Part shown: positions 1 to 64,000 of the stretch, piece by piece
How the letters are laid out: every line of letters begins with the position of its first letter
Numbering within the stretch: the first letter of the stretch is position 1
Assembly (NCBI GenBank): GCA_000004985.1
Contig: GG738917.1
Source: Naegleria gruberi
Taxonomy: Eukaryota
DNA length: 64,000 bases
Reading direction: 5' to 3' (one strand)
Program-made: the position numbers and the translations under genes
Notes under the pieces: generated by a model
Told to the model about the DNA's origin: nothing
The model's input: the letters and a program-made list of their open reading frames with translations, nothing else
The model's database searches: none

Positions 1-2558
1 GGTTGACTTGTATGCTCGAACTTCTTCCAAGAATGCTAAATTCTCTGCACTTTTTTCCTTCTCCAAGAAGATTCTAAATAATGAAAGGAGAGTTGGATTA
101 TTGAACATGTTTTCAAACTCTTCAATGTTTCTCGCCTCATCAACAGTTCTTCTTCTGGTTAGGGCAGTTCTAATATCCTTTTTTTGCTCCGTTATTTTCA
201 TGACTAGAACGTAGGTATCGACTGGTTTACCACAAGAATTTGAAACTTTTGACTTGGTAATGTTGATAGAGACTGGCACAGGTGTACTCAGTGAAGAGAG
301 CAAATTAGTCTCCCATCTTGTCTCAGAAATTAATAATTCATCAAATTTTTGTAGTAAATCCTTAAAGGGTAGCTTTTCTTGTAAGTATTGGACTATATTA
401 TAGATTTGAGAGGAATTCTTTGCTTTTCTGGCTATTTTAGACTCGAAGGAGGTATTGGCAGATATGATTGAACCGTCACAAGCGTCTATGAAAGCTACAA
501 GCTCTGGTACAGAATTCATTACGCTTCTATTCTTATGTTCCTCAATAGAAGCCCTTTCCAACAGCTTTTTGATTGATTTGTTGTCCTTTTCCAATTTCTT
601 TTGATTTAGATCCAATACATCGAGCATTCCATTAATGAAAAAGGTTAGCTCTCCAACTTCATCCTTATATTTCGATATTAGTCGTTTTGTAAAGTCAGAA
701 GTCTGAATAATTGATTTAACAAATTTTGATACTACCAAAATACGTCTAATTACAAACAGCTCTATAAAAAAGATCATTACTACTAATGATACAAATATAA
801 ATAACCACGATACAAAAATACCCAAAAAACAAGATTCCCAAATGATTACAACGTACTCTCTTACAACATCTGATCTTAGGACAACAGTATATTCCCCATA
901 AAAATCAGGAATCATATGATATGAAACAAGCCTCTTTCTTTTTGAAATTATGCTTGGAAGGTCTTTGTCTTGAGTGCAAACACGAAAATCAGTCTTGAGA
1001 TCATCGAGCAGAACTGTATTTGAATCCAAAGCGAAAACCTTGCTTTGACCATACTGATATCTAACCTCTATTTCATTCGATATTTGAAGAAATACATTTG
1101 AGGCATTTCCTTCAAATGATGTACCAAGTGATTTTCCTAAAAGAGACAACTCTGATTGATTTCTCAAATTGAATACAGTGATACACGAGGATGTAAAGGA
1201 AGAGATTGGTTCTAGTCTATCCAAAGTAATGTACCTTCCAAACATTAGTACATATGGCACACCAAATGTTTTCATAATGGAAATCATGAGAATGTGAGTG
1301 CTGTTAGTGTGAGGTTCAGCAGTCCCAAGAAATATTATTGGATTCTCAACATTAATGTATCCAGATTTGATAATTTCATCCTGTAGATTGTTCTTATTAA
1401 TATCCAAAGGTAAAGTCAAAACCTCTTTAGGAGGTTTTATAGGCTTTCCATTATGACATGCAGAAAGGTATGTTAATTCACTCGAATAATTGTAAATTCC
1501 AACAATATCAACTCCAACAATATCCAATCTTGGACAATTGAATAACTCTCCAAATATTGATATTGTTCCTCTTCAGTAGTGGTACTCTCTTTGAAATCTA
1601 TAGCTCTATTATGTCCATACTCGTATAACTTTGATTCTAATTTGTGCATCTTATTGAGAAATGTAACAGTTCCTGAAATACCCATCGATTGACCTTTTGT
1701 TGCCTCAACATTATCTGAGGCATATGCAGAGAAAATTGCAAGTAGTCCAAACAAGAAAATTGTCAGTAGTACCACAAAAACAAATAGACCACTCCAAACA
1801 CAAACTCTCAAATTCATAAACATATCCTTCCAAATGTTTTGTTGCTGTTTAATCCTCTCTTGATATTTGGCAATGAAAGCAGTGATAGAATACTGCTTAC
1901 TCACCTCATCAGAGCTTGGATTACTTCTCGGTGTCAATGTCGAAGGAGCAAACAAAGAAGGAGATGCTACCTTCTCAATCAAGAGAGGTCCCACAGAGAC
2001 TGGGGATTGTGGCGAACCCACTCTAAACATTATTTCTTGTTGTCCATTCATACTTTGATTATTATTACTATTATTATTGAATTTGTTAGTGTTGGGTGTT
2101 GTTGGTTCATCTCGACTGCTTTGAATAGTTAGAGGTGATGAAACATTTCTCCTCCTCGTGTAAACATCGACCATTCCTGATTGGATGGGTGTTGAAGAAG
2201 AAAGAGGTTCCACTGAAAAACCAAACATCAAGTCGCTTCCTGTGGGTGATGATGAAGTTAGAGGATTCTGTTGTTCCTCTTCTTGTTGTACTTCTATGAG
2301 AATGTTTGTTCTTCCATATGATGATGATGATAAGGATGAAACCAAATCTTGTTGTTGTTGTTGTTGAATAGCATGCAATATATTACAACTTGTGGGTGTT
2401 GATGTTGAACCCGAAGCACACTCCAATATTATATTATTAATATTAATTGTTGTAGCCTGAACATTGTCCATAATATTATCATCTCCACCAATGCTGCTAC
2501 CACAACCATCATCATCAACTCGACAACAACAATCTGTCTGCTTTCCTTGTTCAGACAT
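1..2558 (-). CDS. Receptor-type RGS-domain protein, partial (C-terminus runs past window start). The reading frame switches within 1476-1572, either a +/-1 frameshift or an unresolved junction.
   Basis: Track ORF 1473..2558(-) gives a Q/S/N-rich N-terminus and TM helix CVWSGLFVFVVLLTIFLFGLLAIF. My translation of the minus strand from 1572 down to 1 is stop-free in a second frame. It gives a ~300-aa presumably extracellular region, a second TM (LGIFVSWLFIFVSLVVMIFFIELFVI), a coiled-coil segment, then FENMFNNPTLLSLFRIFLEKEKSAENLAFLEEVRAYKST at coordinates ~120-1, a textbook start of an RGS domain. Both frames are open over 1476-1572, which holds an imperfect 15-nt tandem duplication (gatattgttggagttgatattgttggaa). 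No GT..AG intron reconciles the frames. Confidence 0.55.
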
Positions 2559-2953
2559 TTTGAATTGGTTGATATATTATAATTCATACGTTGTCGTCAG
2601 TAGCGGCAAATAACAAATACGTTGTATGATGCTGATGTCTCAATTATTACGAAGATAGAAGCATCGATTTCATCTCTCATCAGTATAGGGAAATGTGTGA
2701 TGATAGAAAATCTCTCGCTTGGATTTTAATATCTTAAGCTATAAAATAGTAGAGAAGGAGATGGAATAACATGACGATTTTATTTTTTTAATAATATTTT
2801 TTTAAACACTTTACAAAATCTTAAACCTTTAATATTAATGTTACTATTACATCTATTTTTATATAATATTACAAAAAAAAATTTCTCTTCGATATTACTT
2901 TCATCACGTTTTACTTGAACAAATAACAACAATATAATAATTAAAACAAAAAC

Positions 2954-4162
2954 ATGAATGTCAAACACAAGTATCCATGTACACATTGCAAATCGGAAGT
3001 TTATTTTCAACCATCGTCGACTATGGCATCCAATTCAGCAGCCCTCGATGATGGTTTTGTCTTTATTACATCAAATGATGGTGGTGGCGGACAAACACCA
3101 ACCAACAATACAACAAGCCTAAATATTGAATGTAATCATAGCGGAAAGATTGAACGGATTGAAGATATTGAATATCTAACGGAGGATATATTGAGTTCCA
3201 TCACTATAGGAGAGGATTTGAAAAAGAATACAAAATTATCAACGCTCATCAATGATCTGTATTTATGTAATACTTGTATGACTGATTTGTTTGGTGGACT
3301 TTCGGAGGAAATTGAACAATTAGAATTGGAATGTAAATTATATGATGAAAAATTGAAAAAATCGAAAAAGTTTGATACGAATGGAATGTACAAGAAATAC
3401 ATGAAGGAAATGGATGAATTGAGGAATGAAGAGTTGGTTCTCAGAGAGCAGGTTAATGTTATACAGAATGATAGGCATCGAATTGGAAGAAATATTACAA
3501 GTTTACAAACTGAATATAATACTCAACAGGAAAGCGAGAAGAATTATTGGAAAATTTATTTTCAATTCATTCATAATAATCAGTTCCTTGCAGAGGAAAA
3601 TCGTAGAAAGAGTCAATTGATAGATAAGGAGGATAAAATTAGAAGGAAATCACCTCTTGCTGGCATGTTTCATTTGTGGTATGAAGGATCGTATGGTACG
3701 ATCAATGGATTGAGAATGGGTCGTCTAAGACATGATCCTGTAAGTTGGGAGGAAATCAATGCTGCCTGGGGACTTGCAGTCTTGTTGTTAGATCTTACTG
3801 CCCAACAATTGAATAATTTCAAATTTACCAAATACAAACTGGTGCCAAAGGCCAGCTGTTCATCCATTAAGGAACTGGAGAGTGGAGACAAGTATGATTT
3901 ATTCTTCTCTTCCACTAGAAACATTCAATCATTCAATGAGGGAATGAAATGCTTCCTATTCTGCCTTGAAGAATTATGTCAACATATTGGTATTGTAGTG
4001 CCAGGTTCCTCAATTGGAACTAGATTGATAGTCAAGGCCGATGAGGGTAAGATTCAAGACTTGAGCATGCTGTACAGTGTCGAAAGAGAATACGAGTGGA
4101 CAAAGGCATTGAAGTATCTCATCATTAACCTCAAATTTGTACAAAAGAATGTAATCAAATAA
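2954..4162 (+). CDS. ATG6: Beclin-1 / Atg6 / Vps30 (autophagy and PI3K complex subunit)
   Basis: 402 aa, intronless. Coiled-coil central region, then the Beclin BARA signature FHLWYEGSYGTINGLRMGRLRHDPVSWEEINAAWGLAVLLLDL (compare Beclin [41 protein letters not shown]). Confidence 0.85.
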   Translation: MNVKHKYPCTHCKSEVYFQPSSTMASNSAALDDGFVFITSNDGGGGQTPTNNTTSLNIECNHSGKIERIEDIEYLTEDILSSITIGEDLKKNTKLSTLINDLYLCNTCMTDLFGGLSEEIEQLELECKLYDEKLKKSKKFDTNGMYKKYMKEMDELRNEELVLREQVNVIQNDRHRIGRNITSLQTEYNTQQESEKNYWKIYFQFIHNNQFLAEENRRKSQLIDKEDKIRRKSPLAGMFHLWYEGSYGTINGLRMGRLRHDPVSWEEINAAWGLAVLLLDLTAQQLNNFKFTKYKLVPKASCSSIKELESGDKYDLFFSSTRNIQSFNEGMKCFLFCLEELCQHIGIVVPGSSIGTRLIVKADEGKIQDLSMLYSVEREYEWTKALKYLIINLKFVQKNVIK

Positions 4163-4341
4163 TTGTTGATTTCATTATTTATTAATACTTCTATGACATG
4201 TGTTTAGTATATTCACATACCTTCTACAAATAGATGTTTCATGTAATATTTTCGAATTTGGATTAAAAGAGAAATTGGAAATAGAATGAATTAATTTTGG
4301 ACTTGTTATTTGCATATTTAGAAGTTTCTACTTTGGTATTT

Positions 4342-5067
4342 ATGTCATCATTCACCTGTTTTGCCTTGTTGAATAGATCTTTGAAAAAAAACTTCAACAT
4401 GCAACAACAACAGCAAACAACCAGCAGAAAATCAACAGTATCCTTCCAGGAAGAGAGCATCGAGTGCCAAGATACACCAGTGCTGGATAGACGAATGTCA
4501 TTATTGGCCAAGGCGAAACGAAGGGTTTCTCTCGTTTTGAAAAAGAAAAGTCCACAAAATGCAACACCCGATAATGATAATCACCAACAACAAGAAAAGA
4601 TAACACCACGAAGTGATTCGAATAGTACTGGGAATTTTGACGCAGATTCATTCTATTCGAATGCTGGTTCGACAACTTCATCTTCTACACTTTCGAATAG
4701 TTTTTCATCACCAAGAAATGAACGACCAAGGTTCAGTTTTGCTTCCCTCTTTCCTACATTTACGTGTCCATCAGGAAACACCAAAAAACTGGAAGTTTCA
4801 GCAGATTTCGACAAGATGAAACACGAACGAATGCTACGAGTGAAATACTATGAAGATCAATTGGAATTTAAGAAAGTCAAAAGTATAACCAACACGAGCA
4901 GAGACAATTTCAAAAACAAATTGAAATCTAGAAAGAGTTTCCACACTTCAACAATTTTGAATCAACCCAAGCAAGAAACCATATCAACAAACGAAACTAA
5001 TATTACAACACTAATTCATAGAAATTCGAAAAAGTGGAATTGGACCTTTTACGAAATAATTCAATAA
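4342..5067 (+). CDS. Hypothetical Ser/Thr/Lys-rich low-complexity protein
   Basis: Track ORF 4297..5067 starts on TTG; first in-frame ATGs are at 4342 and 4399 (MQQQQQ...). No recognisable domain; coding potential judged only from ORF length. Confidence 0.3.
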   Translation: MSSFTCFALLNRSLKKNFNMQQQQQTTSRKSTVSFQEESIECQDTPVLDRRMSLLAKAKRRVSLVLKKKSPQNATPDNDNHQQQEKITPRSDSNSTGNFDADSFYSNAGSTTSSSTLSNSFSSPRNERPRFSFASLFPTFTCPSGNTKKLEVSADFDKMKHERMLRVKYYEDQLEFKKVKSITNTSRDNFKNKLKSRKSFHTSTILNQPKQETISTNETNITTLIHRNSKKWNWTFYEIIQ

Positions 5068-5290
5068 AAATTGCAAACCAATTCCAACCTTGATATCATC
5101 GTGGGAGATTTTCTCTAAAACAAAGCAAATTGAGATGAAGTAGTTGATGGTTCCAATAATGAAATTTCAATTTGATTAATGCTTGTTTCATCAGCCTTTT
5201 CATTATTTAAAAATATTTGTAAACCAAATTGTAAAAATTGAAGCGATCAGATCGTGAACTTGCATTAGAATTGTAATGAAGCAACAACAA

Positions 5291-5386
5291 CCCAGTGTGG
5301 TCTAATGTTAAGATAGATGACTTTGTGATGAGGTATAATCTACCTTGTTAAATTCATCAGATCCAGGTGCAAGTCCTGGCATTGGG
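5291..5386 (+). tRNA. tRNA-like element: possible intron-containing tRNA (anticodon region CTTTG, Gln-UUG-like) or a degenerate tRNA pseudogene
   Basis: Acceptor-like stem CCCAGTG/CATTGGG (all pairs, one G.U). D-arm-like GTCT-AATGTTA-AGAT lacking the GG dinucleotide. Stem GATGA...TCATC encloses 33 nt (room for anticodon loop plus ~26-nt intron). T-arm-like CCAGG-TGCAAGT-CCTGG, but the T-loop is TGC, not TTC. Confidence 0.3.
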
Positions 5387-5590
5387 TATTTTTGTTTAAT
5401 TATTAAAGCGTGACTAAAACAGGACTAAATACTCTAGATCTTTTATTTGTTGCACAAAAGTTGTAAATCAAGCAGCGGAATTTGTTTGAAAATTTGCTGA
5501 ACCAAGTTTTTTGTTTTGCTTTTCTATTTCAAGGTAATCATCCACCATTCGTTTAAAAATAGAAAAACAAAAAGAAAATAACAAAACAAC

Positions 5591-6391
5591 ATGTTGAGCT
5601 TAATTTCCCACAAAAGAAAAGTTTCTCTCTGCCCAGATGAAGTCAATCAAGTTTTGGAATTTGCCAATCTCACCGATTTAAAAACTAATTTGAAACTGTC
5701 TCAAGTCAACCGTGAATTTCAAGCTCTCACTTCCTCTGATGAATATTGGAAGGTAATCTATTCTAAAGATAAATCACTCAAATATGAACGAAACATTCCT
5801 CAACACAATTACAAGGAAAATTATCTTTCCTTAAAGAGTGAACAATATCTCAGAAAGAAAAAATACGAATACGAAAAGAAATCAGAAAGGAGAACACGAA
5901 ATGCGTGTTGCACCTATTGTTTTCTAACAATTTTATTGTTATTCACAATTGGTATTTTTGGAATTGTATATGGTGGTCTTGGATTTACAAATGAGGTAAA
6001 ATGTGGAAGAATATTGCTAAAAACGGAAAGAATAGAAATAGTTCATCCTTGTTTTCCAAGCACTCCTAATTGTACCCAATCCATTACCTTCTTATTGAGA
6101 TACACCTTACTAGATTATGTTATCTCACACTCAAATGAGCTACTTTACAACTCAACTCAAGTCTACGAATGTCAAGAATCAAAATGCCATCCGGAAGAGC
6201 ACATAATCCCTGCACACCCCTGTCTTTTTGATCCAGTCACCAAAACTCAGACATATTTCTCTTCGTTAAGTGCTTTAGTTTGGATTCTTTTTGGTATTTT
6301 CCTTGTAGGTGGCAGTTGTCTTTGTTGTAAATCTTTTGGAGAACTATTCTTGGGTATAGATTTTTCAAACGAACCTTGCATGAAGGTGTAA
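5591..6391 (+). CDS. Hypothetical membrane protein with N-terminal F-box-like motif
   Basis: 266 aa from ATG 5591. N-terminal LCPDEVNQVLEFANLTDLKTNLKLSQVNREFQALTSSDEYWKVIY resembles an F-box. Two hydrophobic helices (CCTYCFLTILLLFTIGIFGIVYGG; LSALVWILFGIFLVGGSCLCC). Confidence 0.4.
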   Translation: MLSLISHKRKVSLCPDEVNQVLEFANLTDLKTNLKLSQVNREFQALTSSDEYWKVIYSKDKSLKYERNIPQHNYKENYLSLKSEQYLRKKKYEYEKKSERRTRNACCTYCFLTILLLFTIGIFGIVYGGLGFTNEVKCGRILLKTERIEIVHPCFPSTPNCTQSITFLLRYTLLDYVISHSNELLYNSTQVYECQESKCHPEEHIIPAHPCLFDPVTKTQTYFSSLSALVWILFGIFLVGGSCLCCKSFGELFLGIDFSNEPCMKV

Positions 6392-6464
6392 TATAAGTAT
6401 ATTTGATATAGACCTTTCTTTTTAATGTTTTCTATGTGTGAGGAATTATCATAATTATGGAGAG

Positions 6465-7568
6465 CTATCTCATACCATCATTTTCAGCTTCACAATGGAA
6501 CATAAATTTGTCCAATAGATTTCCTTCTTTTTCATCAATTGACTTTCCCTCATAGTATGGATCTTCACTATATGAGTGTTCATAAGAAATGCTATTCAGT
6601 TTTTTCAAATATGGTGAATTGACAATATATTGGACACAATCATTTCCAGAGTTTGTTCGAGTAATGTCTAATCGTGTTAAATTTTTCATATTTGGGCTCT
6701 GAGCCAGATACTTTACGCCTTCGTCGCCAATGTCTGTATATTCAAATTCCAATTCTTCAATACTGGCTGCATTCTCACTTGAACACATAATTCTAACTCC
6801 TTCAGCATCAAAACTACATCTATCCAAAATAAGTCTCTTGAGCTTTTTTAAATATGGACTTGATGCAAAATATTTCATTCCTTCATTTCCAATACTTGTC
6901 ATTCCAATATCTAGATCTGTAAGATTTGAAAAATTGGGACTTTCACACATTAATTTGAATCCTTCATCACCACCCAAATCTGTCATTTCAAGTTTGACCA
7001 GTTTTGAAAATTTGGGATGACTTGATAATATTTTGATACCTTCAATTGTGAAACCATTCCAATAGGATATCAAAGTATTCAACTTATTGAAATTATTGCT
7101 TTCTGCTATAATTTTCAAACCTTCATCATCTGTCCTAAATCTATACAAATCCAACCATTGTATATTCTTTGAAATGTCCGAATTTGCAACCAATTGCAAC
7201 ATTTCACAACTTGTTTTAACATTGCTTTCATAACTTGTAATTGCAAGTGTTTTTAGCTTTTTAAAAGATCCACAATTGACCAATATTTCAACATGATTTC
7301 TTGATGGCTTGAACAATGTCAACCCCGTTGTAAACTGACTCACCAAACTATTACAATATTCTTCAAAATTATTTTCATAATCAAGATTATAAAAACTCTG
7401 CGACTGGTCAATAAAATTATCAAATTCCAAAGCAATCCGAAACCATCTCTTGCAAGTGGGCATAATTTCCGAAATTAATTGCGACAAGGAACAAAATTGG
7501 AAAATATTTGTGAGCATGTCATCATGATCAAGAGTGTGAAAAAGTGCTGCTGTTTCTTCTTGCGACAT
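6465..7568 (-). CDS. F-box / leucine-rich-repeat (RNI-like) protein
   Basis: Track ORF 6465..7724 starts on TTG. First ATG (MSQEETAALFHTLDHDDMLTNIFQFCSLSQL, F-box-like) is at 7568, preceded by an A-run. Body is repeated ~28-aa LRR units of ribonuclease-inhibitor type (LTDLDIGMTSIGNEGMKYFASSPYLKKLKRLILDRCSF...). Confidence 0.7.
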   Translation of the reverse strand: MSQEETAALFHTLDHDDMLTNIFQFCSLSQLISEIMPTCKRWFRIALEFDNFIDQSQSFYNLDYENNFEEYCNSLVSQFTTGLTLFKPSRNHVEILVNCGSFKKLKTLAITSYESNVKTSCEMLQLVANSDISKNIQWLDLYRFRTDDEGLKIIAESNNFNKLNTLISYWNGFTIEGIKILSSHPKFSKLVKLEMTDLGGDEGFKLMCESPNFSNLTDLDIGMTSIGNEGMKYFASSPYLKKLKRLILDRCSFDAEGVRIMCSSENAASIEELEFEYTDIGDEGVKYLAQSPNMKNLTRLDITRTNSGNDCVQYIVNSPYLKKLNSISYEHSYSEDPYYEGKSIDEKEGNLLDKFMFHCEAENDGMR

Positions 7569-8219
7569 TTTTTTTTTAAAAGTTTTATTTACAATAAATT
7601 GGCTTTGGATCCATAGCCACGTGTCTACACGATGTTTATGGTGCACATTATGTTTCTTGGTTACTTTTATGGATGATAACCTACCATGATTACCAGATCC
7701 ATAAATATCTTCAAAATTTGTCAATTAAATTGTTGTTGCTCATATAAAACAAATTCGAAACAATAATCAAGGCAAATATTCCTAAAGCAAGTTTAGAATT
7801 CTCCTTACTGACTGGTCCATGAAAATCATGTTCGATTTTGAAATTTCATTTACGAATTATCAACTAGATAATTTGAGGTCAACTGGTTGGAAATCAGAAC
7901 AGTATATTGAAAACAACTAACGAAAATACTCATGCTAAATGACATTTTATTGTTGTATTCAAAAGATATATGAGTTTCTTCTATCGCATACTATCACGGA
8001 ATAGTTATACTTTTAGAGTTGGTTTCTTCTTGAGTCCAATAATTAGGATAGTTATCCATTACCTTTTACAAAACCTTAATAAAATGAACGTTCACAATTG
8101 TAAAGCGGATTAATTGTCACTTGCGGAGTATGAAAAATGTTTGCGCAAAAGTGAATCATTCAAAAAGTCACAAATCAACTCAACCAGACGTTTTTACTTT
8201 TCACATTCAAAAACAAAAA

Positions 8220-11200
8220 ATGCGACGAGAGGACTGGTTGGTCCAAGCAACATGCGTTTTGTTCCAATTGTTGGCTACAGTACTATTGTGTAGTACTACT
8301 AACGGCCAAACAATCCAAGACGATCTCTATATTGTCCCAATTGCAAAAATCAATGTTCCAGAATATGGATCAGTATCATTCTATCCACAAGTCTACTACT
8401 TTAATTCAAGCTATTCTTCAAGTTCATTGCAAGTCTCTTACTCGATGGCAGATGGCTCAGCATTGAAAAGTGGCATGACAGTTTTGAATGGTGTATTGAA
8501 CTTTTATTCAAATCCTGCACATGTTGGTCAACTCAGTGTGTTGAGAAATGTATCTTATTATAATAGTGAAAACAAGTTTATTACAATTTCACATGTGACC
8601 ATATTTCAAGTCATTCCAACACCAACACCAAATCAATTATCCTTACTATTTTCAGATGATTTTTTAGGTGGTGATTTATCTAAATGGTATTTATTAGATG
8701 GCACTATGAAACTACAATCAGCTCAACTAAATATTTATCAAAACAATACGAAACTTGTGACTGTTAACAGTTTTGATTTAACTAATCAATTGGGTGTAAC
8801 CTTTACATTCAATTTATTGACCACATGGACAGCTTCTAGAGGAATTCTTATTTATGTGGACAAGTTGAATTATTATGAAATTAACTTGTCAGGTTCTTCT
8901 TTTACTATTACTCGTTGTGTGAATGGAAACCCAACAGTGATATTGCAAAGCACCAAGCTATTACAAGTTCATGCTGCAAATTATTATTCAAGTTATAAGG
9001 TTTATTTACAATATACCAAAGAAGGAATGATAATTACTATTGCTAAAATTGGAATATTGGCAAGTGATTATGTTCTAAATGTAGTTGATAGTTTTACTAA
9101 TATTGATGTATTCAAAAGTGTTAAATTGGGTTTTTATGAAAAAACTGTCGACTCTCCATCTCAATCAAATTTCAAAGTGTTACAATGTAAAGTTTACAAT
9201 GGAAAATTAATGCATTCCAGACAAGGTGTAACTTATCACGTTGATGGTAAAAATGGTAATGATTTGAATGATGGTCTTTCTAGTTCAAGTGCCTTCAAAA
9301 CATTGAATACAGCTCAATACCAATTATTACCTGATGACACTCTATTAATTCATGATTCAATCTATAGAGAAAGCTTTCAAATTAATAGACAAGCATCCGT
9401 TGACCATCCAATTACTATCAAAGCATTTAATCAACCAACCACAACATCCACTTTTACAACAACACCTTACACTCACACAGCTATTCTTGACGGATCGCTT
9501 GTTTTGGATAATTCTAAATTTAAAAAAATTACCAATTCAAACATTTATCAAATTGCACTGAAATTTACACCAGATGTTGTCTATCAAGATAATGTTAAAA
9601 TGAGCTTGGCAATGAAACCACTTCCAAGTAATTTACAAGATGAATATTTTGTTGACAATTACATTCATCCTAAAAACAATTCAATTCAATCATCATCTGA
9701 TAATTCAATGATTTATTTACAATTGGATGACATGTTCAAATATGATCAATTTGGTAGCCAGGCTCCAGATGATTTCTGGGTTGGTGCCATCTTTTATCAA
9801 TTTTACAAGGCAGGTGTCTATGTTATAACACGTAAAATAGTATCATATAATGCTACTACTAATACCATTGGATTGCTTTATAATGACTTGCCTGTTGTAA
9901 CAAGTGATTCGTATGCTATTGCTAATCATATCGGTTGCTTTTCACAAGCTGGCCAATACGTTGTGAATACGAACTTTATTTCAGTTTCATTAAGTACTGA
10001 CCCTACCGTATCTCAAACAATCCTGGAGGTTTCTGCACTGGACAATGGTGCTAAAATTGTTAATGGAATGGAGGGAATTAACCTTCAAGGTTTAATGGTT
10101 AGAAAATATCTAAGTGATGGAATTGTGTGTTCTGGTGGTTGCACAAATTTGGTAATCAGTAATTGCTCTGCCAAATATAATGGTGGATCTGGTATTAGTT
10201 TAAGTTATTCCTCAAATCTACTAGTTGATGGTGGTGAAATGTCACAAAATTTCAACAATGGAGTTAATTTTGGAGGTGCTGTAAAAGATTCCACAGTACA
10301 AAATACCTATACTCACAGAAATATTAATAATGGTATTTGGGTTGGTAATGCAGGAACACCTCTATTCTATTGTGTGAATATTCTATTGAAATCTAATAAG
10401 GTTGGTCCTCAAAATAGTGAAAGACTTCATCCAGATAACATTCAATTGGCCAGTGCTGATAATATTACACTCGAATCGAATATATTAACACAAGATGGTG
10501 ATCAAAATATGTGGATGGATAAGAATGGTCTTGTAATATTTAAGAGAAATATTATCATTGGTGGACCACTTGGTGTTAATAATGCACAGAGTGTTGTAAT
10601 GTTCAACAATGTGTTCTATAATTCTTATTTGAGATTTGCTGTTGCACCAGTTGGTCCATTTGTTGGACTTGATAATATTGCTGATTGGTCTGACATGTTC
10701 AATAGTATTACAGATACCAATTCACAATCTATTGCAAATATTCTTGTATGGTCAAGTATGAATTCACAATTATCGTCTACTATCAAATCCTATTCATCTT
10801 ACAAATCATTAACAACTGCAGATAAGACTGCTATTATTGATCAAATTAACAGTGTTATCAATAATACTTCTTTTATGGCACAATTTAAGGATGTAGTAAT
10901 CCCTTTTTTAGGAAAAGAGCATGTTGTGGCCTATCCATACTGGAATGCTATGACTAAACGAGGATTGATGGATAAATCAACTGGTAAACTCACAAACAGC
11001 AATAATGAAACAATTTACGAAGCTAAAGGTTTAACACGTGCTATTTTGGATGAAGTTTTTGATGGAATTATTTACAAAGGTCCAATTACCTTCTATCCAA
11101 GAATTGTTTCCATTAAGAATAATGCTTTCATTGAATCATTTTTACAATTACCTTCCACAACATACAGCTTACTACCATATTGGGAATCCAATTTCAATTA

Positions 11201-11612
11201 TATTGAACAACCTGCCTCGTATCATGCCAATATTTGGAAAGCATTAGCTGGCCCTAATACTGTATTCGAAACATCAGCTAAAAACACTACTCTCTACTTT
11301 AAGAATATGACAGCATATGATTTCCACTTGAATTGTAATTCAAATATTACACTTATTGACAAAGGAACCAATGTTGGTTTACCATATTATGGTCAAGCAC
11401 CTGATATTGGACCTTATGAATCCAACTGCAATAATGAAATCAATCCAGTCAATCCAGTCACTCCAAAACCTTCCATTTCAACTAATCCTCAAATCTCAGC
11501 AATTGCTTCACCAAAACCAAATCAGTCACGGGTTGTTTCTTCAACTACAATGCCTGAATGGAAAGTGTTCTATTTATTGATTGGTTTGATTATCTCAATG
11601 CTTGTGCCTTAA
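8220..11612 (+). CDS. Surface protein with right-handed parallel beta-helix (pectin-lyase-fold) repeats, likely GPI-anchored
   Basis: Track ORF 8121..11612 starts on TTG; ATGs at 8130 and 8220, the latter giving a signal-peptide-like MRREDWLVQATCVLFQLLATVLLCSTTNGQ. Many N-x-S/T sites. PbH1-like repeats around residues 640-800 (NGMEGINLQGLMVRKY..GIVCSGGCTNLVISNCSAKYNGGSGISLSYSSNLLVDGGEMSQNFNNGVNFGG). Pro/Thr/Ser stalk, then the ORF ends on a hydrophobic stretch VFYLLIGLIISMLVP with no cytoplasmic tail (GPI-signal-like). Confidence 0.7.
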   Translation: MRREDWLVQATCVLFQLLATVLLCSTTNGQTIQDDLYIVPIAKINVPEYGSVSFYPQVYYFNSSYSSSSLQVSYSMADGSALKSGMTVLNGVLNFYSNPAHVGQLSVLRNVSYYNSENKFITISHVTIFQVIPTPTPNQLSLLFSDDFLGGDLSKWYLLDGTMKLQSAQLNIYQNNTKLVTVNSFDLTNQLGVTFTFNLLTTWTASRGILIYVDKLNYYEINLSGSSFTITRCVNGNPTVILQSTKLLQVHAANYYSSYKVYLQYTKEGMIITIAKIGILASDYVLNVVDSFTNIDVFKSVKLGFYEKTVDSPSQSNFKVLQCKVYNGKLMHSRQGVTYHVDGKNGNDLNDGLSSSSAFKTLNTAQYQLLPDDTLLIHDSIYRESFQINRQASVDHPITIKAFNQPTTTSTFTTTPYTHTAILDGSLVLDNSKFKKITNSNIYQIALKFTPDVVYQDNVKMSLAMKPLPSNLQDEYFVDNYIHPKNNSIQSSSDNSMIYLQLDDMFKYDQFGSQAPDDFWVGAIFYQFYKAGVYVITRKIVSYNATTNTIGLLYNDLPVVTSDSYAIANHIGCFSQAGQYVVNTNFISVSLSTDPTVSQTILEVSALDNGAKIVNGMEGINLQGLMVRKYLSDGIVCSGGCTNLVISNCSAKYNGGSGISLSYSSNLLVDGGEMSQNFNNGVNFGGAVKDSTVQNTYTHRNINNGIWVGNAGTPLFYCVNILLKSNKVGPQNSERLHPDNIQLASADNITLESNILTQDGDQNMWMDKNGLVIFKRNIIIGGPLGVNNAQSVVMFNNVFYNSYLRFAVAPVGPFVGLDNIADWSDMFNSITDTNSQSIANILVWSSMNSQLSSTIKSYSSYKSLTTADKTAIIDQINSVINNTSFMAQFKDVVIPFLGKEHVVAYPYWNAMTKRGLMDKSTGKLTNSNNETIYEAKGLTRAILDEVFDGIIYKGPITFYPRIVSIKNNAFIESFLQLPSTTYSLLPYWESNFNYIEQPASYHANIWKALAGPNTVFETSAKNTTLYFKNMTAYDFHLNCNSNITLIDKGTNVGLPYYGQAPDIGPYESNCNNEINPVNPVTPKPSISTNPQISAIASPKPNQSRVVSSTTMPEWKVFYLLIGLIISMLVP

Positions 11613-11831
11613 TAAATCAATTCGAATTTCATTTATTATTTCAAAAATTGCAATCTAATCCGTCAAATAAACCAGTTCCCTGCTCAGCACTTCAAGGTTG
11701 AATACCATTTACATTTTCCAGAGCTGGATATTCTCTTACTCGTTTAGATTGCCTAATCGACAAAAAGCTGTAACATTAATCAGAAAGAAAAAAACACGTG
11801 TTCGCTCTTCCTCAAATCAACTTTAAAAAAA

Positions 11832-13525
11832 ATGGATGGACCACAGTGCAATACCAAGTTGATGGTTTTTGTGGGTTTTTGGATTGTGTTGATGGTGATT
11901 ACTGTTTGTTGCTATGCAGAAAACGAAAGCGATGGAACCTATGCTGAAATTGGACTTTCGATTGGAAATACGAATTGGAGAGCTGCTGTTATGGTAAATG
12001 GCAGTTTGGAATGGATTGTGGATAGGAATGGAAATGTAGATCATCCCTCTTTTGAAAATATAAACAAGATTATTGTGAGCAATTATAAAATAATTAAAAG
12101 CAGAGATGGTTATTTATTGGAATCGAATAACAACATTTTTGAAAGAAATGGAACAGTTTATTGTAAAGTTAAATTAGATGATGGAATTGAAAAGGAAATG
12201 ACACCAGAGGAAATTTATTCGGATATTCTACATGATGTGAAAGAACTTGCTTTCCAATATTTGAAACGAAACATTACACATATTTTCCTTTCAGTACCAG
12301 CATATTTTAAACAAACTCAAGAAGATTATATCATACGAAACGCAGCTTCAAAACACAATTTAACAATTGTAAGATCTGTTCGAGATCCAATCATGGCTGT
12401 ACTAGCTCAAGACCATTTCCAAAAGATCAATAACAATTATACGAACGATTCAAACGATGAAAGAACTTTTTTAGTTGTGGATTTGGGAATTAGATCATTG
12501 GCTTTAAATATTGTAAATGATGATTTTGGATTTTATGAAATACTTGCTTCAGAATCCTATGGTCAATTGGGAACTGAAAGATTTCATATGAAACTGAGAG
12601 AATTATTCGTAAAAGAGTTCAAGAAACAACATTTATTGAATGAACAATCAAATATTTTGGAAAATCAACAATTAATGAATTATTATTAAGGCAAGCTGAA
12701 AAATCAATGATTTCCCTTTCAAAAGAAAATTCTGTGCGAGTGAATATTCCATCTTTATTCGATGGAAAGGATTTCACATTCGAATTGACCAGAGAAATAT
12801 TTGAAAATCAATGCCAAGACCTACTTGAACAAATAGCAGCCTCTGTTTTTCGGCTATTCAATCGATCAGATGTATTCGCAGAAGAAATTTCACAAGTGAT
12901 TCTTTCTGGAGGTGGAACACTCAATCCTTCAATAAGGAGTGCAATTATTGATCGATATTTCAAAGATGGAAATGTTTCGAATATTTTACAAGCATCAACC
13001 ATAGGTGCAGCTCTTCAAGCAGCTGTAGTATATGAACCATTCCAAACTGTTTCTTTAATACTGGCACCATTTTCTCTTGGGATTGAGAATTCTGACAGCC
13101 AGTTAGTGAAAATCATTGAAAGAGGAACAGTTCTGCCAACTGTCAAGAAGATGGTCTTTTCTAGTGAAAGAGGATTTCTTGATTCTGTTGATTTTTGTAT
13201 ATTTGCTGGTGATAACATTTATGAAATGGAAAAGAATATTCAATTAGGTCAATTGACCCTGGAAGGAATTGAGTTGACTAAAAAGGGGAAAGCTCAAATT
13301 GAAGTTTCTTTTGAATTAAGTGATAGTTTCATTCTCAATGTTACTGCCACTGATTTAACAACCAAAGTAAAGAGTGAAAAGATAATTTCTTTGGAAAAGT
13401 TAGAAAGTAATAGGGAACTCACTAACAAACTTGAACAGGATGCTACGAAAGATGGAGAAGAGAAGGAAATAAGAAAATTACTCCATACTTATAATTCACC
13501 AAGTGTTCTCCATGAAGAATTGTAA
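11832..13525 (+). CDS. Divergent Hsp70-family protein, ER-type (signal peptide, C-terminal HEEL), interrupted by a +1 frameshift near 12660-12690; possible pseudogene or sequence error
   Basis: Two track ORFs (11832..12689, 12707..13525) in different frames. Read together they align along Hsp70: AEIGLSIGNTNWRAAVM (cf. IGIDLGTTNSCVAV), LSVPAYFKQTQEDYIIRNAASKHNLTIVRSV, VVDLGIRSLALNIV (degenerate DLGGGTFD), then across the shift LLLRQAEKSMISLSKENSVRVNIPSLFDGKDFTFELTREIFENQCQDLL (cf. [45 protein letters not shown]), VILSGGGTLNPSIRSAI, SBD-beta-like EVSFELSDSFILNVTATDLTT. N-terminal hydrophobic MVFVGFWIVLMVITVCCYA; C-terminus ...PSVLHEEL. Confidence 0.6.
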
Positions 13526-13859
13526 ATAGCCAATTCAATTACAATAATAGATTAGTTTATTTCACTTTAGTATGGACAATATACGGTATGGTCAACTAGA
13601 CTCCATTTGATTGAAAGGAGTATTTTCCTTTGAAAGGAAGATAATGTGGATCACCTAAAGCTTCACATTTCTAACAGACAGACGAATCAAAAAACAAAGT
13701 GTTTGTATTTCATTTTTCGATATAATTTCGTTTCGATTGGTTTCGAATATTTGTACTCCATTGATAGGTTCATACAACCGAACAATTATTTCAATAATCC
13801 ATACTTTACAATATCAAATTCCATCAAAATGGCGAAAAAGAAGAAAACTATAAAAAAAA

Positions 13860-14057
13860 ATGTCTCTTTCATCATTACCCACCGAACTCTTCCTAATCAT
13901 TGCTGATTTCTGCTCTTCCGATGATTTGACGCTCCAAAATTTCTCACTTTTATCACAATGCACCTATCGGGAGATTTATTTAAAGCATCGGAAGATGTTT
14001 CCCATTAGAATGAAGAGATCTATTATGAATTACAAAGGAATAAGATGCTTTCTGTAG
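13860..14057 (+). CDS. Small F-box-domain ORF (65 aa), possibly first exon of a longer gene
   Basis: LPTELFLIIADFCSSDDLTLQNFSLLSQCTYREIY is F-box-like. Downstream 14130-14546 holds further short ORFs (acidic DDEDKEDENYNSDDGDEDDE; MQFQDISDYIMKKKAFMEAQETAKSKLFDKWNEYLDIVESG; track ORF 14346..14546) that I could not join by clean GT..AG introns. Confidence 0.3.
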   Translation: MSLSSLPTELFLIIADFCSSDDLTLQNFSLLSQCTYREIYLKHRKMFPIRMKRSIMNYKGIRCFL

Positions 14058-14088
14058 CTAAATTTAAGAGAGGTAAATAAGAAGTGTT

Positions 14089-14127
14089 AGCTATTTAATA
14101 ATATGTAATAATATATTAAATAGCTAG
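14089..14127. repeat. Perfect 13-bp inverted repeat (TAGCTATTTAATA ... TATTAAATAGCTA) with 13-nt AT-rich spacer
   Basis: Read directly at 14089-14127, ~30 nt downstream of the F-box ORF stop. Hairpin-forming. Confidence 0.5.
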
Positions 14128-14551
14128 ATCCGATGATGAAGATAAGGAAGATGAAAATTATAATTCTGATGATGGTGATGAAGATGATGAGAAAAACAAG
14201 AATCGGAAGAGAAAATGCAATTTCAAGACATTTCTGATTATATCATGAAAAAGAAAGCTTTTATGGAAGCTCAAGAAACTGCAAAAAGTAAATTATTTGA
14301 TAAGTGGAATGAATATTTGGATATCGTCGAGAGTGGTTAATCAAATTGGACAATGAACTTTTGGCGTTTGATACCTATGCATGTTGTATTCATCGTAGTG
14401 TTGCAAATAACTTTATGGAACAGCACAACCTTAAACTCACAAAACCTCTTAAATTGGTAGAAATATTATTGAAATTACAACCATGGTTTTTCGATGACCA
14501 AGATGTGTGGGATTTTTTTAAACTGAACGTTATTATTAAGGAATAATTTAT

Positions 14552-16614
14552 TTACAAATCAATTTCATCATTCTCTTCCATAATATCAAGAGTTTCCTCT
14601 GCATCTTCTCGTTTAGGTTTGAAAGCCATTTGCTTCTCAGCCAACTTTCTGTAAACACCATTCTCTATTTCAAGTAAGTCATCATGTTTACCCTTTTCTA
14701 CTAATTTACCCTTCACAAGAACACAAATCACATCTGAATTCTTGATAGTTGACAATCTGTGAGCAATGCAAATAGTAGTTCTTCCCTTCATTAAATTATC
14801 CAATGCTTCCTGAACGAGTGCCTCAGATTCTGTGTCAAGTGCTGAAGTGGCTTCATCTAAAAGTAAGACAATTGGATTTTGAATTAAGGCTCTAGCAATG
14901 GCAATTCTCTGTTTCTGACCTCCTGACATGGAGACACCCTTCTCTCCCAATAGAGTATCATATTCATCTGGAAGATCCATGATGAAATTGTGACAGTTGG
15001 CAAGTTTTGCAGCATTGACAATTTGTTCATGTGTAACGTTCTCCAAACCAACAGCATAGGCAATATTTTCCTTAATAGAAGCAGCAAACAAGACAGGTTC
15101 TTGAGTGACAATACCAATTTTGTGGTGGATGAACATTGGATCAATTTCCAAAATGTCAACTCCATCAATGAGAATCTGACCAGCATTTGGATTATAGAAC
15201 TTTTCAACGAGCCCAACAATGGTTGATTTACCAGATCCTGATGGACCAACCAATGCAACGGATTGACCTTGCTTGATATCAAGAGAAAAGTCCTTGAGAA
15301 CTGTAGTATTTGGTCTTGCTGGGTATATGAAATCCACATTTCTAAACGAAATGTTTCCTTTCAAATTCTCAATTGACTTTCCTCCCTTGAATGGAATTTC
15401 TGGCTTTCTCTTAATCACCTTCAACAAGACGGCTTCACTCAAAATTGATTTGGTAAATTCTGGAAAGATAGCAAAGGTCTGAATAAGACTCATCACTGTC
15501 ATGATCATCAAACCACAAACTTTGAAATAATCTCCGAGTGTTGTAAGGCCATCAACAACGTTGTAACCACCGTACCATAATCCAAGAGAGACAGTTCCCC
15601 AAACAATGAAAGTAACTGAGAGGAAAGCAACGCCAAAGCTAAGAGCTTTGAAGAATCCATATCTATTGACAATTGCCATTTGTTTCTTATATTTCAATTG
15701 TTCCTTAATTTCTCCTGTCATACTGCGAACCGTTTTGATAGAGGAAATGATTTCAGTAGCCATGGCCATACCTTTAGTACTTGCTTCGTTGGTTTTAGTT
15801 GTGAAATATCTAATGAATACACCCAAAACCATGATAACTAGGAATAATAGAGGTACAGTTGAAGCAATGACAAGTGACATTCTGTAAGCAGAAACTACAG
15901 CCATTACAAATCCACCAATAACTGTTGCACCGTTTTGAATAAGTGTTGAAACCTTATTTGTGTATGCATCTTGAATCTTGGCAACATCGTCAGACAATAC
16001 AGCTGTCAATGCACCAACCTTCTTAATATCAAAGAATGCCATTTCTTGTGCTGTCAATGCATTGAAATATAATTCTCTAAGCTTTTGTCCAATTCTTTCA
16101 TTAGCCCAATTGAAAAAGAAATGCAACATGAAATTGGCTATAAATGCACTTGCTGCCACAACTGTCAATTTCCATCCAATAGTATTGACACCAGCTCTTA
16201 TTTGATCTTTAGTAGTTGAAGTGGAAGATAAAATGTTGAGTAAATCTCCAACAACAAATTGGATAAAGATTGAAATTACACCAGCACTACAGCACGTGTA
16301 AGAAACATTCCAATAATTTCATTCGAAACTTACCCAATAGCTCCAACAGCTCCTAAAAATAATAACAACAAATTGAATGATCCAAACTTGGACAACAAGT
16401 ACAAGTGATCCTTTACACCAATCTTTGGATCCCTCACATCAGCAACTTCTTCAGTTTGCTCCTGTTCCTTTTGGATTCGTCTTCTTTCTTTCATTTTCTT
16501 AAATGGATTTCTAGAGAGACGAGTTGGTTGAGCAGGAAGTGGAGCTACTTGATTTTCTTCTTGCTCTGCAGCAAGATATTGTTCTGGAACTAAACCAGTT
16601 GTATCTGCAATCAT
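14552..16614 (-). CDS. ABC transporter, B-family half-transporter (TMD-NBD), two exons
   Basis: Exon 1 16614..16334 (ATG at 16614; track ORF 16330..16674 begins on TTG) ends ...LLLLFLGAVGAIG; 47-nt intron 16333..16287 (GTAAGT...TGTAG); exon 2 16286..14555 continues phase-2 into NGAGVISIFIQF..., which reconstitutes the ABCB TMD1 motif GAIGNGAG. NBD has Walker A GPSGSGKST, signature LSGGQKQRIAIARAL, Walker B VLLLDEATSALD. About 671 aa. Confidence 0.85.
16287..16333 (-). other. Spliceosomal intron (47 nt) of the ABCB gene
   Basis: GTAAGTTTCGAATGAAATTATTGGAATGTTTCTTACACGTGCTGTAG on the sense strand. Joining restores frame and the conserved GAIGNGAG motif. Confidence 0.8.
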
Positions 16615-16961
16615 TTCTTTTTTTTGAGTTTCAATAAGAAGAAGATTTGCAGCCACTTTTATAATTCGAAACAATTCGAAAGTTTAAAGTTGGAACCGGA
16701 ATGTGGAATTGAAATGATGGTCCATTGTTAAGGGTTTATTAATCGGGTTAACGTTATAGTCGCGCTTACTGCAACTGATAACCAACTCAAGAGCGGAAGA
16801 AACGGTGGCGGAGGTATTGAATATGAAGATCTGTAGTTAACAACAATCAATGGTTATATGACCAAACAGTAGATAATATTGTGATAACTTGACCTCAATC
16901 CTTTGTCTGCATTTCCACCATTTTCAAATTGAAATTTCAATATATTTTATGTTTAAAAAAA

Positions 16962-19900
16962 ATGCATCAAGAAAAGAACTTCACGGATGTGCTCATCTCT
17001 TTACATGATATTGATTCCGAAAGTGATAGTGTGAATTTATCTTGCTCTGAATTATTGATCAGCAAATTTCGGCAAACAATATCGGAAAGACTTAAACTAA
17101 ACGAAAGTATTTATGAGCACATGAAACAACTGATAGAGTTGCATGGTGTGAACAAATGTATTCCTTTCGTTCGTGAAAATCCCTTTCCTGATAATGATTG
17201 CACCCTAGCCTTTTTCAAAATCCTTTCTTACTGTGGTTTATTATTGGAATTTGCATCCGAAAGAATACGAAACGATGAAACACTTGCATTGATTGCTGTA
17301 CAGAATGATGTAGATGCCTTGATGGATGTGAGCATTAATTTGAGAGAAAATAGAGATTTTGCTTTAAAAGTTGTGCAATTAGATATTTCAAATAGTTACA
17401 AAAAGAGTACGATGAAATATTTGAACAAATTCAAAGACGATTATGAAATTGTGTTGAAGGCAGTTCGCCAATGTGGTATATCACTTGCAAATACAGCTAT
17501 AAGATTGAGATATGACAAGCAAATAATTGAAGAAGCTGTCAAAAGTTGTGGAACAGCTCTATCCTATGTTCCAAAAGACTTTATCGATAGAAATTTGGTA
17601 ATGAGTGCAATATCATCAGATGCAAAGGCTCTTCAATACGCCCTAAATTTTAAAAACGATAAGGAAGTAGTATTTGCTGCATTTCAAGTGGGTAAAGATT
17701 CTTTTCATTTTGCTTCGGATGAATTGAAATCAGATCGAGAATTTTGTATGAAATTGGTAAAGTTAAATGGCCATACGATTAGATTTTGTTCAGACGAGTT
17801 GAAAAATGATAAGGAGATGGCTATTATTGCTGTGAAATCAGACCCATATTCATATTATTGCCTGCCTCCAAATATGAAGAATGATAGAGAAATATTGTTA
17901 AAATGTGCCTCTATTGCTCTTTTTGACCTACCCTATGATATAAGTAGCGACAGAGAGTTTATGAATAGTTTACTAATTTCAGGAAAGCAATTATTGAACT
18001 TTTTAGAATATTCGGCATTGACAAGAGATTTTGAATTAGAACTCATTGGAAGCAATTGCAATTATCAATATGGTTTATTTGGAAGAATTAAAGAGGAAGA
18101 AGAACTATTCACAAGAATTGTTAACATAGATCCTTCTGCATTCATGTTTGCAACAAGTGATAATATTAGGAACAATAAGCAAATTGTTATGAATGCACTT
18201 TTTTATGAGGCAGAAATTCTCGGTAATATATCAGAGGAATTGAAAAATGACAGAGAATTGTTTGAGCTAGCCATTCGATTACATGATAATGTGCTTTATT
18301 ATGCATCAATGAATTTGAGAAATGATAAAGATTTAGTAATGATGTCAATCGAATATGATGCCTTTTCCTTTCAATACGCCTCTGAAGAATTGAAAAACGA
18401 CAGACAAGTTGCAGAGCTAGCAATAACGATCAATGGCCTTAATTTCCAATTCGCTTCTGAAGATTTGAGAAATGACAAGGAATTTTGCAAACTGGCGACT
18501 CGTAATTCTTACCATTGTTTAAATGAATATTTAGGTGCTGACATGAAAAGAGAAAGGAATCTTATTTTGGAAAATGTAAAGAAGCATACTTCTTTCATTC
18601 CAGATGAATTCAAAGATGATAAGGAAATAGTTTTTGAATCAGTTTCAGTATATGGTGGAAATATTGAACAAGCATCTTTTGATTTAAGAAATGATGATAG
18701 AGAGTTGATACGAACGGCAGTAAGAAATGGCTGTCCATTAAGCTCCTTAGATAACAGAATTATAGATAGAGACCTAGTCTTCGAGTCAATCCTTTATGGT
18801 AGCGCCTTGTGCATCGTGTCCGTTGTTGAGGAATGGCCAGAAATAGTAGATGAGGAAAAAATCATTCATTTTCAAATTTTGAGAGGATGTTGGGATTGGT
18901 TCAAATATTTCAATCCTCTATTAAGAAATGATAAAGATTTTGTAAGGAAATATGTAAAGATTTGTGGCGACATATTGGAATATGTTTCAGAAGATTTTAA
19001 AAATGATAGAGAAATTGTTAAAGAAGCAGTTAGCAACAGTGCAAATGCATTTAAATACGCGTCAGATACACTGAAGAATGACAGAGAAATTGTGGAAGCA
19101 TTGAAGAATGCAGAAGAATCAGTATATTTCATATCAGGTCTTAAAGACAGAGAGTTAGTATTGCAAGCTGCTGAAAAAGGAGTTATTCTAAACACACTCG
19201 AAGAATTTACGTATGATAGAGAAATTGCCTTAAAAACAGTTTCCAAGGCTGGTTCAAAGTTACTTTACCTATCCTACGATCTAAGAAGTGATAGGGAAAT
19301 TGTATTAGAAGCTGTAAAGAATGACCACTCATCTCTTGAATATTCCATGTATGATTCAAGATATGATAAGGATGTCATCTTGAAAGCAGATCTCCCTCTC
19401 AGCCATGTGGTACCAGCTCTAAGAAATGATAGAGAGCTCGTACTAAAGTTGCTCGAAAAACCCCTAAAAAAGTACAAATATCATTTCGATATTATAGATG
19501 ATACGATTGAGCTAGAGTATTATTCTGGATCACAATTCGTGTATCTCTCAGATGAATTGAAAGAAGAATTCAAATCGAATAAGGAAATTATGTTGAAAGC
19601 CATTAAATTTGGGCCAACAGCAATCAATTATGCCTCCAAGGAGCTTCAAAATGATGAAGAGTTTGTATTGGAAGCTGCTCAAATCAATGGTATGGTACTA
19701 AACCATGTACTACCGAAATTTAAACATAATCGAAATGTTGTAATGAAGGCAGTTCAACAAAATGGTATGTCCCTCTCTCATGCATGCAATGAATTACAAA
19801 ACGACATTGAAATAGTTCAAAACGCTCTCAAATCCCATGTTTGTGCTTTTGAATATGCCGGTTATAAATTGAGAGGCGACAAGGAATTTGTATTGGAAAT

Positions 19901-20213
19901 GACTAGACAAAATTATCATGCTTTTAAGTTTGCCAGTAGTGATTTACAAGGTGATGAAGACATTATTTCACAAGTTATGGAAATTAATATTGAGACACTG
20001 AATTGTGCCTCCTATTCATTGCGGAATAATGTTGACTTCTTGAAGAGGATGAACAAGGATAATAGACTTGTGGAGAGGGCTTCCTTCAATCTACAAAGAT
20101 CCATTAACATGCAAGGATTGTTGGATATTGAAGAAACAGACCCAAAGAAATATGAAAAGCTACTAGATTTTTACATTGACAGGTTAGTTGTGGCCACAGA
20201 GAACTCAAATTGA
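16962..20213 (+). CDS. DUF4116-repeat protein (tandem ~40-aa units of the ELKNDxE-V..AV..NG.AL.YAS type)
   Basis: 1083 aa from ATG 16962 (track start 16929 is TTG). More than 20 repeats, e.g. ASERIRNDETLALIAVQNDVDALMDVS, ASDELKSDREFCMKLVKLNGHTIRFCS, ASEELKNDRQVAELAITINGLNFQFAS, ASKELQNDEEFVLEAAQINGMVLNHV. Confidence 0.7.
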   Translation: MHQEKNFTDVLISLHDIDSESDSVNLSCSELLISKFRQTISERLKLNESIYEHMKQLIELHGVNKCIPFVRENPFPDNDCTLAFFKILSYCGLLLEFASERIRNDETLALIAVQNDVDALMDVSINLRENRDFALKVVQLDISNSYKKSTMKYLNKFKDDYEIVLKAVRQCGISLANTAIRLRYDKQIIEEAVKSCGTALSYVPKDFIDRNLVMSAISSDAKALQYALNFKNDKEVVFAAFQVGKDSFHFASDELKSDREFCMKLVKLNGHTIRFCSDELKNDKEMAIIAVKSDPYSYYCLPPNMKNDREILLKCASIALFDLPYDISSDREFMNSLLISGKQLLNFLEYSALTRDFELELIGSNCNYQYGLFGRIKEEEELFTRIVNIDPSAFMFATSDNIRNNKQIVMNALFYEAEILGNISEELKNDRELFELAIRLHDNVLYYASMNLRNDKDLVMMSIEYDAFSFQYASEELKNDRQVAELAITINGLNFQFASEDLRNDKEFCKLATRNSYHCLNEYLGADMKRERNLILENVKKHTSFIPDEFKDDKEIVFESVSVYGGNIEQASFDLRNDDRELIRTAVRNGCPLSSLDNRIIDRDLVFESILYGSALCIVSVVEEWPEIVDEEKIIHFQILRGCWDWFKYFNPLLRNDKDFVRKYVKICGDILEYVSEDFKNDREIVKEAVSNSANAFKYASDTLKNDREIVEALKNAEESVYFISGLKDRELVLQAAEKGVILNTLEEFTYDREIALKTVSKAGSKLLYLSYDLRSDREIVLEAVKNDHSSLEYSMYDSRYDKDVILKADLPLSHVVPALRNDRELVLKLLEKPLKKYKYHFDIIDDTIELEYYSGSQFVYLSDELKEEFKSNKEIMLKAIKFGPTAINYASKELQNDEEFVLEAAQINGMVLNHVLPKFKHNRNVVMKAVQQNGMSLSHACNELQNDIEIVQNALKSHVCAFEYAGYKLRGDKEFVLEMTRQNYHAFKFASSDLQGDEDIISQVMEINIETLNCASYSLRNNVDFLKRMNKDNRLVERASFNLQRSINMQGLLDIEETDPKKYEKLLDFYIDRLVVATENSN

Positions 20214-20243
20214 AAAATTCCATTCCAATAATGTCAATCAATT

Positions 20244-20876
20244 TTAACTCCAACCTGTCTTTATTGAGATGTTTGGATGCACTTGCTTCTTTTGAGTTAC
20301 AATGTTGAAATAGACAATGTAGTGTTCTCTTGGAGGTTTGAATGAGATGGTTGGATTCACACCACTAAAAACATATTCATAATTCCACCTGCCTGGAGTT
20401 GGAGTCTGTGTAGAGACATAGATTGTGAGTGGTGTCTTTTGTGAGTTTTCTGTAATGATTAAAGATTGGTTTCCATAGTTATTTCCAAGGTATCTTTGGG
20501 ATCTGAACATGAAGTTATCTTGTCCAGGTTCAATAAATAAAGAGGTTGTGTAATGTTCCAATTCTGTTGCTTGTGGGTCAAAACCTTCCAATAAACAATT
20601 TACTCTATCTTCTGAAACTCGAGTCTTACAAGGAGAACAGGTTTTTGCCTTTCCCTGACTATAGGTCATTGAAGGACATGGAAAAGCTTCCTTTCCATCA
20701 GCACAATAGAAACCAACTGGACATTTTTCACAGGTAGGATTGGCCCTAGAAATTGGATGATAACCCTGACCGCATATCACCACCGGTTTGCTTATCAAGG
20801 TGAGAGCTTCTATCGACAAGATTTTGAGCAAAATGAAGAATAAAACGAGTGAGCTCAGTGAGAAGGAGAGATTCAT
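20244..20876 (-). CDS. Secreted cysteine-rich protein (TNFR/ephrin-receptor-like CxxCPxGxYC repeats)
   Basis: ATG 20876; signal peptide MNLSFSLSSLVLFFILLKILSIEALT; then CGQGYHPISRANPTCEKCPVGFYCADGKEAFPCPSMTYSQGKAKTCSPC. Confidence 0.5.
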   Translation of the reverse strand: MNLSFSLSSLVLFFILLKILSIEALTLISKPVVICGQGYHPISRANPTCEKCPVGFYCADGKEAFPCPSMTYSQGKAKTCSPCKTRVSEDRVNCLLEGFDPQATELEHYTTSLFIEPGQDNFMFRSQRYLGNNYGNQSLIITENSQKTPLTIYVSTQTPTPGRWNYEYVFSGVNPTISFKPPREHYIVYFNIVTQKKQVHPNISIKTGWS

Positions 20877-21480
20877 TTTTCTTAGTTTGTTCTTAGTTTA
20901 TATTTGTTAAGGGTTTGATGTTTGTTTTTTTTCTTGAATAATAGCACCACAAACACGCAAAGCATTCTTCAATATGCAAGAATGTTTATTGCTTGGAAGA
21001 ATTTCCAAAAACGAACCTCAAAATCGCCTAACAGGGATGCTGACTGTTACACAACCGTTTTTTAATGTGTCTAAAGAAGGATTGTTGGACCTTTTAGAGA
21101 TGATTCAGTTGTGAAATTGAGAAAAGGGCATTCAGTTGATATCGGTTGTTGTGAAGACGGATATATTAAGGGATTATGCTCTGAATTTCCAATACTGGAA
21201 GAACCGATACCGTGGCCATGGCTAACCATAAGTTTTCTTCGGATTTCCCAATATATATGTCGTCATTAATTAAGGTCGCTATTCATGCTAAAGATTCAGC
21301 CCACAGTAAGCTTTGGCTTGATTAACTGAAAGAACTTTTTCAATGAAAGAAAACATTCATATTACAGAAAAGTAATTACTGCGACCTTTATTAAGATTAA
21401 TCTTTCAAAGCATTCACATTTTAAATACTATTGTTTAATTAAATTTAATTTATTAAATAATAAATATTGAAAATTATTAA

Positions 21481-24942
<3,462 letters not shown>

Positions 24943-25040
24943 TTTATTTCCACATCAATATAGATATAATTGTTTATTGAACTGATTCTCTTTGTTTCGG
25001 ATACATTTCAAAGTAGTTTTTGTTATTTGAAAAGATGTGA

Positions 25041-27496
<2,456 letters not shown>

Positions 27497-27713
27497 GCTC
27501 AGTTTATGAAACTCCAAAAGCAGAAAGATAACAACTCCTTATTAATAAATGAAAATTGTTTTGGTGATTTATTGTTCTCTACTATCACACAATTGTGTAT
27601 ACAGTTTGTTTTATGTCCTAACAAAATTATATGTCGTCACAAGCAAAACACGACAATAGGTGTAAATTTGTATTACTATTAGTAGTACAAATTATATGAT
27701 TACATTATATAGA

Positions 27714-30204
27714 TTAACAAAAGATTGGTCTGCAATCTTCTTCCTCGCACATCAAGCTGGAATTTTGGAAGTGATTAATAAGTGCTATCTTCCCTTGAAT
27801 TCTGGCATAAGTGATATCACAAACCTTTTCACTGTTAAACTTTTCCCACTTCTTTCTATTGAATCTTTCAACAAATGGAATGATTAATTTTGGATCAGCA
27901 AAGTTGATGAATGCATATCCAACATTGCACTTGTTCTTAAAGTCAATAGGAAGATAGAAAAAGTCATATGCTGTTTTGAACTCTACATCTACAGTTTCCA
28001 AAAGCATCTTTTGAGTGTACTTGTTTGGAATATTCTTAACCATGAGAGTAGTTCTCTTATCAATACCACATCTAACCTTTTCAAGATCCAATTTGAATTG
28101 TTCCTTCTCCTCAGCGCTGATAGCTCTTGGACGTCTTGACTTGTTGTTTCCAGGATGAAGAAGAGCATCATTCTTTGGTGGAGAGAGAGTTTCAATATTG
28201 GTGGTTGTTGGAAGAGAGCTGCTGATTTCAATAGTTTCTGGAGTACCTTGAAGAGTTGGACTGCCAGAGTCAGAATCAGAGAATGAAGGGAATCTATTTC
28301 TCAAACCACCAGGTCTAGAGTATTCAATCTTAATCTTTTTACCCTTCAACTCGGTCTTGTTGAGTTGCTTCAATGCTCTTTCAGCATCTCTTGTATCATA
28401 GAACTCGATGAATTTGTGGAATTTCTTGTTAGGAGTTTCTCTAATTTCCTTAACATCTCCTCCAAATTGAGTAAAAATAGTTTTTAACTCTTCATTAGTG
28501 ATAGAAGGATCTAGATTGAAAACAACCAATGTCTCTTGGTTGAGTTGTTCCTTTTCTGGTGGATTTTCCTTTGGAATGGAATAGTGAATATCAATCTTTC
28601 TCTTCTTGATTAACTTGGATTGTAAATTCTTCTTTGCTTGCTTGGCGTGTCTAATATCGTAGTAAGTAATCATGACAAAGCCACGATGCTTGCAAGAAGT
28701 GTACATTTGTCTTATTGGTCCAAAGCTTTCAAAGAGTATTCTCAATTCTTGATCATCAACTACACTAGAAATATTTCTAACAAAAAGTGTTCTTGAAGGA
28801 TATTCACCAGGATGTTTTTGACTCTTTCCTTCATCATCACTGTCTGTTGAAGATCCATTGGAACCATCTTGATTGATTTGGTCGTTTGGATTATAACCAC
28901 CAGCCATTTGAACATTAGCAGTATTTGGGAATAAATTAATACCGTATGGAATTTGTTTGAATCCATTTTGATTGTTATTGGCTTTGTATCCTCCCATTGG
29001 TGAAGAAGAATAATCATTTTCCATATATCCAGTAGCATAGGAAGTCATAAGAGGACTACTTTGAGATGGTGACATTTCAAGATGGCCAACAACATATTGC
29101 TCCTCATTATATCCACCATTAACATACATAGATGGATTATTGGAGTACCAAATATTATTTGAAAAAGAATCTAATTCATCTTCTTCCAAAATTTTCATAT
29201 TCACGGATTTAGAAATGTGGTTATTCATTCTATCAATATCTATATCATTCTTATAAAGTCCTGTTGATGTAAATGCCGGAATAGGAGGCATACTGTTACT
29301 TCTTCCACCTTGAAGTAAAGCTCTAGTTTGTTGAGTGATCTTATTTCCTGGATGATATTCAACTCTAGGAGAGTTACTTGGTGACATTGAAGGAGAAGGA
29401 TGTGATGGAATCAAACCAAAGGTTAAAGGATCAACGTCAGCAGATCCAAATAATGATGAACCTTGATTTGATGGGAATCCTGTATATCCCATATTGTTGT
29501 TGAAAGAAGTGTTCAATTTAACATTTTGTCTTGATGGATTAGTTGGAGTACCAGGAGCAAGAAGTGGACTACCAACGTATCCATGATTATCATAGTTTTG
29601 TGGTGGGAGAGCTGGTGATTGAGGATGATATCCTTGATTATATACAGTGGTGGATGGATTTACATCAATTCTTGGAGAAAGTTCTAAGAAGATAAGAAAT
29701 TAATAAATTGAAGAAGCACTAATACTTACTTGTCAAATGTCCTCCAATAGGAGGGAATCCACTAGAATTACCTCTTTGTCTGGCAGCAAAAGGAACGTCA
29801 AATCTTGGAGAGAGATCCCTTTGATGACTACCATTAGAATCCAATGAAAGAGATTGTTGATGAGTTGGTTGAATATTGTTATTAAATGGTAACTTGTTTG
29901 GAGAGGTACTGGTAGAGATGTCATGGTGCAAATTGTTGTTATCTTGATTTAATGACAATTCCATGAGTGACATCGATAGTTGTGGTATATGATCTAAACT
30001 GTCACCACCTTTAAACGAACCATTGTTTGGATTGTTATTATGCATAGAATTATTACTATTTAGATAGGAGTAAGTCAAGAGAGGTGATGATGGCACGTTT
30101 TGGTTCATCATCGTATTATTCGGTCTACCAAAGAACGTCTTGTTAGAATTATTATCACCATAAACCATGGTAGAGGTAGTATTTGCTTGATGATCAAGAG
30201 TCAT
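27714..30204 (-). CDS. mei2: Mei2-like RNA-binding protein (two N-terminal RRMs plus the diagnostic C-terminal Mei2 RRM3), two exons
   Basis: Exon 1 30204..29730 (ATG 30204; ...GFPPIGGHLTS); 46-nt intron 29729..29684 (GTAAGTATTAGTGCTTCTTCAATTTATTAATTTCTTATCTTCTTAG); exon 2 29683..27717 in phase 1, running into track ORF 27714..29516. RRMs: TLFVRNISSVVDDQELRILFESFGPI...HRGFVMITYYDIRHAKQA and TLVVFNLDPSITNEELKTIFTQFGGDVKEIR...FIEFYDTRDAERALKQLNKTELKGKKIKIEYS. C-terminal TTLMVKNIPNKYTQKMLLETVD...YDFFYLPIDFKNKCNVGYAFINFADP is the Mei2 RRM3 signature. Confidence 0.85.
29684..29729 (-). other. Spliceosomal intron (46 nt) of the Mei2-like gene
   Basis: GTAAGT...TTCTTAG; exon junction in phase 1, no stops between junction and downstream ORF. 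Confidence 0.8.
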
Positions 30205-30224
30205 TTCTAATTTACAGAAAATTT

Positions 30225-30425
30225 AGTAGTATTAATGATGATGATACTAGTTGTTGTTGTAAGTATTAAATTTGTTATCTTTCAAATAATAATAATAATA
30301 AATATTAGGATGATCACCAAATACTTTGATCAACTATTAAATATAGGAAGTAGAATGATGATAGTGGTTGTAGTAGTGGTTGTGGCAAAGTTTTGTCAAG
30401 TAATAATAATAAATTTGTGAAGTAT
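30225..30425. repeat. AT-rich imperfect direct repeats (ATGATGAT...GTTGTTGT... / AATAATAATAAAT) just upstream of the Mei2-like start
   Basis: Two related ~45-nt units (30236-30300 and 30355-30420) with (AAT)n runs. The track ORFs 30235..30420 and 30337..30528 here are low-complexity artefacts. Confidence 0.4.
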
Positions 30426-31864
30426 GACGAATGTTGAACAAACTCTTGTGATCAGAAAGTGGATATAAGAGTTTAAACCGAAATGATAATATCAATTCTT
30501 CACAACACCAACAGCAAATGATCAACAAGATATATTGCCGTTAGATTCCTAAACTGCAAAAATACTACTTGGTCAATAGCAGCTGTTCCGAACTGAATTC
30601 AACAGACAACAGTTGTCAAATACACTGTTTCCTTCGGTTCTTTAAATTGTGATGAGGAAATCAACAATAAAAATCACACACAACTCTTCAGTGGACAAAA
30701 AGTTAAGCAGCAACAGAGAAAAAATGCTTTGCGCAGGTTTTTTTTTGGAATTTTTTCACCAGCAACAAACAAATAGAACGAAGAATGCCTTTCTCAGCGC
30801 GCAAAGTTATCGAAGGGATATTCTCTGAGATGAGATAATATCGAAGGATATGATTGGAAAGCTTTTGTGAAGAAGCTTTGATGTTTTTGAATCTAGAAAT
30901 TTCTAGAGGTAGTTAAAATCTGTAATCTATATGGATAGGACTGTAAACCTGTGTGTGGCTTTTCTTAGCGGGATGAAACTGTGGTGCTGATGATAATATT
31001 TGTTGTATAATTACTCAACAGCAAATATTCCGAAAGATGAAGATGATTGGAAAAATCACACACAACAAGCTTCTTTAAAGACTTGTAAGGGTAGAGATGA
31101 TGCCCTGAAGGTATGTCAACGTTCCCTTCTAGAAATATTACTCTGGTTGATGGGTGCCTTTTTTGATGGGATTACCAACCAATAATTAATGACGATAATC
31201 AACTACGAAAAAGAGCCAAATTATCGAAAGGTTGACTTGAGCAAATTTGGAAGGTTTCAAAAAGCCAGTATTTTGGAAAATTGTAATAATCTACAAGATG
31301 TGTATGTGGTTAGTTGTAGACTCAAAATTTTTGAAAGAAAAACACAAAGATGATAGAAATGCTTTTCAATTAATTCGTGATTATCAGAATCCTTTATTGG
31401 TTTCAAGTAAGTTACCTGATATGGGCAATTCTATTTTGAAGTAATGTAAAAGGATTGGAAATTTTGAGGTCGTACTTGTTATGGATTGTTTACAATTGTG
31501 TTTAGAAAAGATTGTTTTGAATGTGGTGGATTTATATATAACATTAATATTGAGGAAAAACACCATTCTTTATTCGAATATTATAATCTTAAATGTGGAA
31601 TTTCTAATATTGAGGATGATTTGTTTCCATTGCTGGAAAATGGAAAGATTTTACAACGACAAATCAGTTAAGAAGATAGAATATTCTTATTCCAAACTGT
31701 ATAGTATTTAGAATTAGGAGAAAGTAAGGTTTGAAAGAAGAAAATACGAAACTCTGATTTCAATTATAGATTCAGATAGTGATAAGCATCTAGGCAACTA
31801 TATTGGCTTTCTAACACCAACACAGCAAGTAATATTTAAATTGGTCATTTACTAAATTAAAAAA

Positions 31865-32764
31865 ATGGGGTTAAAAGACATGTACAAAGAAATCAAGAAG
31901 AATGTCAGATCGTTGGACGAAACTATGGATCGAACTGACCAAGAAATTGAACATTTCGGCCATGTACTCGATATAACAGAAGATGGCATTGCCAAGTTTA
32001 CAAACTGCATCTCAAAAGCAGAGGTTGCTGTTCACGAAATTGATCAATTAACCAATCATGGAGAAGAATTAGTTTCCAAACTCCATGCACTTGTAAATGT
32101 TGTTGAGAATAAGGAAATGATAATAATGAGTTTTTATGGGGCAATCATTGTAACATTTTTGATTTCCATTCTAATCATTGAAAACTGGATTTCTGTCTTG
32201 ATTTCCAATAGCAAATCCAACCAAGCAGACAGAATCACTTTTTTTGAGACTATATTCGATTACATGTTTCTTTCCGTTATTTGTTTTATATTGAGAGTTC
32301 TCCAATTGATTCTATTCACAATTGTAACATACTCTAGTTTGGAGAGTTTTAAGAAGACAATTCTCAAAAAGGTTGAAGTTGAAATTAGCCCAAGCACCTC
32401 AACAACAAATGGTACCACTTCTCAATTATCTTCCATTGAAATACCAGAGTCTCCTTCCAAGAGCATTCCATCCATTACTCTCACAACTCCTATTCTAGAA
32501 CCAACCATTTCAAATGAGAGCACTGATGTAACTCCTGTAGAGAGTCCAATATCTTCATTGGCCAACAATGTTTCTTCCTCAACAAGAACCTCTAAAAGCG
32601 ATCTAGCCAATGCAGATGAGCTCTCCTCTACATCATCAACTTGTTCTGCCACAACAATATCAGAAGCTATTAAATCCAATTTGGAAAGTGCTTTACAAAT
32701 AGCAAGCTCAATCTCTCATACCACAATAGAAGAGAATCACTCTTCAAACACCAATGCTCTCTAA
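31865..32764 (+). CDS. Hypothetical membrane protein with Ser/Thr-rich C-terminal tail
   Basis: 299 aa. Two predicted TM helices (IIMSFYGAIIVTFLISILII; MFLSVICFILRVLQLILFTIV), then an S/T/P-rich mucin-like tail. Confidence 0.4.
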   Translation: MGLKDMYKEIKKNVRSLDETMDRTDQEIEHFGHVLDITEDGIAKFTNCISKAEVAVHEIDQLTNHGEELVSKLHALVNVVENKEMIIMSFYGAIIVTFLISILIIENWISVLISNSKSNQADRITFFETIFDYMFLSVICFILRVLQLILFTIVTYSSLESFKKTILKKVEVEISPSTSTTNGTTSQLSSIEIPESPSKSIPSITLTTPILEPTISNESTDVTPVESPISSLANNVSSSTRTSKSDLANADELSSTSSTCSATTISEAIKSNLESALQIASSISHTTIEENHSSNTNAL

Positions 32765-32908
32765 CCACATCTTTACTCACTTTCCACAATAAATTAAATT
32801 AATATGGTCATTTAATTTCTTCAATTTTTGACAAACTTTACAAAATCCTAAAATCCTGATGAAAAACGCAAAATCATGAACTTGATCTATTTTTAAAAAA
32901 CAAAAAAA

Positions 32909-34262
32909 ATGATGCAACAACACCAACCTCAAGATTCCTTCGGATCAACTTTTGATTTTAGCACAGACAAGGGAAGCTATTCAATTCCAAAGCAAGCCTT
33001 GATCCAATATGTTGAAAAGGCTTTCTTACAAGAGAAAAAGTCCTTCTTGTTGCTTCCAATTCCTTCCTCTCAGGATTTTATTCCCTTCTCCGTGATGGAA
33101 CAAATTGCAAAGGAATCAGAGAGTGTTAGAAAACAAATGGAAATTGTTCTTCAAACTGTGCCAGAGCAGAATGATAGCTTGAGTGATTTTCACTATACTT
33201 TTGGATCATTACCAGATGAACCAAGTGTATCCTATGAAAGTGATCCGAATGCCTATGTTCAAGATTTGGCATTGTTGACCAATGATACACCTGGATTATT
33301 TGTCAATGATATTGATGGTGGAAAATTCCACTTTGTTTCACAACGTCATTATGATGCAGTTGGTGACTTTGTGTGTAAATATGTACAGGAAGAACTTTTG
33401 GTTAAGAGATGTAAATTAGATGAATATTGGTTGCCATTGGATATGAATGCACAAACTCAAAAAGATCAAATGGTTAATATCTTCATGTCAAAGGATGCAT
33501 TGACAAATCCAAACAAACTTATGCTTCTTATACAGGGATCAGGTGCTGTTCGTCCAGGACAATGGGCTAGAGGTATGTCTTTAATTTATTGAATTATTTG
33601 TAATCATTTGGAAAATAACTTGAATTAATACATTGTGTGAAATAGCTCTCTGTATGAATGACACACTCAAGACTGGTACTCAATACAATTATATTGTACA
33701 AGCTATGAAGGAAGGATATGGAGTGATTGTTTTCAATCCAAATCAAAACCATTACGTTCCAAAGGAGTTGGATGATCCAACCAAGTACAACAAGACAGGA
33801 TACATGAATAGAAACAAACCAGAACCATTGCCAAAGAATGTCAAAAAGTCCATTCCACACAATCAATCCCCACCTGAACATACAGTCTATGTGTGGGATC
33901 ATTTCGTTAAGAAGGCAGCAGCTAAGGATGTTGTAATTGTTGCTCACTCTGCTGGAGGTTGGTGCACTATGGAATTATTGAAGGAGAGAACACAGGAATG
34001 CTTGAATAGAGTTAGAGCTATTGCTTTTACTGATTCAGTTCACTCAGTTAATTCATCTGATCCAAAACCTGTTCGTGATTTTGTGGTTGCCAATGCTGTC
34101 AATTGGGTTACCTCTGAAAAGCAATGTGATGTTCTCGTTTCACCAAAGAGACAGGGATCATCATGTGAATGCAGAAGTGCTGGTCACAATAAGCATGAAT
34201 ATACCTCAGAGTTTTGTCGTGAAGCTGCCTTCTCATATATCAATGCTAAATTGGCTCAATAA
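32909..34262 (+). CDS. FAM172 / Arb2-domain-like protein with esterase-like GxSxG motif, two exons
   Basis: Exon 1 32909..33572 (...GSGAVRPGQWAR); 73-nt intron 33573..33645 (GTATGT...AATAG); exon 2 33646..34262 in phase 1 (ALCMNDTLKTGTQYNYIVQAMKEGYGVIVFNPN...VVIVAHSAGGWCTMELL...). Family assignment rests on my recollection of the Arb2/FAM172A GQW/NPN/HSxGG pattern. Confidence 0.5.
33573..33645 (+). other. Spliceosomal intron (73 nt)
   Basis: GTATGTCTTTAATTTATTGAATTATTTG...GTGTGAAATAG. Joining puts the two track ORFs (32909..33592, 33633..34262) in one frame. Confidence 0.7.
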
Positions 34263-34283
34263 ATTTAATAAATTTTAACAATA

Positions 34284-35243
34284 TCAACTCAATTTTTGTA
34301 AATAATTTAAAAAGTATTGAGGATACTTCCATTCATGTGAATTTTCTGAAACTATTGCAATCATCTGATCCAAAACACTAATCATGTGATTATGTTCAGG
34401 ATGATAAATCGAATCCAAATTCAACAAGTAGGCATACATGGCAGTAAAATGTGACAAGACTCCCAAAAAAACTGCAAAATGCCAAATTCCATGACTGAAT
34501 GGAATAATCCCATTTCCATACACCAAAAACAAACATCCTCCACTAAAGAATACTCCACCCAATACTAAACAAATAAACGCCTCAACTGGAAGTGGTTTCA
34601 ATAATCCAGCTGGGACAACTACAAATCCCGACCATCCCATTATATTTAGGAGAAATACATTGTTGAGCTCTCTGATGAGTTTGATTGTCTTGTGGGGGAG
34701 AAACATTTTAATTAGTCCCATTAGACAGAATAACCAAATAAAGACAGCAATGAAACCTCCACTTCCATATTCGTATTCAATTAAGGTTAACCAGGGAGTA
34801 TAACTTGCTGCAATAAAGATATAAATGGTAGCATGATCAAATATTCTAAATTGCATCGACCACTTATCATGTCTTCCTTTCAGAAAACATAAAAGATGAT
34901 AAGTAGACGAAACTCCAAAAAGTAAAACCATTCCAGCTCCATACGAAATTACACACAAGGCCTCTCTCCAACTATTCACAATTTCATCTTCAAATATTTG
35001 TATAGAATAATAAATAAAAAAGAATATCGGAAAGAAATGTGTTAGAAAGTTGACTAATTCTTCACAATTTGAAGGAATGTAATCTGCTCCTTTCCCACTT
35101 TTAGGTCTCGGATTCATAAATATTGAACATAATGGACATGAATATCCATTGTGATGGTGAGTTTTGTGTTGTATTTGATGTTTGTCGTCGTTATCTTTTT
35201 GACAAGATTCAAGGTGGATTTGTTTAGTTTCTAATAGTTTCAT
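34284..35243 (-). CDS. PAQR (progestin/adipoQ receptor) / hemolysin-III family 7-TM protein
   Basis: Track ORF starts on GTG at 35303; first ATG at 35243 (MKLLETKQIH...). Seven hydrophobic helices and the family motif HGIWHFAVFLGVLSHF (HxxxH) near the C-terminus. Confidence 0.8.
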   Translation of the reverse strand: MKLLETKQIHLESCQKDNDDKHQIQHKTHHHNGYSCPLCSIFMNPRPKSGKGADYIPSNCEELVNFLTHFFPIFFFIYYSIQIFEDEIVNSWREALCVISYGAGMVLLFGVSSTYHLLCFLKGRHDKWSMQFRIFDHATIYIFIAASYTPWLTLIEYEYGSGGFIAVFIWLFCLMGLIKMFLPHKTIKLIRELNNVFLLNIMGWSGFVVVPAGLLKPLPVEAFICLVLGGVFFSGGCLFLVYGNGIIPFSHGIWHFAVFLGVLSHFTAMYAYLLNLDSIYHPEHNHMISVLDQMIAIVSENSHEWKYPQYFLNYLQKLS

Positions 35244-35529
35244 TTTTTTCTTTGAAGGAAAATTGGATAAAAGGATAACATGGATATCGATGAATTTCCA
35301 CACACAAAAGAAAGCACAACAATAAGCATGGTTGAAAAATCGATAAACATTATGAATTGAAAATATTTAAGTTTCCTAAAATTATGTCCTGATTATACCA
35401 TCAGAGGCAATCTCAAAAGGATAGCTCACTCTCCTTTCAAACAATTGAGTTAAATTCGTTAACAGTTGTGTAAATCTCTTTTGTAAATGTGCGGATTCAG
35501 TACATTTGAGGGTTTACAAAATTACAAAT

Positions 35530-37701
35530 TTATTTTACTTGCTTTGCTGTAATTAATTCAACAATCATCTTATTACTTGGAGAATCAATCTTGAATTTGT
35601 TAGCCAACTCTACAAATGCTCCATTGAGATACATAATTTCAGTTTCGTTTTGATTTTCCAAGTCCACTAACATGCTACAACGATTTGAACTAGTCAACTC
35701 ACAAATTTTCATTACCTTTTCATAAACTACTTGCTCAATAGACTTGTCTTTCATTTCTTGAGCTGTAGCCAATGAATCTATTGCTCCAGGAATCATTCTT
35801 AAAATATTGACTTGTTCCTTAATTAGAATTTTCATCAAATTTTGTAAGGCGAGATTTTGTAATAAATTTCCATTTTCAATTTGGTAGAGGGAGGCAAGCG
35901 GATTGATGGTGGAATTGATAATAAGTTTCATCCAATCAACAAACTTTGGTTTTCCATCAATTATTGTCGAATTCAGTATTGAGCCAATTTGGAATTGTGA
36001 ATTATTGGAAAATACATTTCCTAATTTGGTGTCTACAAGTAGTTTTGGAACGCTAATTGATATTTTGTCAGTGTTCGATTGCTCCAATACTCTTCTATCT
36101 TCACTATTAAGAATTGTCTTGACTCCTGAGTATAAATTGATTGGTGACATTGAAACGCCTTCCAAGTTGAGTTTTGAAAGAGAGGTCAAGATATTTTGCT
36201 CATTTCCATATCCATTCTGAACAGTTATAATATGCTTAATCTTTGATAAAGATGGAAGTCCTTCCATCATGTTCTGAATTGCTTGATTAGTGGCATAACT
36301 CTTGACAGCTATAATCAAGACATCAATTTCACCATTCCAAGCATTCTTCAATTCTTCATCACTTATAATATTTACAATAGTATTTCTAATTGATTTAGTT
36401 TCATTTCCTTCCCTTACTTGTGTGGAAATTTCAATATTTTCTTCAAGTTTCGTCTTTTTTCCACTCAGCAATTTCACATCACAATTACTTGATAAACTAG
36501 AAGCAAACAATGAACCAACAGATCCTGAACCAAGAATTAATACCTTTGGTCTTTCGCCTACATTATTATAATCTACACCCAATTGTCCATCTTTCTTTCC
36601 ATCAACATTTGACTTGATTATCTCATTAACTTGATGATTTTTCACATCTTTTTCAATATATTCCGAAACTACACTATATACATCATCCTTAATAATAAAA
36701 GTATGTGATTTGTGTGGAAATTCTCCATTCACAACATCTTTCACATAATTTTCACAAGCATCAATCATGATTGGATTCAAATTCAAATATTGTTTACAAA
36801 ACTTTGGAGTAAACTTTGAATACATTCCCAATAAATCATGATAAACCAACACCTGACCTGAACATTTACCAGATCCAATACCAATTGTTGGAATTCCAAT
36901 GTGTTTCGTAATGAGAGAGGCTAATTTCTGAGGAACGCATTCCAGTACAATTAAGCTAGCTCCAGCTTCCTTAACTGCCAATGCATCTTTCCATAATTGG
37001 ATAGCTTCTGAGCAGTTCTTTGAACCAACCACTCTGAAACCTCCCAATTGATTGCATGATTGTGGGGTTAGGCCAATATGTGCAATGACAACTATTCCAG
37101 CATCGACAATTGACTTGATTTTTGAGGCAACTCTTTCACCTCCTTCAAGTTTGACAGAATTCATTTCTGCTTCCTTAATAAACCTAACAGCATTGTGAAC
37201 TGCAGCGTCATCTGTGACATAGGAACCAAATGGCATGTCACCGATCAAGAATGAATATTGACTTCCTCTCTTGACAGCTTTAGCATGATGAATCATTTCG
37301 TCCATCGTAACGCTAGTTGTGTTTGGTTGACCTAAGGCAGTCATTGACAAGGAATCACCCACCAATATCATATCACAATTTGTTTGGTCAACCACAGAAG
37401 CAGAATGAAAATCAGTTGCTGTGAGCATTGTCAAGGGAATTTGATTTTGATACTTGTAATTGATGCATTGCAAAGTGACAGGTACTAATTCTTGCCTTAT
37501 AGATTCTTTCTCTTGTGAGGATGCCTTATTACTCTTTGGACTTGTGTGCACTGAATAGTTTCGAATAGTCTTCTTTCCATTTATGGTAGACGAAACCCAA
37601 CTCTTTCTTGTGGACTGAACAAGATTCAGCAACGAGAGGACGTCATCCCTTCCCAAACTCTTCCTTACAAGACCACCACCTATTTTTGTAATCATCTTCA
37701 T
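35530..37701 (-). CDS. panB-panE: Bifunctional ketopantoate hydroxymethyltransferase (PanB) - ketopantoate reductase (PanE/ApbA) fusion
   Basis: ATG 37701 (track 37719 is TTG). Basic N-terminal extension; PanB region VPVTLQCINYKYQNQIPLTMLTATDFHSASVVDQTNCDMILVGDSLSMTALGQPNTTSVTMDEMIHHAKAVKRG...IAHIGLTPQ; then from ~residue 385 a PanE/ApbA domain with dinucleotide fold VLILGSGSVGSLFASSL, conserved IIAVKSYAT and an ApbA_C-like tail. Confidence 0.85.
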   Translation of the reverse strand: MKMITKIGGGLVRKSLGRDDVLSLLNLVQSTRKSWVSSTINGKKTIRNYSVHTSPKSNKASSQEKESIRQELVPVTLQCINYKYQNQIPLTMLTATDFHSASVVDQTNCDMILVGDSLSMTALGQPNTTSVTMDEMIHHAKAVKRGSQYSFLIGDMPFGSYVTDDAAVHNAVRFIKEAEMNSVKLEGGERVASKIKSIVDAGIVVIAHIGLTPQSCNQLGGFRVVGSKNCSEAIQLWKDALAVKEAGASLIVLECVPQKLASLITKHIGIPTIGIGSGKCSGQVLVYHDLLGMYSKFTPKFCKQYLNLNPIMIDACENYVKDVVNGEFPHKSHTFIIKDDVYSVVSEYIEKDVKNHQVNEIIKSNVDGKKDGQLGVDYNNVGERPKVLILGSGSVGSLFASSLSSNCDVKLLSGKKTKLEENIEISTQVREGNETKSIRNTIVNIISDEELKNAWNGEIDVLIIAVKSYATNQAIQNMMEGLPSLSKIKHIITVQNGYGNEQNILTSLSKLNLEGVSMSPINLYSGVKTILNSEDRRVLEQSNTDKISISVPKLLVDTKLGNVFSNNSQFQIGSILNSTIIDGKPKFVDWMKLIINSTINPLASLYQIENGNLLQNLALQNLMKILIKEQVNILRMIPGAIDSLATAQEMKDKSIEQVVYEKVMKICELTSSNRCSMLVDLENQNETEIMYLNGAFVELANKFKIDSPSNKMIVELITAKQVK

Positions 37702-38245
37702 TTTCTCAATTTTTTTCAATATTGTTTCGGTTGCTGAGAAGTCAAAGACGGAAATTTAAAAACCTTCGAGAGATTAAACTCAAATATCCAGCAACTGTTG
37801 TGAATGATAATAATAATTAACGTCCAACAACCCTCACAGATTGGATATTCTCCGTTAAATTGAAGATTGTTCATTATCACCAACATTTGACTCTAAAATT
37901 AATCTCTTCACTGTTCTTCAACCCTGATTGATATTTGGATCTCTTGCAAAGATTGATAATTTATTTCTTCTTCATGGTGTTGATGAGTTATGTTGTTCTT
38001 ATTTCCATTCTCCGATGGACAAAAAGTTGTTTTTCAGCACAAATATCTTGCACTGTAAATGACGAAGGTTCAAAATTGTAATTTCTTCATTCCTGGAATG
38101 TGTGATTGTAATGTTGAGGTCTGTTACGTATTATTTGAAATTTCCTTCAAATAATTATCCGATTAAGAGACAGTGATTGAGAACTTTAATTTCGCATCAT
38201 TCATTATTCGAAACACAAAAAAACAGTAAAAAAAAATAGAGAGTA

Positions 38246-39313
38246 ATGCAAGTGGCCAAATCATTGCACGAATTTCAAACACTCAGAAAATTATTGGGCA
38301 ATAATGGAAAGGTTGTGAGTTTTGTTCCCACGATGGGAAACCTCCACAGCGGTCATTTACAATTAATGAAAATTGCAAAACAAAACTCGGATGTGGTTGT
38401 AAGCTCTGTTTTTGTAAATCCTGCACAATTTGCAGCAAATGAAGATTTTGATAAGTATCCAAGGACTCTACAATCAGATTTGGAAAAGATGAAGGAAATT
38501 GGTGTGGATTTAGTGTTGGCTCCAGGTGGAACTTCAGAGCTGTATCCACATGGATACATGACACGTGTCTTTATGAGTAAGATATCGACGGATACAGCTC
38601 AGTCACATCCATTGAGGAATAGTTCTGGATCTGTTGGGGAGGAATTGAATCATAATTGGTTGGAGGATCAACCAGAAGCTATTTGTAGAAGTGGTTTCTT
38701 TGATGGAGTTTCTACCATTTTAGTGAAATTGTTTAATATTGTAAGACCACAGGTTATTGTGTTTGGACAGAAAGATGCAGTTCAATGTATGGTTGTAAAG
38801 AGATTGGTTAAGGATTTGAATTATATTGATATTGAAAAGGTGATTATTGGAGAAACTGAAAGAGAATTGGACGGATTGGCCATGTCATCTAGAAATCAAT
38901 ATCTTTCTCCAATTGATAGGAAATATATTGCACCAATTTTGAATAGGATATTATTTGATGCTCAATCATCTTTTAAGAATATTGAAAATGTAAATGCTGA
39001 ATCATTGAGAAAGTGGCTGCAAGATTCATATAATCAATTGGAATTTTCATTTGAGGAAAAGTTGAAAAATCACTATTCGAATGGGTATAATAAGGAAGAT
39101 TACAAGATTGACTATTTGAGTGTGTGTAATTGGAACAATGGTCATGTTTATGGAACCATCTCTACAAATAATATTTATACAGAACCATTTTACAGTATTG
39201 AGAAGGAGAATTTACAAGATTTGACACAGCTCTGTTTATCCACAACTGTCCGAGTTGGAGGAACTCGTTTGTTGGATAATTTAATTATCAATGTTAGGGA
39301 AAATGGGATTTAA
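38246..39313 (+). CDS. panC: Pantoate--beta-alanine ligase (pantothenate synthetase, PanC)
   Basis: 355 aa. VSFVPTMGNLHSGHLQLM (HIGH-class nucleotidyltransferase motif of PanC), IVFGQKDAVQ, MSSRN. 526-bp divergent intergenic region shared with panB-panE. Confidence 0.9.
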   Translation: MQVAKSLHEFQTLRKLLGNNGKVVSFVPTMGNLHSGHLQLMKIAKQNSDVVVSSVFVNPAQFAANEDFDKYPRTLQSDLEKMKEIGVDLVLAPGGTSELYPHGYMTRVFMSKISTDTAQSHPLRNSSGSVGEELNHNWLEDQPEAICRSGFFDGVSTILVKLFNIVRPQVIVFGQKDAVQCMVVKRLVKDLNYIDIEKVIIGETERELDGLAMSSRNQYLSPIDRKYIAPILNRILFDAQSSFKNIENVNAESLRKWLQDSYNQLEFSFEEKLKNHYSNGYNKEDYKIDYLSVCNWNNGHVYGTISTNNIYTEPFYSIEKENLQDLTQLCLSTTVRVGGTRLLDNLIINVRENGI

Positions 39314-39432
39314 TTGTTGCTGATCTGGTGTGTTTCTCTGATCTTAACCCAATTCATTAATTTCTTATGGAATTTTACCAATGTTGAAATTGATTTAATA
39401 AAATTTAAAAACTACTTGGAATACTGATTTAT

Positions 39433-41508
39433 TTATTCTAAAATATATCCAATAATCGAGAAAATAATAAATAATAATGTGTAAAAAAAGATAGCTTTTG
39501 AGCGCTTTGAACGTTTGTGTGGTTCATCTTTGAGTTCAGGAGTAGAGCAGAATAGTTCCAACATTTTAGAGCTATCCAGTGGATCCTGAGAAAAGTATAA
39601 ATTCCAAATATCTTTGGCTTGTTTCTTGAGGAAATGTTGATTTAACAAGTGATCATTTCTTCCTGTGATAGTCAAGGAAGGAATTCTATATAATTGTTCC
39701 TTAATATTTCTGAAAACGCTATCTCTACACATTTTGGTAGCTTCAGTTTCCTTGAATTCTTCCTCCAAGAAATATGAATAGGCATTGAGTTGACTCATAA
39801 TCTTTTCTTGATCCTCAATATTCTGAATGGTGGCTAATCTTTGGGATCTGTCATGATACAATTTTTTGATACTATCTTGATCAGATGGTTCTTTGTAAAA
39901 GTATTTGAGGAAAACTTTCTCATTTCTAATTGTCATTTCCATAATCTTATCAATAACGAACATCTCCTCTTTGTTGAATTCTATTTCAGAGAAAGAGTCG
40001 TCATCAATGTGATACCTTATTGCTTTGGTTAATTGAATAAACAAGTCTACAACATTCTCAATGCTCATAGTATCGAGTTGGAAACTCTCCTTAATTGAGA
40101 ACTTGGCAAAATCTTCTGATCCTTTTGCAAACTGAAGACAGAAATAGGTACGATCCTCTGCGAAAACCTTGGAGTATGTCATAGTATTCAAGTCCAATCT
40201 ACCAGAGCTGATCAAATCTGCGTTCTTCGATCTGATTTCAATATTGTACAATTGTGCACGGATTTCAAAGAATTTCAAATCAATTTTGAACAAATCCTTG
40301 AAAATATTTCTCAAACCGTCCATAGTCTCTGTTGTTGAGAGTTTTCTGATTGGATCATCCAAAAATGTCTTTCTCAAATATGGAAGATCTGATACAGAAA
40401 GATTAGAATCTCCTAATTCTCGTTGTAATTCCAATAAAGAATCATTTAAAACTATTCTAAAATCAGAAACATCATTTCTATTCATCAAATCATAAAAGTT
40501 GTCATATTTACATTCTTTTGCAAGTGCCTTTTGTGAAGCCAACAAAGATTCAACTTTCTTTTCAATGCCTGATGATAAACTGGTCATTTGAATAGAGTAA
40601 GAAATTCTCCTAACCTCCATGTTTTCATCAAATAATCCCTTAGAAAGATCAAAATACAAATTTCCATGACGTTCGTGTAAAACATGTGCTTGTTGCAACA
40701 TTTCCACCTCACCATTAGTAATTAAAGTTCCAATATAATTATTAGGAATCGAGATTGGCTTCATGTTTTCCAGTTGAAAACGTACAAACTCAGTTCTGAA
40801 TTCTTCTTCTGCTCTTTCTAGTGCCGACCAAAACCATGACTTTTTACTAAATTGGAACCAATCACAACGACTGAGAAGAAAATTAATATTCTTTGTATCC
40901 TTTGTGTCCAATCCCTCGATTCTTTCCTTGATTTTGATAACAAGTTCTGGTAGTAAATGTACATTCAACAAGGAAACAATCTTATTAAACTTTAAAGTAT
41001 AATCCTGTTTGGCACTATTCTCCAATTCATAAATATTCATACTAATCAATTCCAAAATATTCAAACAAATTGATGCAAATTCCTCCTTCTTAATATTTCC
41101 ACTATTACTACCCTCGACAATCTCCCTCAACAAACCAATCAAATCATTCACACTATCAATTTTATACTTTGTATAAATTGCAAGAAATGAAAAATCGATA
41201 CTCGACAAATCTCCTTCAATATAACGTTTAGGAATTTTAAATCCTTTATAATCTATTACTTCATCTCCTTGTTGCTTTACCAAATCTTTAGGTAAATATT
41301 GTTCAACAACAAGCTTTCCTATTGATGGTTTTAAATATCTAATTGTATTACTAGTATTAATAATACTATGATCCGAAGAATAACGTAACTTGGCAAAGGC
41401 TCGTTCTTGATATTGTTGTATTATTGGTATCAACTTGGCTTGATGTTTTCTTTGTGCATTCAATGAAATTTGATGTAACAATGACGAAGGAGGCTTAAAG
41501 GAAAACAT
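39433..41508 (-). CDS. Hypothetical 691-aa protein with C-terminal tail-anchor-like helix
   Basis: ATG 41508; mostly helical with no recognisable motif; ends ...RSKRSKAIFFYTLLFIIFSIIGYILE. Confidence 0.45.
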   Translation of the reverse strand: MFSFKPPSSLLHQISLNAQRKHQAKLIPIIQQYQERAFAKLRYSSDHSIINTSNTIRYLKPSIGKLVVEQYLPKDLVKQQGDEVIDYKGFKIPKRYIEGDLSSIDFSFLAIYTKYKIDSVNDLIGLLREIVEGSNSGNIKKEEFASICLNILELISMNIYELENSAKQDYTLKFNKIVSLLNVHLLPELVIKIKERIEGLDTKDTKNINFLLSRCDWFQFSKKSWFWSALERAEEEFRTEFVRFQLENMKPISIPNNYIGTLITNGEVEMLQQAHVLHERHGNLYFDLSKGLFDENMEVRRISYSIQMTSLSSGIEKKVESLLASQKALAKECKYDNFYDLMNRNDVSDFRIVLNDSLLELQRELGDSNLSVSDLPYLRKTFLDDPIRKLSTTETMDGLRNIFKDLFKIDLKFFEIRAQLYNIEIRSKNADLISSGRLDLNTMTYSKVFAEDRTYFCLQFAKGSEDFAKFSIKESFQLDTMSIENVVDLFIQLTKAIRYHIDDDSFSEIEFNKEEMFVIDKIMEMTIRNEKVFLKYFYKEPSDQDSIKKLYHDRSQRLATIQNIEDQEKIMSQLNAYSYFLEEEFKETEATKMCRDSVFRNIKEQLYRIPSLTITGRNDHLLNQHFLKKQAKDIWNLYFSQDPLDSSKMLELFCSTPELKDEPHKRSKRSKAIFFYTLLFIIFSIIGYILE

Positions 41509-41849
41509 TTTTTTTTAAATTATTATAATTATGAATGGCTATACTTCTTATTCGCCAACAGGTTTATCTGTATTGAGTTTTGATTTTGATGAATCTTCAT
41601 TCAATAATAATTTATCAAATCATTTCCCCAATATGAAACAATTTCAATTTCAAATTTATTGATGGAAATCAAGCAGAATCAATTCTCACTCAAAATACTA
41701 GCTTTTGAACATGCATGTTGGTTCCAACACTGATAAGTTGAATATGAATACCAGAAGAATTCGAAATAAATTATCACCACATCTTTCAACCTTACATTGA
41801 TTGTTACTGCCCTCCAATAAGCCAAAAAAATTCAAACCCTTAAAAAAAT

Positions 41850-43061
41850 ATGTATGAGCGAAATAAAGCAATGCTTATGCAAATGTTTCAAACAGAGGAA
41901 CAATACACGCAAGTAATCAATCTTCTAGATATCTTTGAAAAGTGGAGTTTGATTGATTTTTCAACTGTCGAAACTATGAGAAAGACGTTTGAAGAAGTGG
42001 ACAAGGACGAAGAGTTTATATTTGATGTTGTTTCAACGAATTGGAAGGTATTTAATCAATGCAAAGACATTCCGATTTCTAAGGATCAATTCATGACCTT
42101 GTCTACCAAGCCTACGAGAATTGCTAGTCTAAGTTGCTTTGGTCGAAAAGGTTGGGAAAGATTATTCAAACAAATTCGAAGATTGAATCCACCTGTTAAG
42201 AAAGAAAACCTTGGATCATTGCAAGCTGATACAATTATAGAAGAAACTAAAGATGAATCATTGACTGATGTTAAACCACCAAAAGAAGAAACATCTTCTT
42301 CAACACAAATATATCAGGCTGGCCCTCATGTAATTAATTACACCCATTCCGACAAAGAAGAAGAAATTTCAGCAGGTGAGCTTCATGAAACAAGGCATAA
42401 TAGAAAATACATTGCCAATTACTTCAAGAAAGAAATGGAGATCTTTTTAGCGAAAAAGATGAGAGGAATGTTAGAGATTTTTCAAGACGAAATTAAGGAT
42501 GATTTAGGTAAGGTCGCCAACAACATTGGCACTTCGTATGAACTGGTCTTTACCCAACATTTAAAAGACAATCATCCAAACTACAAGTTAAACTGTGGTT
42601 ATGGTATGGCTGTCGATTTTACCAAGATCAAAAAACAAGAAAGAGAAAATTGGGAAAAGTTTATGAAAATAATGGTAACAAAGAACTTCCTTACCGAGAA
42701 TGAAATAACATTGTTATCATTAGACACAAACGAAGTAGAATTCAACTTCTTGATGGAAGATACGGTTGCTAATTTTAAAATAATTGATGCCAGTATTTCT
42801 TTATTTCAAAAACAGGCTCAACTATTGAAAAACTTAATACAAATAGAAAGGAAATTGATGGCCTTTAATTTAACAAAAGGATGTGCTTATTTGAAGGAGG
42901 TTTGGTTGTATTCTCCAACCGAGGTCAATATTTCTAGATTGGAAACATGTTGTAAAATAGCAAAACAACATGGATTTACTTTGAAACATGTTGAATCCCA
43001 TGTCAGAGCCAGAACATTTAATACTTCGAAGTATAGAAATAAGATATTGATGGACAATTGA
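41850..43061 (+). CDS. Hypothetical 403-aa protein
   Basis: ATG 41850; long ORF with no recognisable domain. Confidence 0.4.
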   Translation: MYERNKAMLMQMFQTEEQYTQVINLLDIFEKWSLIDFSTVETMRKTFEEVDKDEEFIFDVVSTNWKVFNQCKDIPISKDQFMTLSTKPTRIASLSCFGRKGWERLFKQIRRLNPPVKKENLGSLQADTIIEETKDESLTDVKPPKEETSSSTQIYQAGPHVINYTHSDKEEEISAGELHETRHNRKYIANYFKKEMEIFLAKKMRGMLEIFQDEIKDDLGKVANNIGTSYELVFTQHLKDNHPNYKLNCGYGMAVDFTKIKKQERENWEKFMKIMVTKNFLTENEITLLSLDTNEVEFNFLMEDTVANFKIIDASISLFQKQAQLLKNLIQIERKLMAFNLTKGCAYLKEVWLYSPTEVNISRLETCCKIAKQHGFTLKHVESHVRARTFNTSKYRNKILMDN

Positions 43062-43141
43062 GTCAAATACTTTCTAATAAACTGATTAAAATTGACCCTC
43101 TCGTTAATTGATGATAAGGAGACATTTGTTATGAATGTGAA

Positions 43142-43215
43142 GCCGTCATAGCTCAGTTGGATAGAGCACAGGACTTCTAATCCTGGGGTCGTGGGTTCGA
43201 GCCCCATTGTCGGTA
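43142..43215 (+). tRNA. tRNA-Arg (anticodon UCU)
   Basis: GCCGTCA-TA-GCTC-AGTTGGATA-GAGC-A-CAGGA-CTTCTAA-TCCTG-GGGTC-GTGGG-TTCGAGC-CCCAT-TGTCGGT-A. Canonical D- and T-arms, anticodon loop CU-UCU-AA, no encoded CCA. One T.T mismatch at acceptor pair 5:68. Its reverse complement explains track ORF 42887..43207(-) (GLEPTTPGLEV...). Confidence 0.8.
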
Positions 43216-43410
43216 AATAATTTTTTGTTCAAGATCTACTATTGAAGTCTTTGGTTTCTCATAATTTATGTTTCAGACTATTAAGGCCAAAACAATCGTT
43301 AAAAAATATGCAATTCGGCCCTGCAGAGATTGTGAGGAGCCACTTGTCTCATGAGTGTTCGCTTCTATCACCACTAACAAGTTTATTCCTATTCAAATGT
43401 TCATCAATTG

Positions 43411-45600
43411 ATGGAAGCAATGCAATTTAGGTTTCCCAGACTTTCAAAGAGAGAAGACAAAGCCCCAATTATTCAATACAAATTGCTTCATAATGCTGGG
43501 AAATTATTTAATGAATCTCTTCCGTGTCTCTTTGTTGTGAATGGTGATGATTGTTTCGGGACAATGATTAAGCTGATGGAAAGTGAATGGAAATTCCACC
43601 ACATGCACTACATGTTCATTGGTTTGTTTGTAATGAATTCTAAATGTGTCTTGTTACGTAGGAGGTGTGTGGGTGTTTATGGCTTTGTTGATACTTTCCT
43701 CTCCAAAGAATTTGATTTAAATGTGCAGACGGAAGCAAATGAAATGTTTTCAGAGTTAATTAGTTCTTGTAATCAAAATAATGAGGTATTAACTACACTT
43801 GTGAATATGGGGAGGTTTGAATATTACAGTAGAGCGTTTAAGTGTTTGTTTAGAGAATGTTGTAAGGATGATTTTGTTCTGTTTGATTGTTTGGAAGATG
43901 GGCTTTTACAATTGGAAGAATTGAAAGAAATATTCGAAATTCACAAAAGCACTCCAAAGAATTGTATCAAGTTGATACTTGGAGGAAAGGATGGACCGTT
44001 CTTTGTTTTACCTCACCAAAGAGATCAAGAGTGGAATATTGAAATTCAATTCCAATATAGGAACCGAAACGAATCTAATATTCAAATTCACTATGTTATT
44101 GCAAAACCAAAGGCTTCTCACAAGAGAGCATGGGAAAACTTCTTTGATATCAAATCCTTGGAATTTGGCATACCCCTTTCGGATTTTCCCCACGATTATG
44201 TTGAAACATGCAACAGAGAAATTACAGAACTTATTCCTAAATTTAGTATTCGTACAATTCGTGATCCAAATTCTTTGGCCAAATTTAATACTTTTGAAGA
44301 AGCTGAAGAATATGTCAAACAACTATTCCCAAATACAATGGCAGAATTTATCCCAGATCCACCACTTGGAGCTGTAAGATTTATGGTTGTTGTAAAACAT
44401 GGTGGTCAATTAGAAATAGAAACATCACATCCTCTAAAAAGAATTTACGGAGGTGTGAGGTTAGTTGTGAATGGAAAGATGAGCATTTTGGGTGTTGTTT
44501 TAAAGCATGTTATTGAAGAGAAATGGTCAAATTTTCTAAATGACATTTATTGTAAAACAAATACTAAACTAAAAAGGGGAAAAGAAATGGTTCTAGAATT
44601 TCATTCAAAGAGGCGAGATTTATCTTTAGATGAATGCTTGGAAAATATATTCGAAAAGAAAATAACATATTCCAAAGAAAGTGTTTCATGTTATGGAACT
44701 CAACGATTGACCTTAACCTTTATTGGAGAATGGAATGAAAAGAAATCATTTTTCAAACTTTCAATGCAAGAATTTACCAATAAGGAAATTTTAACACATC
44801 TTGCTCAAAACAATTCAATGTTGAGACAAACTCATTCGAACATTTCACAAATTTATGTTTATCAATCAATTACTGATATGGAAAAAATTGAATCGTTCTT
44901 GGATGCTATTACCAAGTTGAGAAATGATATTAATGAGGCGCAAGTAAGTGTGTCGTTGAAAGTGAATTGCTTAGATGTGTCTGTTCAAGAATATTTATTT
45001 CCAATATCCGAACTTGTAAAGTTTAAATATGCAAATTCAAAATTACAACTTTGCAAGCTTGTAATTATTGAATCTATTTCAATATTGAAGCAATTAGATA
45101 GTTTGGACATCTTACATCAAGATATTTCATTAGATAATTTGATGATAAGAAAACGAAACAATTTATTCGAATTGATTTTGATAGATTTTGATTTTTCCAA
45201 AAAGTATTCGAAAGTAGAAAACGAAAATTCAATAAGAGAGCCTAATTGGACAGATTTTGGATCTGTAACAAAGCACCCTTATTGGTGTGAAAAAAAGAGA
45301 ACAAGTGTTGGTGATATTTATTCAATGTCTGTTGTCATCTTTGAGATTGTTTATTTTCTGTGTGTTGGACGAAATTTTTCAAAACAATTCTATAATTTAC
45401 CAGTAAGTAGTGGAAGATACAGAATTGAAATTGTGCAGTGTTTGCAAAATGATTGCGATGATTTACAACAAGTGCTAGGGAAGAAATTTGAATCTTTCCA
45501 AAAGTTAATGGAATACATGTTACATTACGAACAAAATCCTATACTTCCTTGCCTTATCAGTATGATATCCAATCTCATCAATGATGATAACAAGCAATAA
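43411..45600 (+). CDS. Protein with C-terminal protein-kinase-like (probably pseudokinase) domain
   Basis: ATG 43411 (track 43408 is TTG). C-terminal ~250 aa has kinase subdomain order with degenerate catalytic motifs: LHQDISLDNLMI (HRD -> HQD), ILIDFDFS (DFG -> DFD), then SVGDIYSMSVVIFEI (subdomain IX-like). No glycine loop found. Confidence 0.5.
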   Translation: MEAMQFRFPRLSKREDKAPIIQYKLLHNAGKLFNESLPCLFVVNGDDCFGTMIKLMESEWKFHHMHYMFIGLFVMNSKCVLLRRRCVGVYGFVDTFLSKEFDLNVQTEANEMFSELISSCNQNNEVLTTLVNMGRFEYYSRAFKCLFRECCKDDFVLFDCLEDGLLQLEELKEIFEIHKSTPKNCIKLILGGKDGPFFVLPHQRDQEWNIEIQFQYRNRNESNIQIHYVIAKPKASHKRAWENFFDIKSLEFGIPLSDFPHDYVETCNREITELIPKFSIRTIRDPNSLAKFNTFEEAEEYVKQLFPNTMAEFIPDPPLGAVRFMVVVKHGGQLEIETSHPLKRIYGGVRLVVNGKMSILGVVLKHVIEEKWSNFLNDIYCKTNTKLKRGKEMVLEFHSKRRDLSLDECLENIFEKKITYSKESVSCYGTQRLTLTFIGEWNEKKSFFKLSMQEFTNKEILTHLAQNNSMLRQTHSNISQIYVYQSITDMEKIESFLDAITKLRNDINEAQVSVSLKVNCLDVSVQEYLFPISELVKFKYANSKLQLCKLVIIESISILKQLDSLDILHQDISLDNLMIRKRNNLFELILIDFDFSKKYSKVENENSIREPNWTDFGSVTKHPYWCEKKRTSVGDIYSMSVVIFEIVYFLCVGRNFSKQFYNLPVSSGRYRIEIVQCLQNDCDDLQQVLGKKFESFQKLMEYMLHYEQNPILPCLISMISNLINDDNKQ

Positions 45601-45624
45601 ACCAATGTTAAAGTTCTTATTTAT

Positions 45625-46746
45625 TTACTTTTCAGAGATAGCAACATGAGAAATTTTGGATGCTTCCTCGAGAGCCTTTTGCTTATCTTCCTTGCTTATG
45701 GAAGTCAATTTAGAAAGTAATTGTTGAATTTCTTCATTGCTCAAATCTCTCAGAATTGTAAGAGAAGCTTTTTGTGATTCAAAATCTCTGGATGCACTCA
45801 TACTTCTATTGTAAGAAAGTGGGCCCAATAAGATAATTCTCTTTCCTTCAAATTTCATAATATCACATGGAACTCCTTCTCCCCATACCTTATGGTTGAG
45901 TGACTTTGAAAAACATTCAGAATCGGATGAGTTTAGCGGAATTCTATCAATACCAGTCCAATTGTAGCATTCATAAACCCATGACATTGAACCACCAACC
46001 ATTGAGCTACCTTCTCCCAATAAACAATCCACTTGTTTTTTAGGAGGTGCCTTGATTGCCAAGCTTGGATTATGTTGTTTGAGATAGTGAGCCATTAGTA
46101 CATGTAAACTCCAATTACTTGTAACTCCGTCAATTCTCATTTCAACACCCCAATTTTCCAAAGGATGAATAACAATAATATCCTCATTCTCTAAAATGTT
46201 TGTTGCAAAGAAGAGAAACTTATACTCCCATCTGTTGGCTGCAGTAAGTTCTTGGAATTCATTAAATTTTGGATGAGCACGCATGGCAGCTCTCACTTTT
46301 TCAGATCTACTCGAAGTAGCCACAAGAGACAATTCAATTCTTCTCAAGGCATCTTCATACTGCTTCAATATTTGAGGTGGAATTCTGTCTCCAAACTGAT
46401 CGACTAACAAGAAGGTGTTTGAAGCATAATTGATCAAAGCATTAACATAAACAGCAGCTTGTTCATCATTCAATTCCACATTATTTTCAAACATGACACC
46501 CATAAACAAGAAGAGGAAAGCAAGAGGACCATAACTAAATGGTATTACCTTCATCAATTCAATCAAAAAGTTTGCCAATACCTCGATTTGTTGATCAATA
46601 TTTTCCTCTTCACTCTCCAATAATTCTTGAATTGTTTCCGAAATTAAACCCAGATTCAATTGAATATTTGGCTGATCCTCCTTGCTTTGAACAGCAAGGC
46701 GAATATTGTTTAGCATATCATTGAAGGCTTCTTCAAATTCGAACAT
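45625..46746 (-). CDS. Hypothetical conserved-looking 373-aa protein
   Basis: ATG 46746, intronless, globular composition; I cannot assign a family. Confidence 0.4.
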   Translation of the reverse strand: MFEFEEAFNDMLNNIRLAVQSKEDQPNIQLNLGLISETIQELLESEEENIDQQIEVLANFLIELMKVIPFSYGPLAFLFLFMGVMFENNVELNDEQAAVYVNALINYASNTFLLVDQFGDRIPPQILKQYEDALRRIELSLVATSSRSEKVRAAMRAHPKFNEFQELTAANRWEYKFLFFATNILENEDIIVIHPLENWGVEMRIDGVTSNWSLHVLMAHYLKQHNPSLAIKAPPKKQVDCLLGEGSSMVGGSMSWVYECYNWTGIDRIPLNSSDSECFSKSLNHKVWGEGVPCDIMKFEGKRIILLGPLSYNRSMSASRDFESQKASLTILRDLSNEEIQQLLSKLTSISKEDKQKALEEASKISHVAISEK

Positions 46747-47114
46747 TTTTTAATTATTGTTAAAAATTAAATTAAATGTGATGTGGAATTTGATTGGATG
46801 AAAGGAAACCAATTACCAGAATATTTCGGAAATTGTAATTTAAGTTAGATCTACTGGAAAGAGGTTTGAATTTGTTTATTAAATTCTTAGATATTTGATA
46901 TTAAATTACTTGTTGGTGAAGGTCTTAGTTCTAATGTGTGATGAATTGAAAAACCGTTGAATAATTTTCGCGCCAAATTTTGTTGTGATTTAAATTTAAA
47001 AAAAATAGGTGAAAAGCAAACAACGTCAAAACGCTTCTCCCGATACGATCATCATCAGTTAATTTATTATTTGACAAACATCATATCAACAACAACAACA
47101 ACAAACACATCAGG

Positions 47115-50100
47115 ATGGACTTTGACGACGAATTAGAGTATCAATTTGCTGATACTACTACTGAAGCGAACGATGACGAAGAAGAAGAGAAGGATTTTGA
47201 AAATCTTCAGGATGACTTTAGAGAAGGAGCTAGTGAAGAGCAAATTAGTGAAGAGGAATTACACTTTCAACAAAATATCAAACCACACATTTTAGATACA
47301 ATACGGTTATTGACCAGTTTTATTATTTTCAAAGATGATGAGGAATTATCTTTCGAAGAGAATACTGAAGTCTATGCTGCTAAAAGGAAGGCTTGTATCG
47401 AATCGTTGCAAGACTTACAAGAAATTACAAAGGAGGATTTGACTAAAAGAGAGAGAAGAGTTTGGACACTTTTAATAGAGACAAATATTCACAAGAATGA
47501 ACTCTTTTCACTGCTGTCACACCACAGAAATGACTATGACATTGTGAGAGAGGTAATTGATTTGTTAGTAATTTTGAGTGAGTCTCCAGATCAAAACAAT
47601 CCGAGATTTAGAAAGTTCTCTGCTAGAGGAGGTGCTTCCGAAAGAAAGAGAGCTATTTTCTACTTTGGAAAACAAATGAAAATATTGCAAAGATTCAAAC
47701 AAGCTTTACTGTCGACTAAATACCTTCCAATCATTAGTTGGACATTAATGAATAAGGAAAATGAATCTGCACTCAAATCAAAAATGATAATAGATGAGGA
47801 AAATAAGAGGAGAGTACTTACAGAAGCTGACCTCTACTTTATTGCTATTTTCAAATTGTTAAATAACTTATTATCTATACCAGATGCCAAACATGGCAAA
47901 GTTTTACAAACTGAAGAACTCCAAACAAGAATGCAAGATGTTTTGGTCAAACAATTGCAAAATGACTGTCAATTTTTAGATTACGCTCTCGTTAAAATGA
48001 CCAAATTTATTGAGAACTATAACGAAGTATCGTCGCAATCTGAAATGAAGAGACTCTCAGAATCTTATTTACTTTTTACAAAGTTTGCTACCATGCTTTT
48101 TTGGAATGAATCTGTGAAGGATTTATTTGAAGCATCAAATCCAATAATTCCAAACAGTAATGATATAGTCATGTCACAGAATGAGGAAAATATGGAAATG
48201 GATAACAGTGAGCTGAAAAGATTGCTAAGAAAGGAGAAAATGTACAAGGATCAAGTTAAGTCTTTGATTCTCACAGGCAGACACTCTCGCTTCCAAGGCA
48301 GTCTTTTAGAAAGAGAATCAAATGTCAGTAAGGTTATTAGTAAGAACAAGGATGCTCAAAAGCTCAGTGCACTATTAGAAGAAAATGAAGAATATGATGC
48401 AGAAAAAGAAAATAAGAAGAATGATGTAAAGATACAAAAAACCTTTGTTGTGCAAAATGTAACTCACATGAATACGGCACACATGTATGCAGCTAGTGAC
48501 AATCCATTCCTTGTTGGAGGCGGACAACAAAAAGCCTCGAGTACTGGTGCTAGATTTGGTACCAAGAGATTTAATGTCATGTCAGACAAGATGGAATTGA
48601 GATTTTCTCCATCCTCTCTCGAAACTAGAAAGATCATTAAGAACTTTGCAGATGATTTGTATAGAGGCTGTTTCAATAGTAAGTTTTCTTTAAATATTTA
48701 AAGGTCTTATCCAATAATAATAATATAGCATTGATTCAACTTACTTTGCAAACTATCATCAAACAACAGGAGGATTCCATTGCCATCAACAATGAACTGG
48801 ATCAAAAATCTACTAAGGAAGCACTTGATCATGAAAGCGAAAGAAACTTTTTATTCTTAGGTCAATTCATGCTAGGTTATAACAGATACAAGTACCTGCA
48901 AAAGAAGAAGAGAGAAGAGCAAAGATCAAGTGGAGAAACTGTTGGTTTCGATATTGCTCTTATTTCTACCTTGTTGAAAGAAGGTGTTGTTTCTATGATA
49001 TTCAAGAAGTTGTTGAGTGATTACTTTTACACACAAAATACTTTTAATCTTACATTTGTAATTGGTTTCTTGAGGGAATTGTTTACAACTTTTAGATGGA
49101 TGGGTGATAAGAACTACAGTGGATCTGATGCATCAACATGGGGTAGAATTGTTTCTATTCACTTGCATCACATTCTCTATGACCCAACAAATATGGAGAG
49201 TCTTGTAAGATTAGTGAGAGAGTACAAACCATATCAAAATTCTATCAAGTACCTTTCTCATTTAGTTTTGTTGGTTGACTTGTTTATTACAGTCATTAAT
49301 GAAAATATAAGCATTGAAGCATTCTTTATGAAGTCTAAGAAAGGAGAATCCTCAACCACAGAAGATGAAGAAGAAGAGGAAGAGAACGATTCTGCCAAGC
49401 AAAAGAGATTCGAATTGGATGGTTTTAGAAGAAGATTTGCCAATCCTTCTGTTCTCAAACAGTACATGTATCTTTTCAGGTTTTATGATGTCAATCCTCC
49501 AGAAGTCAACCAATCCATTATCCAAATATTCAAGTACATTATTGAAGAATTGGATATGGAATTCATGATGTTCAGAGCATCATTCTTGAAGCTTTGTTTC
49601 AATATTCTTTCCAACAAGACGTTTATCCATGATTCATTGGGCTCATTTGAAAGAAAGGTCAATGAAGAGGTGATTGACTTTGTTCTATCAATAGTAAAGA
49701 ACTTCTTCAAGAGAGTCGATGAAGATCCATTCACTGTATGTGAAACTTTGCACTGGAGTACAATGGGCGAAGTCAGCTTGCTCAACCACGCTGATTTTGG
49801 TAGATCAGCAACTGAAGGAAGAGCATCAAGACCTGCAGAAGCTGATGATCTTGATGATTTCATCCAAGGTGAGGAAGAAGAGGAAGATGCCTTAGAAGCA
49901 ATTAGAAGAGATGAGGCCAGAGGAGTTGATGAAGAAGAAGAGCTTCCACAAGAAGAAAAGAAGAAGAAGGACAAGAAGAAGAATAAGAAAAAGAAAGACA
50001 AGAAGAAAGATGAAACAGAAGAAAACCAAGCTGAAGAAGGAACAGAAGAAAACCAAGAAGTTAAAAAGAAGAAGAAAGATAAGAAGAAGGATAAGAAGAA

Positions 50101-50407
50101 AAAGGATAAAAAGAAATCCAAAAAGAGAAAGGAAAGAGACGAAGAAGAAACTGAGGAAACTGAAGATACTGAGAGAAGTGAAAAGAAGAAGAAAAAGAAG
50201 AAAAAGAAGGAAAAACAACAACAGGAAGAATCTCTTCAAGAGGAAGAGGAACCACAAGTTGAAGAAGAAATGGCTGATGAAGAGGATCGTCTCTTACTTT
50301 CCAGTGATGATAGTGATGATGAAAAGAGTAGAGGAAGACTGAAGAAAGTTACACAAAAAAGAGTCTTACCAAATTCATTCTTAAATCTCGATTTTGAGGA
50401 TGAATAA
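47115..50407 (+). CDS. Large two-exon nuclear-type protein with acidic N-terminus and long K/E/D-rich C-terminal tail; Timeless/Tof1-like architecture is only a weak guess
   Basis: Exon 1 47115..48678 (...YRGCFN); 50-nt intron 48679..48728 (GTAAGTTTTCTTTAAATATTTAAAGGTCTTATCCAATAATAATAATATAG); exon 2 48729..50407 in phase 1 (T-LIQLTLQTIIKQQ...), matching track ORF 48731..50407, whose 'M' is TTG. The tail carries KKKDKKKNKKKKDKKKDE.. runs plus SSDDSDDE. About 1079 aa. Confidence 0.5.
48679..48728 (+). other. Spliceosomal intron (50 nt)
   Basis: GTAAGT...ATATAG; joins track ORFs 47115..48701 and 48731..50407 in frame. Confidence 0.7.
49890..50260 (+). repeat. Polypurine (AAG/GAA)n-rich coding low-complexity tract (K/E tail)
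   Basis: About 370 nt almost purely A/G on the + strand. Spawns shadow ORFs on both strands (49483..50121-, 49892..50257-, 49911..50342+, 50061..50255-). Confidence 0.6.
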
Positions 50408-50426
50408 ATTACAAAATTTGTAAAAT

Positions 50427-52103
50427 TTATGGAGAGCTTTGAATACGATTGACAATGGCTGAAACAAGGGCAGAATTATGAACCTCTGCGCCAATACCCA
50501 ATGACTCTCTATCCTTCAAAATGCAACCACTCTTCTTAATACACAAACCAATAGCTGTTTCCAAGATGGTTCCAGTAGATCTCAAAGAATAGCATGGAGC
50601 AACCTTTTGACAACCATAGTAAAAGTATCTGGTAGCACAAGCAGAGAATATTGCGTTACCTCTAATATCTTGTAAACAATCCAATTGACAGGCAACACAT
50701 GGAGTGTTATCAACACCAGCAAAGGAAGCTCTGTCAGGCATTGGATAATCTGATGGACCAGTAACGTGGAATGAGCTAGGAGCAGAAGAAACCAAACCCT
50801 TTGCAGTGGAAGATAAAGAATTCTTAACTTCGTTGGTAGTTTTCTTTTCTCCTTCACTGGCCTTTTCTTTCAATTCCTTTTTAACTTCTGCAATCTTGGC
50901 AAGTGTGAATTCAGCTTTCAAACCATACTTTTTGTTCTTTAAAGTATTGAAAGCTTTCTTATTGAGAGATTTCAATCCTCTTCCCTTACCACCTTTCTTT
51001 CCTCTTCTGCCACCTCTTCTTCCACCTCTTTTACCACCTTTACCTCTTCTTCCACCCTTTCCTTTACCTCTTTTACCACCTTTTCCACCTCTTCTTCCAC
51101 CTTTGCCTCCTTTCTTTCCACCTTTACCTTTTCCACCTTTTCCTTTACCTCCTTTACCTTTTCCACCTTTTCCACCTTTTCCACCTTTTCCTTTACCTCC
51201 TTTTCCTTTTCCACCTTTACCTCCTTTTCCACCTTTGCCTCCCTTTCTTCCAGAATTTCCACCTTTCTTTCCACCATTTGATTTTCCTCCTCTTTTACCT
51301 CCTTTGGCTCCAACAGAATTTCCACCACCTCTTTTACCACCTTTTCCTCCTCTACCTTGTTGTTTTGATGTGGAACGAGCTGTACGACCACCACTGAGAG
51401 CTCCTCTCTTTCCAGATGGTTTACCACCAGTAGCACCAGCACCAGCACGTGAAGCAGATTTTCCACCTCTTTTACCACCAACACCACGTGAAGCAGATTT
51501 TCCAACAGATCCAGAAGTAGCACCAGTACCAGTACCAGCACCACCACGTGAAGCTCCTTTTCCACCTCCTCTTTTACCACCTCCTCCAGAAGAAGTAGCA
51601 CCACCACGAGATACTGAACCACTTCCTCTTCCAACAGAACTTCTTCCACTACTACCACCACTACTAGCACCTCCTCTTGAACCAGCTGATGATGATGAAG
51701 ATGATCTTCCACCACCACTACTACTAGCTCCTCCACCTCTAGAACCTCCTCCAGAAGATGATCCACCACCTCCTCTGGAACCTCCTCCAGAAGATGCTCC
51801 ACCACCTCGTGATCCACCTCCACCACCAGAAGATGATCCACCACCACCTCTTGAACCTCCACCGCCTCCACCACGTCCTAAAGTGTTGATGTTATCCTCA
51901 ATTAATTCTACATCTTCATCTTCATCAGAAGACAATGTAGCAGCAGCTACTACAACGGTACGTTTTTTTCCTGATGAACTGGTCTTGGCAGGTCCACGAC
52001 ATTGACTTGCTGTGGCATTGACACTTTCACATAGTAAAAAACATTGTATGCTGATAATTGCCAGAATAGCGAAAAGTAAAAGACGAATATTCCACTGTGG
52101 CAT
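50427..52103 (-). CDS. Secreted Gly/Arg/Ser/Lys-rich protein with conserved C-terminal 8-Cys domain (family member 1)
   Basis: ATG 52103; signal peptide MPQWNIRLLLFAILAIISIQCFLLCESVNA; TASQCRGP; dibasic SGKKR; acidic patch DEDEDVELIED; ~250 aa of GGGGSRGGG / GGKGGKGKGGKG repeats. C-terminus: ...FHVTGPSDYPMPDRASFAGVDNTPCVACQLDCLQDIRGNAIFSACATRYFYYGCQKVAPCYSLRSTGTILETAIGLCIKKSGCILKDRESLGIGAEVHNSALVSAIVNRIQSSP, alignable residue-for-residue with members 2 and 3. Confidence 0.75.
   Translation of the reverse strand: MPQWNIRLLLFAILAIISIQCFLLCESVNATASQCRGPAKTSSSGKKRTVVVAAATLSSDEDEDVELIEDNINTLGRGGGGGGSRGGGGSSSGGGGGSRGGGASSGGGSRGGGGSSSGGGSRGGGASSSGGGRSSSSSSAGSRGGASSGGSSGRSSVGRGSGSVSRGGATSSGGGGKRGGGKGASRGGAGTGTGATSGSVGKSASRGVGGKRGGKSASRAGAGATGGKPSGKRGALSGGRTARSTSKQQGRGGKGGKRGGGNSVGAKGGKRGGKSNGGKKGGNSGRKGGKGGKGGKGGKGKGGKGKGGKGGKGGKGKGGKGKGGKGKGGKKGGKGGRRGGKGGKRGKGKGGRRGKGGKRGGRRGGRRGKKGGKGRGLKSLNKKAFNTLKNKKYGLKAEFTLAKIAEVKKELKEKASEGEKKTTNEVKNSLSSTAKGLVSSAPSSFHVTGPSDYPMPDRASFAGVDNTPCVACQLDCLQDIRGNAIFSACATRYFYYGCQKVAPCYSLRSTGTILETAIGLCIKKSGCILKDRESLGIGAEVHNSALVSAIVNRIQSSP
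50990..51330. repeat. Degenerate tandem codon repeats (GGT/GGA/AAA/AGA units) encoding KGGKGKGG / RGGKGG
   Basis: Visible as cctttacctttt / ccaccttttcc periodicity on the + strand. Source of shadow ORFs 50806..52005(+) and 50972..51874(-). Confidence 0.6.
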
Positions 52104-52459
52104 TTTGTTTTTAATGACTTTTTTGCGTTGCGAGAAGTGAAAGTGTCACTACTCAACATTTGATGTGATTTGAAGCTATTTGTGGCGAACTGGAAAGTTT
52201 CTGGACACATTTCGGGTTGAGTTTATTGGATTGGGAAAGAAGAGGACAATTAAACCAATGTATTTAGTTCAAATATTGTAAAGTTTCGTAATCAATAGTA
52301 AGTAGTATTGAAGTGAAACATTCGAATATTTTGGATTAACTCTCATTGTAAATAGAAACATTGTTTAATATTTCTCATATCGGTATATACTTTTATAAAA
52401 TATTACTCCAATTATGAGATTTGATTTTATTCGAAACATTTCTAATAACTCACAAATAT

Positions 52460-53557
52460 TTAAATTCTTCTTTCAATGGCTGAGGTAATATATTGCATTG
52501 CATTTGAAATTGTTCTATTCACTTGTTCTTCATTTCCAATCGATGGATTCACCTCTACCAAATCCATTCCAACAAATTTCGAATATTTTTGACATTTTCT
52601 ACAAATCTTTAATCCATCCTGATGTGAAATTCCATTCTCCACAGCTGTTCCTGTACTTGGTGTAAATTCTGGATCAATACCATCCACGTCAAAACTCAAA
52701 AATAATGGAAATTCTGATTGATTTAAATTCAAGTGTGAAAAACATTCTTCCAAACAATATTCGATTTCTAATTGATGAATTTCACTTGCAGTAAAGTGTT
52801 GAATTTTGAACTTTTTCAAGATTTCTTGTTCGAAAGAATCGACATCTCGAAGACCCAAGTAAGCCAACCGAGAAGAAACTAGGAGATTGATTTCTTCATT
52901 CATCCATTCGAAACCAATGTGTGAATTTCTTTCCTCTCCCAAAATTGATTGACCACAGAGGAAAGCAAGTGGCATACCATGCATATTCTTACTCATTGAA
53001 TCTGATTGGTGTCAAATAGTTTATCGACAAGTGACAGAGTTGAGAGTTTAAATAAAAACAAGAAACAAACCTTTTGGAGTGTTAATGTCTGCATGAGCAT
53101 CCACCCACAGTACTCTTAAATCTGGATATTCCATTAACATGGCATAAATTGAGCCAATTGCCACAGAATGATCTCCACCAATGTTTACTATAAATGGTTT
53201 CTTATTGGATTGAACTTGGAAAATAGTGTTGATTGTTTCGGCAATTTGTTGATTGAAGGAGCCAACTCTTCTCTGATTGAGACAAATCTCCATATCATCA
53301 GCCTCTTTGTCTACCAATGTTGAAGGACTTTTCGAATAATCTGGACTATTACTATTCGAATCTCTCTTTTCATTAATTTTAATAACTGGCAAGTGATTTA
53401 ACAATTGTGTTTGTAGTAAATGATAAGCTCCCAACTCAACACCCTCTCTTCTCTGACCCAAGCCACACCAACTTTCCAGAATTACAACATTCTCATTGTT
53501 TTCCTCTTGTTGATTTCTCATCATGTTATCAATGATATTCATTAGCTGTGGATGCAT
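52460..53557 (-). CDS. Arginase-family (ureohydrolase: arginase/agmatinase-type) enzyme, two exons
   Basis: Exon 1 53557..53071 (ATG 53557; ...IVNIGGDHSVAIGSI...[14 protein letters not shown]); 69-nt intron 53070..53002 (GTTTGTTTCTTG...CACCAATCAG); exon 2 53001..52463 in phase 1 (D-SMSKNMHGMPLAFLCGQ...SFDVDGIDP...GMDLVEVNP). All binuclear-metal ligand motifs (GGDHS, DAHAD, SxDVDxxDP) are present. Compare arginase [25 protein letters not shown]. Confidence 0.85.
53002..53070 (-). other. Spliceosomal intron (69 nt) with GTTTGT donor
   Basis: Splitting restores the arginase DAHADINTP...HGMPLAFL block; phase-1 junction. Confidence 0.8.
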
Positions 53558-54142
53558 CTATGATAACTTGTGTATTAATAAGTTTGTTTTTTTTATGTGG
53601 TGAAGAATACGTTAGAACATCCAGTTCTAAACTCTCACTTTAAAAACACATGTTTGGTTGTGTGAATTGCCAATTTAGATGCAACTTATCTTCTATCGAT
53701 TGGAAACATACCTTAACAAGGATCGCCGTTCACATGTTACTGAAATGTGCGTTCAGTTAACATTGTTTTTAACTCAACAACTTGTCAATGTTCTTGTAGT
53801 ATACTCTCAAATTCATTTAAGAAACCTTAGCCGTGTGGGTGGTACTTTACTGATCCATTGCAGATAAGAGTTGAGCTGTAGTAAGTTACGACATTATTTT
53901 CAGTGAATAGGAAAACTTCCACAACAACATCATAAAGAGATGGTAAGAAAAGAAGTGAATTCATTCTAAGGGAAATTACCAATATTTACCATCCAAATAA
54001 ATCATATCCCTCAATAGTCAAACGAAATAAGCCTCATCCAAGTATGAAACTAGATAATAATGAAGAAACTGTTGCAAAAGAAAATATAATATTCATTCAA
54101 ATTCATCTAAAATTATTGCCTATTAAAATAAACATATCAACA

Positions 54143-55336
54143 TTAAGCAGAATTTCTAATCTTTGCAACAATTGCTTGGACTTTTGCATTGCCTGAAGCT
54201 CTTGGATCAATTCCTAAATCAGCATTAGATTTGAAACTACATCCACTCTTTTCCAAACACAATCCAAGTCCAACCTCTGTAATGTAAGCATTTTCTCTGA
54301 GAGTGTAACATGGTGCTACTTGCTGACATCCATAAAAGTAATATTGCTTTGGGCAGTTAGAAAATACAGAGCCAGCAAAACTTTGGAAATATTGCATGCA
54401 ATCCAATTTACATGCAACACATTCAGATTGTTGCTTTCCAAAGAATGAGTTACGATTTGCGTGAGAGGTTGAAGTTGGACCTGTAATATTAAAACGAGAT
54501 GGATTATAGTCAACTGTTCTTCTTGCACCTTCAGAGAGGGAAGACCTACCTGAGGCTGGTGGTGCTGCTTTAACTGCTGGCTTAACTGGGACCTTTGGTT
54601 TGACTACAACTTTTGGTTTAACTACAACCTTTGGTTTGACAGCTGGTTTGACATTCTTGACCTTACTTTTAACCTTACTCTTAGTCTTTGATTTGGCCTT
54701 TGATTTACTCTTGGACTTACTCTTTGATTTACTCTTTGATTTGCTCTTTGATTTACTGGTTGACTTGGACTTGCTCTTTGACTTACTAGCAGACTTGCTC
54801 TTTGATTTACTTGCTGATGACTTACTAGATTTGGATTTACTAGCAGATGACTTTCCTGATTTACCTGATTTACCAGATTTACCAGCTCCCTTACCAGCTC
54901 CTCTTCCAGAACCCTTACCAGCTCCTCCTCTTCCAGAACCTTTTCCACCTCCTCTACCAGCACCTCCTCTTCCAGCAGATCCACCACGAGATCCAGAACC
55001 TCCTCTTCCTGATCCACCTCTACCACCACCTCCACCTCTACCACCAGAGGAACCTCCACGACCTCCTCCACCGCCTCCACCTCTACCTCCACCTCCGCCT
55101 CCAGAGCCACCTCCTTTACCGAGAGTGAAAGCATCTGAAAGGGTTTCTTCCAATAATTCTTCCTCCTCCAAATCATCAGAAAGTGTAGTTACTCCTCTTT
55201 TAGCAGAACTCTTGGCTGTATTATCTGGGCCTCTACATTGACTTGCTGTTCCTTCAACAACAATACTGTTACCCAATAAAAATACCAACACAAGAGTTGT
55301 TATTAGAAATAAACAGACGAAACAACGACTTGACAT
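54143..55336 (-). CDS. Secreted Gly/Arg/Ser/Lys-rich protein with conserved C-terminal 8-Cys domain (family member 2)
   Basis: ATG 55336; signal peptide MSSRCFVCLFLITTLVLVFLLGNSIVVEG; TASQCRGP; dibasic SAKR; acidic DDLEEEELLEE; GGGSGGGGGGRGGGG.. block; (SK)n / KSKSKS block; KPKVVVKPKVVVKPKVPVKP. C-terminus: ...FNITGPTSTSHANRNSFFGKQQSECVACKLDCMQYFQSFAGSVFSNCPKQYYFYGCQQVAPCYTLRENAYITEVGLGLCLEKSGCSFKSNADLGIDPRASGNAKVQAIVAKIRNSA. Confidence 0.75.
   Translation of the reverse strand: MSSRCFVCLFLITTLVLVFLLGNSIVVEGTASQCRGPDNTAKSSAKRGVTTLSDDLEEEELLEETLSDAFTLGKGGGSGGGGGGRGGGGGGGRGGSSGGRGGGGGRGGSGRGGSGSRGGSAGRGGAGRGGGKGSGRGGAGKGSGRGAGKGAGKSGKSGKSGKSSASKSKSSKSSASKSKSKSASKSKSKSKSTSKSKSKSKSKSKSKSKSKSKAKSKTKSKVKSKVKNVKPAVKPKVVVKPKVVVKPKVPVKPAVKAAPPASGRSSLSEGARRTVDYNPSRFNITGPTSTSHANRNSFFGKQQSECVACKLDCMQYFQSFAGSVFSNCPKQYYFYGCQQVAPCYTLRENAYITEVGLGLCLEKSGCSFKSNADLGIDPRASGNAKVQAIVAKIRNSA
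54590..54900. repeat. Coding tandem repeats: 21-nt x3 (VKPKVVV) and 12/24-nt units (KSKS...)
   Basis: gacctttggtttgactacaac-ttttggtttaactacaac-ctttggtttgacagc; then ctctttgatttact-type repeats through ~54890. Shadow ORFs 54600..55241(+), 54622..55176(-), 54847..55128(+). Confidence 0.6.
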
Positions 55337-55660
55337 TTTTTCTGATAAAGAGTGTCAGTTTGTTGTTGGAGTACGAGGAAGAGACATGATTGGTATGCAG
55401 TAACACATGAGTTTGATTACAATCATCCTTTCCAGTTACTAATTTTCTTATAGATAGATTATAATGAAGGAAATTGCTAATGTTTGTTCAACACTTTAGA
55501 TAGCAACGAAATTGTGTTGTATTTGAAACAATATTGTTATTGTAATCTTGGTTTGATTTGAGTAAAAGGAAATTTGATTTTGATGCATCTAATTTTCAAC
55601 TAGTCATTCCAAATCTGCACATGTGAAATTGTTGTAAATATTATAGTAGGTGAGGTATTA

Positions 55661-57049
55661 TTAAAACAAATCCTCAATGTCCACATTTTCCCATCCTTTG
55701 AAAAATATTCCCTTCTTATTGACATTTAGCATTTTAGCTTCCCATTCTCTGTATCCTTTGATTGGTGCATCAGCGTTTACAATTTTACTGAATACTTTAA
55801 CTCCATTATTAACATTTTCATAAACTCCTGCCAGTAGTTCTAAATCCTGATCAAATATCATATCAACTGTTTTAGCAAATTTGTTTCGTATGAAAGGAAT
55901 CTTGTTCAGAAAATTCAATATGGAGAGGGAGGAATAGAACTTGAATATTACTTTAACTTCACCTTCTCCTGTTGGAATTAAGCAAAATACTTGTGACATT
56001 CTTGGACCTGATCTTTCATTTGCAATATAGTCAGTGGTGTCCATTCTTACAAAGCAAGGTGGAATGAATGATAACTGAACCATAAATTCTGATTTCAGAC
56101 CTGGAATTTTCTTGAATTCTGGTTTTGTGAATCGATAAGTGAAAGAATCTTGATGAATACTTTGATCGTATTGCATTTCTTTTGGAATGAGTCTTCTCGA
56201 TGGATTGTCTGATGGGATATCTTTAGATATTACGAGTTGGCTTTGAATCTGTGTGGCTTGACTTCTCTTTCCAATAGTTCCATCATGTGTAAAATCCAAA
56301 TGAGCAGGGTCAAGCAAATTCTCCAATACAAACGAGTAATGACAAGGTAGGTCTCTTGTGTTTTCTATTAACACTTCTAGTTTTGAAGAATCATCAGTTA
56401 AAAATTCTTCTCTAAATAATTCCAAAGGTATTTGATTAATATCTGCCTTAACCTTATCATTGGGAAATACCCAAATTAGTCCACAACATTCATGAACTTG
56501 TTTTGCTTGGCACTTGATGGTAGAGCACAATCCTTTCATTCTTTCAGACGAAACTGATGGAATTCTAACACATTGTCCTTCTTTTTCAAACCTCCAACCA
56601 TGATAAGCACATTCCAAGGATCTTTTCCCTTCGAATTCTGTAACTTGTCCTGTAGAAAGTTTGGCAGATCTGTGAGGGCATAAATCTTTCACACAAGTAA
56701 TATTGCCATCACTAGTTCTATACAATGCAAGTGGTTCTCCAAATAGCTTGATTGTTTTTGGTTTAGAATCAGTGATGGAAACATCTTTTGAAAGTGCCAC
56801 TGGATACCAAAACAAGGTCATTTCCAAATTTGTAACATCTGATTTGGTTTTAAATGTATCATTAGGAAATTTCTCAATAATATTCTTTTGTTTAAATATG
56901 AACGAAAAATCCAACCAATCAAATAATCGTAGATAATACTTTGATACTACAACCAATCCTCCCACAACGATAGCACCCAATGCTAGGAGCATGCTGATTG
57001 AATATTCCGATCCTAATACTTTACTTCCTATCTTTACGAGTTGTTGCAT
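55661..57049 (-). CDS. Rieske [2Fe-2S] non-heme iron oxygenase, membrane-anchored (PAO/Neverland/KshA-like)
   Basis: ATG 57049; N-terminal TM LGAIVVGGLVVVSKYYL; Rieske motif CPHRSAKLSTGQVTEFEGKRSLECAYHGWRF (CxH...CxxH); mononuclear Fe motif ENLLDPAHLDFTHDG (D..H....H). 462 aa. Confidence 0.8.
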   Translation of the reverse strand: MQQLVKIGSKVLGSEYSISMLLALGAIVVGGLVVVSKYYLRLFDWLDFSFIFKQKNIIEKFPNDTFKTKSDVTNLEMTLFWYPVALSKDVSITDSKPKTIKLFGEPLALYRTSDGNITCVKDLCPHRSAKLSTGQVTEFEGKRSLECAYHGWRFEKEGQCVRIPSVSSERMKGLCSTIKCQAKQVHECCGLIWVFPNDKVKADINQIPLELFREEFLTDDSSKLEVLIENTRDLPCHYSFVLENLLDPAHLDFTHDGTIGKRSQATQIQSQLVISKDIPSDNPSRRLIPKEMQYDQSIHQDSFTYRFTKPEFKKIPGLKSEFMVQLSFIPPCFVRMDTTDYIANERSGPRMSQVFCLIPTGEGEVKVIFKFYSSLSILNFLNKIPFIRNKFAKTVDMIFDQDLELLAGVYENVNNGVKVFSKIVNADAPIKGYREWEAKMLNVNKKGIFFKGWENVDIEDLF

Positions 57050-57437
57050 TTTTTAAAAGAAATTTGATCTTACTTAATCTTGCCTTTACATCATGGCTAA
57101 TTGATCAAGTCGAGTGATAGAAGCTAGGAGGAGATTTAAATTACAACACTAACAAAACGCACTTGAGAAAATCAACAACCAGAAAATATTAGCCTTAAAC
57201 TTTAAGCATTTTTAATCTTAAAAAATATTGATGAAGAGAAGTAAGAAAATGGAAATTCTTCTTACAATTAATTCATAAGAAGTTGATAGGAGAGCTTATT
57301 ATCAATGTCCTTTCAATGTCCACTCAATGTCCACCTAGCTGGAGATGCGAATGATGTCCTCGGTAATGAAATATTAGGAATCCGAAAACCATCATCATAT
57401 TAGACAATTACACTTCATTGAATATTATTTAAACAAA

Positions 57438-58256
57438 ATGACTCAAGGAGAAGAAACATCTGGTTTGAGATTTTTCTCTAGAAACAAAAGCAAAGCTTGG
57501 GCAGAAAAGTTCTTCCTTGCCTATGGCCCTATTTGGATGCTTTACTTTGTCTTTCTGATTTATTATGAAATTTATGAAGGTGCCTCGAAACTTGGTTGGA
57601 CAATGTTTGGTGTCATAATGGCAACTCCTTGTGTTATGTATCCATTGATGTTTCCAGGAAAGGCAGACAGCAAGTTACCAATCACTGAAAGATATTGGTT
57701 TAAGGCTAATCTTTGGATTTTATTTTTCAATTTTGTTGGAAATTATTTCTGGACTCACTACTTTTTCAATCTACTTGGAGCTAGATATACTTTGGAGGCA
57801 TATAGTATCAATGATATTCCTTATTTGATGTTTTTCTGCACCCAAGCTTATTTCACTTTTTATTTCACATTTAGTAATGTTCTATTGAGAATGATTTATA
57901 CTGGAATGAAAGAATCAAGAGGGAGAACTGTCTTTGTTGTATTGTTCCTTTGTGCATTTTGCTATTTCACAGCCTATATGGAAACACTCACAATCCAACA
58001 TTTCAAATATTACACACACAAAAATAGGGATGCAATGTTAAAGTACGGTTCAATTTTCTATGCTCTATACTTTATTGTTGGATTTCCAATGTATTTCAGA
58101 GTGGATGAAGAGGAGAAGGAGAAGAAATTTTCCACATGGAAAGTTGTCACTGAGAGCTTGGCATCATGCATGTTAGTGACTATATTGCTTGACTTTTGGA
58201 GATTGATTATTGGAGGAATCATTCCAGATATTCCTCAATGCAATTGGAAAAATTAA
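57438..58256 (+). CDS. CPI1: Cycloeucalenol cycloisomerase (CPI1; opens the 9beta,19-cyclopropane ring in cycloartenol-route sterol synthesis)
   Basis: 272 aa, multi-TM. KANLWILFFNFVGNYFWTHYFFNLLGARYTLEAY matches, as I recall it, the plant CPI1 block ANLWIIVFSYVGNYFWTHYFFKVLGASYTF; AYMETLTIQHFKYY / AYLETIAIANFPYY and YALYFIVGFPMYFRVDE / YAIYFIVSFPMFFRMDE also align. Confidence 0.8.
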   Translation: MTQGEETSGLRFFSRNKSKAWAEKFFLAYGPIWMLYFVFLIYYEIYEGASKLGWTMFGVIMATPCVMYPLMFPGKADSKLPITERYWFKANLWILFFNFVGNYFWTHYFFNLLGARYTLEAYSINDIPYLMFFCTQAYFTFYFTFSNVLLRMIYTGMKESRGRTVFVVLFLCAFCYFTAYMETLTIQHFKYYTHKNRDAMLKYGSIFYALYFIVGFPMYFRVDEEEKEKKFSTWKVVTESLASCMLVTILLDFWRLIIGGIIPDIPQCNWKN

Positions 58257-58262
58257 ATAAAT

Positions 58263-59063
58263 TTACAAGTACTTTCTATAATCCTCCTTAGTTCTGTGTA
58301 CCAGCTTTTCCTCAGCTTTACAACTTTTACAAGTCAGAATACACTGTCGTGTCTGGACTGGATCAAACGAAACTGAAATCATGAAATGATCACAATCCAG
58401 TTGTCTCCTTTTTTCATTATCAATTTCTGATCGATGTTCATTATCCATCAAGCCATAGCCCTGCTCAGCTGCTTGAAGAGCTTTCGTTCCCTTTCGTGTG
58501 CTTCTCTTAAAATTATCATATTCTTCCTGGAAAGCATAAATGTACGAAGTGTAAGAGCGGAATTGTTCTCTAAGTTTCATATTTCTATTTGTAAATTTAA
58601 TTCTCCTGTTGAGTAAGGCAAAGTAAAGTTTCTGAAAAACCAAATGTTGTTCTGGTTTCATATCAGATGGAATAAACTTTTTTTGAAATCCAAAAATGTT
58701 TCGTGGATCTTTTAACTGAAACATGTTTTCAATTTCTTTTTCCAAAGTTTTGCCCTCCTTTATGAATAAGGCAGCATGATCCCTTTCTTCCTCTGTGGAA
58801 ATTATTTTACCAAATGTTCTTTCCAATAGATATTTCTGGAAAGGAAGAGAATAAATAATGTTTCTAATTTTTCTATCAATAAGGACATAGACTGTGTAGA
58901 GATCTTTGATTTCAAAATAATTTAGTATCACTATCCATATTTCTTCCAAATGAATTTTGGTAAATATTGTTTCTGTTAAAACTTTAGGTTTCGGTTTCTT
59001 GTTAGATTTCTTAGGGATGGTATTCAACAAGTAGTCTTCGTCTAACAATGCAAATGAAGACAT
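58263..59063 (-). CDS. Hypothetical protein with N-terminal F-box-like motif and C-terminal Cys cluster
   Basis: 266 aa, ATG 59063. LEEIWIVILNYFEIKDLYTVYVLIDRKIRN is F-box-like. C-terminal CDHF...CILTCKSC. Confidence 0.4.
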   Translation of the reverse strand: MSSFALLDEDYLLNTIPKKSNKKPKPKVLTETIFTKIHLEEIWIVILNYFEIKDLYTVYVLIDRKIRNIIYSLPFQKYLLERTFGKIISTEEERDHAALFIKEGKTLEKEIENMFQLKDPRNIFGFQKKFIPSDMKPEQHLVFQKLYFALLNRRIKFTNRNMKLREQFRSYTSYIYAFQEEYDNFKRSTRKGTKALQAAEQGYGLMDNEHRSEIDNEKRRQLDCDHFMISVSFDPVQTRQCILTCKSCKAEEKLVHRTKEDYRKYL

Positions 59064-59164
59064 TTTTTGATTATCCTAATTTTAAATCTGATCTTGTAAC
59101 TGTGATGATCATCCTCAAAGTGTGAAGTTTCAATTTCAAACAGTCAACTTGCAAAAAGAGCTGT

Positions 59165-59851
59165 TTATTCCACATTACAAAAAGATGTTCCAACAAAAAC
59201 AGCATCAGTATTGGAGAAAGGTTCAAGTGTTAGCAATTCTCTTGGTTTGAAATACTTTTTAACATCGGTGATTGTTTCTTGGGTCCATTCTACAGATTGT
59301 TGAACGTATCCTTCAGGTTTGTGTAGTACAATATAAAAATCTCCACCTTCTTTAAGGAATAATTTGGCATTCTCTGTCATTGCTTTGTGAGTACCATTTG
59401 TCATTATGATGTCCACTTTTTCAGGAATTTCTGATTGATATTCAGATGGATTATTTGCACTTCCACTAATTGCAATAAGATTATTTCTTTGTGATTGCAA
59501 TTTTGCAACAATTTGATAGTCAGATTCAGAACTATTAACACAATAAACTTTTCCACTAGTAGAAATAATATCCGAAATAAAAGATAAGGTAATTGGTGCA
59601 ACATCAATACACAATATCTTTCCTCCTGGTTTGACACTCATAAAGTGCAAACCAGACACAATGCTGGCAGCCAGGCGACAATCCACTCTCCATTTTCTAT
59701 ATTCAGTTCCGTTAATTGTAACGATTTCATCAAAATCAAAAACTTCAGGAATATTTGGTGCATAGTTTACAGTACACAATACATGGAATGGCTCTTCAGG
59801 ACTTGTTGTGATGAACATATTTGGAAATCTGTGTGGTTCAATTGTTGACAT
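59165..59851 (-). CDS. Divergent fibrillarin-like methyltransferase-fold protein (no GAR domain; SAM-binding motif degenerate)
   Basis: Track ORF 59165..60076 overlaps the upstream BTB gene; internal ATG at 59851 (MSTIEPHRFPNMF...). Aligns along the fibrillarin catalytic domain: IEPHRF (VEPHRH), YRKWRVDCRLAASIVSGL (YRAWNPFRSKLAAAILGG), KPGGKILCIDVAPITLSFISDIISTSGKVYCVNSSE ([36 protein letters not shown]), ELLTLEPFSNTDAVFVG (EQLTLEPYERDHAVVVG). Confidence 0.6.
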   Translation of the reverse strand: MSTIEPHRFPNMFITTSPEEPFHVLCTVNYAPNIPEVFDFDEIVTINGTEYRKWRVDCRLAASIVSGLHFMSVKPGGKILCIDVAPITLSFISDIISTSGKVYCVNSSESDYQIVAKLQSQRNNLIAISGSANNPSEYQSEIPEKVDIIMTNGTHKAMTENAKLFLKEGGDFYIVLHKPEGYVQQSVEWTQETITDVKKYFKPRELLTLEPFSNTDAVFVGTSFCNVE

Positions 59852-59903
59852 TTTTTTTTGATGATAAATCAACGGAAGGATTGGTTGTTTTGCAATGTTA
59901 CCT

Positions 59904-61367
59904 TCATTGTAAAATGCAATTATTTGTTGAGGATGACAGCAAAGATTGCACTCTCTTGAAGTTTGTGAAATGTTGAAGGTGTTTCTTGTAGGATTCGTAG
60001 TTAGCTTTCTCCTTTTCATACTTTTCAAGTTCTGTGTAGTAATAGGAAGGAGGCCACACATTTGTTTTGATTTCAATCAAATCTTCTTCCTCTAGAGAAT
60101 TCTGAATGAGTGGTAAATAGTTTGCATAATTGTTTGTCATATAGTAGAGGCATAGTTTTCGTAATTGTTTGGCATTGTAAAGTTTAGAAAACAAGTAGAG
60201 AGTTACAATTTCTTCACTGCCATTTTTTGCATTCTCTTCATTGATAGATTTCGATATGAAAACTTCACATTGAGTTTCAAGATGATTCATGTTATATAGG
60301 TGAGCTATGGCTAAAATTGTACACACAGAATTGGAATCAAATACAGGTTGTCTGTGATAGACATGTTGTAGAAAGGCCTCGCATCCTTTGATTTGATCTT
60401 CAATGGAATTAGTTAATTCTTGACCTTCAAATAGATTAATTTCAGTCATGGAAGAAGAGCTCTCAATAAAGCCATCTGTGAACATAACCTTAAAGACATC
60501 ACTGCACACAAATAGAAAACATTTGTTGGCGTATCTGTAGTTATCTCCAATTTTGAATTGAACATCAGCATACTCTTTCTTTCCAAAGAAGTTTGTGTTT
60601 AGTTTCGAATAGAAATCCTGCATAATATTTTCAGATCCCTCATTAAACAAATCACACTTATCGTAAAAGTTTTTCAGAGATGGTGCGTCGAATAAGAGTG
60701 ATAATTCATCAATTCTTCCTTTCAGGAATTTCTTCTCTAGATTAATAGTTTTCCCACAGTAAGTCAATTCTAGTATGGTTATAAATTCTTGTGTTGATAT
60801 AGATTCTACTAGCTCAAGTTTGAAAATTTTCTCCTCATAAAGTATGGTCTTAAATAAAGTGGAGTACTCAGAATAGAGCTCCGGTATTTCTTCTATCTTA
60901 TCGTTTGCAGCAAGATATTTCAATTTAGTGAATAAATTTTCCAATACTTTCGAGCAAGAACAGCTCAGAATAATACTATGAGCATATAGATTTTCTATTT
61001 CATTATTCTCATAATTCATTCCAATAATATGTACATCAGAAAATGCAGAATTATTGAGTAGTGATTGATTATTCTCAAATGAAAATCCAATTCTTTCTAA
61101 CGGTTGAGGTTTTTCTCTTTTCTCTGGTAATCGAGGACATTTCCTCACAGGAGGTGGAAGACAAGTGGAAACAAGGAGTTTCAAAGTGGATACTTTTGTT
61201 TCCTGATACGCTGCATTTATCACTCGATGCATGCACAAAGTTACATTAATATCCAAATCCGAACTTATGAGATAACTTGCACAAACATTATCCTCATTCT
61301 TTTTCACCACATTCATAATATCCTCCTCAATTATTGATCTTTGCAAATCAAAATTTTCATTCATCAT
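59904..61367 (-). CDS. Double BTB/POZ (plus BACK-like) domain protein
   Basis: 487 aa, ATG 61367. BTB 1 around FSDVHIIGMNYENNEIENLYAHSIILSCSCSKVLENLF. BTB 2 plus BACK around YADVQFKIGDNYRYANKCFLFVCSDVFKVMF...LAIAHLYNMNHLETQCEVFI...LRKLCLYYMTNN. Confidence 0.7.
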   Translation of the reverse strand: MMNENFDLQRSIIEEDIMNVVKKNEDNVCASYLISSDLDINVTLCMHRVINAAYQETKVSTLKLLVSTCLPPPVRKCPRLPEKREKPQPLERIGFSFENNQSLLNNSAFSDVHIIGMNYENNEIENLYAHSIILSCSCSKVLENLFTKLKYLAANDKIEEIPELYSEYSTLFKTILYEEKIFKLELVESISTQEFITILELTYCGKTINLEKKFLKGRIDELSLLFDAPSLKNFYDKCDLFNEGSENIMQDFYSKLNTNFFGKKEYADVQFKIGDNYRYANKCFLFVCSDVFKVMFTDGFIESSSSMTEINLFEGQELTNSIEDQIKGCEAFLQHVYHRQPVFDSNSVCTILAIAHLYNMNHLETQCEVFISKSINEENAKNGSEEIVTLYLFSKLYNAKQLRKLCLYYMTNNYANYLPLIQNSLEEEDLIEIKTNVWPPSYYYTELEKYEKEKANYESYKKHLQHFTNFKRVQSLLSSSTNNCILQ

Positions 61368-61959
61368 TAAATCACATTTTGTACAAACTAATACTATTTT
61401 CTATAAATTTGTGGATTCAAATATTGCAAAAATACCTACACATGAACTATCAGATTTTAAACAATTGGGAATCCAAATTTTATCCACATTCTCCAATGTT
61501 TTCGGTTGATCAATTGCAAATCTTTCAATTCATGAATAATTGCAACTTGACGTTAAACTTACAATATTAAAATTACATCACAATCAAATTTATCATCAAT
61601 TGTACCAATCTATTCAAATTTAATTTCAAATTTAATTCAAAATATTAAATCACACCTACATGAAAACTAAGGAGATACGATTGATCACCAGATCTGAAAC
61701 TTGTTACTCCTGTACTAATTTCATCATTATTCCTAATTAATTTGTTCCGATCGTCAATACTACCAACAGAATGCTTACCCTCTTTTATTGGTTACACATC
61801 GTAGGAGAGATTGTTTTCCAACGCCTTCATCTCCTAAAATTTTGACTTTCAGAATAAGTGATGCCATTTTTTATAAATTATAAATTAAATAAATTTTAAC
61901 GGCAAGTATTGATCCAAACTTTACAAAAAAAAATGACACGAAGAGGATGTCGTCTCACT

Positions 61960-62870
61960 TGTTCTAATCGATTTTATTACATCACGATGATCATCTAAAT
62001 AATTCACCACTCATTAAACAAGATCCGAAAACAAAAGACTTCATTTTCCTATCGATTTGAAAATAGTGCTTTTTATTTCAGTGCCGTAAAATGATGATAT
62101 TAAAATTTCCAATCGATACAATTGTTTGATTGGTATAACATCAGACTCGGTTTATATTTTTGATAAAAAGACAAAAGAAGTGATCAATTCGTTTGCTTTT
62201 GGAGGAGTTTTGGTGATGAGTATTGATGATGAATGAGCATGATGAAATATATGTTATTTCAGATCGAGCAAATGAACATTCCTACAGTGTTGAAAAGTTT
62301 AAATTGGGAGAATTTATTAGAAACAAGAATGCTCCAGCTGTTAAACCAGTTTGGATTACATCAGATACATGTTCTAATACGTATGGAAGTGTAGTATTTA
62401 ATGGTGTGAACACTAGATATTTAATTATTCTTGACAATTTTGAAAGTAATTTAAAAATATTTGATTATGAGACTGGATCTTTGATTAATAATACAATTTT
62501 TTCAGTTTATCCATATGCTTATTCATTAGGAAAGATTTCAAACAAGGAAATAGTTGTTGGATGCTCTAAGGTTTATTGAAATTTATGAAATCGATGAGAA
62601 TTCATTTGGATTAGACAAACAAGCACTCAAGTTGATCATTTCTAAACCCATTACAGATTATCCAGAATTTTTTTCTATAACACAATGAATCGAAAGATTA
62701 TTTTTTCAAATGTGTACGACAGTTCTATAACAGTTTGGAGTCAGGATAAATTAGAGCTAGTCCATCAGCATCAAGAACACCTTGATGGTATTTCAGGAAC
62801 GTGTTTGGATGTAAATACAGGAGAGCTCTTTGTTTGTTTTTCTAAGGGGGTTAGCATATTCAAGTAGAGT
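61960..62870 (+). pseudogene. Fragmented ORFs resembling pieces of a beta-propeller/WD-like protein: possible pseudogene or multi-exon gene I cannot assemble
   Basis: Track ORFs 62223..62579 and 62685..62867, plus an upstream fragment (...GITSDSVYIFDKKTKEVINSFAFGGVLVMSIDDE), sit in different frames with stops between and no clean GT..AG joins. Confidence 0.25.
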
Positions 62871-62905
62871 GATTATTTTCCAATTTGGATAAGCATTCAA
62901 ATTTA

Positions 62906-64000
62906 TTATCCAGCCCTTATAGCTCCAACCATGGTTGATAAGATCTTTTGAGCTGATGCCCTCTTACTCAAATTCAGTTTCTTTCTATCAACAGTACATC
63001 TATTCTTTGTAATACACATTGCAATAGCAACTTGGATGATATTATCTGAGGCAGTTCTTTCATAACATGGAGCTTTTTGTTGACATCCATAATAATAATA
63101 TTGCTGTCCGCATGTGGAGAAGATAGATGAGAATCCACCAAATGGTTGAGTACAATCAATCTTACAAGCAACACAAGTATTACGTTCAGAACCAGTGAAT
63201 AATGATCTTTCTCCTTGATCATCACTTGAAGGACCAGTCATATCAAAAAAGCTTGGATTTTGAGCTGCAATTTGCTTGGCAAGAGTATCAATTGCATTAT
63301 ATGTGATGTGTGTATCCTTTCCTCCATTGCCATTTGCCACAGCAGTTGGTACAGGTTTTACAACAACTGTTGGTGGAGCTACAACAGCAGCAACGGTTAC
63401 CTTTTTAACATTGTTAACCAATGGATCTCTGGTTACCTTGGTAGTTTTGGCTTTAGCCTTACTCTTTGATTTACTCTTTGATTTACTCTTACTCTTGGAC
63501 TTTCCTTTAGATTTTCCTTTAGATTTTCCTTTAGATTTACCTTTAGACTTTCCTTTAGATTTACCCTTTGAAGACTTTCCTTTGGATTTACCTTTGGATT
63601 TTCCAGAAGATTTACCCTTAGATTTACCAGATGACTTTCCTCTTGAACCCTTGCTGCCACCTTTGGAGCCACCTTTACTGCCTCTAGAACCACCTCTGGA
63701 TCCACCTTTACTGCCTCTTGAGCCACCTTTGCTTCCTCTGCTTCCACCTCTAGAACCTCCACTTCTGCTTCCTCTGGATCCTCCTCTTGAACCTCCACTT
63801 CTAGAACCACCTCTTGAGCCACCTCTGCCTCCTCCTCCACGGCCACCACCACGGCCTCCTCCACCTCTGCCTCCACCACCACGACCACCTCCACCTCCTC
63901 TACCTCCAAGAGTGGTTGCTGCATGTGTTGCTCTTTCATAATTTTCCAAATCTTCCTCATCCAAATCGTGTCCAAGAACGAGTGTAGTTCTGGTTTTACT
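62906..64000 (-). CDS. Secreted Gly/Arg/Ser/Lys-rich protein with conserved C-terminal 8-Cys domain (family member 3), 5'-partial
   Basis: Track ORF 62906..63964 begins on TTG; the frame stays open to position 64000 (SKTRTTLVLGHDLDEEDLENYERATHAATTLGGRGGGGGRGGGG...), so the signal-peptide end lies outside the window. (GGSRGGSR)n, (KGGSRGS)n, (SKGKSKGK)n, then C-terminus ...FFDMTGPSSDDQGERSLFTGSERNTCVACKIDCTQPFGGFSSIFSTCGQQYYYYGCQQKAPCYERTASDNIIQVAIAMCITKNRCTVDRKKLNLSKRASAQKILSTMVGAIRAG. Confidence 0.7.
   Translation of the reverse strand, partial: SKTRTTLVLGHDLDEEDLENYERATHAATTLGGRGGGGGRGGGGRGGGGRGGGRGGGGRGGSRGGSRSGGSRGGSRGSRSGGSRGGSRGSKGGSRGSKGGSRGGSRGSKGGSKGGSKGSRGKSSGKSKGKSSGKSKGKSKGKSSKGKSKGKSKGKSKGKSKGKSKGKSKSKSKSKSKSKSKAKAKTTKVTRDPLVNNVKKVTVAAVVAPPTVVVKPVPTAVANGNGGKDTHITYNAIDTLAKQIAAQNPSFFDMTGPSSDDQGERSLFTGSERNTCVACKIDCTQPFGGFSSIFSTCGQQYYYYGCQQKAPCYERTASDNIIQVAIAMCITKNRCTVDRKKLNLSKRASAQKILSTMVGAIRAG
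63440..63660. repeat. Coding 15-nt tandem repeats (cctttagattttcctttagatt...) encoding SKGKSKGK
   Basis: Direct reading of the + strand. Source of shadow ORFs 63276..63941(+) and 63433..63975(-). Confidence 0.6.

What the first reader, a model, noticed from the sequence alone, without database searches (positions are those of the whole stretch)
1..2558. Receptor-like RGS protein (TM - ~300-aa ectodomain - TM - coiled coil - RGS) broken by a frameshift at a 15-nt tandem duplication
The minus strand from 2558 to 1 encodes a low-complexity cytoplasmic N-terminus, a TM helix, a ~300-aa region with the predicted topology of an extracellular sensor, a second TM, a coiled-coil linker and an RGS domain that runs off the window. 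This topology is like bacterial sensor kinases or Cache receptors, but the output is a GAP for G-alpha. The two halves are in different frames and overlap over 1476-1572, exactly where an imperfect duplication (GATATTGTTGGAG/TTGATATTGTTGGAA) lies. That points to replication slippage (real pseudogenisation or allelic variant) or an assembly error, not an intron.
Basis: seen in the sequence. Interest (0 to 1): 0.55.

Follow-up and report, generated by a model that had tools for sequence, protein, structure and literature searches.

The report
Frameshifted sensor-type RGS receptor gene
This Naegleria gruberi gene joins a bacterial-style membrane sensor to a G-protein off-switch (RGS) domain; its reading frame is broken by one missing base, not by the nearby 15-base repeat, and the public gene model hides the break by splicing out the whole sensor.

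Summary
On the minus strand, a 361-codon ORF (2558-1473) and a frame open from 1572 to 1 overlap, and a real 15-nt tandem repeat lies at 1524-1495.

The locus is N. gruberi NAEGRDRAFT_53637. It belongs to an expanded heterolobosean family with the layout TM, CHASE4 ectodomain, TM, HAMP, PAS, RGS.

The stated cause is wrong.
- Fifteen nt is a multiple of three, and the repeat adds no length relative to 14 relatives.
- A family profile hands over between the two frames at 1545-1541, upstream of the repeat.
- Adding one T (GAGAGTTAT[T]TCAATTG, giving SYFNC) yields a gap-free alignment and the best profile score.
- No intron is present. Real introns in this window are 46-73 nt and start GTAAGT or GTATGT.

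The public model bridges the break with a spurious 1,202-nt intron (1904-703) that removes TM1, CHASE4, TM2 and half of HAMP.

I could not decide whether the lost base is biological (a young pseudogene or null allele) or a consensus error. I lean about 55:45 to biological.

The frameshift itself is mundane. The family is moderately interesting: a bacterial sensor cassette driving a G-alpha GAP.

The parts
1473..2558 (-). Upstream ORF (361 codons plus TAA). It encodes the low-complexity cytoplasmic N-terminus, TM1 and the first ~63 ectodomain residues, followed by a 21-residue out-of-frame tail.
   Evidence: Its first 218 residues are identical to public model XP_002670289.1.
1731..1799 (-). 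TM1 (VWSGLFVFVVLLTIFLFGLLAIF), preceded by the family motif (S/N)LRxK/C at 1814-1800.
   Evidence: Kyte-Doolittle peak, alignment A1 and AF2 helix 5-71.
829..1730 (-). CHASE4-type ectodomain of about 300 aa: a stalk helix, a membrane-distal PAS-like module and a membrane-proximal module. It is read in frame A down to 1542 and in frame B from 1542.
1541..1545 (-). Frameshift site. One base is missing relative to the family frame. The best placement is in the T run of GAGAGTTAT(T)TCAATTG, restoring ...YQYLESYFNCPRL...
   Evidence: The family profile covers positions 60-169 on the upstream ORF (ending at residue 340) and 168-700 on the downstream frame (starting at residue 10). Repair at 1542 scores 373.2 bits, against 366.6 for repair at 1553, 340.0 for the 1620-1571 intron model and 340.1 for the downstream frame alone. 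The codon-usage switch falls at 1565-1535.
1495..1524 (-). In-frame 15-nt tandem repeat of two copies (DIVGV / DIVGI). It is not the cause of the frameshift.
   Evidence: It aligns without a gap in A1. In the AF2 model, copy 1 is the end of a helix and copy 2 is the first beta strand, with pLDDT 85-91.
1..1572 (-). Downstream open frame (524 codons, runs off the window). It encodes the rest of the ectodomain, TM2, HAMP, PAS and the start of RGS.
   Evidence: phmmer finds 17 representatives at E<1e-30, many covering residues ~70-523.
763..828 (-). TM2 (FLGIFVSWLFIFVSLVVMIFFI).
   Evidence: AF2 helix 324-375 runs continuously into HAMP.
607..762 (-). HAMP domain (ELFVIRRIL...DEVGELTFFINGMLDVL).
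   Evidence: Pfam gives no HAMP hit for this copy. HAMP is found in 39 of 66 relatives. The family profile matches the Af1503 HAMP structure 2y21_A at E 0.0019. The D-E...N..L motif is nearly invariant.
178..606 (-). Signalling helix or coiled coil (606-544) followed by a cytoplasmic PAS domain (543-178).
1..126 (-). N-terminal third of the RGS domain. It continues beyond the window.
   Evidence: Pfam RGS 28.2 bits, above the 23.9 cut-off. The family profile matches RGS2, RGS4 and RGS5 structures at E 1e-12 to 1e-13.
703..1904 (-). The 'intron' of public model NAEGRDRAFT_53637 (GTGAGT...TTCAG, 1,202 nt). I judge it spurious.
   Evidence: maps the model exactly onto the window. The 'intron' is 67% AT, like coding sequence, and is fully covered by the two open frames. 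The chance of 290 open codons is 3e-10. It removes sequence homologous to CHASE4, TM2 and HAMP of the family.

Best explanation
The locus is Naegleria gruberi NEG-M gene NAEGRDRAFT_53637. It is the most divergent of at least eight N. gruberi members of a heterolobosean family of intron-less, two-pass transmembrane receptor-type RGS proteins. The layout is: low-complexity N-tail, TM1, CHASE4 ectodomain, TM2, HAMP, signalling helix, PAS, RGS.

Inferred mechanism for the family: a ligand binds the CHASE4 ectodomain. The signal passes through TM2 and HAMP to the PAS domain. That modulates the GTPase-accelerating activity of the RGS domain towards Naegleria's self-activating G-alpha subunits. The result is a receptor that switches G proteins off rather than on.

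In this copy, as assembled, the frame is broken by the loss of one base at 1545-1541, most probably a T in GAGAGTTAT(T)TCAATTG. The 15-nt repeat 17-20 nt downstream is an in-frame, length-neutral five-codon repeat and is not the cause. There is no intron. The public model's 1,202-nt intron is a gene-prediction artefact that deletes the sensor.

Shown here: the anatomy, family membership, the position and type of the lesion, and the error in the public model. Inferred: the signalling mechanism. Unresolved: whether the missing base is biological (a young pseudogene or null allele, about 55%) or a consensus error in the draft assembly (about 45%).
For: - Identity: the public model matches the window with 0 mismatches.
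- Family: 42 of the 66 best 50%-identity representatives carry RGS, 44 carry CHASE4 and 39 carry HAMP. Named members come from N. gruberi, N. fowleri, N. lovaniensis and Willaertia magna. Two environmental relatives are single uninterrupted ORFs.
- Lesion: the profile hands over between frames at positions 168/169, the one-T repair gives the best score, the alignment is gap-free across the junction and the repeat, and codon usage switches at 1565-1535.
- No intron: the four bona fide introns in the window are 46-73 nt and start GTAAGT or GTATGT. None lies at the junction.
- Mechanistic context: N. fowleri G-alpha subunits are self-activating and RGS GAP activity is the regulated step (PMC9283941). 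N. gruberi has 229 RGS proteins (PMC3971589).
- Leaning to a real lesion: this copy keeps only 72% of family-conserved columns, against 78-95% for the others. The public model loses RGS homology 36 codons beyond the window.
Against: - Pfam does not call CHASE4 (12.4 bits against 26.2) or HAMP on this copy. Membership rests on homology to relatives and on a predicted structure built from an alignment of only 15 sequences.
- The exact missing base cannot be fixed. Repair at 1553 scores only 6.6 bits less.
- Against a real lesion: both halves are fully open, with equal codon bias (0.22 bits per codon each), and there is no other defect in 2.56 kb. The source is a draft assembly. A second gene in the window has the same kind of one-base gap.
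- No independent sequence of this locus was available.
- No GAP activity or ligand is known for any family member.
Confidence: 0.8

Rival explanations
1. The missing base is a consensus error of the draft assembly. The organism has an intact, functional CHASE4-HAMP-PAS-RGS gene. This is a branch of the best explanation: same anatomy, different status of the lesion.
For: The lesion is a single one-base gap next to a short T run. Both halves are open with equal coding bias. The repaired junction folds confidently. A second gene in the same 64 kb, the HSP70-like gene at 11757-13525, shows the same kind of one-base gap.
Against: This is the most divergent family member, with the lowest retention of conserved columns. 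The public model loses RGS homology just outside the window, which hints at a second defect. Both frameshifted genes are divergent members of expanded families, where dying copies are expected.
Confidence: 0.4
2. One reading: replication slippage that created the 15-nt tandem duplication is itself the frameshifting event.
For: The repeat is real, non-random and lies inside the 97-nt overlap of the two frames.
Against: Fifteen is a multiple of three. The repeat aligns without any gap to 14 relatives. The profile hand-over and the codon-usage switch lie 17-20 nt upstream. All the other short tandem repeats found in the window by the same scan also have periods that are multiples of three, which fits in-frame coding repeats.
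Confidence: 0.04
3. The frames are joined by splicing, either by the public model's 1,202-nt intron (1904-703) or by a short non-canonical intron such as 1620-1571.
For: GT...AG pairs of the right phase exist. The public model uses GTGAGT...CAG.
Against: The 1,202-nt 'intron' has coding-like composition, is covered by open frames (P about 3e-10) and contains the family's CHASE4, TM2 and HAMP. The 50-nt candidate deletes the conserved LYEY...WD helix and scores no better than the downstream half alone (340.0 against 340.1 bits). Real introns here are 46-73 nt with GTAAGT or GTATGT donors. Two environmental relatives have no intron.
Confidence: 0.03
4. The break is bridged by programmed -1 ribosomal frameshifting, or the two ORFs are separate genes.
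For: The shift needed is -1. No other evidence supports this.
Against: There is no X XXY YYZ slippery heptamer at GAGAGUUAUUCAA. The downstream frame has no Met before residue 96 and no promoter-like AT-rich spacer. The two halves are the two parts of one domain in every relative.
Confidence: 0.01

Closest known systems
Intact family members: N. gruberi NAEGRDRAFT_54250, _60041, _74903, _48593, _76151, _74859 and XP_002671054; N. fowleri FDP41_001999; N. lovaniensis C9374_004675; Willaertia magna ABK040_009326. All are unnamed 'predicted', 'RGS domain-containing' or 'HAMP domain-containing' proteins.
   Same: The order of modules is the same: TM, CHASE4, TM, HAMP, PAS, RGS. They are 22-29% identical over the whole receptor, share conserved Cys, Arg and DE..G.L..N.ML motifs, and align without gaps at the junction.
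   Different: Those are uninterrupted. This copy has a one-base frame break, is the most divergent member (72% of conserved columns kept), has a longer low-complexity N-tail, and has no close orthologue (best hit 33% identity).
Seven-transmembrane RGS proteins (Arabidopsis AtRGS1; N. fowleri 7TM RGS1-4)
   Same: They are membrane receptors with a C-terminal RGS GAP domain acting on self-activating G-alpha subunits, so GTP hydrolysis is the regulated step (PMC9283941).
   Different: This protein has two TM helices, not seven. Its sensing part is a bacterial-type CHASE4 ectodomain, and transmission runs through HAMP and PAS. There is no homology outside the RGS box.
Pseudomonas aeruginosa PA2072 / IsmP and other bacterial CHASE4 receptors
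   Different: The bacterial outputs are GGDEF/EAL, histidine kinase, HD-GYP or cyclase. Here the output is a eukaryotic RGS domain. There is no detectable sequence match to the solved CHASE4 chains.
Bacterial sensor kinases and chemoreceptors with a double PAS-like ectodomain (WalK, McpB/McpC, LuxQ, DctB)
   Same: The overall arrangement of stalk helix, two stacked PAS-like modules, TM, HAMP and PAS is shared.
   Different: The output domains differ. The similarity is of fold and architecture only.

Membership tests
RGS domain proteins (PF00615) | A sequence match to the RGS box above the curated cut-off. | tested here: met
   28.2 bits against 23.9 on residues 486-524 of the downstream frame, covering only profile positions 2-40 of 117 because the window ends. 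The family profile matches RGS2, RGS4 and RGS5 structures at E 1e-12 to 1e-13.
RGS domain proteins (PF00615) | A complete nine-helix RGS box. | tested here: inconclusive
   The rest of the domain lies outside the window. The public model covers profile positions 2-82 of 117 only and loses family homology after residue 488. I could not fetch the DNA.
RGS domain proteins (PF00615) | GAP activity on a G-alpha subunit. | not testable with these tools
   The S-x-E-N motif (KSAEN) and the LN(I/V)S Asn are present by alignment (and the P0001 sequence). Their correspondence to the G-alpha-contact residues of RGS4 rests on my own recollection and was not tested here.
CHASE4 sensor domain (PF05228) | A Pfam match above the cut-off of 26.2 bits. 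| tested here: not met
   This copy scores 12.4 bits (E 0.17), and only after repair of the frame. Relatives pass: P0002 35.9, P0003 45.2, P0005 47.3 and P0009 38.4 bits, and 44 of 66 relatives match at E<=0.001.
CHASE4 sensor domain (PF05228) | An extracytoplasmic position between two TM helices, and the CHASE4 fold: a scaffold helix, a membrane-distal PAS-like subdomain and a small membrane-proximal subdomain (PMC12625894). | tested here: met
HAMP domain (PF00672) | A Pfam match, and two amphipathic helices with a connector immediately after a TM helix. | tested here: inconclusive
   Pfam gives no hit for this copy even at E<=10. Against that, 39 of 66 relatives match, the family profile matches Af1503 HAMP at E 0.0019, the AF2 model shows helix, loop and helix directly after TM2, and the DE.G.L...N.ML motif is kept.
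PAS domain | The PAS fold: a five-stranded sheet with flanking helices. | tested here: met
7TM-RGS receptors (AtRGS1 type) | Seven transmembrane helices N-terminal to the RGS box. | tested here: not met
   There are only two hydrophobic segments. This protein works like a 7TM-RGS receptor, as a receptor-GAP, but is not a member of that family.
Processed or unitary pseudogene | Multiple disabling lesions or loss of coding signature. | tested here: not met
   There is one lesion in 2.56 kb, and codon bias is positive and equal on both sides. Conservation is somewhat reduced. A second lesion outside the window is possible but unseen.

The most novel reading that the evidence does not exclude
The CHASE4-HAMP-PAS-RGS proteins of Heterolobosea may be an undescribed class of ligand-regulated receptor GAPs. 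There are at least 42 clusters at 50% identity, eight or more in N. gruberi. In this reading, a complete bacterial sensor and transmitter cassette, probably acquired by horizontal transfer, was rewired onto a eukaryotic RGS output to control self-activating G-alpha subunits. Published censuses would have missed the family. The Cache/CHASE survey started from prokaryote-type output domains and reports a single Cache-clan protein in Naegleria (PMC4822843). The N. fowleri G-protein survey mentions 79 non-7TM RGS proteins without naming HAMP or CHASE (PMC9283941).
Probability: 0.45. Interest if true: 0.6.

Novelty: new variant of a known kind. Interest (0 to 1): 0.33.

Why it matters
For this locus, the practical result is a correction. 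The public protein XP_002670289.1 is a mis-model that lacks its sensor, both TM helices and half of HAMP, and probably fuses a neighbouring gene. The gene is either a young pseudogene or carries a one-base assembly error.

More broadly, the family shows that a bacterial CHASE4-HAMP-PAS input module can drive a eukaryotic RGS output. In an organism whose G-alpha subunits load GTP on their own, such receptor-GAPs, rather than GPCRs, may be a main way in which external cues reach heterotrimeric G proteins. That would give a simple two-TM counterpart to plant AtRGS1 and a tractable system for asking how HAMP signalling can regulate a GAP. The pathogen N. fowleri has a family member (FDP41_001999).

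Tried and rejected
1. The search for homologous proteins was run three times: on the downstream frame, the repaired ectodomain and the cytoplasmic part. It found nothing, not even P0001, which is identical over 233 residues. The tool failed its positive control, so these negatives are not evidence of absence.
2. The look-up of encoding contigs for the Atg6 ORF, the upstream ORF and P0001 found nothing on record. I could not extend the sequence past position 1 or obtain an independent copy.
3. An exact DNA pattern across the junction, with a variable gap, found no hit in JGI metagenome contigs.
4. I enumerated all GT...AG pairs of the right phase (226). None resembles the real introns of the window, and the best short candidate (1620-1571) fails the profile test.
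5. I looked for a -1 slippery site and found none.
6. TRF does not report the 15-nt repeat. I verified it with a custom scan.
8. Synteny gave nothing. The best relative, P0002, lies on an environmental contig with unrelated neighbours, so no orthologue was identified and no dN/dS estimate is possible.
9. Anantharaman et al. 2011 (Gene 475:63), the paper most likely to have described such RGS architectures, is not held. The supplementary architecture figures of PMC3971589 are not held either.
Full report
**What the window is.** The window has 31-37% GC apart from one 42% island. It is densely packed with long ORFs, has short GTAAGT/GTATGT introns, and carries an intron-containing tRNA. An exhaustive phmmer search with the downstream frame found one 99%-identical protein, P0001. 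This is XP_002670289.1 / EFC37545.1, NAEGRDRAFT_53637, a 'predicted protein' of Naegleria gruberi on a 223-kb scaffold. It maps onto the window with no mismatch. The window is therefore the public N. gruberi NEG-M assembly.

**Checking the observation.**
- The minus-strand ORF runs from ATG 2558 to TAA 1475-1473 (361 aa).
- A second frame is open from 1572, after TGA 1575-1573, to position 1 (524 aa). The overlap is 1476-1572.
- The repaired protein has exactly two strongly hydrophobic segments, TM1 at 1799-1731 and TM2 at 828-763, about 300 residues apart.
- The last 39 residues match Pfam RGS above its cut-off (28.2 against 23.9 bits, profile 2-40 of 117).
- The imperfect repeat GATATTGTTGGAGTT / GATATTGTTGGAATT occupies 1524-1495. 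A 12-nt exact repeat at offset 15 is expected 0.13 times per window under order-2 Markov simulation. It is a real small tandem repeat, although TRF does not list it.

**What the gene is.** The phmmer search returned 282 representatives at E<=0.001 and 17 at E<1e-30, many of them covering the query from about residue 70 to 523.
- Pfam on relatives gives CHASE4 (35.9-47.3 bits against a cut-off of 26.2 in four of five), HAMP, weak PAS, and a complete C-terminal RGS domain.
- Of the 66 best 50%-identity representatives, 42 carry RGS, 44 carry CHASE4 and 39 carry HAMP. The rest are CHASE4-HAMP-PAS proteins with histidine-kinase, GGDEF, HD-GYP or cyclase outputs.
- Named members come from N. gruberi (at least seven other loci), N. 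fowleri, N. lovaniensis and Willaertia magna.
- Others sit on environmental contigs with eukaryotic neighbours, where they are single uninterrupted ORFs.

An AlphaFold2 model was built from the repaired TM1-to-window-end sequence, using 14 relatives as the alignment. Its mean pLDDT is 74.9. It shows TM1 continuing into a long stalk helix, two stacked alpha/beta modules, TM2 running into a helix-loop-helix, a PAS fold, and the first RGS helices.
- Foldseek's top hits are WalK, McpB/McpC and dCache ligand-binding domains.
- On this copy alone, Pfam does not reach threshold for CHASE4 (12.4 bits, and only after repair) and does not report HAMP. For those two domains, membership rests on family homology and the predicted fold.

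**Where and what the frame break is.** A 15-nt unit cannot shift a frame, so the duplication cannot be the lesion. Three independent tests place the break upstream of it.
1. A codon-usage log-odds scan, trained on eleven long ORFs of the window, is positive for the upstream frame down to about 1565 and for the downstream frame from about 1550.
2. In an alignment with 14 relatives, the sequence obtained by adding one T beside TT 1542-1541 reads ...EEEQYQYLESYFNCPRLDIVGVDIVGIYNY... It aligns without any gap to ...QDLLKSFFACEYMDRVNLNFAMYY... and its equivalents. SYFNC fits the family motif x-Y-F-x-C. The two repeat copies DIVGV and DIVGI occupy columns that every relative also has, so the repeat adds no length.
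3. A profile HMM of the 14 relatives matches the upstream ORF over profile positions 60-169, ending at residue 340 (coordinate about 1541). It matches the downstream frame over 168-700, starting at residue 10 (about 1545).

The profile scores for the competing models are:

| Model | Score (bits) |
|---|---|
| One-T repair at 1542 | 373.2 |
| One-T repair in the TTT at 1555-1553 | 366.6 |
| Downstream frame alone | 340.1 |
| Best short-intron model (1620-1571) | 340.0 |

The Tyr codon (1544-1542) and the Phe codon (1542-1540) share base 1542. One base is therefore missing relative to the family frame. In the model, the junction lies in one of the most confident stretches (pLDDT 78-91).

**No intron, no recoding.** The four unambiguous introns in the window are 46-73 nt, start GTAAGT or GTATGT, end TAG, and are mostly 76-82% AT. 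Nothing like that lies near the junction, where AT content is the same as in flanking coding sequence. The only GTATG at 1620 would give 23-nt, 50-nt or longer 'introns' that remove the conserved LYEY...WD helix. There is no X XXY YYZ slippery heptamer.

**The public gene model.** P0001 consists of codons 1-218 of the upstream ORF (2558-1905) joined to the downstream frame at 702. This implies a 1,202-nt intron, GTGAGT...TTCAG, at 1904-703. That 'intron' is 67% AT, like exons. It is entirely covered by the two long open frames; the chance of 290 open codons at this composition is about 3e-10. It contains the regions homologous to TM1, CHASE4, TM2 and the first HAMP helix of every relative. It is a gene-prediction workaround for the frameshift.

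The same model stops matching the family and the RGS profile at residue 488 (...NISHAVYETE), 36 codons beyond the window edge. It then carries a 439-residue tail with no Pfam domain. Either a second lesion or a second mis-splice lies just outside the window. I could not obtain that DNA.

**Real lesion or assembly error?** This could not be decided.

For an error:
- There is a single one-base gap next to a short homopolymer.
- Both halves are fully open, with equal codon bias (0.22 bits per codon).
- The repaired product is predicted to fold.
- An HSP70-like gene in the same window (open frames 11757-12689 and 12644-13525) has the same kind of intron-less one-base gap near 12666-12676.

For a real lesion:
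- This copy is the most divergent of the 15 aligned. Its best identity is 29%, against 31-49% for the others.
- It keeps only 72% of the columns conserved in the others, against 78-95%.
- It has no close orthologue.
- The public model hints at a second defect in the RGS box.
- Both frameshifted genes are divergent members of expanded families. N. gruberi has 229 RGS proteins (PMC3971589).

I put about 55% on a young pseudogene or null allele and 45% on a consensus error. No independent copy was found. P0001's 90% cluster has one member, and the junction pattern is absent from JGI metagenomes. The three homologous-protein searches failed to recover even P0001 and carry no weight.

**How it most likely works (inferred).** Bosch et al. 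showed that N. fowleri G-alpha subunits exchange nucleotide spontaneously, so GTP hydrolysis is rate-limiting. They also showed that RGS domains of membrane 7TM-RGS proteins accelerate it. They count 28 7TM-RGS and 79 other RGS proteins without mentioning HAMP or CHASE (PMC9283941).

Bacterial CHASE4 domains are periplasmic ligand sensors. PA2072 senses ATP and Fe3+ (PMC12625894).

The simplest reading has five steps:
1. The family members are dimeric two-pass receptors.
2. A ligand binds the CHASE4 ectodomain.
3. Binding displaces TM2.
4. HAMP converts that displacement into a change in the signalling helix and PAS domain.
5. This sets the GAP activity or accessibility of the RGS domain towards a self-activating G-alpha.

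None of these steps was tested. As assembled, this copy would make only a 361-residue truncated protein.

**Comparison and novelty.** Receptor-RGS fusions are known as 7TM-RGS proteins, and TM-containing RGS proteins have been counted across eukaryotes (PMC3971589). This protein is not a 7TM-RGS: it has two TM helices. A CHASE4-HAMP-PAS input on an RGS output is not described in any paper I could search. The Cache/CHASE census states that Naegleria has the Cache clan in one protein only, a cyclase, because it started from prokaryote-type outputs (PMC4822843). The paper most likely to have covered it, Anantharaman et al. 2011, was not available. Public databases already hold the proteins under automatic names.

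I therefore rate the family as a new variant of a known kind, the specific frameshift as ordinary, and the overall interest as modest.

Noticed in passing
window 11757-13525 (+), junction about 12644-12689: A divergent HSP70-like gene is split into two frames that overlap by 46 nt. Pfam HSP70 covers profile positions 94-256 and then 266-526, leaving no room for an intron. One base appears to be missing near CAACAATTAAT (about 12666-12676). This is the same kind of lesion as in the RGS gene.
   Followed up: partly
beyond window position 1 (public model XP_002670289.1, residues 489-927): The public model loses all homology to the RGS box and to the family 36 codons past the window edge. It continues with a 439-aa tail that has no Pfam domain. 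This is probably a second lesion or a fusion with the neighbouring gene.
   Followed up: partly
window 5291-5387 (+) and 43142-43215 (+): Rfam finds a 97-nt tRNA at 5291-5387, apparently intron-containing, which ARAGORN does not report. A tRNA-Arg(TCT) lies at 43142-43215.
   Followed up: no
window 35530-37719 (-): A single ORF fuses ketopantoate hydroxymethyltransferase (PanB) with ketopantoate reductase (PanE/ApbA). These are two consecutive pantothenate-pathway enzymes in one protein.
   Followed up: no
window 50427-52103 (both strands): A GC-richer island (42%) carries many in-frame 18-, 24- and 30-nt tandem repeats and long ORFs on both strands. The 558-aa minus-strand ORF has the strongest codon bias in the window but no Pfam match.
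   Followed up: no
window 2954-4162 (+): An Atg6/Beclin homologue (APG6 BARA domain, E 6e-41) is transcribed divergently from the RGS gene across a 395-nt AT-rich spacer.
   Followed up: no
window 16929-20213 (+): A 1,094-aa ORF is made of 18 DUF4116 repeats (E 9e-177).
   Followed up: no
loci L001 (3272-5878) and L002 (3009-4700): Environmental contigs from ENA and JGI metagenomes carry intact, intron-less CHASE4-RGS genes next to eukaryotic-type genes (Ras, AATF/TRAUB). Unsampled protists also have the family.
   Followed up: partly

What the first reader, a model, noticed from the sequence alone, without database searches (positions are those of the whole stretch)
50427..64000. Tandem family of three secreted, hyper-cationic Gly/Arg/Ser/Lys-rich proteins sharing an unassigned C-terminal 8-cysteine domain
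Three minus-strand genes within 13.6 kb (50427-52103, 54143-55336, 62906-window end) share the same architecture. Each has a signal peptide, SQCRGP, a dibasic site (SGKKR / SAKR / SKTR), a short acidic patch, and 200-300 aa of disordered GGGSRGGG, KGGKGKGG or (SK)n repeats that differ in detail between copies. All three end with a ~100-aa domain conserved residue-for-residue: TGPS...R.SF.G.....CVAC(K/Q)(L/I)DC.Q.........S.C...YY(Y/F)YGCQ(Q/K)(V/K)APCY...........(L/M)C..K..C, i.e. 8 Cys = four putative disulfides, followed by an amphipathic tail. I cannot match this cysteine spacing to CFEM, granulin, EGF, TNFR, chitin-binding or minicollagen Cys modules. The linker has diverged while the termini have not, which is the signature of a constrained folded module on an intrinsically disordered polycationic stalk. 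Candidate roles: cyst or cell-wall matrix protein, adhesive or biomineralisation scaffold, or polyanion-binding or antimicrobial precursor processed at the dibasic site. The Gly/Arg repeats mimic RGG RNA-binding boxes but the signal peptides argue against an intracellular role.
Basis: seen in the sequence. Interest (0 to 1): 0.85.

Follow-up and report, generated by a model that had tools for sequence, protein, structure and literature searches.

The report
Orphan secreted 8-cysteine proteins, Naegleria
Three real but apparently unannotated Naegleria gruberi genes encode secreted proteins, each a long, very positively charged floppy chain ending in a cysteine-rich domain that matches no known family or solved structure; they are most likely cyst-wall or matrix building blocks, though an antibacterial role is not excluded.

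Summary
The window is Naegleria gruberi. Three minus-strand ORFs (50427-52103, 54143-55336, 62906 to the window end) are paralogues. Each has an acidic patch, a 194-354 aa Gly/Ser/Arg/Lys low-complexity chain (net charge +54 to +83) and a ~130-aa C-terminal module with 8 invariant Cys. The first two also show a signal peptide and a TASQCRGP motif; the third is cut before them.

A profile search of 1.84 billion proteins found 34 relatives. All named ones are uncharacterised Heterolobosea proteins (N. fowleri, N. lovaniensis, N. gruberi, Willaertia, Acrasis), often in tandem. N. fowleri FDP41_002008 sits beside the same TIMELESS neighbour as the first gene.

The middle region is hypervariable across the family: polycationic low-complexity, cationic amphipathic helices, neutral or acidic.

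Function is untested. I favour (about 0.4) a cyst-wall/matrix lectin-like role, convergent with Acanthamoeba Leo and Entamoeba Jacob lectins. One Acrasis member is named "developmentally-regulated". An antimicrobial-precursor role is the main rival (about 0.27). The products of the first two genes are absent from public protein sets.

The parts
50427..52103 (-). m1: complete CDS (558 aa plus stop); positional counterpart of N. fowleri FDP41_002008
   Evidence: ORF. It lies next to TIMELESS, as in N. fowleri locus L002. Its domain is 49% identical to P0044.
52014..52103 (-). m1 signal peptide (residues 1-30, predicted cleavage after VNA)
   Evidence: Hydrophobic core LLFAILAII, KD mean 3.48. 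The position aligns with the signal peptides of the whole family.
51876..52013 (-). m1 conserved N-terminal module: TASQCRGP (lone Cys), SGKKR, acidic stretch ending in TLG
   Evidence: Coordinates. The motif is conserved across the family.
50817..51878 (-). m1 polycationic low-complexity chain (354 aa: 145 Gly, 50 Ser, 58 Lys, 33 Arg, 7 Asp+Glu)
   Evidence: Composition. Degenerate DNA tandem repeats with periods of 9-63 nt.
50430..50816 (-). m1 C-terminal module: pre-domain helix, F..TGP, 8-Cys alpha/beta domain, terminal helix
   Evidence: Alignments. Profile hit 4.4e-34.
54143..55336 (-). m2: complete CDS (397 aa plus stop)
   Evidence: ORF. Full-length AF2 model.
55250..55336 (-). m2 signal peptide (residues 1-29, predicted cleavage after VEG)
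   Evidence: Hydrophobic core. AF2 models a helix at residues 3-23.
55118..55249 (-). m2 N-terminal module: TASQCRGP, SAKR, acidic helix DDLEEEELLEETLSDAFTLG
   Evidence: Coordinates. Residues 31-40 reach pLDDT 77 although they sit next to disorder.
54539..55120 (-). m2 polycationic chain (194 aa, no acidic residue), ordered Gly/Arg, then Gly/Ser/Lys, then (SK)n, then Lys/Pro/Val
   Evidence: pLDDT below 50.
54146..54538 (-). m2 C-terminal module (the sequence modelled by AF2)
   Evidence: AF2 gives pLDDT 90.8 and pTM 0.82. No fold match.
62906..64000 (-). m3: CDS truncated at its 5' end by the window edge (364 aa seen, begins SKTR)
   Evidence: Translation.
63293..63907 (-). m3 polycationic chain (205 aa) with the same Gly/Arg, then Ser/Lys, then Pro/Val order as m2
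62909..63292 (-). m3 C-terminal module
   Evidence: Profile hit 4.5e-34.

Best explanation
SHOWN. These are three genuine, old paralogous N. gruberi genes. They belong to a Heterolobosea-restricted family of secreted proteins. The family is defined by a signal peptide, a short N-terminal module ([ST]-x-[ST]-x-C-R-x-P with one unpaired Cys, a basic residue, a hydrophobic VLS-like patch and an acidic helix ending in TL), a hypervariable middle, and a C-terminal ~130-aa disulfide-rich alpha/beta module with no detectable relatives.

INFERRED. The proteins enter the secretory pathway and are deposited outside the cell as wall or matrix components, most plausibly of the cyst wall.
- The 8-Cys module would be the anchoring, lectin-like element. 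It has a conserved run of aromatic residues ([RQ]-Y-Y-Y-Y-G-C) on a beta-strand. This is the kind of platform that carbohydrate-binding modules use on cellulose or chitin.
- The lone N-terminal Cys would allow intermolecular disulfide cross-links.
- The long polycationic disordered chain would fill and glue the matrix by binding polyanionic partners. The acidic N-terminal patch would mask it during transport.

This logic would be convergent with Acanthamoeba Leo lectins (a lineage-unique 8-Cys domain, with or without a long basic Thr/Lys/His spacer) and with Entamoeba Jacob lectins.

The confidence below applies to the functional reading. The identity-level claims (real genes, orphan family) I hold at about 0.9.
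For: Real genes and family:
- One open frame across the domain, conserved in other species.
- 34 relatives at E<=1e-3 and 22 at E<=1e-10 in 1.84 billion proteins. All named ones are Heterolobosea 'hypothetical' proteins.
- Adjacency to TIMELESS is shared with N. fowleri.

Orphan fold:
- pLDDT 90.8 and pTM 0.82.
- No Pfam or PDB sequence hit.

Secretion:
- Hydrophobic N-terminal cores occur throughout the family.
- Phobius predicts a signal peptide for Acrasis AKO1_005987.
- The submitters named KAL0481132.1 'developmentally-regulated protein with signal peptide'.

Wall or matrix role:
- Published precedent exists for lineage-unique 8-Cys or 6-Cys lectin domains with optional long basic or Ser/Thr spacers in multigene cyst-wall families (PMC6541295).
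- The Acrasis paper treats novel secreted aggregation-induced proteins as candidates for matrix or spore coat, and development there ends in encystment (PMC11589745).
- Family members have neutral or acidic spacers as well as cationic ones, as wall-protein spacers do.
- The aromatic run at domain positions 57-60 is 100/94/69/100% aromatic across 36 sequences.
- The mature protein has an odd Cys count, 9.
- The Lys/Pro/Val repeats (VVVKPKVVVKPKVPVKP) resemble those of plant proline-rich wall proteins (own knowledge).
- The order of composition along the chain is shared by m2, m3 and N. fowleri P0044 despite only ~40-46% domain identity.
- Family accessions are absent from the N. fowleri trophozoite proteome and secretome tables held here. 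This is weak evidence.
Against: - There is no expression, localisation or binding datum for any Naegleria member.
- The Acrasis evidence is only a submitter's product name on a distant member. Its library-wide E-value is 1.9e-4, although all 8 Cys and the motifs are present.
- At least five paralogues carry strongly amphipathic Arg/Lys helices (muH 0.8-1.2). These look like membrane-active peptides and are hard to place in a wall.
- Roughly 60% of full-length members carry a net cationic middle. That suggests selection for charge as such, which is typical of antimicrobial polycations.
- Cellulose and chitin are neutral, and no polyanionic wall partner is known.
- The carbohydrate-binding idea rests on conserved aromatics only. 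I could not inspect model coordinates.
Confidence: 0.4

Rival explanations
1. Antimicrobial or prey-killing pro-proteins with a cathelicidin-like logic. A conserved disulfide-rich carrier domain and an acidic pro-piece would escort a hypervariable polycationic effector. A protease would release the effector, in the phagosome or outside the cell, at the basic site or at the TL boundary. The effector would then bind and permeabilise or agglutinate bacteria.
For: - The layout of signal peptide, acidic patch and cationic segment is that of many antimicrobial-peptide precursors (own knowledge: defensins, Hydra arminin and periculin, eosinophil proMBP).
- Paralogues FDP41_000343 and FDP41_000344, NAEGRDRAFT_63246 and Willaertia ABK040_001764 carry Arg/Lys helices with muH 0.8-1.2 over tens of residues.
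- Most members are net cationic whatever the chemistry of the chain.
- The family shows tandem arrays and fast divergence.
- The organisms feed on bacteria.
Against: - Chains of 200-350 aa of non-amphipathic Gly/Ser/Lys/Arg (muH mostly below 0.6) are unlike typical antimicrobial peptides.
- Several members have neutral or acidic middles.
- The acidic patch is conserved even where there is no cationic segment to neutralise.
- The basic 'cleavage' site is not consistently dibasic.
- To my knowledge no linear cationic antimicrobial peptide is known from amoebae, whose known effectors are saposin-like.
- Family accessions were not found in the N. fowleri secretome tables held here.
Confidence: 0.27
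2. The 8-Cys domain itself is the active part, acting as a secreted ligand, toxin, adhesin or recognition module. The middle region is then a largely neutral, slippage-driven spacer whose cationic composition has no specific role.
For: - Only the terminal modules are conserved family-wide.
- Spacer length ranges from about 0 to 350 aa and spacer charge varies in sign.
- Near-identical N. gruberi copies differ only by indels of GRGG and SGRN units.
- In Acrasis the domain sits at the N-terminus of ~500-aa proteins with long C-terminal extensions (P0067, P0068).
Against: - The order Gly/Arg, then Ser/Lys, then Lys/Pro/Val is shared by m2, m3 and N. fowleri P0044 despite deep divergence.
- There is a complete or near-complete lack of acidic residues over 194-354 aa.
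- Codon usage is as in other genes or more biased.
- All of these argue for constraint on the chain.
Confidence: 0.18
3. An adhesive, coacervate or biomineral scaffold resembling silaffins, sandcastle-worm cement or mussel proteins. The polycation would condense with a polyanion to form glue, cyst-pore plugs or mineral.
For: (SK)n and KGG repeats resemble silaffin and cement-protein compositions (own knowledge). The proteins are secreted and extremely basic.
Against: - There is no Tyr (the DOPA precursor) in the chain.
- Naegleria is not known to make silica or mineral.
- Many family members have non-cationic chains.
- No partner polyanion gene is evident in the window.
Confidence: 0.1
4. A gene-model artefact: the opposite-strand Pro-rich ORFs are the real genes, or the loci are non-coding repeats.
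For: Long plus-strand ORFs overlap the low-complexity parts. The m1 and m2 products are absent from public protein sets.
Against: - The plus-strand frames carry 4-9 stops across each domain region.
- The minus-frame domain is conserved in at least five species, with E-values down to 1e-32.
- It folds at pLDDT 91.
- Signal peptides and start codons are in place.
Confidence: 0.01

Closest known systems
Acanthamoeba castellanii Leo lectins (cyst-wall, cellulose-binding; PMC6541295)
   Same: Both have a signal peptide and a lineage-restricted domain with eight Cys. Both are multigene families. In both, some members have no spacer and others have a long basic low-complexity spacer. Both come from free-living, cyst-forming amoebae.
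   Different: Leo has two 8-Cys domains per protein; here there is one, at the C-terminus, plus a conserved N-terminal module. Leo's spacer is Thr/Lys/His-rich, not Gly/Ser/Arg/Lys. No Acanthamoeba protein was named among the profile hits, so there is no sign of common ancestry. Binding and localisation are shown for Leo and untested here.
Entamoeba Jacob lectins (6-Cys chitin-binding domains with Ser/Thr-rich spacers)
   Same: Cys-rich lectin domains are joined to low-complexity spacers that vary between strains and contain protease sites (as described in PMC6541295). Here too, near-identical copies differ by repeat indels, and a basic site precedes the chain.
   Different: Jacob domains have six Cys, occur in tandem, and the proteins are acidic and glycosylated. 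No homology was detected.
Plant glycine-rich and hybrid proline-rich wall proteins (class II GRPs; HyPRPs with the 8CM domain)
   Same: The order is the same: signal peptide, then a Gly- or Pro-rich repetitive region, then a C-terminal domain with eight Cys. Lys/Pro/Val repeats occur in both.
   Different: The 8CM pattern C..C..CC..CXC..C..C and its all-alpha LTP fold are absent. Here the spacing is C-x2-C-x3-C-x12-14-C-x8-C-x5-C-x16-C-x5-C in a mixed beta/alpha fold. There is no Pfam LTP or Hydrophob_seed hit.
Cathelicidins, and Hydra periculin and arminin (antimicrobial-peptide precursors)
   Same: A conserved disulfide-containing part is joined to a hypervariable cationic part. An anionic stretch precedes the cationic one. 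The proteins are secreted.
   Different: The cathelin domain is N-terminal, has a cystatin-like fold and four Cys. The cationic parts there are 12-100 aa and are proteolytically released, which is not shown here. No homology was detected.
Naegleriapores, amoebapores and other saposin-like proteins
   Same: These are Naegleria secreted or granular Cys-rich effectors made from larger precursors. The first C-x2-C and last C-x5-C spacings recall saposin ends.

Membership tests
Unnamed Heterolobosea 8-Cys secreted family (FDP41_002008, NAEGRDRAFT_71995, ABK040_001764 and others) | C-terminal module with F..TGP, C-[VI]-A-C-x-[VLI]-D-C, F-x-x-C, [RQ]-Y-Y-Y-Y-G-C, P-C, G-[ILV]-C and N-G-C motifs (8 Cys) | tested here: met
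   All three window proteins carry every motif. Family-profile hits are 1e-34.
Unnamed Heterolobosea 8-Cys secreted family | [quoted passage not shown] | tested here: met
   Met for m1 and m2. m3 is cut by the window edge after the motif position, so only its basic site and acidic stretch are seen.
Plant 8CM / LTP-prolamin superfamily (HyPRP) | Cys pattern C-Xn-C-Xn-CC-Xn-CXC-Xn-C-Xn-C in an all-alpha fold | tested here: not met
   There is no CC or CXC pair. The predicted fold has five beta-strands. No Pfam hit.
Saposin-like proteins (SapB; naegleriapore) | Six Cys in three nested disulfides within a five-helix bundle | tested here: not met
Erv1/ALR sulfhydryl oxidase (Pfam Pox_E10) | Redox-active CxxC in an FAD-binding four-helix bundle, scoring above Pfam's gathering score | tested here: not met
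   Only m1 hits: 15.1 bits as the whole protein, against a cut-off of 27. It is also the only one of 36 domain sequences to hit (E=0.0024). The CxxC lies in a predicted beta-strand. The first Cys is absent in the 6-Cys subfamily.
Chitin-binding modules CBM14 (peritrophin-A) and CBM18 (hevein) | Six- or eight-Cys consensus spacing and a match to the Pfam model | tested here: not met
   No Pfam hit for any of 36 members. The spacing x14, x8, x5, x16, x5 does not fit the CBM14 consensus x13-20, x5-6, x9-19, x10-14, x4-14 (consensus recalled from own knowledge; spacing). No structural match.
Acanthamoeba Leo 8-Cys lectins | Sequence homology to the Leo 8-Cys domain; cellulose binding; endocyst and ostiole localisation | tested here: inconclusive
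   No Acanthamoeba protein was named among the 34 hits of the library-wide profile search. I had no Leo sequence for a direct profile comparison. Binding and localisation are not testable with these tools.
Cathelicidins | N-terminal cathelin (cystatin-like) domain with four Cys, and a C-terminal peptide released by proteolysis | tested here: not met
   No cathelicidin or cystatin Pfam hit. The domain order is reversed. Whether processing occurs is not testable here.
RGG/GAR RNA-binding proteins | An intracellular (nuclear) protein with RGG boxes next to RRM, KH or methyltransferase domains | tested here: not met
   A signal peptide is present and there is no RNA-binding domain. The true fibrillarin-family ORF nearby (59165-60076) is a separate gene.

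The most novel reading that the evidence does not exclude
The C-terminal module is a genuinely new disulfide-stabilised alpha/beta fold confined to Heterolobosea. The family would then be a previously unrecognised class of protist polycationic effectors: a conserved carrier domain that presents or releases hypervariable cationic chains (Gly/Arg/Lys polymers or Arg-rich amphipathic helices) to kill or agglutinate bacterial prey or competitors. That would be a cathelicidin-like innate-defence system invented independently in excavate amoebae, including the pathogen N. fowleri.
Probability: 0.25. Interest if true: 0.7.

Novelty: new variant of a known kind. Interest (0 to 1): 0.5.

Why it matters
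- Nothing is known at the molecular level about Naegleria cyst-wall or matrix proteins (own knowledge; my literature searches found none). The cyst is the resistant stage of the genus that includes the lethal N. fowleri. A lineage-specific, abundant, secreted family would give candidate diagnostic or wall-disruption targets, as Jonah, Leo and Jacob lectins did for Acanthamoeba and Entamoeba.
- The module is a confidently predicted fold with no neighbour in the PDB, so it is a good target for structure determination and for a new Pfam entry.
- The products of m1 and m2 are missing from a 15-billion-protein collection that does hold neighbouring N. gruberi genes. This suggests that low-complexity-rich secreted genes are a blind spot of the reference annotation.
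- The family offers a natural series of polycationic disordered chains and amphipathic helices on one scaffold. That is useful for studying how charge-patterned secreted disordered regions evolve.

Tried and rejected
1. Word-indexed homology search. With the three-domain alignment it found nothing. With the m2 C-terminal 150 aa it found only one N. fowleri protein. The exhaustive profile search was needed to find the family.
2. Exact look-ups of the m1 and m2 products and of the Rieske neighbour's ORF gave 'not on record', so I could not recover the N. gruberi scaffold or m3's 5' end.
4. The Pox_E10/Erv1 hit (E=0.021, or 0.0024 for the domain alone) was rejected as sub-threshold, found in a single member and incompatible with the fold.
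6. Literature: no paper in the library mentions any family accession. Searches on cyst wall/glycine-rich, antimicrobial peptide/cationic, encystation transcriptomes and Naegleria proteomics/secretome found nothing on this family. Family accessions are absent from the held supplements of the N. fowleri proteome and secretome and of the cyst-versus-trophozoite RNA-seq paper. The old Werth and Kahn cyst-wall paper is not held. The cationic cell-penetrating-peptide preprint that mentions Naegleria proved irrelevant.
7. dN/dS of domain against linker was not attempted. At 39-49% amino-acid identity, synonymous sites are saturated. Near-identical N. gruberi copies were compared instead.
8. I looked by eye for a shared promoter motif upstream of m1 and m2 and saw nothing obvious. 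I did not pursue it.
9. The Logan contig for an N. fowleri member (L004) has no poly(A) tail, so it is not proof of transcription.
10. Disulfide topology could not be read because model coordinates are not returned. Only C31-C62 could be inferred, from their joint loss in the 6-Cys subfamily.

Full report
ORGANISM AND CONTEXT

The window has about 33% G+C and long, nearly intron-free ORFs. The Rieske oxygenase ORF at 55661-57049(-) is 100% identical to a predicted protein of Naegleria gruberi. So the window is N. gruberi nuclear DNA.

Pfam assigns the neighbours of the finding as follows:
- TIMELESS at 47115-50407(+).
- An arginase split by a 51-nt gap at 52460-53557(-).
- A fibrillarin-family ORF at 59165-60076(-).
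- A BTB protein at 59904-61367(-).

These are unrelated housekeeping-type genes. The three genes are clustered on one strand within 13.6 kb, but they are not strictly tandem.

CHECKING THE OBSERVATION

The three minus-strand ORFs exist as described. I call them m1 (50427-52103, 558 aa), m2 (54143-55336, 397 aa) and m3 (62906 to the window edge, 364 aa visible).

From N- to C-terminus, m1 and m2 contain:
- a hydrophobic signal-peptide core with small residues at -3/-1;
- TASQCRGP;
- a basic site (SGKKR in m1, SAKR in m2);
- an acidic stretch that ends in TLG;
- a chain of 354 aa (m1) or 194 aa (m2) made almost only of Gly, Ser, Lys and Arg, plus Pro and Val near its end;
- a conserved C-terminal module.

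m3 starts in the window at SKTR and shows everything downstream of that point. Its signal peptide and Cys motif lie outside the window.

The chains hold 91, 55 and 58 Lys+Arg against 7, 0 and 2 Asp+Glu. Pro-protein pI is 10.4-11.2 and net charge is +54 to +83. The C-terminal modules share 35 invariant positions out of 122, including eight Cys. Pairwise tblastn E-values are 1e-17 to 1e-33.

Only the minus-strand frame is open through the domain; the other five frames have 2-13 stops. Codon usage matches other genes in the window, with GGG, CGG and TCG avoided. The overlapping plus-strand Pro-rich ORFs are therefore mirror images of GGN, AGA and AAR codons, not genes.

A profile scan of the whole window finds exactly these three copies.

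THE C-TERMINAL MODULE HAS NO KNOWN RELATIVES

- Pfam gives nothing above threshold for the full proteins or for any of 36 family domains. The single Pox_E10 hit (15 bits against a cut-off of 27, one member only) is noise.
- A profile search of all PDB sequences gives nothing better than E=1.3.
- AlphaFold2 with a 36-sequence family alignment gives a confident model: mean pLDDT 90.8 and pTM 0.82, with five beta-strands followed by three helices.
- In the full-length m2 model the same region keeps pLDDT 86-96 and gains a preceding helix at residues 269-277. Residues 42-232 fall below 50, which fits disorder.
- The AlphaFold-database library was unavailable. 'Orphan fold' is therefore provisional.

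Saposin-like, 8CM/LTP, CBM14, hevein and Erv1 assignments were each considered and fail on Cys pattern, fold or profile score (see the membership table).

THE FAMILY

A profile search of 1.84 billion representatives found 34 proteins at E<=1e-3 and 22 at E<=1e-10. Every one that carries a source name is an uncharacterised heterolobosean protein:
- N. fowleri: FDP41_002008, 000343, 000344, 006351 and 008784.
- N. lovaniensis: C9374_011957.
- N. gruberi: NAEGRDRAFT_71995, 50935, 59834, 63246 and 73150.
- Willaertia magna: ABK040_001764.
- Acrasis kona: several.

The rest come from metagenomes. At least one of those contigs is clearly eukaryotic and carries four members in tandem. N. fowleri also has tandem pairs.

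N. fowleri FDP41_002008, the best hit, lies next to TIMELESS and near the same Mei2-type RRM and Arb2 genes as in the window. This makes m1 its positional counterpart, although the relative orientation differs.

The three window genes are as far from each other (39-46% in the domain) as from the N. fowleri gene (40-49%). So the duplications are old.

The exact products of m1 and m2 are not in the 15-billion-protein collection. The m2 C-terminus finds no identical N. gruberi entry, although neighbouring N. gruberi proteins are present. These genes therefore appear to be missing from, or mis-modelled in, the public annotation.

WHAT IS CONSERVED AND WHAT IS NOT

Conserved family-wide:
- the signal peptide;
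- [ST]-x-[ST]-x-C-R-x-P just after the predicted cleavage site, which gives nine Cys in most mature proteins, an odd number;
- a basic residue followed by a hydrophobic VLS-like patch;
- an acidic stretch ending in TL;
- a pre-domain helix (LSxxAKxIV);
- F..TGP;
- the 8-Cys domain and its terminal helix.

Residues 31-40 of m2, which hold the Cys motif, reach pLDDT 77 next to disordered sequence. This hints that the motif docks on the folded part, but I could not inspect coordinates.

A distant subfamily lacks Cys31 and Cys62 together: all 9 sequences without Cys31 also lack Cys62. This implies a Cys31-Cys62 disulfide.

The middle region is hypervariable:
- Gly/Ser/Arg/Lys polymers in the window genes, FDP41_002008 and NAEGRDRAFT_71995.
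- Strongly amphipathic Arg/Lys helices (muH 0.8-1.2) in FDP41_000343 and 000344, NAEGRDRAFT_63246 and Willaertia.
- Short neutral Ser/Thr-rich linkers in N. lovaniensis and in the second N. fowleri gene at the syntenic locus.
- An acidic linker in the FDP41_006351 type.
- In Acrasis, ~500-aa proteins with the domain at the N-terminus and a long C-terminal extension.

Near-identical N. gruberi copies differ only by indels of GRGG and SGRN units. The chains therefore evolve by repeat slippage.

Even so, m2, m3 and the N. fowleri protein share the same order along the chain: acidic, then Gly/Arg, then Gly/Ser/Arg, then (SK)n, then Lys/Pro/Val. This argues for constraint on charge patterning.

HOW IT MOST LIKELY WORKS

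Shown: these are real genes, they are targeted for secretion by sequence criteria, and they combine a disordered polycation with a folded disulfide-rich module of an orphan family. Everything beyond that is inference.

I rank a wall or matrix role first, at about 0.4, for these reasons:
- It is the published pattern for protist cyst-wall lectins. Acanthamoeba Leo lectins have a signal peptide and lineage-unique 8-Cys domains. Some of the 16 genes carry a long basic Thr/Lys/His-rich spacer. [quoted passage not shown] Entamoeba Jacob lectins combine 6-Cys domains with variable low-complexity spacers that contain protease sites (PMC6541295).
- The family tolerates cationic, neutral and acidic spacers, as wall-protein spacers do.
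- The domain keeps a run of four aromatic residues on a predicted strand (100/94/69/100% aromatic). This is the kind of platform carbohydrate-binding modules use.
- The odd Cys count would allow intermolecular cross-links.
- One Acrasis member was named by its submitters 'developmentally-regulated protein with signal peptide'. The genome paper treats novel secreted aggregation-induced proteins as candidates for matrix or spore coat, and development in Acrasis ends in encystment (PMC11589745).
- No family accession appears in the N. fowleri trophozoite proteome or secretome tables I could read. This is weak evidence.

The main rival, at about 0.27, is an antimicrobial or prey-killing pro-protein with cathelicidin-like logic. 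The amphipathic Arg-rich helices of several paralogues, the order of acidic then cationic segments, the prevalence of net positive charge and the bacterivorous lifestyle all point that way. Against it stand the 200-350-aa non-amphipathic chains, the non-cationic members, and the conservation of the acidic patch where there is nothing to neutralise.

Two further readings cannot be excluded: the domain is the effector and the spacer is neutral, or the protein is an adhesive or coacervate scaffold. The 'wrong strand' artefact is effectively excluded.

COMPARISON AND NOVELTY

In kind, this is the familiar 'signal peptide, low-complexity chain, Cys-rich domain' secreted protein. Its closest analogues are Leo and Jacob lectins, plant glycine-rich and hybrid proline-rich wall proteins, and antimicrobial-peptide precursors.

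It is a member of none of them. Each defining Cys pattern, fold or profile was tested and not met, or, for Leo, could only be tested indirectly.

The family itself exists in databases only as hypothetical proteins. No paper in the searched library mentions any of its accessions.

I therefore rate it a new variant of a known kind, built on a domain that is new as far as PDB, Pfam and BFVD can tell. Interest is moderate at 0.5. The finding is solid, unannotated and relevant to a neglected pathogen's resistant stage. However, orphan secreted Cys-rich families are common in protists, and the function is not yet established.

Noticed in passing
window 59165-60076 (-) and 59904-61367 (-): A fibrillarin-family ORF (Pfam PF01269, E=1.6e-31) shows no Gly/Arg box in the ORF as listed. 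It overlaps the 3' end of a BTB-domain ORF by about 170 nt, so the true gene models probably use other starts or introns. It is curious that a GAR-less fibrillarin sits 3 kb from secreted Gly/Arg-rich genes; this is probably coincidence.
   Followed up: partly
window 52460-52996 and 53048-53557 (-): An arginase-family gene is split into two ORFs by a 51-nt gap, most likely a short intron. It lies between m1 and m2.
   Followed up: partly
window 47115-50407 (+) and 50427 (-): TIMELESS is split into two ORFs (47115-48701 and 48731-50407). Its stop codon is only 19 nt from the stop codon of the convergent m1, leaving almost no 3' intergenic space for two terminators or poly(A) signals.
   Followed up: no
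window 55661-57049 (-): For this Rieske/PaO-type oxygenase, the best hits after Heterolobosea are bdelloid rotifers (36-38% identity) and proteins that sources name as phenylpropionate-dioxygenase-like ring-hydroxylating dioxygenases. This is a patchy distribution that may reflect horizontal transfer.
   Followed up: no
L006 7632-10546 (JGI metagenome 3300037860, 166-kb eukaryotic contig): Four same-strand tandem copies of the distant 6-Cys form of the domain lie next to RTEL1 and PPP5 genes. Tandem arrays are thus a general habit of the family, in an unidentified environmental eukaryote.
   Followed up: partly
L002 9004-9756 (N. fowleri VFQX01000028.1): A second, short (250 aa), non-cationic family member lies immediately upstream of FDP41_002008. 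Its domain is 57.5% identical to that of its neighbour, which suggests an independent duplication in the N. fowleri lineage.
   Followed up: partly
L004 (Logan SRR29240419 contig, 1204 nt): This contig extends the N. fowleri FDP41_006351-type protein upstream to a proper signal peptide (MNTF...VQATSSECRRP). The deposited 223-226-aa models are therefore truncated at the N-terminus. This member has an acidic middle region, not a cationic one.
   Followed up: partly
P0085, P0058, P0084 (N. gruberi NAEGRDRAFT_71995 and near-identical copies): These copies are 93-99% identical and differ almost only by insertions or deletions of GRGG and SGRN repeat units. This looks like repeat-length polymorphism between alleles or strains. 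EFC35896 also carries an unrelated 5' extension that looks like a mis-fused gene model.
   Followed up: partly
window 11832-12689 and 12707-13525 (+); 32909-33592 and 33633-34262 (+): Further genes appear as two adjacent same-strand ORFs separated by 17-40 nt, presumably short introns. One pair looks HSP70-like by eye (not tested); the other matches the N. fowleri gene with a precomputed Arb2 Pfam hit. Any ORF-based reading of this genome will split such genes.
   Followed up: no

Follow-up and report, generated by a model that had tools for sequence, protein, structure and literature searches.

A PAO-like Rieske oxygenase gene and a cycloeucalenol cycloisomerase gene are divergent neighbours in Naegleria gruberi

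On a 64,000-nucleotide stretch of Naegleria gruberi DNA (hereafter the window), a gene for a Rieske non-heme iron oxygenase stands head to head with a gene for a CPI1-family isomerase of the sterol pathway. An earlier note had read the two genes as a possible sterol-modification module. It preferred a sterol C7-desaturase of the Neverland/DAF-36/DES7 type for the oxygenase, proposed co-regulation with the isomerase, and named a PAO-type enzyme as an alternative. This arrangement raises the question whether the two genes share a function or a regulation, or whether they are neighbours by coincidence.

The two genes and the isomerase

Analysis of the locus bore out exactly the two open reading frames, the Fe-S and iron motifs, the N-terminal anchor and the divergent spacer described before (Table 1). 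The gene calls were right as well: the pair consists of a true CPI1-family isomerase and a true membrane-anchored Rieske non-heme oxygenase.

Table 1. Coordinates of the genes, protein domains and spacer elements at the Rieske/CPI locus (positions in the window)
Feature	Coordinates	Strand	Details
PAO-like (PaO/LLS1-type) Rieske non-heme iron oxygenase	55661..57049	-	462 aa
PaO domain (Pfam PF08417), residues 328-415	55805..56068	-	51 bits vs gathering score 27
Mononuclear iron motif, residues 243-255	56285..56323	-	E243-N-x2-D247-x2-H250-x4-H255
Rieske [2Fe-2S] domain, residues 81-168	56546..56809	-	Pfam Rieske 1.9e-24
Codons for hydrophobic N-terminal membrane anchor, about residues 15-40	56930..57007	-	hydropathy
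Divergent intergenic spacer	57050..57437		388 bp, 30% GC
Three tandem copies of 11-bp unit TCAATGTCCAC	57302..57334	+	104 bp upstream of CPI ATG
Cycloeucalenol/cyclopropylsterol cycloisomerase (CPI1 family)	57438..58256	+	272 aa, intronless, multi-pass membrane protein

Alignment of the CPI product over its full length showed 71% identical aa for the N. fowleri sequence and 42-45% for plant sequences. Comparison with proteins named cycloeucalenol cycloisomerase gave E-values from 1.6e-127 to 1e-60 at 92-99% coverage. The likeness to plant CPI1 (EC 5.5.1.9) consists of full-length homology at this identity with all invariant residues kept (25 of the 25 columns invariant across 27 aligned sequences). 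Pfam and NCBIfam hold no model for the CPI family, and the exact 272-aa product was not found in the protein collection searched.

A route from cycloartenol to ergosterol, including a cyclopropylsterol isomerase, has been documented for Naegleria (Zhou et al. 2018), and by its sequence the window CPI would fit this route, on which it would open the 9beta,19-cyclopropane ring of cycloartenol-derived intermediates. The published accession of the N. gruberi isomerase is XP_002672776, whereas the window CPI is without an entry in the collection; judged by the accession numbering, XP_002672776 appears to lie on another scaffold than the window CPI. A search with the N. fowleri CPI revealed no second N. 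gruberi CPI among the best 120 matches listed. In the tree, the window CPI fell outside a pair formed by N. fowleri and Willaertia with 100% support, and a metagenome scan for loci near to the Naegleria CPI revealed nothing above 58% identity.

Domain architecture and relatives of the oxygenase

The oxygenase is 100% identical to N. gruberi XP_002670299 (EFC37555; D2W054), whose database model begins at the second methionine (443 aa vs 462 aa). An AF2 model of the protein displayed a predicted helix (residues 18-45) at the hydrophobic N-terminal segment. The [2Fe-2S] motif is present as C124-P-H126 ... C147-A-Y-H150, and D402, downstream of the mononuclear iron motif ENx2Dx2Hx4H, is a candidate for the third iron ligand, invariant in an alignment of 52 sequences. 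XP_002670299 combines Rieske, VanA_C and PaO domains, each above the Pfam gathering score, with the PaO domain nested within the VanA_C-type catalytic domain (residues 235-441). Comparison of the AF2 model with solved structures by Foldseek against PDB revealed alpha3 mono-oxygenases as the nearest structures, e.g. DdmC, NdmB and SxtT/GxtA.

The protein resembles the plant PaO family (PAO/ACD1(LLS1), CAO, TIC55 and PTC52) in its Rieske motif, in the iron motif, whose form is that given for PTC52 of the PAO family (PMC6530659), in the invariant distal aspartate and in the PaO domain. The alignment with these plant proteins is collinear over about 360 residues, albeit with just 21-28% identical aa; a plant ACD1/PAO-like protein aligned with residues 81-442 (28% identity, E 3e-23). 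In contrast to the plant family, the window protein has no C-terminal membrane helices and no plastid targeting, is anchored N-terminally and belongs to a non-photosynthetic host. It also lacks the C-terminal CxxC thioredoxin-target motif found in PAO, TIC55 and PTC52 (PMC6530659). The absence of any CxxC from the 462 aa argues against orthology to these three proteins in particular, but is compatible with a place in the wider PaO family.

The PaO architecture and a similarity to KshA that is limited mainly to the Rieske domain speak against a sterol C7-desaturase identity. Neverland proteins carry the KshA_C domain. The KshA_C model (PF19298) gave no match in the window protein even at E<=10; with the same model, a true KshA-type protein encoded on a metagenomic contig reached 123 bits, and this protein aligned to the window protein over residues 75-164 only. 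KshA chains from PDB reached 29-37 bits, and in two of the three the best stretch comprised the Rieske domain only. This comparison with Neverland is based on the Pfam architecture, the KshA chains, the one KshA_C-bearing metagenomic protein and the literature, in which Neverland groups with KshA (PMC4064121). The window protein shares with Neverland, DAF-36 and Tetrahymena DES7 that they are membrane-anchored eukaryotic Rieske oxygenases with an N-terminal anchor and generic Fe-S and iron motifs; unlike the Neverland clan, it is without KshA_C, and its similarity to the KshA_C-bearing protein ends after the Rieske domain. Moreover, the DAF-36-like 7-desaturase named for N. gruberi in the literature is XP_002682415 and not XP_002670299. 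Given the PaO domain, the length-wise alignment with plant PAO/ACD1-like proteins and this separate DAF-36-like protein, the preferred hypothesis of a Neverland/DAF-36/DES7-like enzyme does not pass the test that the note itself had set for it, whereas the PAO-type alternative agrees with both the domain and the alignment.

The best NCBIfam match of the oxygenase was SdmA (NF052579), a bacterial 4beta-methylsterol monooxygenase. SdmA resembles the window protein as a Rieske enzyme of the VanA_C type and acts on a sterol. However, the score of 87 bits lies far below the cut-off of 600 bits, and the match covered profile positions 16-174 of 351, the N-terminal half only. Cyanobacterial and other bacterial relatives gave the same sub-threshold match (76-235 bits), which makes it a family-level resemblance; an SdmA identity was dropped on this ground.

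Phylogenetic analysis placed the window gene together with XP_002671865 in an N. gruberi pair with 100% support, sister to single copies of N. fowleri and N. lovaniensis. This topology makes the window gene and XP_002671865 duplicates specific to N. gruberi, and just two N. gruberi proteins with a Rieske and PaO-type architecture were retrieved in the homology search. The closest relatives outside Heterolobosea come from bdelloid rotifers and rotifer-like contigs, and the neighbours of the rotifer-like relatives are inconsistent (nitrate reductase/MFS; a hAT transposon; RING/Ank genes). Bacterial relatives carry the label renierapurpurin hydroxylase-like.

N. gruberi genes have been assigned to the TIC55/PAO/CAO family before (Maruyama 2009), and two Rieske genes described as PAO-like, with an N-terminal membrane-spanning segment, have been reported from Naegleria sp. 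(Uzuka 2019; PMC6898599). The genus, the number of copies, the N-terminal segment and the Rieske and PaO domains are all in common with the genes described here, and the published tree takes in N. gruberi homologues. The function of these PAO-like genes was inferred from their light- and prey-dependent expression: their induction by light reached 231x and 26x on green prey, took place on pale prey too and was greater with chlorophyll a; one copy responded to H2O2 (PMC6898599).

Conservation of the arrangement

Adjacency of a Rieske and a CPI gene was present only in N. gruberi-type sequences, namely in the window and in one contig with 97.6% identity. The N. fowleri CPI has MKT1 and a PAS protein as neighbours and no Rieske gene; the N. 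fowleri Rieske orthologue lies between TM2 and Zn_clus genes. One Willaertia CPI is flanked by TPR and HAD-like genes, not by a Rieske gene; downstream of the other lies a PAS gene, with no gene calls listed on the upstream side. A tblastn search detected no Rieske sequence within 10 kb of the N. fowleri and the two Willaertia CPI genes, and it yielded no PaO-type Rieske gene from 34 metagenomic CPI loci, each 5 kb or longer. Further sterol genes were not found in the 24 kb scanned.

The spacer between the two genes is of ordinary length. Spacers of 341 and 368 bp separate the genes of two other divergent pairs within the same 24 kb, so a common upstream region of about 390 bp is the default architecture here, and the significance of the Rieske/CPI pairing is not beyond chance. 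The TCAATGTCCAC triple repeat in the spacer could be a cis-element. The tandem 11-mer occurs five times in the window vs 0.9 expected, with three of the five copies inside the spacer. The repeat is retained in the sister-strain contig and was not found in the N. fowleri and Willaertia loci. Its conservation is uninformative, since the only other sequence that retains it is the one 97.6% identical overall.

In the dark-to-light shift that raised the PAO-like genes of Naegleria sp., a CPI1 contig was among the down-regulated genes (PMC6898599); these data come from another Naegleria isolate. The missing conservation of the adjacency and, in that isolate, these opposite responses speak against the view of the pair as a sterol module co-regulated from a common promoter.

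Interpretation of the pair

We consider it likely that the two genes are functionally unrelated, that they became divergent neighbours in N. gruberi by coincidence, and that the oxygenase is PAO-like and probably tetrapyrrole-related. The head-to-head arrangement would have arisen within the N. gruberi lineage, without demonstrated regulatory meaning. The a priori odds for a membrane Rieske oxygenase to lie beside one of about 30 sterol genes among about 16,000 are of the order of 0.5% per gene, and in view of this improbability we infer the chance adjacency and do not regard it as demonstrated. The oxygenase itself would be tethered to the membrane through its N-terminal helix and is probably an alpha3-type Rieske mono-oxygenase. 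Its [2Fe-2S] cluster (C124, H126, C147, H150) would receive electrons from a putative ferredoxin/reductase and hand them on to the mononuclear iron centre (H250, H255, D402), which may activate O2 against a hydrophobic substrate in the VanA_C/PaO pocket. For the isolate of Naegleria that digests cyanobacterial prey, a role of the PAO-like genes in the oxidation or detoxification of tetrapyrroles from chlorophyll has been suggested (PMC6898599), and by analogy with the expression in that isolate the window oxygenase may act on chlorophyll catabolites.

A coincidental neighbour could also have another substrate. Carotenoids (cf. the CruH-like relatives), xenobiotics or oxidised lipids, oxidised in a general response to light or ROS, would be in line with the light induction in the absence of green prey, the H2O2-responsive copy, the renierapurpurin hydroxylase-like label of the bacterial relatives, the rotifer and rotifer-like nearest relatives with their unrelated neighbours, and the missing CxxC. 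We regard this as unlikely, because the presence of chlorophyll a raises the induction and all four characterised plant PaO-domain members act on chlorophyll-related tetrapyrroles (PMC6898599). A link through regulation and not through a common pathway is improbable in our estimate: a divergent second CPI copy would have come to lie, after the duplication, beside a PAO-like gene responsive to light or oxidative stress, with cis-elements such as the three copies of TCAATGTCCAC common to both. Both genes look lineage-specific or divergent, with the Rieske duplication confined to N. gruberi, the window CPI outside the N. fowleri and Willaertia pair, and another accession as the CPI of the literature; the excess of the 11-mer, with its copies within the spacer, points the same way. 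However, the one reported CPI1 contig falls while the PAO-like genes rise, albeit in another isolate, and orthologous loci in other species lack the repeat, with the nearly identical sister contig uninformative on this point. If such a young unit were real, sterol remodelling would be linked to photo-oxidative stress.

The least probable readings, in our judgement, give the oxygenase a sterol substrate. As a sterol-modification module, the pair would combine the CPI with a Rieske C7-desaturase, C22-desaturase or 4-methyl oxidase transcribed with it from a bidirectional promoter. The adjacency across a common spacer, the existence of Rieske oxygenases that act on sterols (Neverland, KshA, SdmA) and SdmA as the top NCBIfam match would speak for it, as would a bacterial contig in which a CPI-like gene is clustered with a KshA-type Rieske oxygenase, and no C22-desaturase or 3-ketoreductase gene has been identified for Naegleria in the literature. 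Nevertheless, the architecture is PaO-type and not KshA-type, the DAF-36-like gene of N. gruberi is a separate one, the SdmA score lies far under its cut-off, the adjacency is absent from N. fowleri and Willaertia, and the published light responses in another isolate are opposite in sign. The module is unsupported on account of this architecture, the separate DAF-36-like protein, the match of this duplicated gene to the light-induced PAO-like genes of the other isolate and an adjacency that is not conserved across an ordinary spacer. No more credit can be given to a newly assembled, N. gruberi-specific unit, in which either the oxygenase would have taken on a sterol reaction, e.g. C22-desaturation or the oxidation of 5,7-diene sterols, which are light-sensitive, or the spacer with its triple 11-bp repeat would couple sterol remodelling to light or photo-oxidative stress.

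Neither kind of gene is new to Naegleria. The CPI and the cycloartenol route were recognised there decades ago and documented again in 2018, and descriptions of the PAO-like Rieske genes date from 2009 and 2019. What the PAO-like enzymes of Heterolobosea and rotifers may do is a question separate from the gene pairing. The useful outcome for N. gruberi is a negative one: as another locus encodes its DAF-36-like protein, the window Rieske gene should not be annotated as a sterol C7-desaturase, nor pursued as such or as a drug-target homologue.

Structure and surroundings of the divergent gene pair

The Rieske oxygenase and CPI1-family ORFs were found exactly where the earlier note had placed them, in divergent orientation across a spacer of 388 bp (30% GC; the whole window has ~33%). 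The gene identities proposed there were confirmed as well, by Rieske motifs and a hydrophobic N-terminus in one product and by full-length CPI-family homology in the other. The Rieske product matches XP_002670299 / EFC37555 / D2W054 with 100% identity, identifying the species as Naegleria gruberi; the database model of XP_002670299 begins at the second Met of the ORF. At 341 and 368 bp, the spacers of two further divergent pairs close by are similar in length, so a shared upstream region of 388 bp is usual in a genome as compact as this one. The triplet TCAATGTCCAC in the spacer may be a transcription-factor site. Its 9-mer core occurs five times in the window (0.9 expected), and the repeat is kept in the sister-strain contig L011, which is 97.6% identical; a search of the N. 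fowleri and Willaertia loci revealed no such repeat.

Features of the window, of the Rieske protein (residues) and of metagenomic contigs
Feature	Position	Strand	Details
Rieske oxygenase ORF	55661-57049	-	462 aa
CPI1-family ORF	57438-58256	+	272 aa
Tandem 11-mer TCAATGTCCAC	57302-57334		3x, perfect register; 104 bp upstream of CPI start codon
Rieske domain (Pfam)	residues 81-168		
VanA_C (Pfam)	residues 235-441		
PaO (Pfam)	residues 328-415		51 bits vs gathering score 27
GC-rich segment	50001-52000		GC 0.42, background ~0.33
ORF	50427-52103	-	558 aa
Arginase-family gene	52460-53557	-	two ORFs, 52460-52996 and 53048-53557
ORF	54143-55336	-	397 aa
Fibrillarin-like ORF	59165-60076	-	Pfam Fibrillarin 1.6e-31, from residue 79
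BTB-domain ORF	59904-61367	-	
CPI-family homologue	L077:5989-6864		29% identity
Apparent steroid-catabolism cluster	L077:1-12855		
PaO-like Rieske gene group	L006:2193-9299		
PaO-like Rieske gene group	L007:2475-9551		

In the Rieske protein the cluster ligands are C124-P-H126 ... C147-A-Y-H150, the mononuclear iron motif is E243-N-x2-D247-x2-H250-x4-H255, and D402 is invariant in an alignment of 52 sequences. The N-terminal hydrophobic stretch covers approximately residues 15-40; a confident AF2 model (mean pLDDT 85.9) displays an N-terminal helix at residues 18-45. A Pfam search at E<=10 detected nothing beyond the three domains listed, and no KshA_C. Gene structure, motifs and domain architecture are established.

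Several other genes surround the pair. The two ORFs of the arginase-family gene correspond to successive stretches of the Pfam Arginase profile, which indicates a short intron of ~50 bp; the split is called identically in L011. The 397-aa ORF combines a hydrophobic N-terminus with long low-complexity runs (Gly-Arg-Ser and Ser-Lys) and a C-terminal part rich in Cys; it has no Pfam match, and its counterpart in L011 (395 aa) adjoins the Rieske gene. The fibrillarin-like ORF encodes a divergent fibrillarin-fold methyltransferase-like protein and, as listed, overlaps the 3' end of the BTB-domain ORF by ~170 bp; it probably starts at an internal Met. The GC-rich segment has a strongly negative GC skew and coincides with the 558-aa ORF (no Pfam match) and with long ORFs that overlap one another on both strands; this points to coding sequence that is repetitive or of low complexity.

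Family placement of the Rieske protein

Sequence searches placed the relatives of the Rieske protein in three tiers. The first comprises its N. gruberi paralogue XP_002671865 (64% identity), one gene each from N. fowleri and N. lovaniensis (49%) and a pair from Willaertia. At 33-38% identity, proteins of bdelloid rotifers and of rotifer-like metagenomic contigs make up the second. The third contains plant ACD1-like/PTC52 proteins, whose matches cover 78% of the Rieske protein, together with bacterial Rieske+VanA_C proteins, for which only the Rieske part matches. BLASTP aligned the protein collinearly with a plant ACD1-like protein over residues 81-442 (28% identity, E 3e-23), whereas a bona fide Rieske+KshA_C protein aligned only over residues 75-164. 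Scores against solved structures were 62-71 bits for phthalate dioxygenase, DdmC, NdmB and SxtT/GxtA and 29-37 bits for KshA chains, with the best KshA stretch limited to the Rieske domain in two of three chains and reaching residue 255 in the third. Foldseek with the AF2 model left this ranking unchanged.

Neverland has a KshA_C domain. It also groups with KshA (KshA review, PMC4064121). The PaO domain, the collinearity with ACD1-like proteins, the missing KshA_C and the clustering of Neverland with KshA settle the position of the protein relative to KshA-type enzymes; it belongs to the PaO-domain group (PAO/CAO/TIC55/PTC52), outside the Neverland/KshA clan. Of the enzyme types considered in the earlier note, the same evidence argues against a Neverland/DAF-36/DES7-type sterol desaturase, and the PaO score above the gathering threshold together with the ACD1-like alignment favours the PAO-type alternative. 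In contrast to PAO, TIC55 and PTC52, which have a C-terminal CxxC, the protein lacks this motif and its membrane anchor is N-terminal. SdmA, a bacterial sterol 4-methyl oxidase, was the top NCBIfam match, but its score of 87 bits lies far below the cut-off of 600; this identity was dropped, as cyanobacterial and other bacterial relatives also match SdmA below threshold.

Duplication, synteny and the CPI copy

In a simple neighbour-joining tree (30 bootstraps) the Rieske protein and XP_002671865 paired with 100% support, sister to N. fowleri and N. lovaniensis (100%). The gene is thus a duplicate of the N. gruberi lineage, and the duplication is species-specific.

Synteny of the pair is not conserved. 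The N. fowleri CPI has MKT1 on one side and a PAS protein on the other. Of the Willaertia CPIs, one is flanked by TPR and HAD-like genes, and the other, with gene calls on its downstream side only, is followed there by a gene for a PAS protein. In N. fowleri the Rieske orthologue has TM2 and Zn_clus genes as its neighbours. By tblastn, which does not rely on gene calls, neither the N. fowleri CPI nor the Willaertia CPIs have a Rieske gene closer than 10 kb, and the N. fowleri Rieske gene lacks a CPI over the same distance. A PaO-type Rieske neighbour was likewise missing from all 34 metagenomic CPI loci with a length of 5 kb or more. The only further sequence with the pair is L011, which at its identity to the window represents the same species complex.

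Over its full length the window CPI belongs to the family named cycloeucalenol cycloisomerase by the sources. Its identity is 71% with the N. fowleri protein, 70% and 59% with the pair of Willaertia magna copies, and 42-45% with plant and dictyostelid sequences; it keeps all 25 columns invariant among 27 aligned sequences. The exact 272-aa product is absent from a collection of 15 billion proteins, and no N. gruberi-labelled CPI occurs among the best 120 matches to CPI queries. The CPI tree joins the window copy to an environmental fragment and leaves it outside the N. fowleri and Willaertia pair (100% support). The published N. gruberi cyclopropylsterol isomerase, XP_002672776 (Zhou et al. 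2018, PMC6136796), appears from its accession number to lie on another scaffold. Tree position, absence from the collection and this numbering suggest, without proving it, that the window CPI is a second, more divergent, unannotated paralogue.

Relatives on other contigs showed different arrangements. On L077 (CERN01004034.1), a bacterial-looking metagenome contig of 244 kb, the cluster around the CPI homologue comprises TetR, 3beta-HSD-like and KstD-like FAD enzyme genes, an old-yellow-enzyme (Oxidored_FMN)+Pyr_redox fusion, a TonB receptor and a Rieske+KshA_C oxygenase. With further CPI-like matches (29-35% identity) on the long contigs L055, L076, L060, L063 and L079, this suggests a bacterial CPI-like family tied to steroid metabolism. 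On the rotifer-like contigs L006 and L007 an MFS_1 transporter and an assimilatory nitrate reductase of eukaryotic type (Mo-co/cyt-b5/FAD) are found immediately upstream of the PaO-like Rieske gene, with TRPM2/NUDT9-like animal genes close by; the group could be a foreign-gene block in a bdelloid genome. Neither arrangement alters the reading of the window.

Sterol metabolism or chance adjacency

Most likely the two genes, both of known kinds, are neighbours by coincidence and in this lineage only. We consider it very improbable that the enzyme has sterols as substrates or that the two genes form a young unit under common regulation, even though adjacency is improbable a priori, the spacer repeat is unexplained and the C22-desaturase and 3-ketoreductase of Naegleria are still missing (Zhou et al. 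2018, PMC6136796). The cycloartenol-to-ergosterol pathway reconstructed in that study includes a DAF-36-like 7-desaturase of N. gruberi, XP_002682415, which is a different protein from XP_002670299. The 24 kb around the pair encode an arginase, a Gly/Ser/Lys-rich protein, a kinase, and Timeless-like, fibrillarin-like and BTB proteins, with no further sterol gene.

N. gruberi genes have been placed in the TIC55/CAO/PAO family (Maruyama et al. 2009, PMC3087521). In a Naegleria isolate, two genes encode proteins with Rieske and PAO-like domains and an N-terminal membrane-spanning segment; it was proposed that they had been acquired horizontally and serve to break down or detoxify the chlorophyll of ingested photosynthetic prey, and N. 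gruberi homologues are part of the same gene tree (Uzuka et al. 2019, PMC6898599). The two N. gruberi Rieske proteins agree with these in architecture and copy number and may correspond to them one to one. With green prey, a shift to light raised the two genes 231-fold and 26-fold by qRT-PCR, and they increased with pale prey as well; a CPI1 contig and HMG-CoA synthase were among the significantly down-regulated sequences in the same experiment (PMC6898599). Of the two arguments against its sterol module named in the earlier note, clustering with PAO is essentially what is found, and the opposite trends in the isolate would point to uncorrelated expression.

These trends presumably hold for exactly the N. 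gruberi loci described here. On the most likely reading, the window CPI is an isomerase of the CPI1 family that acts in the known cycloartenol pathway, and the Rieske enzyme a PAO-like, N-terminally anchored mono-oxygenase of a light- and prey-responsive family, its oligomeric state and electron path probably resembling those of alpha3 Rieske oxygenases. As its substrate, the published expression data point to a chlorophyll-derived tetrapyrrole.

Follow-up and report, generated by a model that had tools for sequence, protein, structure and literature searches.

The window, by which we mean the whole stretch of 64,000 nucleotides of Naegleria gruberi DNA that was analysed, contains a complete minus-strand open reading frame (ORF) of 228 codons, intact from ATG to TAA and set between two further genes on the same strand (Table 1). 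Its product, here termed NgFL, is a divergent member of the fibrillarin family and is 100% identical to the N. gruberi entry NAEGRDRAFT_74739 (XP_002670301.1, D2W056). The public model is of 158 aa and begins only at Met71; it is therefore short by 70 residues and needs correction. The full 228-aa product has been called independently on metagenome contigs (P0151). At the local base composition 228 stop-free codons have a probability of about 3e-8, which excludes chance as the origin of the ORF.

Table 1 Features of the NgFL locus and related Naegleria proteins (replaced residues in human FBL numbering)
Feature	Position	Strand	Description and basis
NgFL, complete CDS	59165..59851	minus	228 aa + TAA; ORF/translation, Pfam Fibrillarin match
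D57-C58-R59 for canonical R-S-K of 'NPFRSKLAA'	59675..59683	minus	alignment to human FBL
Degenerate motif I, ILCIDVAP-ITLSF	59579..59617	minus	alignment, column statistics
N106-S107 for E191-F192	59531..59536	minus	alignment to human FBL
S131-A132 for D216-A217 (motif 'EDA' / 'GDA')	59456..59461	minus	alignment, column statistics
T151-N152-G153-T154-H155 for A235-D236-V237-A238-Q239	59387..59401	minus	alignment
H177 for Lys of 'IKA' (second tetrad Lys)	59321..59323	minus	alignment, column statistics
Spacer, BTB gene TGA to NgFL ATG	59852..59903	minus	52 nt, A9 run at end
Upstream neighbour, BTB/POZ-domain protein, 487 aa	59904..61367	minus	BTB domain E 3e-16; separate gene
Downstream neighbour, 266-aa protein without Pfam match	58263..59063	minus	101 nt past NgFL stop
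C9374_003610 (XP_044555740.1, P0002), N. lovaniensis			HipN + fibrillarin-like protein
NAEGRDRAFT_65440 (XP_002679336.1, D2V9H2), N. gruberi			second fibrillarin-like protein

The gene and its surroundings

The reading frame is unbroken in the window and in an independent contig of 99.3% identity, with four differences that are all substitutions; no stops or frameshifts of the kind that mark a processed or unitary pseudogene were found in either strain. Three of these changes are nonsynonymous and one is synonymous, a neutral-drift ratio, though with n=4 it is uninformative. The downstream neighbour has no nonsynonymous and five synonymous changes between the same two strains. Against other relatives divergence is saturated, and dN/dS could be considered only for the two strains and their four differences. 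The GC content of NgFL resembles that of the neighbouring genes (the genome is 33% GC).

The preliminary description had remarked on an unusually tight spacing of about 50 bp between NgFL and the BTB gene. At 52 nt, the measured spacer is shorter than every other true head-to-tail spacer in the window; it differs between the two strains by one substitution and one 1-nt indel. Ordinary eukaryotic genes (Atg6, Vps39, Timeless, arginase and an ABC transporter) are found in the window. A giant-virus or horizontally acquired island was considered and rejected, the window being N. gruberi nuclear DNA of native GC content in which no viral relatives were found. A bacterial promoter/terminator scan was set aside as irrelevant, the host being a eukaryote.

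NgFL has no Gly/Arg-rich N-terminus, as had been observed previously, and so does not possess the N-terminal GAR domain of eukaryotic fibrillarin (Nop1/FBL). Its Met sits at the start of the Pfam domain, three residues ahead of the first matched position. If a GAR domain were encoded on a missed upstream exon, NgFL could simply be a fast-evolving orthologue and the only fibrillarin of N. gruberi, a scenario that had been named beforehand as one that would refute the paralogue reading. An RGG/SRGG/SKGK-rich ORF does lie on the same strand, from 62906 to beyond 64000, about 3-4 kb upstream of NgFL. It continues, however, for about 300 codons past the RGG stretch to its own stop at 62906, and the complete BTB gene stands between it and NgFL; we therefore reject it as the missing exon and regard it as a separate gene. 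Neither tblastn with the N. lovaniensis N-terminus nor a six-frame scan for G/R-rich sequence revealed GAR or HipN coding sequence adjoining NgFL.

Elsewhere in the window, introns account for gaps of about 50 nt, hence the appeal of a BTB-fibrillarin fusion. The BTB gene and NgFL are in different reading frames, and a fusion via a short intron was provisionally rejected: all of the frame-compatible GT-AG joins (8/8) have poor donors and delete the conserved N-terminal strand containing IEPHRF, which also counts against a missed upstream GAR exon.

Domain fold and active-site residues

The Pfam Fibrillarin profile (PF01269) matches residues 4-222 of NgFL over profile positions 1-224 of 227 (E 6.2e-32, 111 bits against a cut-off of 27), in keeping with the earlier proposal of a divergent, GAR-less family member that aligns along the whole fibrillarin fold. 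The blocks named in that proposal are present: IEPHRF stands for VEPHRH, EYRKWRVD for EYRAWNPF and TLEPFSNTDAVFVG for TLEPYERDHAVVVG. Comparison with solved fibrillarins gave E values of 8e-25 (P. furiosus) and 3e-21 (human FBL). Structure prediction had also been suggested as a check. The AlphaFold2 model (pLDDT 89.7, pTM 0.88), which leans on an alignment of canonical fibrillarins, superposes on the solved structures with TM 0.92 for P. furiosus fibrillarin and 0.89-0.90 for human FBL in the SSU processome. Fibrillarins occupy the first 37 places of the Foldseek ranking (TM 0.74-0.92), and the fold that follows them scores TM 0.46-0.55. On the basis of this model NgFL is predicted to keep the complete two-domain fibrillarin fold, comprising the N-terminal beta domain and the seven-stranded Rossmann-type methyltransferase domain.

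In 261 relatives 52 alignment columns reach 80% conservation or more. NgFL retains 30 of these; the 22 that are lost include every cofactor and catalytic motif. The net positive charge of the family has also gone, with a domain pI of 5.1 and 19 Lys + Arg compared with a family median pI of 8.5 and about 30 Lys + Arg. Such a pI would argue against the usual RNA-facing surface of box C/D methyltransferases.

Residues were mapped by alignment to human FBL and positions are given in human numbering. Six core cofactor/catalytic positions are all replaced (K143R, G167D, E191N, D216S, D236N and the Lys of IKA to His), a state observed in only 3 of 262 family members, NgFL included. The preliminary description had read IDVAPITL where the glycine-rich motif I (LGAASGTT) should be, and the alignment agrees: the motif contains no glycine, with G167 changed to Asp, G171 deleted and H176 changed to Phe. 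The G167 and G171 columns are 97% and 90% Gly in the 261 relatives. Inspection of the SAM pocket in the alignment, a check that had been proposed earlier, located none of the canonical cofactor residues, the degeneracy extending well beyond motif I. The ribose-binding acid at the end of beta2 and the adenine-stacking aromatic residue that follows it (E191-F192) are both absent, and Ser-131 takes the place of the motif III Asp (D216) in a column that is 89% Asp. Asn-152 occupies the position of the conserved catalytic Asp, A. fulgidus D133, which we take to be human D236 from the motif alignment and the A. fulgidus sequence, consistent with the 1nt2_A alignment coordinates. Following His-155 there is a four-residue deletion (P240-T243) which shortens the AQPDQ / beta4-alpha5 loop. 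The alignment with 1nt2_A ends at NgFL residue 177 (chain residue 162). Arg-59 corresponds to the first KDKE Lys (human K143, A. fulgidus K42), and the Pro before R-S-K is deleted; the S142 and K143 columns are 92% Ser and 90% Lys in the 261 relatives. The K-D-K positions thus read R-N-H in NgFL (Arg-59, Asn-152 and His-177).

Several of these positions have been studied in other fibrillarins. The KDKE tetrad has been described (PMC3488215). A. fulgidus D133 is reported to be absolutely conserved and required for activity, and an aromatic residue at the F192 site is coupled to Nop5 (PMC1865073). In human FBL the D236-Q242 loop lines the cofactor site, in which the E191 carboxylate hydrogen-bonds adenosine-mimicking ligands and the ring of F192 stacks on compound 2 (PMC8779173). 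None of the six core positions is conserved and the beta4-alpha5 loop is shortened; catalytic inactivity, previously put forward as a possibility, is therefore the expected state. We infer from the substitutions that NgFL would be unable to bind S-adenosylmethionine canonically or to methylate RNA 2'-OH groups.

A remodelled pocket could nonetheless accept SAM or a different ligand or substrate, such that NgFL would still be a methyltransferase or some other small-molecule binder. The Rossmann core is predicted to be intact, the polar side chains of Asn-106, Ser-131, Asn-152 and His-155 line the old pocket, where they might in principle form hydrogen bonds with a ligand, and the N. lovaniensis relative described below looks catalytically competent. 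We consider this very improbable, however. Motif I, devoid of glycine, has an Asp at the site of the Gly on which the nucleotide-binding turn depends, and the aromatic ring that would stack against the adenine-mimicking ligand is missing. Asn stands for the Asp reported to be absolutely conserved and required for activity, neither tetrad lysine is kept, and the pocket-lining loop is short of four residues.

Relatives in Naegleria and origin of the gene

In a set of 1.84 billion cluster representatives NgFL has a single closer relative, which is also its best match: the HipN-fibrillarin protein C9374_003610 of N. lovaniensis (E 8e-26, 37% identity). Like NgFL it is GAR-less and has Cys at the S142 position, and the two have in common 'NAKLFLKE.GDF' and 'LT.EPF.N..AV..G'. 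It differs from NgFL in having a 95-aa N-terminal extension with HipN (25 bits, cut-off 23) and one intron. The glycines of motif I, the beta2 acid, GDA, the Asp of motif IV and the pair of lysines are all retained in it, unlike in NgFL, and judged by these residues it may be active. The group as a whole therefore did not descend from a dead ancestor, and the state of NgFL could reflect recent decay. Orthology of the two genes could not be based on synteny, there being no neighbouring gene in common within 10 kb on either side. Protein and profile searches found no NgFL orthologue in N. fowleri, and the family profile search for further Naegleria members brought no new sequences.

The N. gruberi genome encodes a second fibrillarin-like protein, NAEGRDRAFT_65440, which is also acidic and has the same degenerate motif I (IMCVEVLPVEVSYCSEIVESSGKVY against ILCIDVAPITLSFISDIISTSGKVY), the common motif being 'I[LM]C[IV][DE]V.P...S[FY].S[DE]I..[ST]SGKVY'. 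Among about 300 fibrillarin-family sequences fetched as a local set, its best match is NgFL. The two proteins are only 30% identical over 148 aa, and NAEGRDRAFT_65440, unlike NgFL, begins with 85 unrelated residues and is degenerate in its C-terminal third; it matches only Pfam profile positions 34-177. Since the degenerate motif I is common to paralogues of only 30% identity, the degenerate state appears to be old, the ORFs having survived a long divergence.

A canonical N. gruberi fibrillarin was not among the results of word-indexed protein searches. Two candidates for it, P0005 and P0286, were rejected because their contigs are not from Naegleria (that of P0286 is 52% GC). For N. fowleri a fibrillarin orthologue is listed (PMC11761994), and Naegleria is reported to possess a nucleolar antigen of the NOP1 type (PMC3321029). 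Together with NAEGRDRAFT_65440 and the GAR-less N. lovaniensis relative, these reports indirectly support NgFL being a paralogue and not the sole fibrillarin of N. gruberi. The sole-orthologue scenario can draw on the RGG-rich stretch and on the outcome of the word-indexed searches, but N. gruberi has at least one other fibrillarin-like gene, and the enzyme is essential, a role that a sole fibrillarin lacking catalytic residues could not fill. Combined with the position of the NgFL Met and the literature reports, these points make it scarcely credible.

The phylogeny of the family, recommended in the preliminary description, was calculated by neighbour joining (NJ) with Kimura distances. NgFL falls on the eukaryotic side of the tree and pairs with NAEGRDRAFT_65440 in 48% of bootstraps; the eukaryotic placement is without support, the deeper nodes not being resolved. 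The two N. gruberi genes might instead derive by horizontal transfer from an archaeal-type GAR-less fibrillarin, not by duplication of a eukaryotic gene. NgFL scores 109 bits against an archaeal fibrillarin profile and 80.5 against a eukaryotic one (57 and 42 for NAEGRDRAFT_65440), while control divergent eukaryotic paralogues have a eukaryotic-profile score that is equal or higher. The best pairwise matches of NgFL after the N. lovaniensis protein are from Thermococcales, and alongside the absence of GAR there are the archaeal-like local motifs 'SG.A' and 'PSEY'. However, the archaeal profile was derived from a more diverse set and is thus milder on a long-branch sequence, and a K/E/I-rich composition is common to Naegleria and Thermococcales proteins. 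The N. lovaniensis protein is clearly eukaryotic-type, its best eukaryotic matches scoring 141-174 bits and its best archaeal match 114. Given also the native GC content of NgFL and its place, albeit unsupported, in the NJ tree, an archaeal origin seems improbable.

A putative pseudoenzyme and its counterparts

We propose that NgFL is probably a Naegleria-lineage paralogue of fibrillarin, the box C/D snoRNP methyltransferase, that has turned pseudoenzyme. RNA 2'-O-methylation would then be carried out in its stead by a canonical fibrillarin encoded elsewhere in the genome. Because divergence, though very deep, has not broken the ORF and the same degenerate motif I recurs in a second paralogue, the fold itself is probably under selection. 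Speculatively, NgFL may serve as a subunit that binds or scaffolds without catalysing. Contact between fibrillarin and Nop56/Nop58-type partners is reported to depend mostly on shape and main-chain interactions, and the likeliest route would be docking of NgFL on the N-terminal domain of Nop56/Nop58-type partners via the surfaces of the fibrillarin fold, where it could occupy or regulate the fibrillarin site without methylating. It is possible that NgFL binds a wholly different partner instead.

The same gene can also be viewed as a decaying relic, a duplicated fibrillarin gene which has lost its function and drifts towards a pseudogene with no present role. The loss of all catalytic and cofactor residues fits such a history, as do the 3:1 ratio of strain differences (n=4), the truncated model of the annotators, the lack of a detected N. 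fowleri orthologue and of synteny with N. lovaniensis, and spacers of 52 and 101 nt that leave little room for a promoter of its own. We nevertheless hold it to be rather unlikely: 228 codons are intact in two strains of a 33% GC genome although identity to any other fibrillarin is at most 37%, 30 of the 52 conserved core columns are kept in a confidently predicted fold, and the unusual motif I recurs in the 30%-identical N. gruberi paralogue.

Fibrillarin is regarded as an essential enzyme that hardly varies, and any additional copies are usually taken to be redundant. In the literature searched we found no description of a copy that keeps the fold while dispensing with all catalytic and cofactor residues, GAR and positive charge; the putative pseudoenzyme NgFL would be such a dead copy, with a sister in the same genome. 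If expressed, it would constitute a natural separation-of-function allele, reporting on roles of the fibrillarin fold apart from methylation, for instance snoRNP scaffolding or competition for Nop56/58. Dead copies may also inflate fibrillarin counts in comparative surveys of ribosome biogenesis.

NgFL belongs to the same Pfam family as canonical eukaryotic fibrillarin (yeast Nop1, human FBL/FBLL1), with the same two-domain fold and about 30% identity over the whole methyltransferase module. The blocks EPHRF, EYR.W, SDI..G.G.VY, R.NI, VD.I, NA..FLK.GG.F and LTLEP are common to both. NgFL departs from the canonical protein in the absence of GAR, the replacement of motifs I to IV and of the K-D-K residues, the four-residue AQPDQ-loop deletion and an acidic rather than basic domain. 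Archaeal FlpA (Pyrococcus/Thermococcus; PDB 2NNW, 4BY9, 1PRY) has the same length (about 227 aa) and architecture, with no N-terminal extension, and provides the best-scoring solved structures for NgFL. FlpA, however, has a full complement of SAM-binding and catalytic residues and acts together with Nop5, L7Ae and a guide sRNA. NgFL lacks every one of these residues, and its gene, of native composition, lies in a eukaryotic nuclear genome.

Other GAR-less divergent paralogues include Arabidopsis AtFib3, the lowest-expressed fibrillarin copy of that plant (PMC5674935), Blattamonas KAK2962380, Drosophila obscura XP_022211675 and the protist/metagenome proteins P0099, P0121, P0018, P0115 and P0078. 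As in NgFL, their catalytic motifs are partly or fully substituted, and they are often acidic, often with Cys at S142. Their own best matches are canonical eukaryotic fibrillarins and not one another, and no common origin with NgFL has been demonstrated. It is conceivable, though we think it doubtful, that NgFL, NAEGRDRAFT_65440 and these five protist/metagenome proteins represent an old, thinly scattered protist class of acidic GAR-less 'Cys-type' dead fibrillarins maintained as non-catalytic subunits. Members of such a class might take one of the two Nop56/Nop58 fibrillarin positions in a subset of box C/D snoRNPs or, alternatively, sequester Nop56/58. If true, rRNA methylation or processing would be tuned by them, much as trypanosomatid 'prozymes' regulate active paralogues. 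METTL14, DNMT3L and the 'prozymes' are inactive paralogues that keep their fold and act via protein-protein contacts; as a putative dead paralogue NgFL may be likened to them, by analogy only, and could be another case of pseudoenzyme regulation in Discoba.

A fibrillarin-family member without a GAR domain

NgFL, the fibrillarin-like protein of the window, is a real, intact fibrillarin-family protein without a GAR domain. The Pfam Fibrillarin profile matches residues 4–222 over profile positions 1–224 of 227 (E 6e-32, 111 bits against a cut-off of 27), and every solved fibrillarin is matched by NgFL, for example those of P. furiosus (E 8e-25) and human (FBL, E 3e-21). The preliminary description had named sequence blocks of a divergent fibrillarin and noted the lack of a Gly/Arg-rich N-terminus; all the blocks were found, the Pfam match spans the whole domain, and there is no N-terminal extension, the Met lying at the domain start. 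Structure prediction, proposed there as a check, gave a confident AlphaFold2 model (pLDDT 89.7, pTM 0.88) that superposes on fibrillarins only, with TM 0.92 to 2NNW_B and 0.89–0.90 to FBL of the human SSU processome; the next fold class reaches 0.46–0.55. The input alignment consisted of canonical fibrillarins, and the model shows fold compatibility rather than independent proof.

The C-terminal 158 residues of NgFL are 100% identical to XP_002670301.1 (NAEGRDRAFT_74739, D2W056), labelled merely 'predicted protein', which identifies the window (GC ~33%, AT-rich and densely coding) as N. gruberi nuclear DNA. This public model (158 aa) begins at Met71 and is a short version of NgFL; the missing residues 1–70 are the whole N-terminal β domain, Pfam positions 1–70. 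Gene calling on the environmental contig k127_332349 (ENA ERZ929261) independently gave the full 228-aa product; this contig is 99.3% identical to window 57646–61594 over 3.95 kb (22 substitutions, 3 gaps) with the same gene order. The NAEGRDRAFT_74739 annotation should grow to 228 aa. The contig also shows that the sample contained a close strain of the N. gruberi group, and it supplies a second allele for four genes.

The spacing after the BTB gene, described earlier as unusually tight, is the smallest of the 14 true head-to-tail spacers in the window (median ~220 nt; ranked after removal of intragenic junctions) and raises the possibility that the two genes are co-transcribed. Elsewhere, just 6 nt separate the stop codons of two convergent genes, which must therefore have overlapping 3′ ends or a common termination region; the remaining convergent pairs are 19–30 nt apart.

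Had a spliced upstream GAR exon been missed, NgFL could simply be a fast-evolving sole orthologue. No such exon was found. The six-frame scan gave only an RGG-rich stretch at ~63.9 kb, the sole GAR-like coding sequence in the window, and this belongs to a separate ORF that reaches in from outside the window; SRGG and SKGK repeats follow, then a Cys-rich region and a stop of its own, and the whole BTB gene lies between this ORF and NgFL. As intron-like gaps of ~50 nt occur elsewhere in the window, GT-AG joins from the BTB frame to the NgFL frame were enumerated; all eight delete the conserved IEPHRF strand, and the donor sites are weak. Between the two strains, an A-run 8 nt upstream of the NgFL ATG varies by a 1-nt indel, thus the stretch before the ATG is non-coding. 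Fibrillarin is a generally essential enzyme, and at least two fibrillarin-like genes are present in N. gruberi. The existence of a canonical N. gruberi fibrillarin, which was not among the matches of the word-indexed protein searches, rests on these two points, on a listed N. fowleri orthologue (NdTy_078960; PMC11761994) and on a NOP1-type nucleolar antigen recognised in Naegleria (PMC3321029).

Features of the window and of one N. lovaniensis contig, and residue changes from human FBL to NgFL
Feature	Position	Strand	Remarks
NgFL ORF	59851 down to 59165	-	ATG to TAA, 228 codons
Segment missing from public model	59641-59851	-	NgFL residues 1-70
BTB gene	upstream of NgFL	-	TGA 52 nt before NgFL ATG
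RGG-rich gene	62906-64000	-	open at window end; low-complexity tract, (G)nR repeats, then SRGG/SKGG, then SKGK/SK; Cys-rich C-terminal region ~150 aa; no Pfam match; unrelated to NgFL gene
Arginase-family gene	52460-53557	-	two ORFs, Pfam positions 14-127 and 131-275; ~51-nt gap (52996/53048) looks like a short GT...AG intron
Hsp70-like gene	12689/12707		similar short junction
Timeless-domain gene	48701/48731		possibly a similar short junction
Convergent gene	57438-58256	+
Convergent gene	58263-59063	-
DUF4116 protein gene	16929-20213	+	1094 aa, ~20 tandem repeats (Pfam E 9e-177)
GC-rich segment	50427-52103		local GC peak 0.42 vs ~0.33, strong negative GC skew; long overlapping ORFs in several frames on both strands; 558-aa minus-strand ORF without Pfam match; may be a compositionally biased or repetitive gene
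HipN-fibrillarin gene, N. lovaniensis	10001-11083 of PYSW02000001.1		Hsp70-interacting protein N-terminal domain fused to GAR-less fibrillarin domain; looks catalytically intact, Cys at S142 position
Residue change	R141-S142-K143		D57-C58-R59; P139 deleted
Residue change, motif I	Y165-L166-G167		C-I-D; S170 to P; G171 deleted; T172 to I; H176 to F
Residue change	E191-F192		N106-S107
Residue change	D216		S131
Residue change	A235-D236-V237-A238-Q239		T-N-G-T-H
Residue change	P240-T243		deleted
Residue change	'IKA' Lys		H177

Degeneracy of the active site

In an alignment of 261 fibrillarin-family proteins, 52 columns are at least 80% conserved. NgFL retains 30 of these, and the 22 lost columns take in all functional motifs. 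The degenerate SAM-binding motif of the preliminary description is one loss among several, the other cofactor and catalytic motifs having gone as well. The six core positions (K143, G167, E191, D216, D236 and the IKA lysine) are all changed in only three of 262 family members, NgFL included. In human FBL crystals, the E191 carboxylate hydrogen-bonds fragment inhibitors, one of them a mimic of the adenosine of SAM; F192 stacks on the ring of the SAM-adenosine-mimicking compound, the backbone of A217 touches the same compound, and the D236–Q242 loop lines the cofactor site (PMC8779173). Another study describes the Asp equivalent to A. fulgidus D133 as absolutely conserved and required for activity, and the aromatic residue beside the β2 acid as coupled to Nop5 (PMC1865073). 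The catalytic tetrad of fibrillarins is KDKE, its second Lys being shifted (PMC3488215). All residues needed for cofactor binding and catalysis are lost in NgFL. The domain is also acidic (pI 5.1, 19 K+R; family median pI 8.5, ~30 K+R in canonical domains). From its sequence we strongly infer that NgFL is without canonical SAM binding and 2′-O-methyltransferase chemistry, the inactivity that had been suggested as possible. Most likely, the protein would have a non-catalytic binding role through its conserved fold, perhaps with partners of the Nop56/58 type.

Functional gene or relic

The main rival explanation, a slowly decaying relic, would suit the strain differences in NgFL (three nonsynonymous and one synonymous, weak at four differences; 0/5 in the downstream neighbour, 4/2 in the BTB gene), the very short flanks (52 nt upstream, 101 nt downstream) and the lack of any mention of the locus in the literature searched. 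The frame, however, is intact in two strains, and at the composition of the window 228 open codons would arise by chance with a probability of ~3e-8. It is still open despite at most 37% identity to any other protein, and the fold-defining columns are retained. The degenerate motif I is common to NgFL and a paralogue just 30% identical, which indicates that the degenerate state is old. We therefore read NgFL as a probable pseudo-methyltransferase paralogue specific to the lineage; its genome also encodes a sister copy, and N. lovaniensis has a HipN-fused relative that may be active.

Relatives and origin

An exhaustive HMMER scan of 1.84 billion cluster representatives returned NgFL itself alone below E 1e-30. 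The next match was N. lovaniensis C9374_003610 (E 8e-26, 37% identity); a second N. gruberi protein, NAEGRDRAFT_65440, encoded on a different scaffold (782 kb), matched more weakly. No relative was found in the viral contigs searched, nor in N. fowleri by word-indexed searches, where absence is not proven. NgFL scores 109 bits with an archaeal and 80.5 with a eukaryotic fibrillarin profile, and NAEGRDRAFT_65440 scores 57 and 42; this excess of ~15–29 bits is absent from control divergent eukaryotic paralogues. After the N. lovaniensis protein, Thermococcales are the best pairwise matches of NgFL; they are likewise the best non-Naegleria matches of NAEGRDRAFT_65440. Although unexplained, the archaeal leaning is probably a long-branch and composition effect, because C9374_003610, the closest relative, clearly belongs to the eukaryotic type, the archaeal profile is less stringent than the eukaryotic one and the GC content of NgFL is native.

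Scattered eukaryotes and metagenomes contain further fibrillarin-like proteins that lack a GAR domain and are degenerate in part or in full, among them those of Blattamonas, Drosophila obscura, a chytrid GST fusion, Pyxidicula and Logan/ENA contigs. Cys occupies the S142 column in all seven sequences with at least five core changes and in nine of the 255 others (Fisher p 7e-10, ignoring relatedness). The best matches of these further degenerate proteins are canonical eukaryotic fibrillarins and not each other, so a common origin is not shown.

NAEGRDRAFT_65440 shows 30% identity to NgFL across 148 aa (E 3e-20) and has in common with it an unusual CxDVxP-type motif I (IMCVEVLPVEVSYCSEIVESSGKVY). 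Its best match in a local set of ~300 fibrillarin-family sequences is NgFL, and the two are sisters in 48% of NJ bootstraps. This 'predicted protein' is even more degenerate than NgFL, with just the central part of the domain still recognisable. C9374_003610, the product of a gene with one intron whose neighbourhood has no gene in common with the window, is GAR-less like NgFL; unlike NgFL, it is extended at the N-terminus by 95 aa that include a HipN domain (25 bits, cut-off 23), an architecture of which we know of no description. It retains the motif I glycines, the β2 acid, GDA, the motif IV Asp and both lysines, none of which NgFL keeps, and could thus be active.
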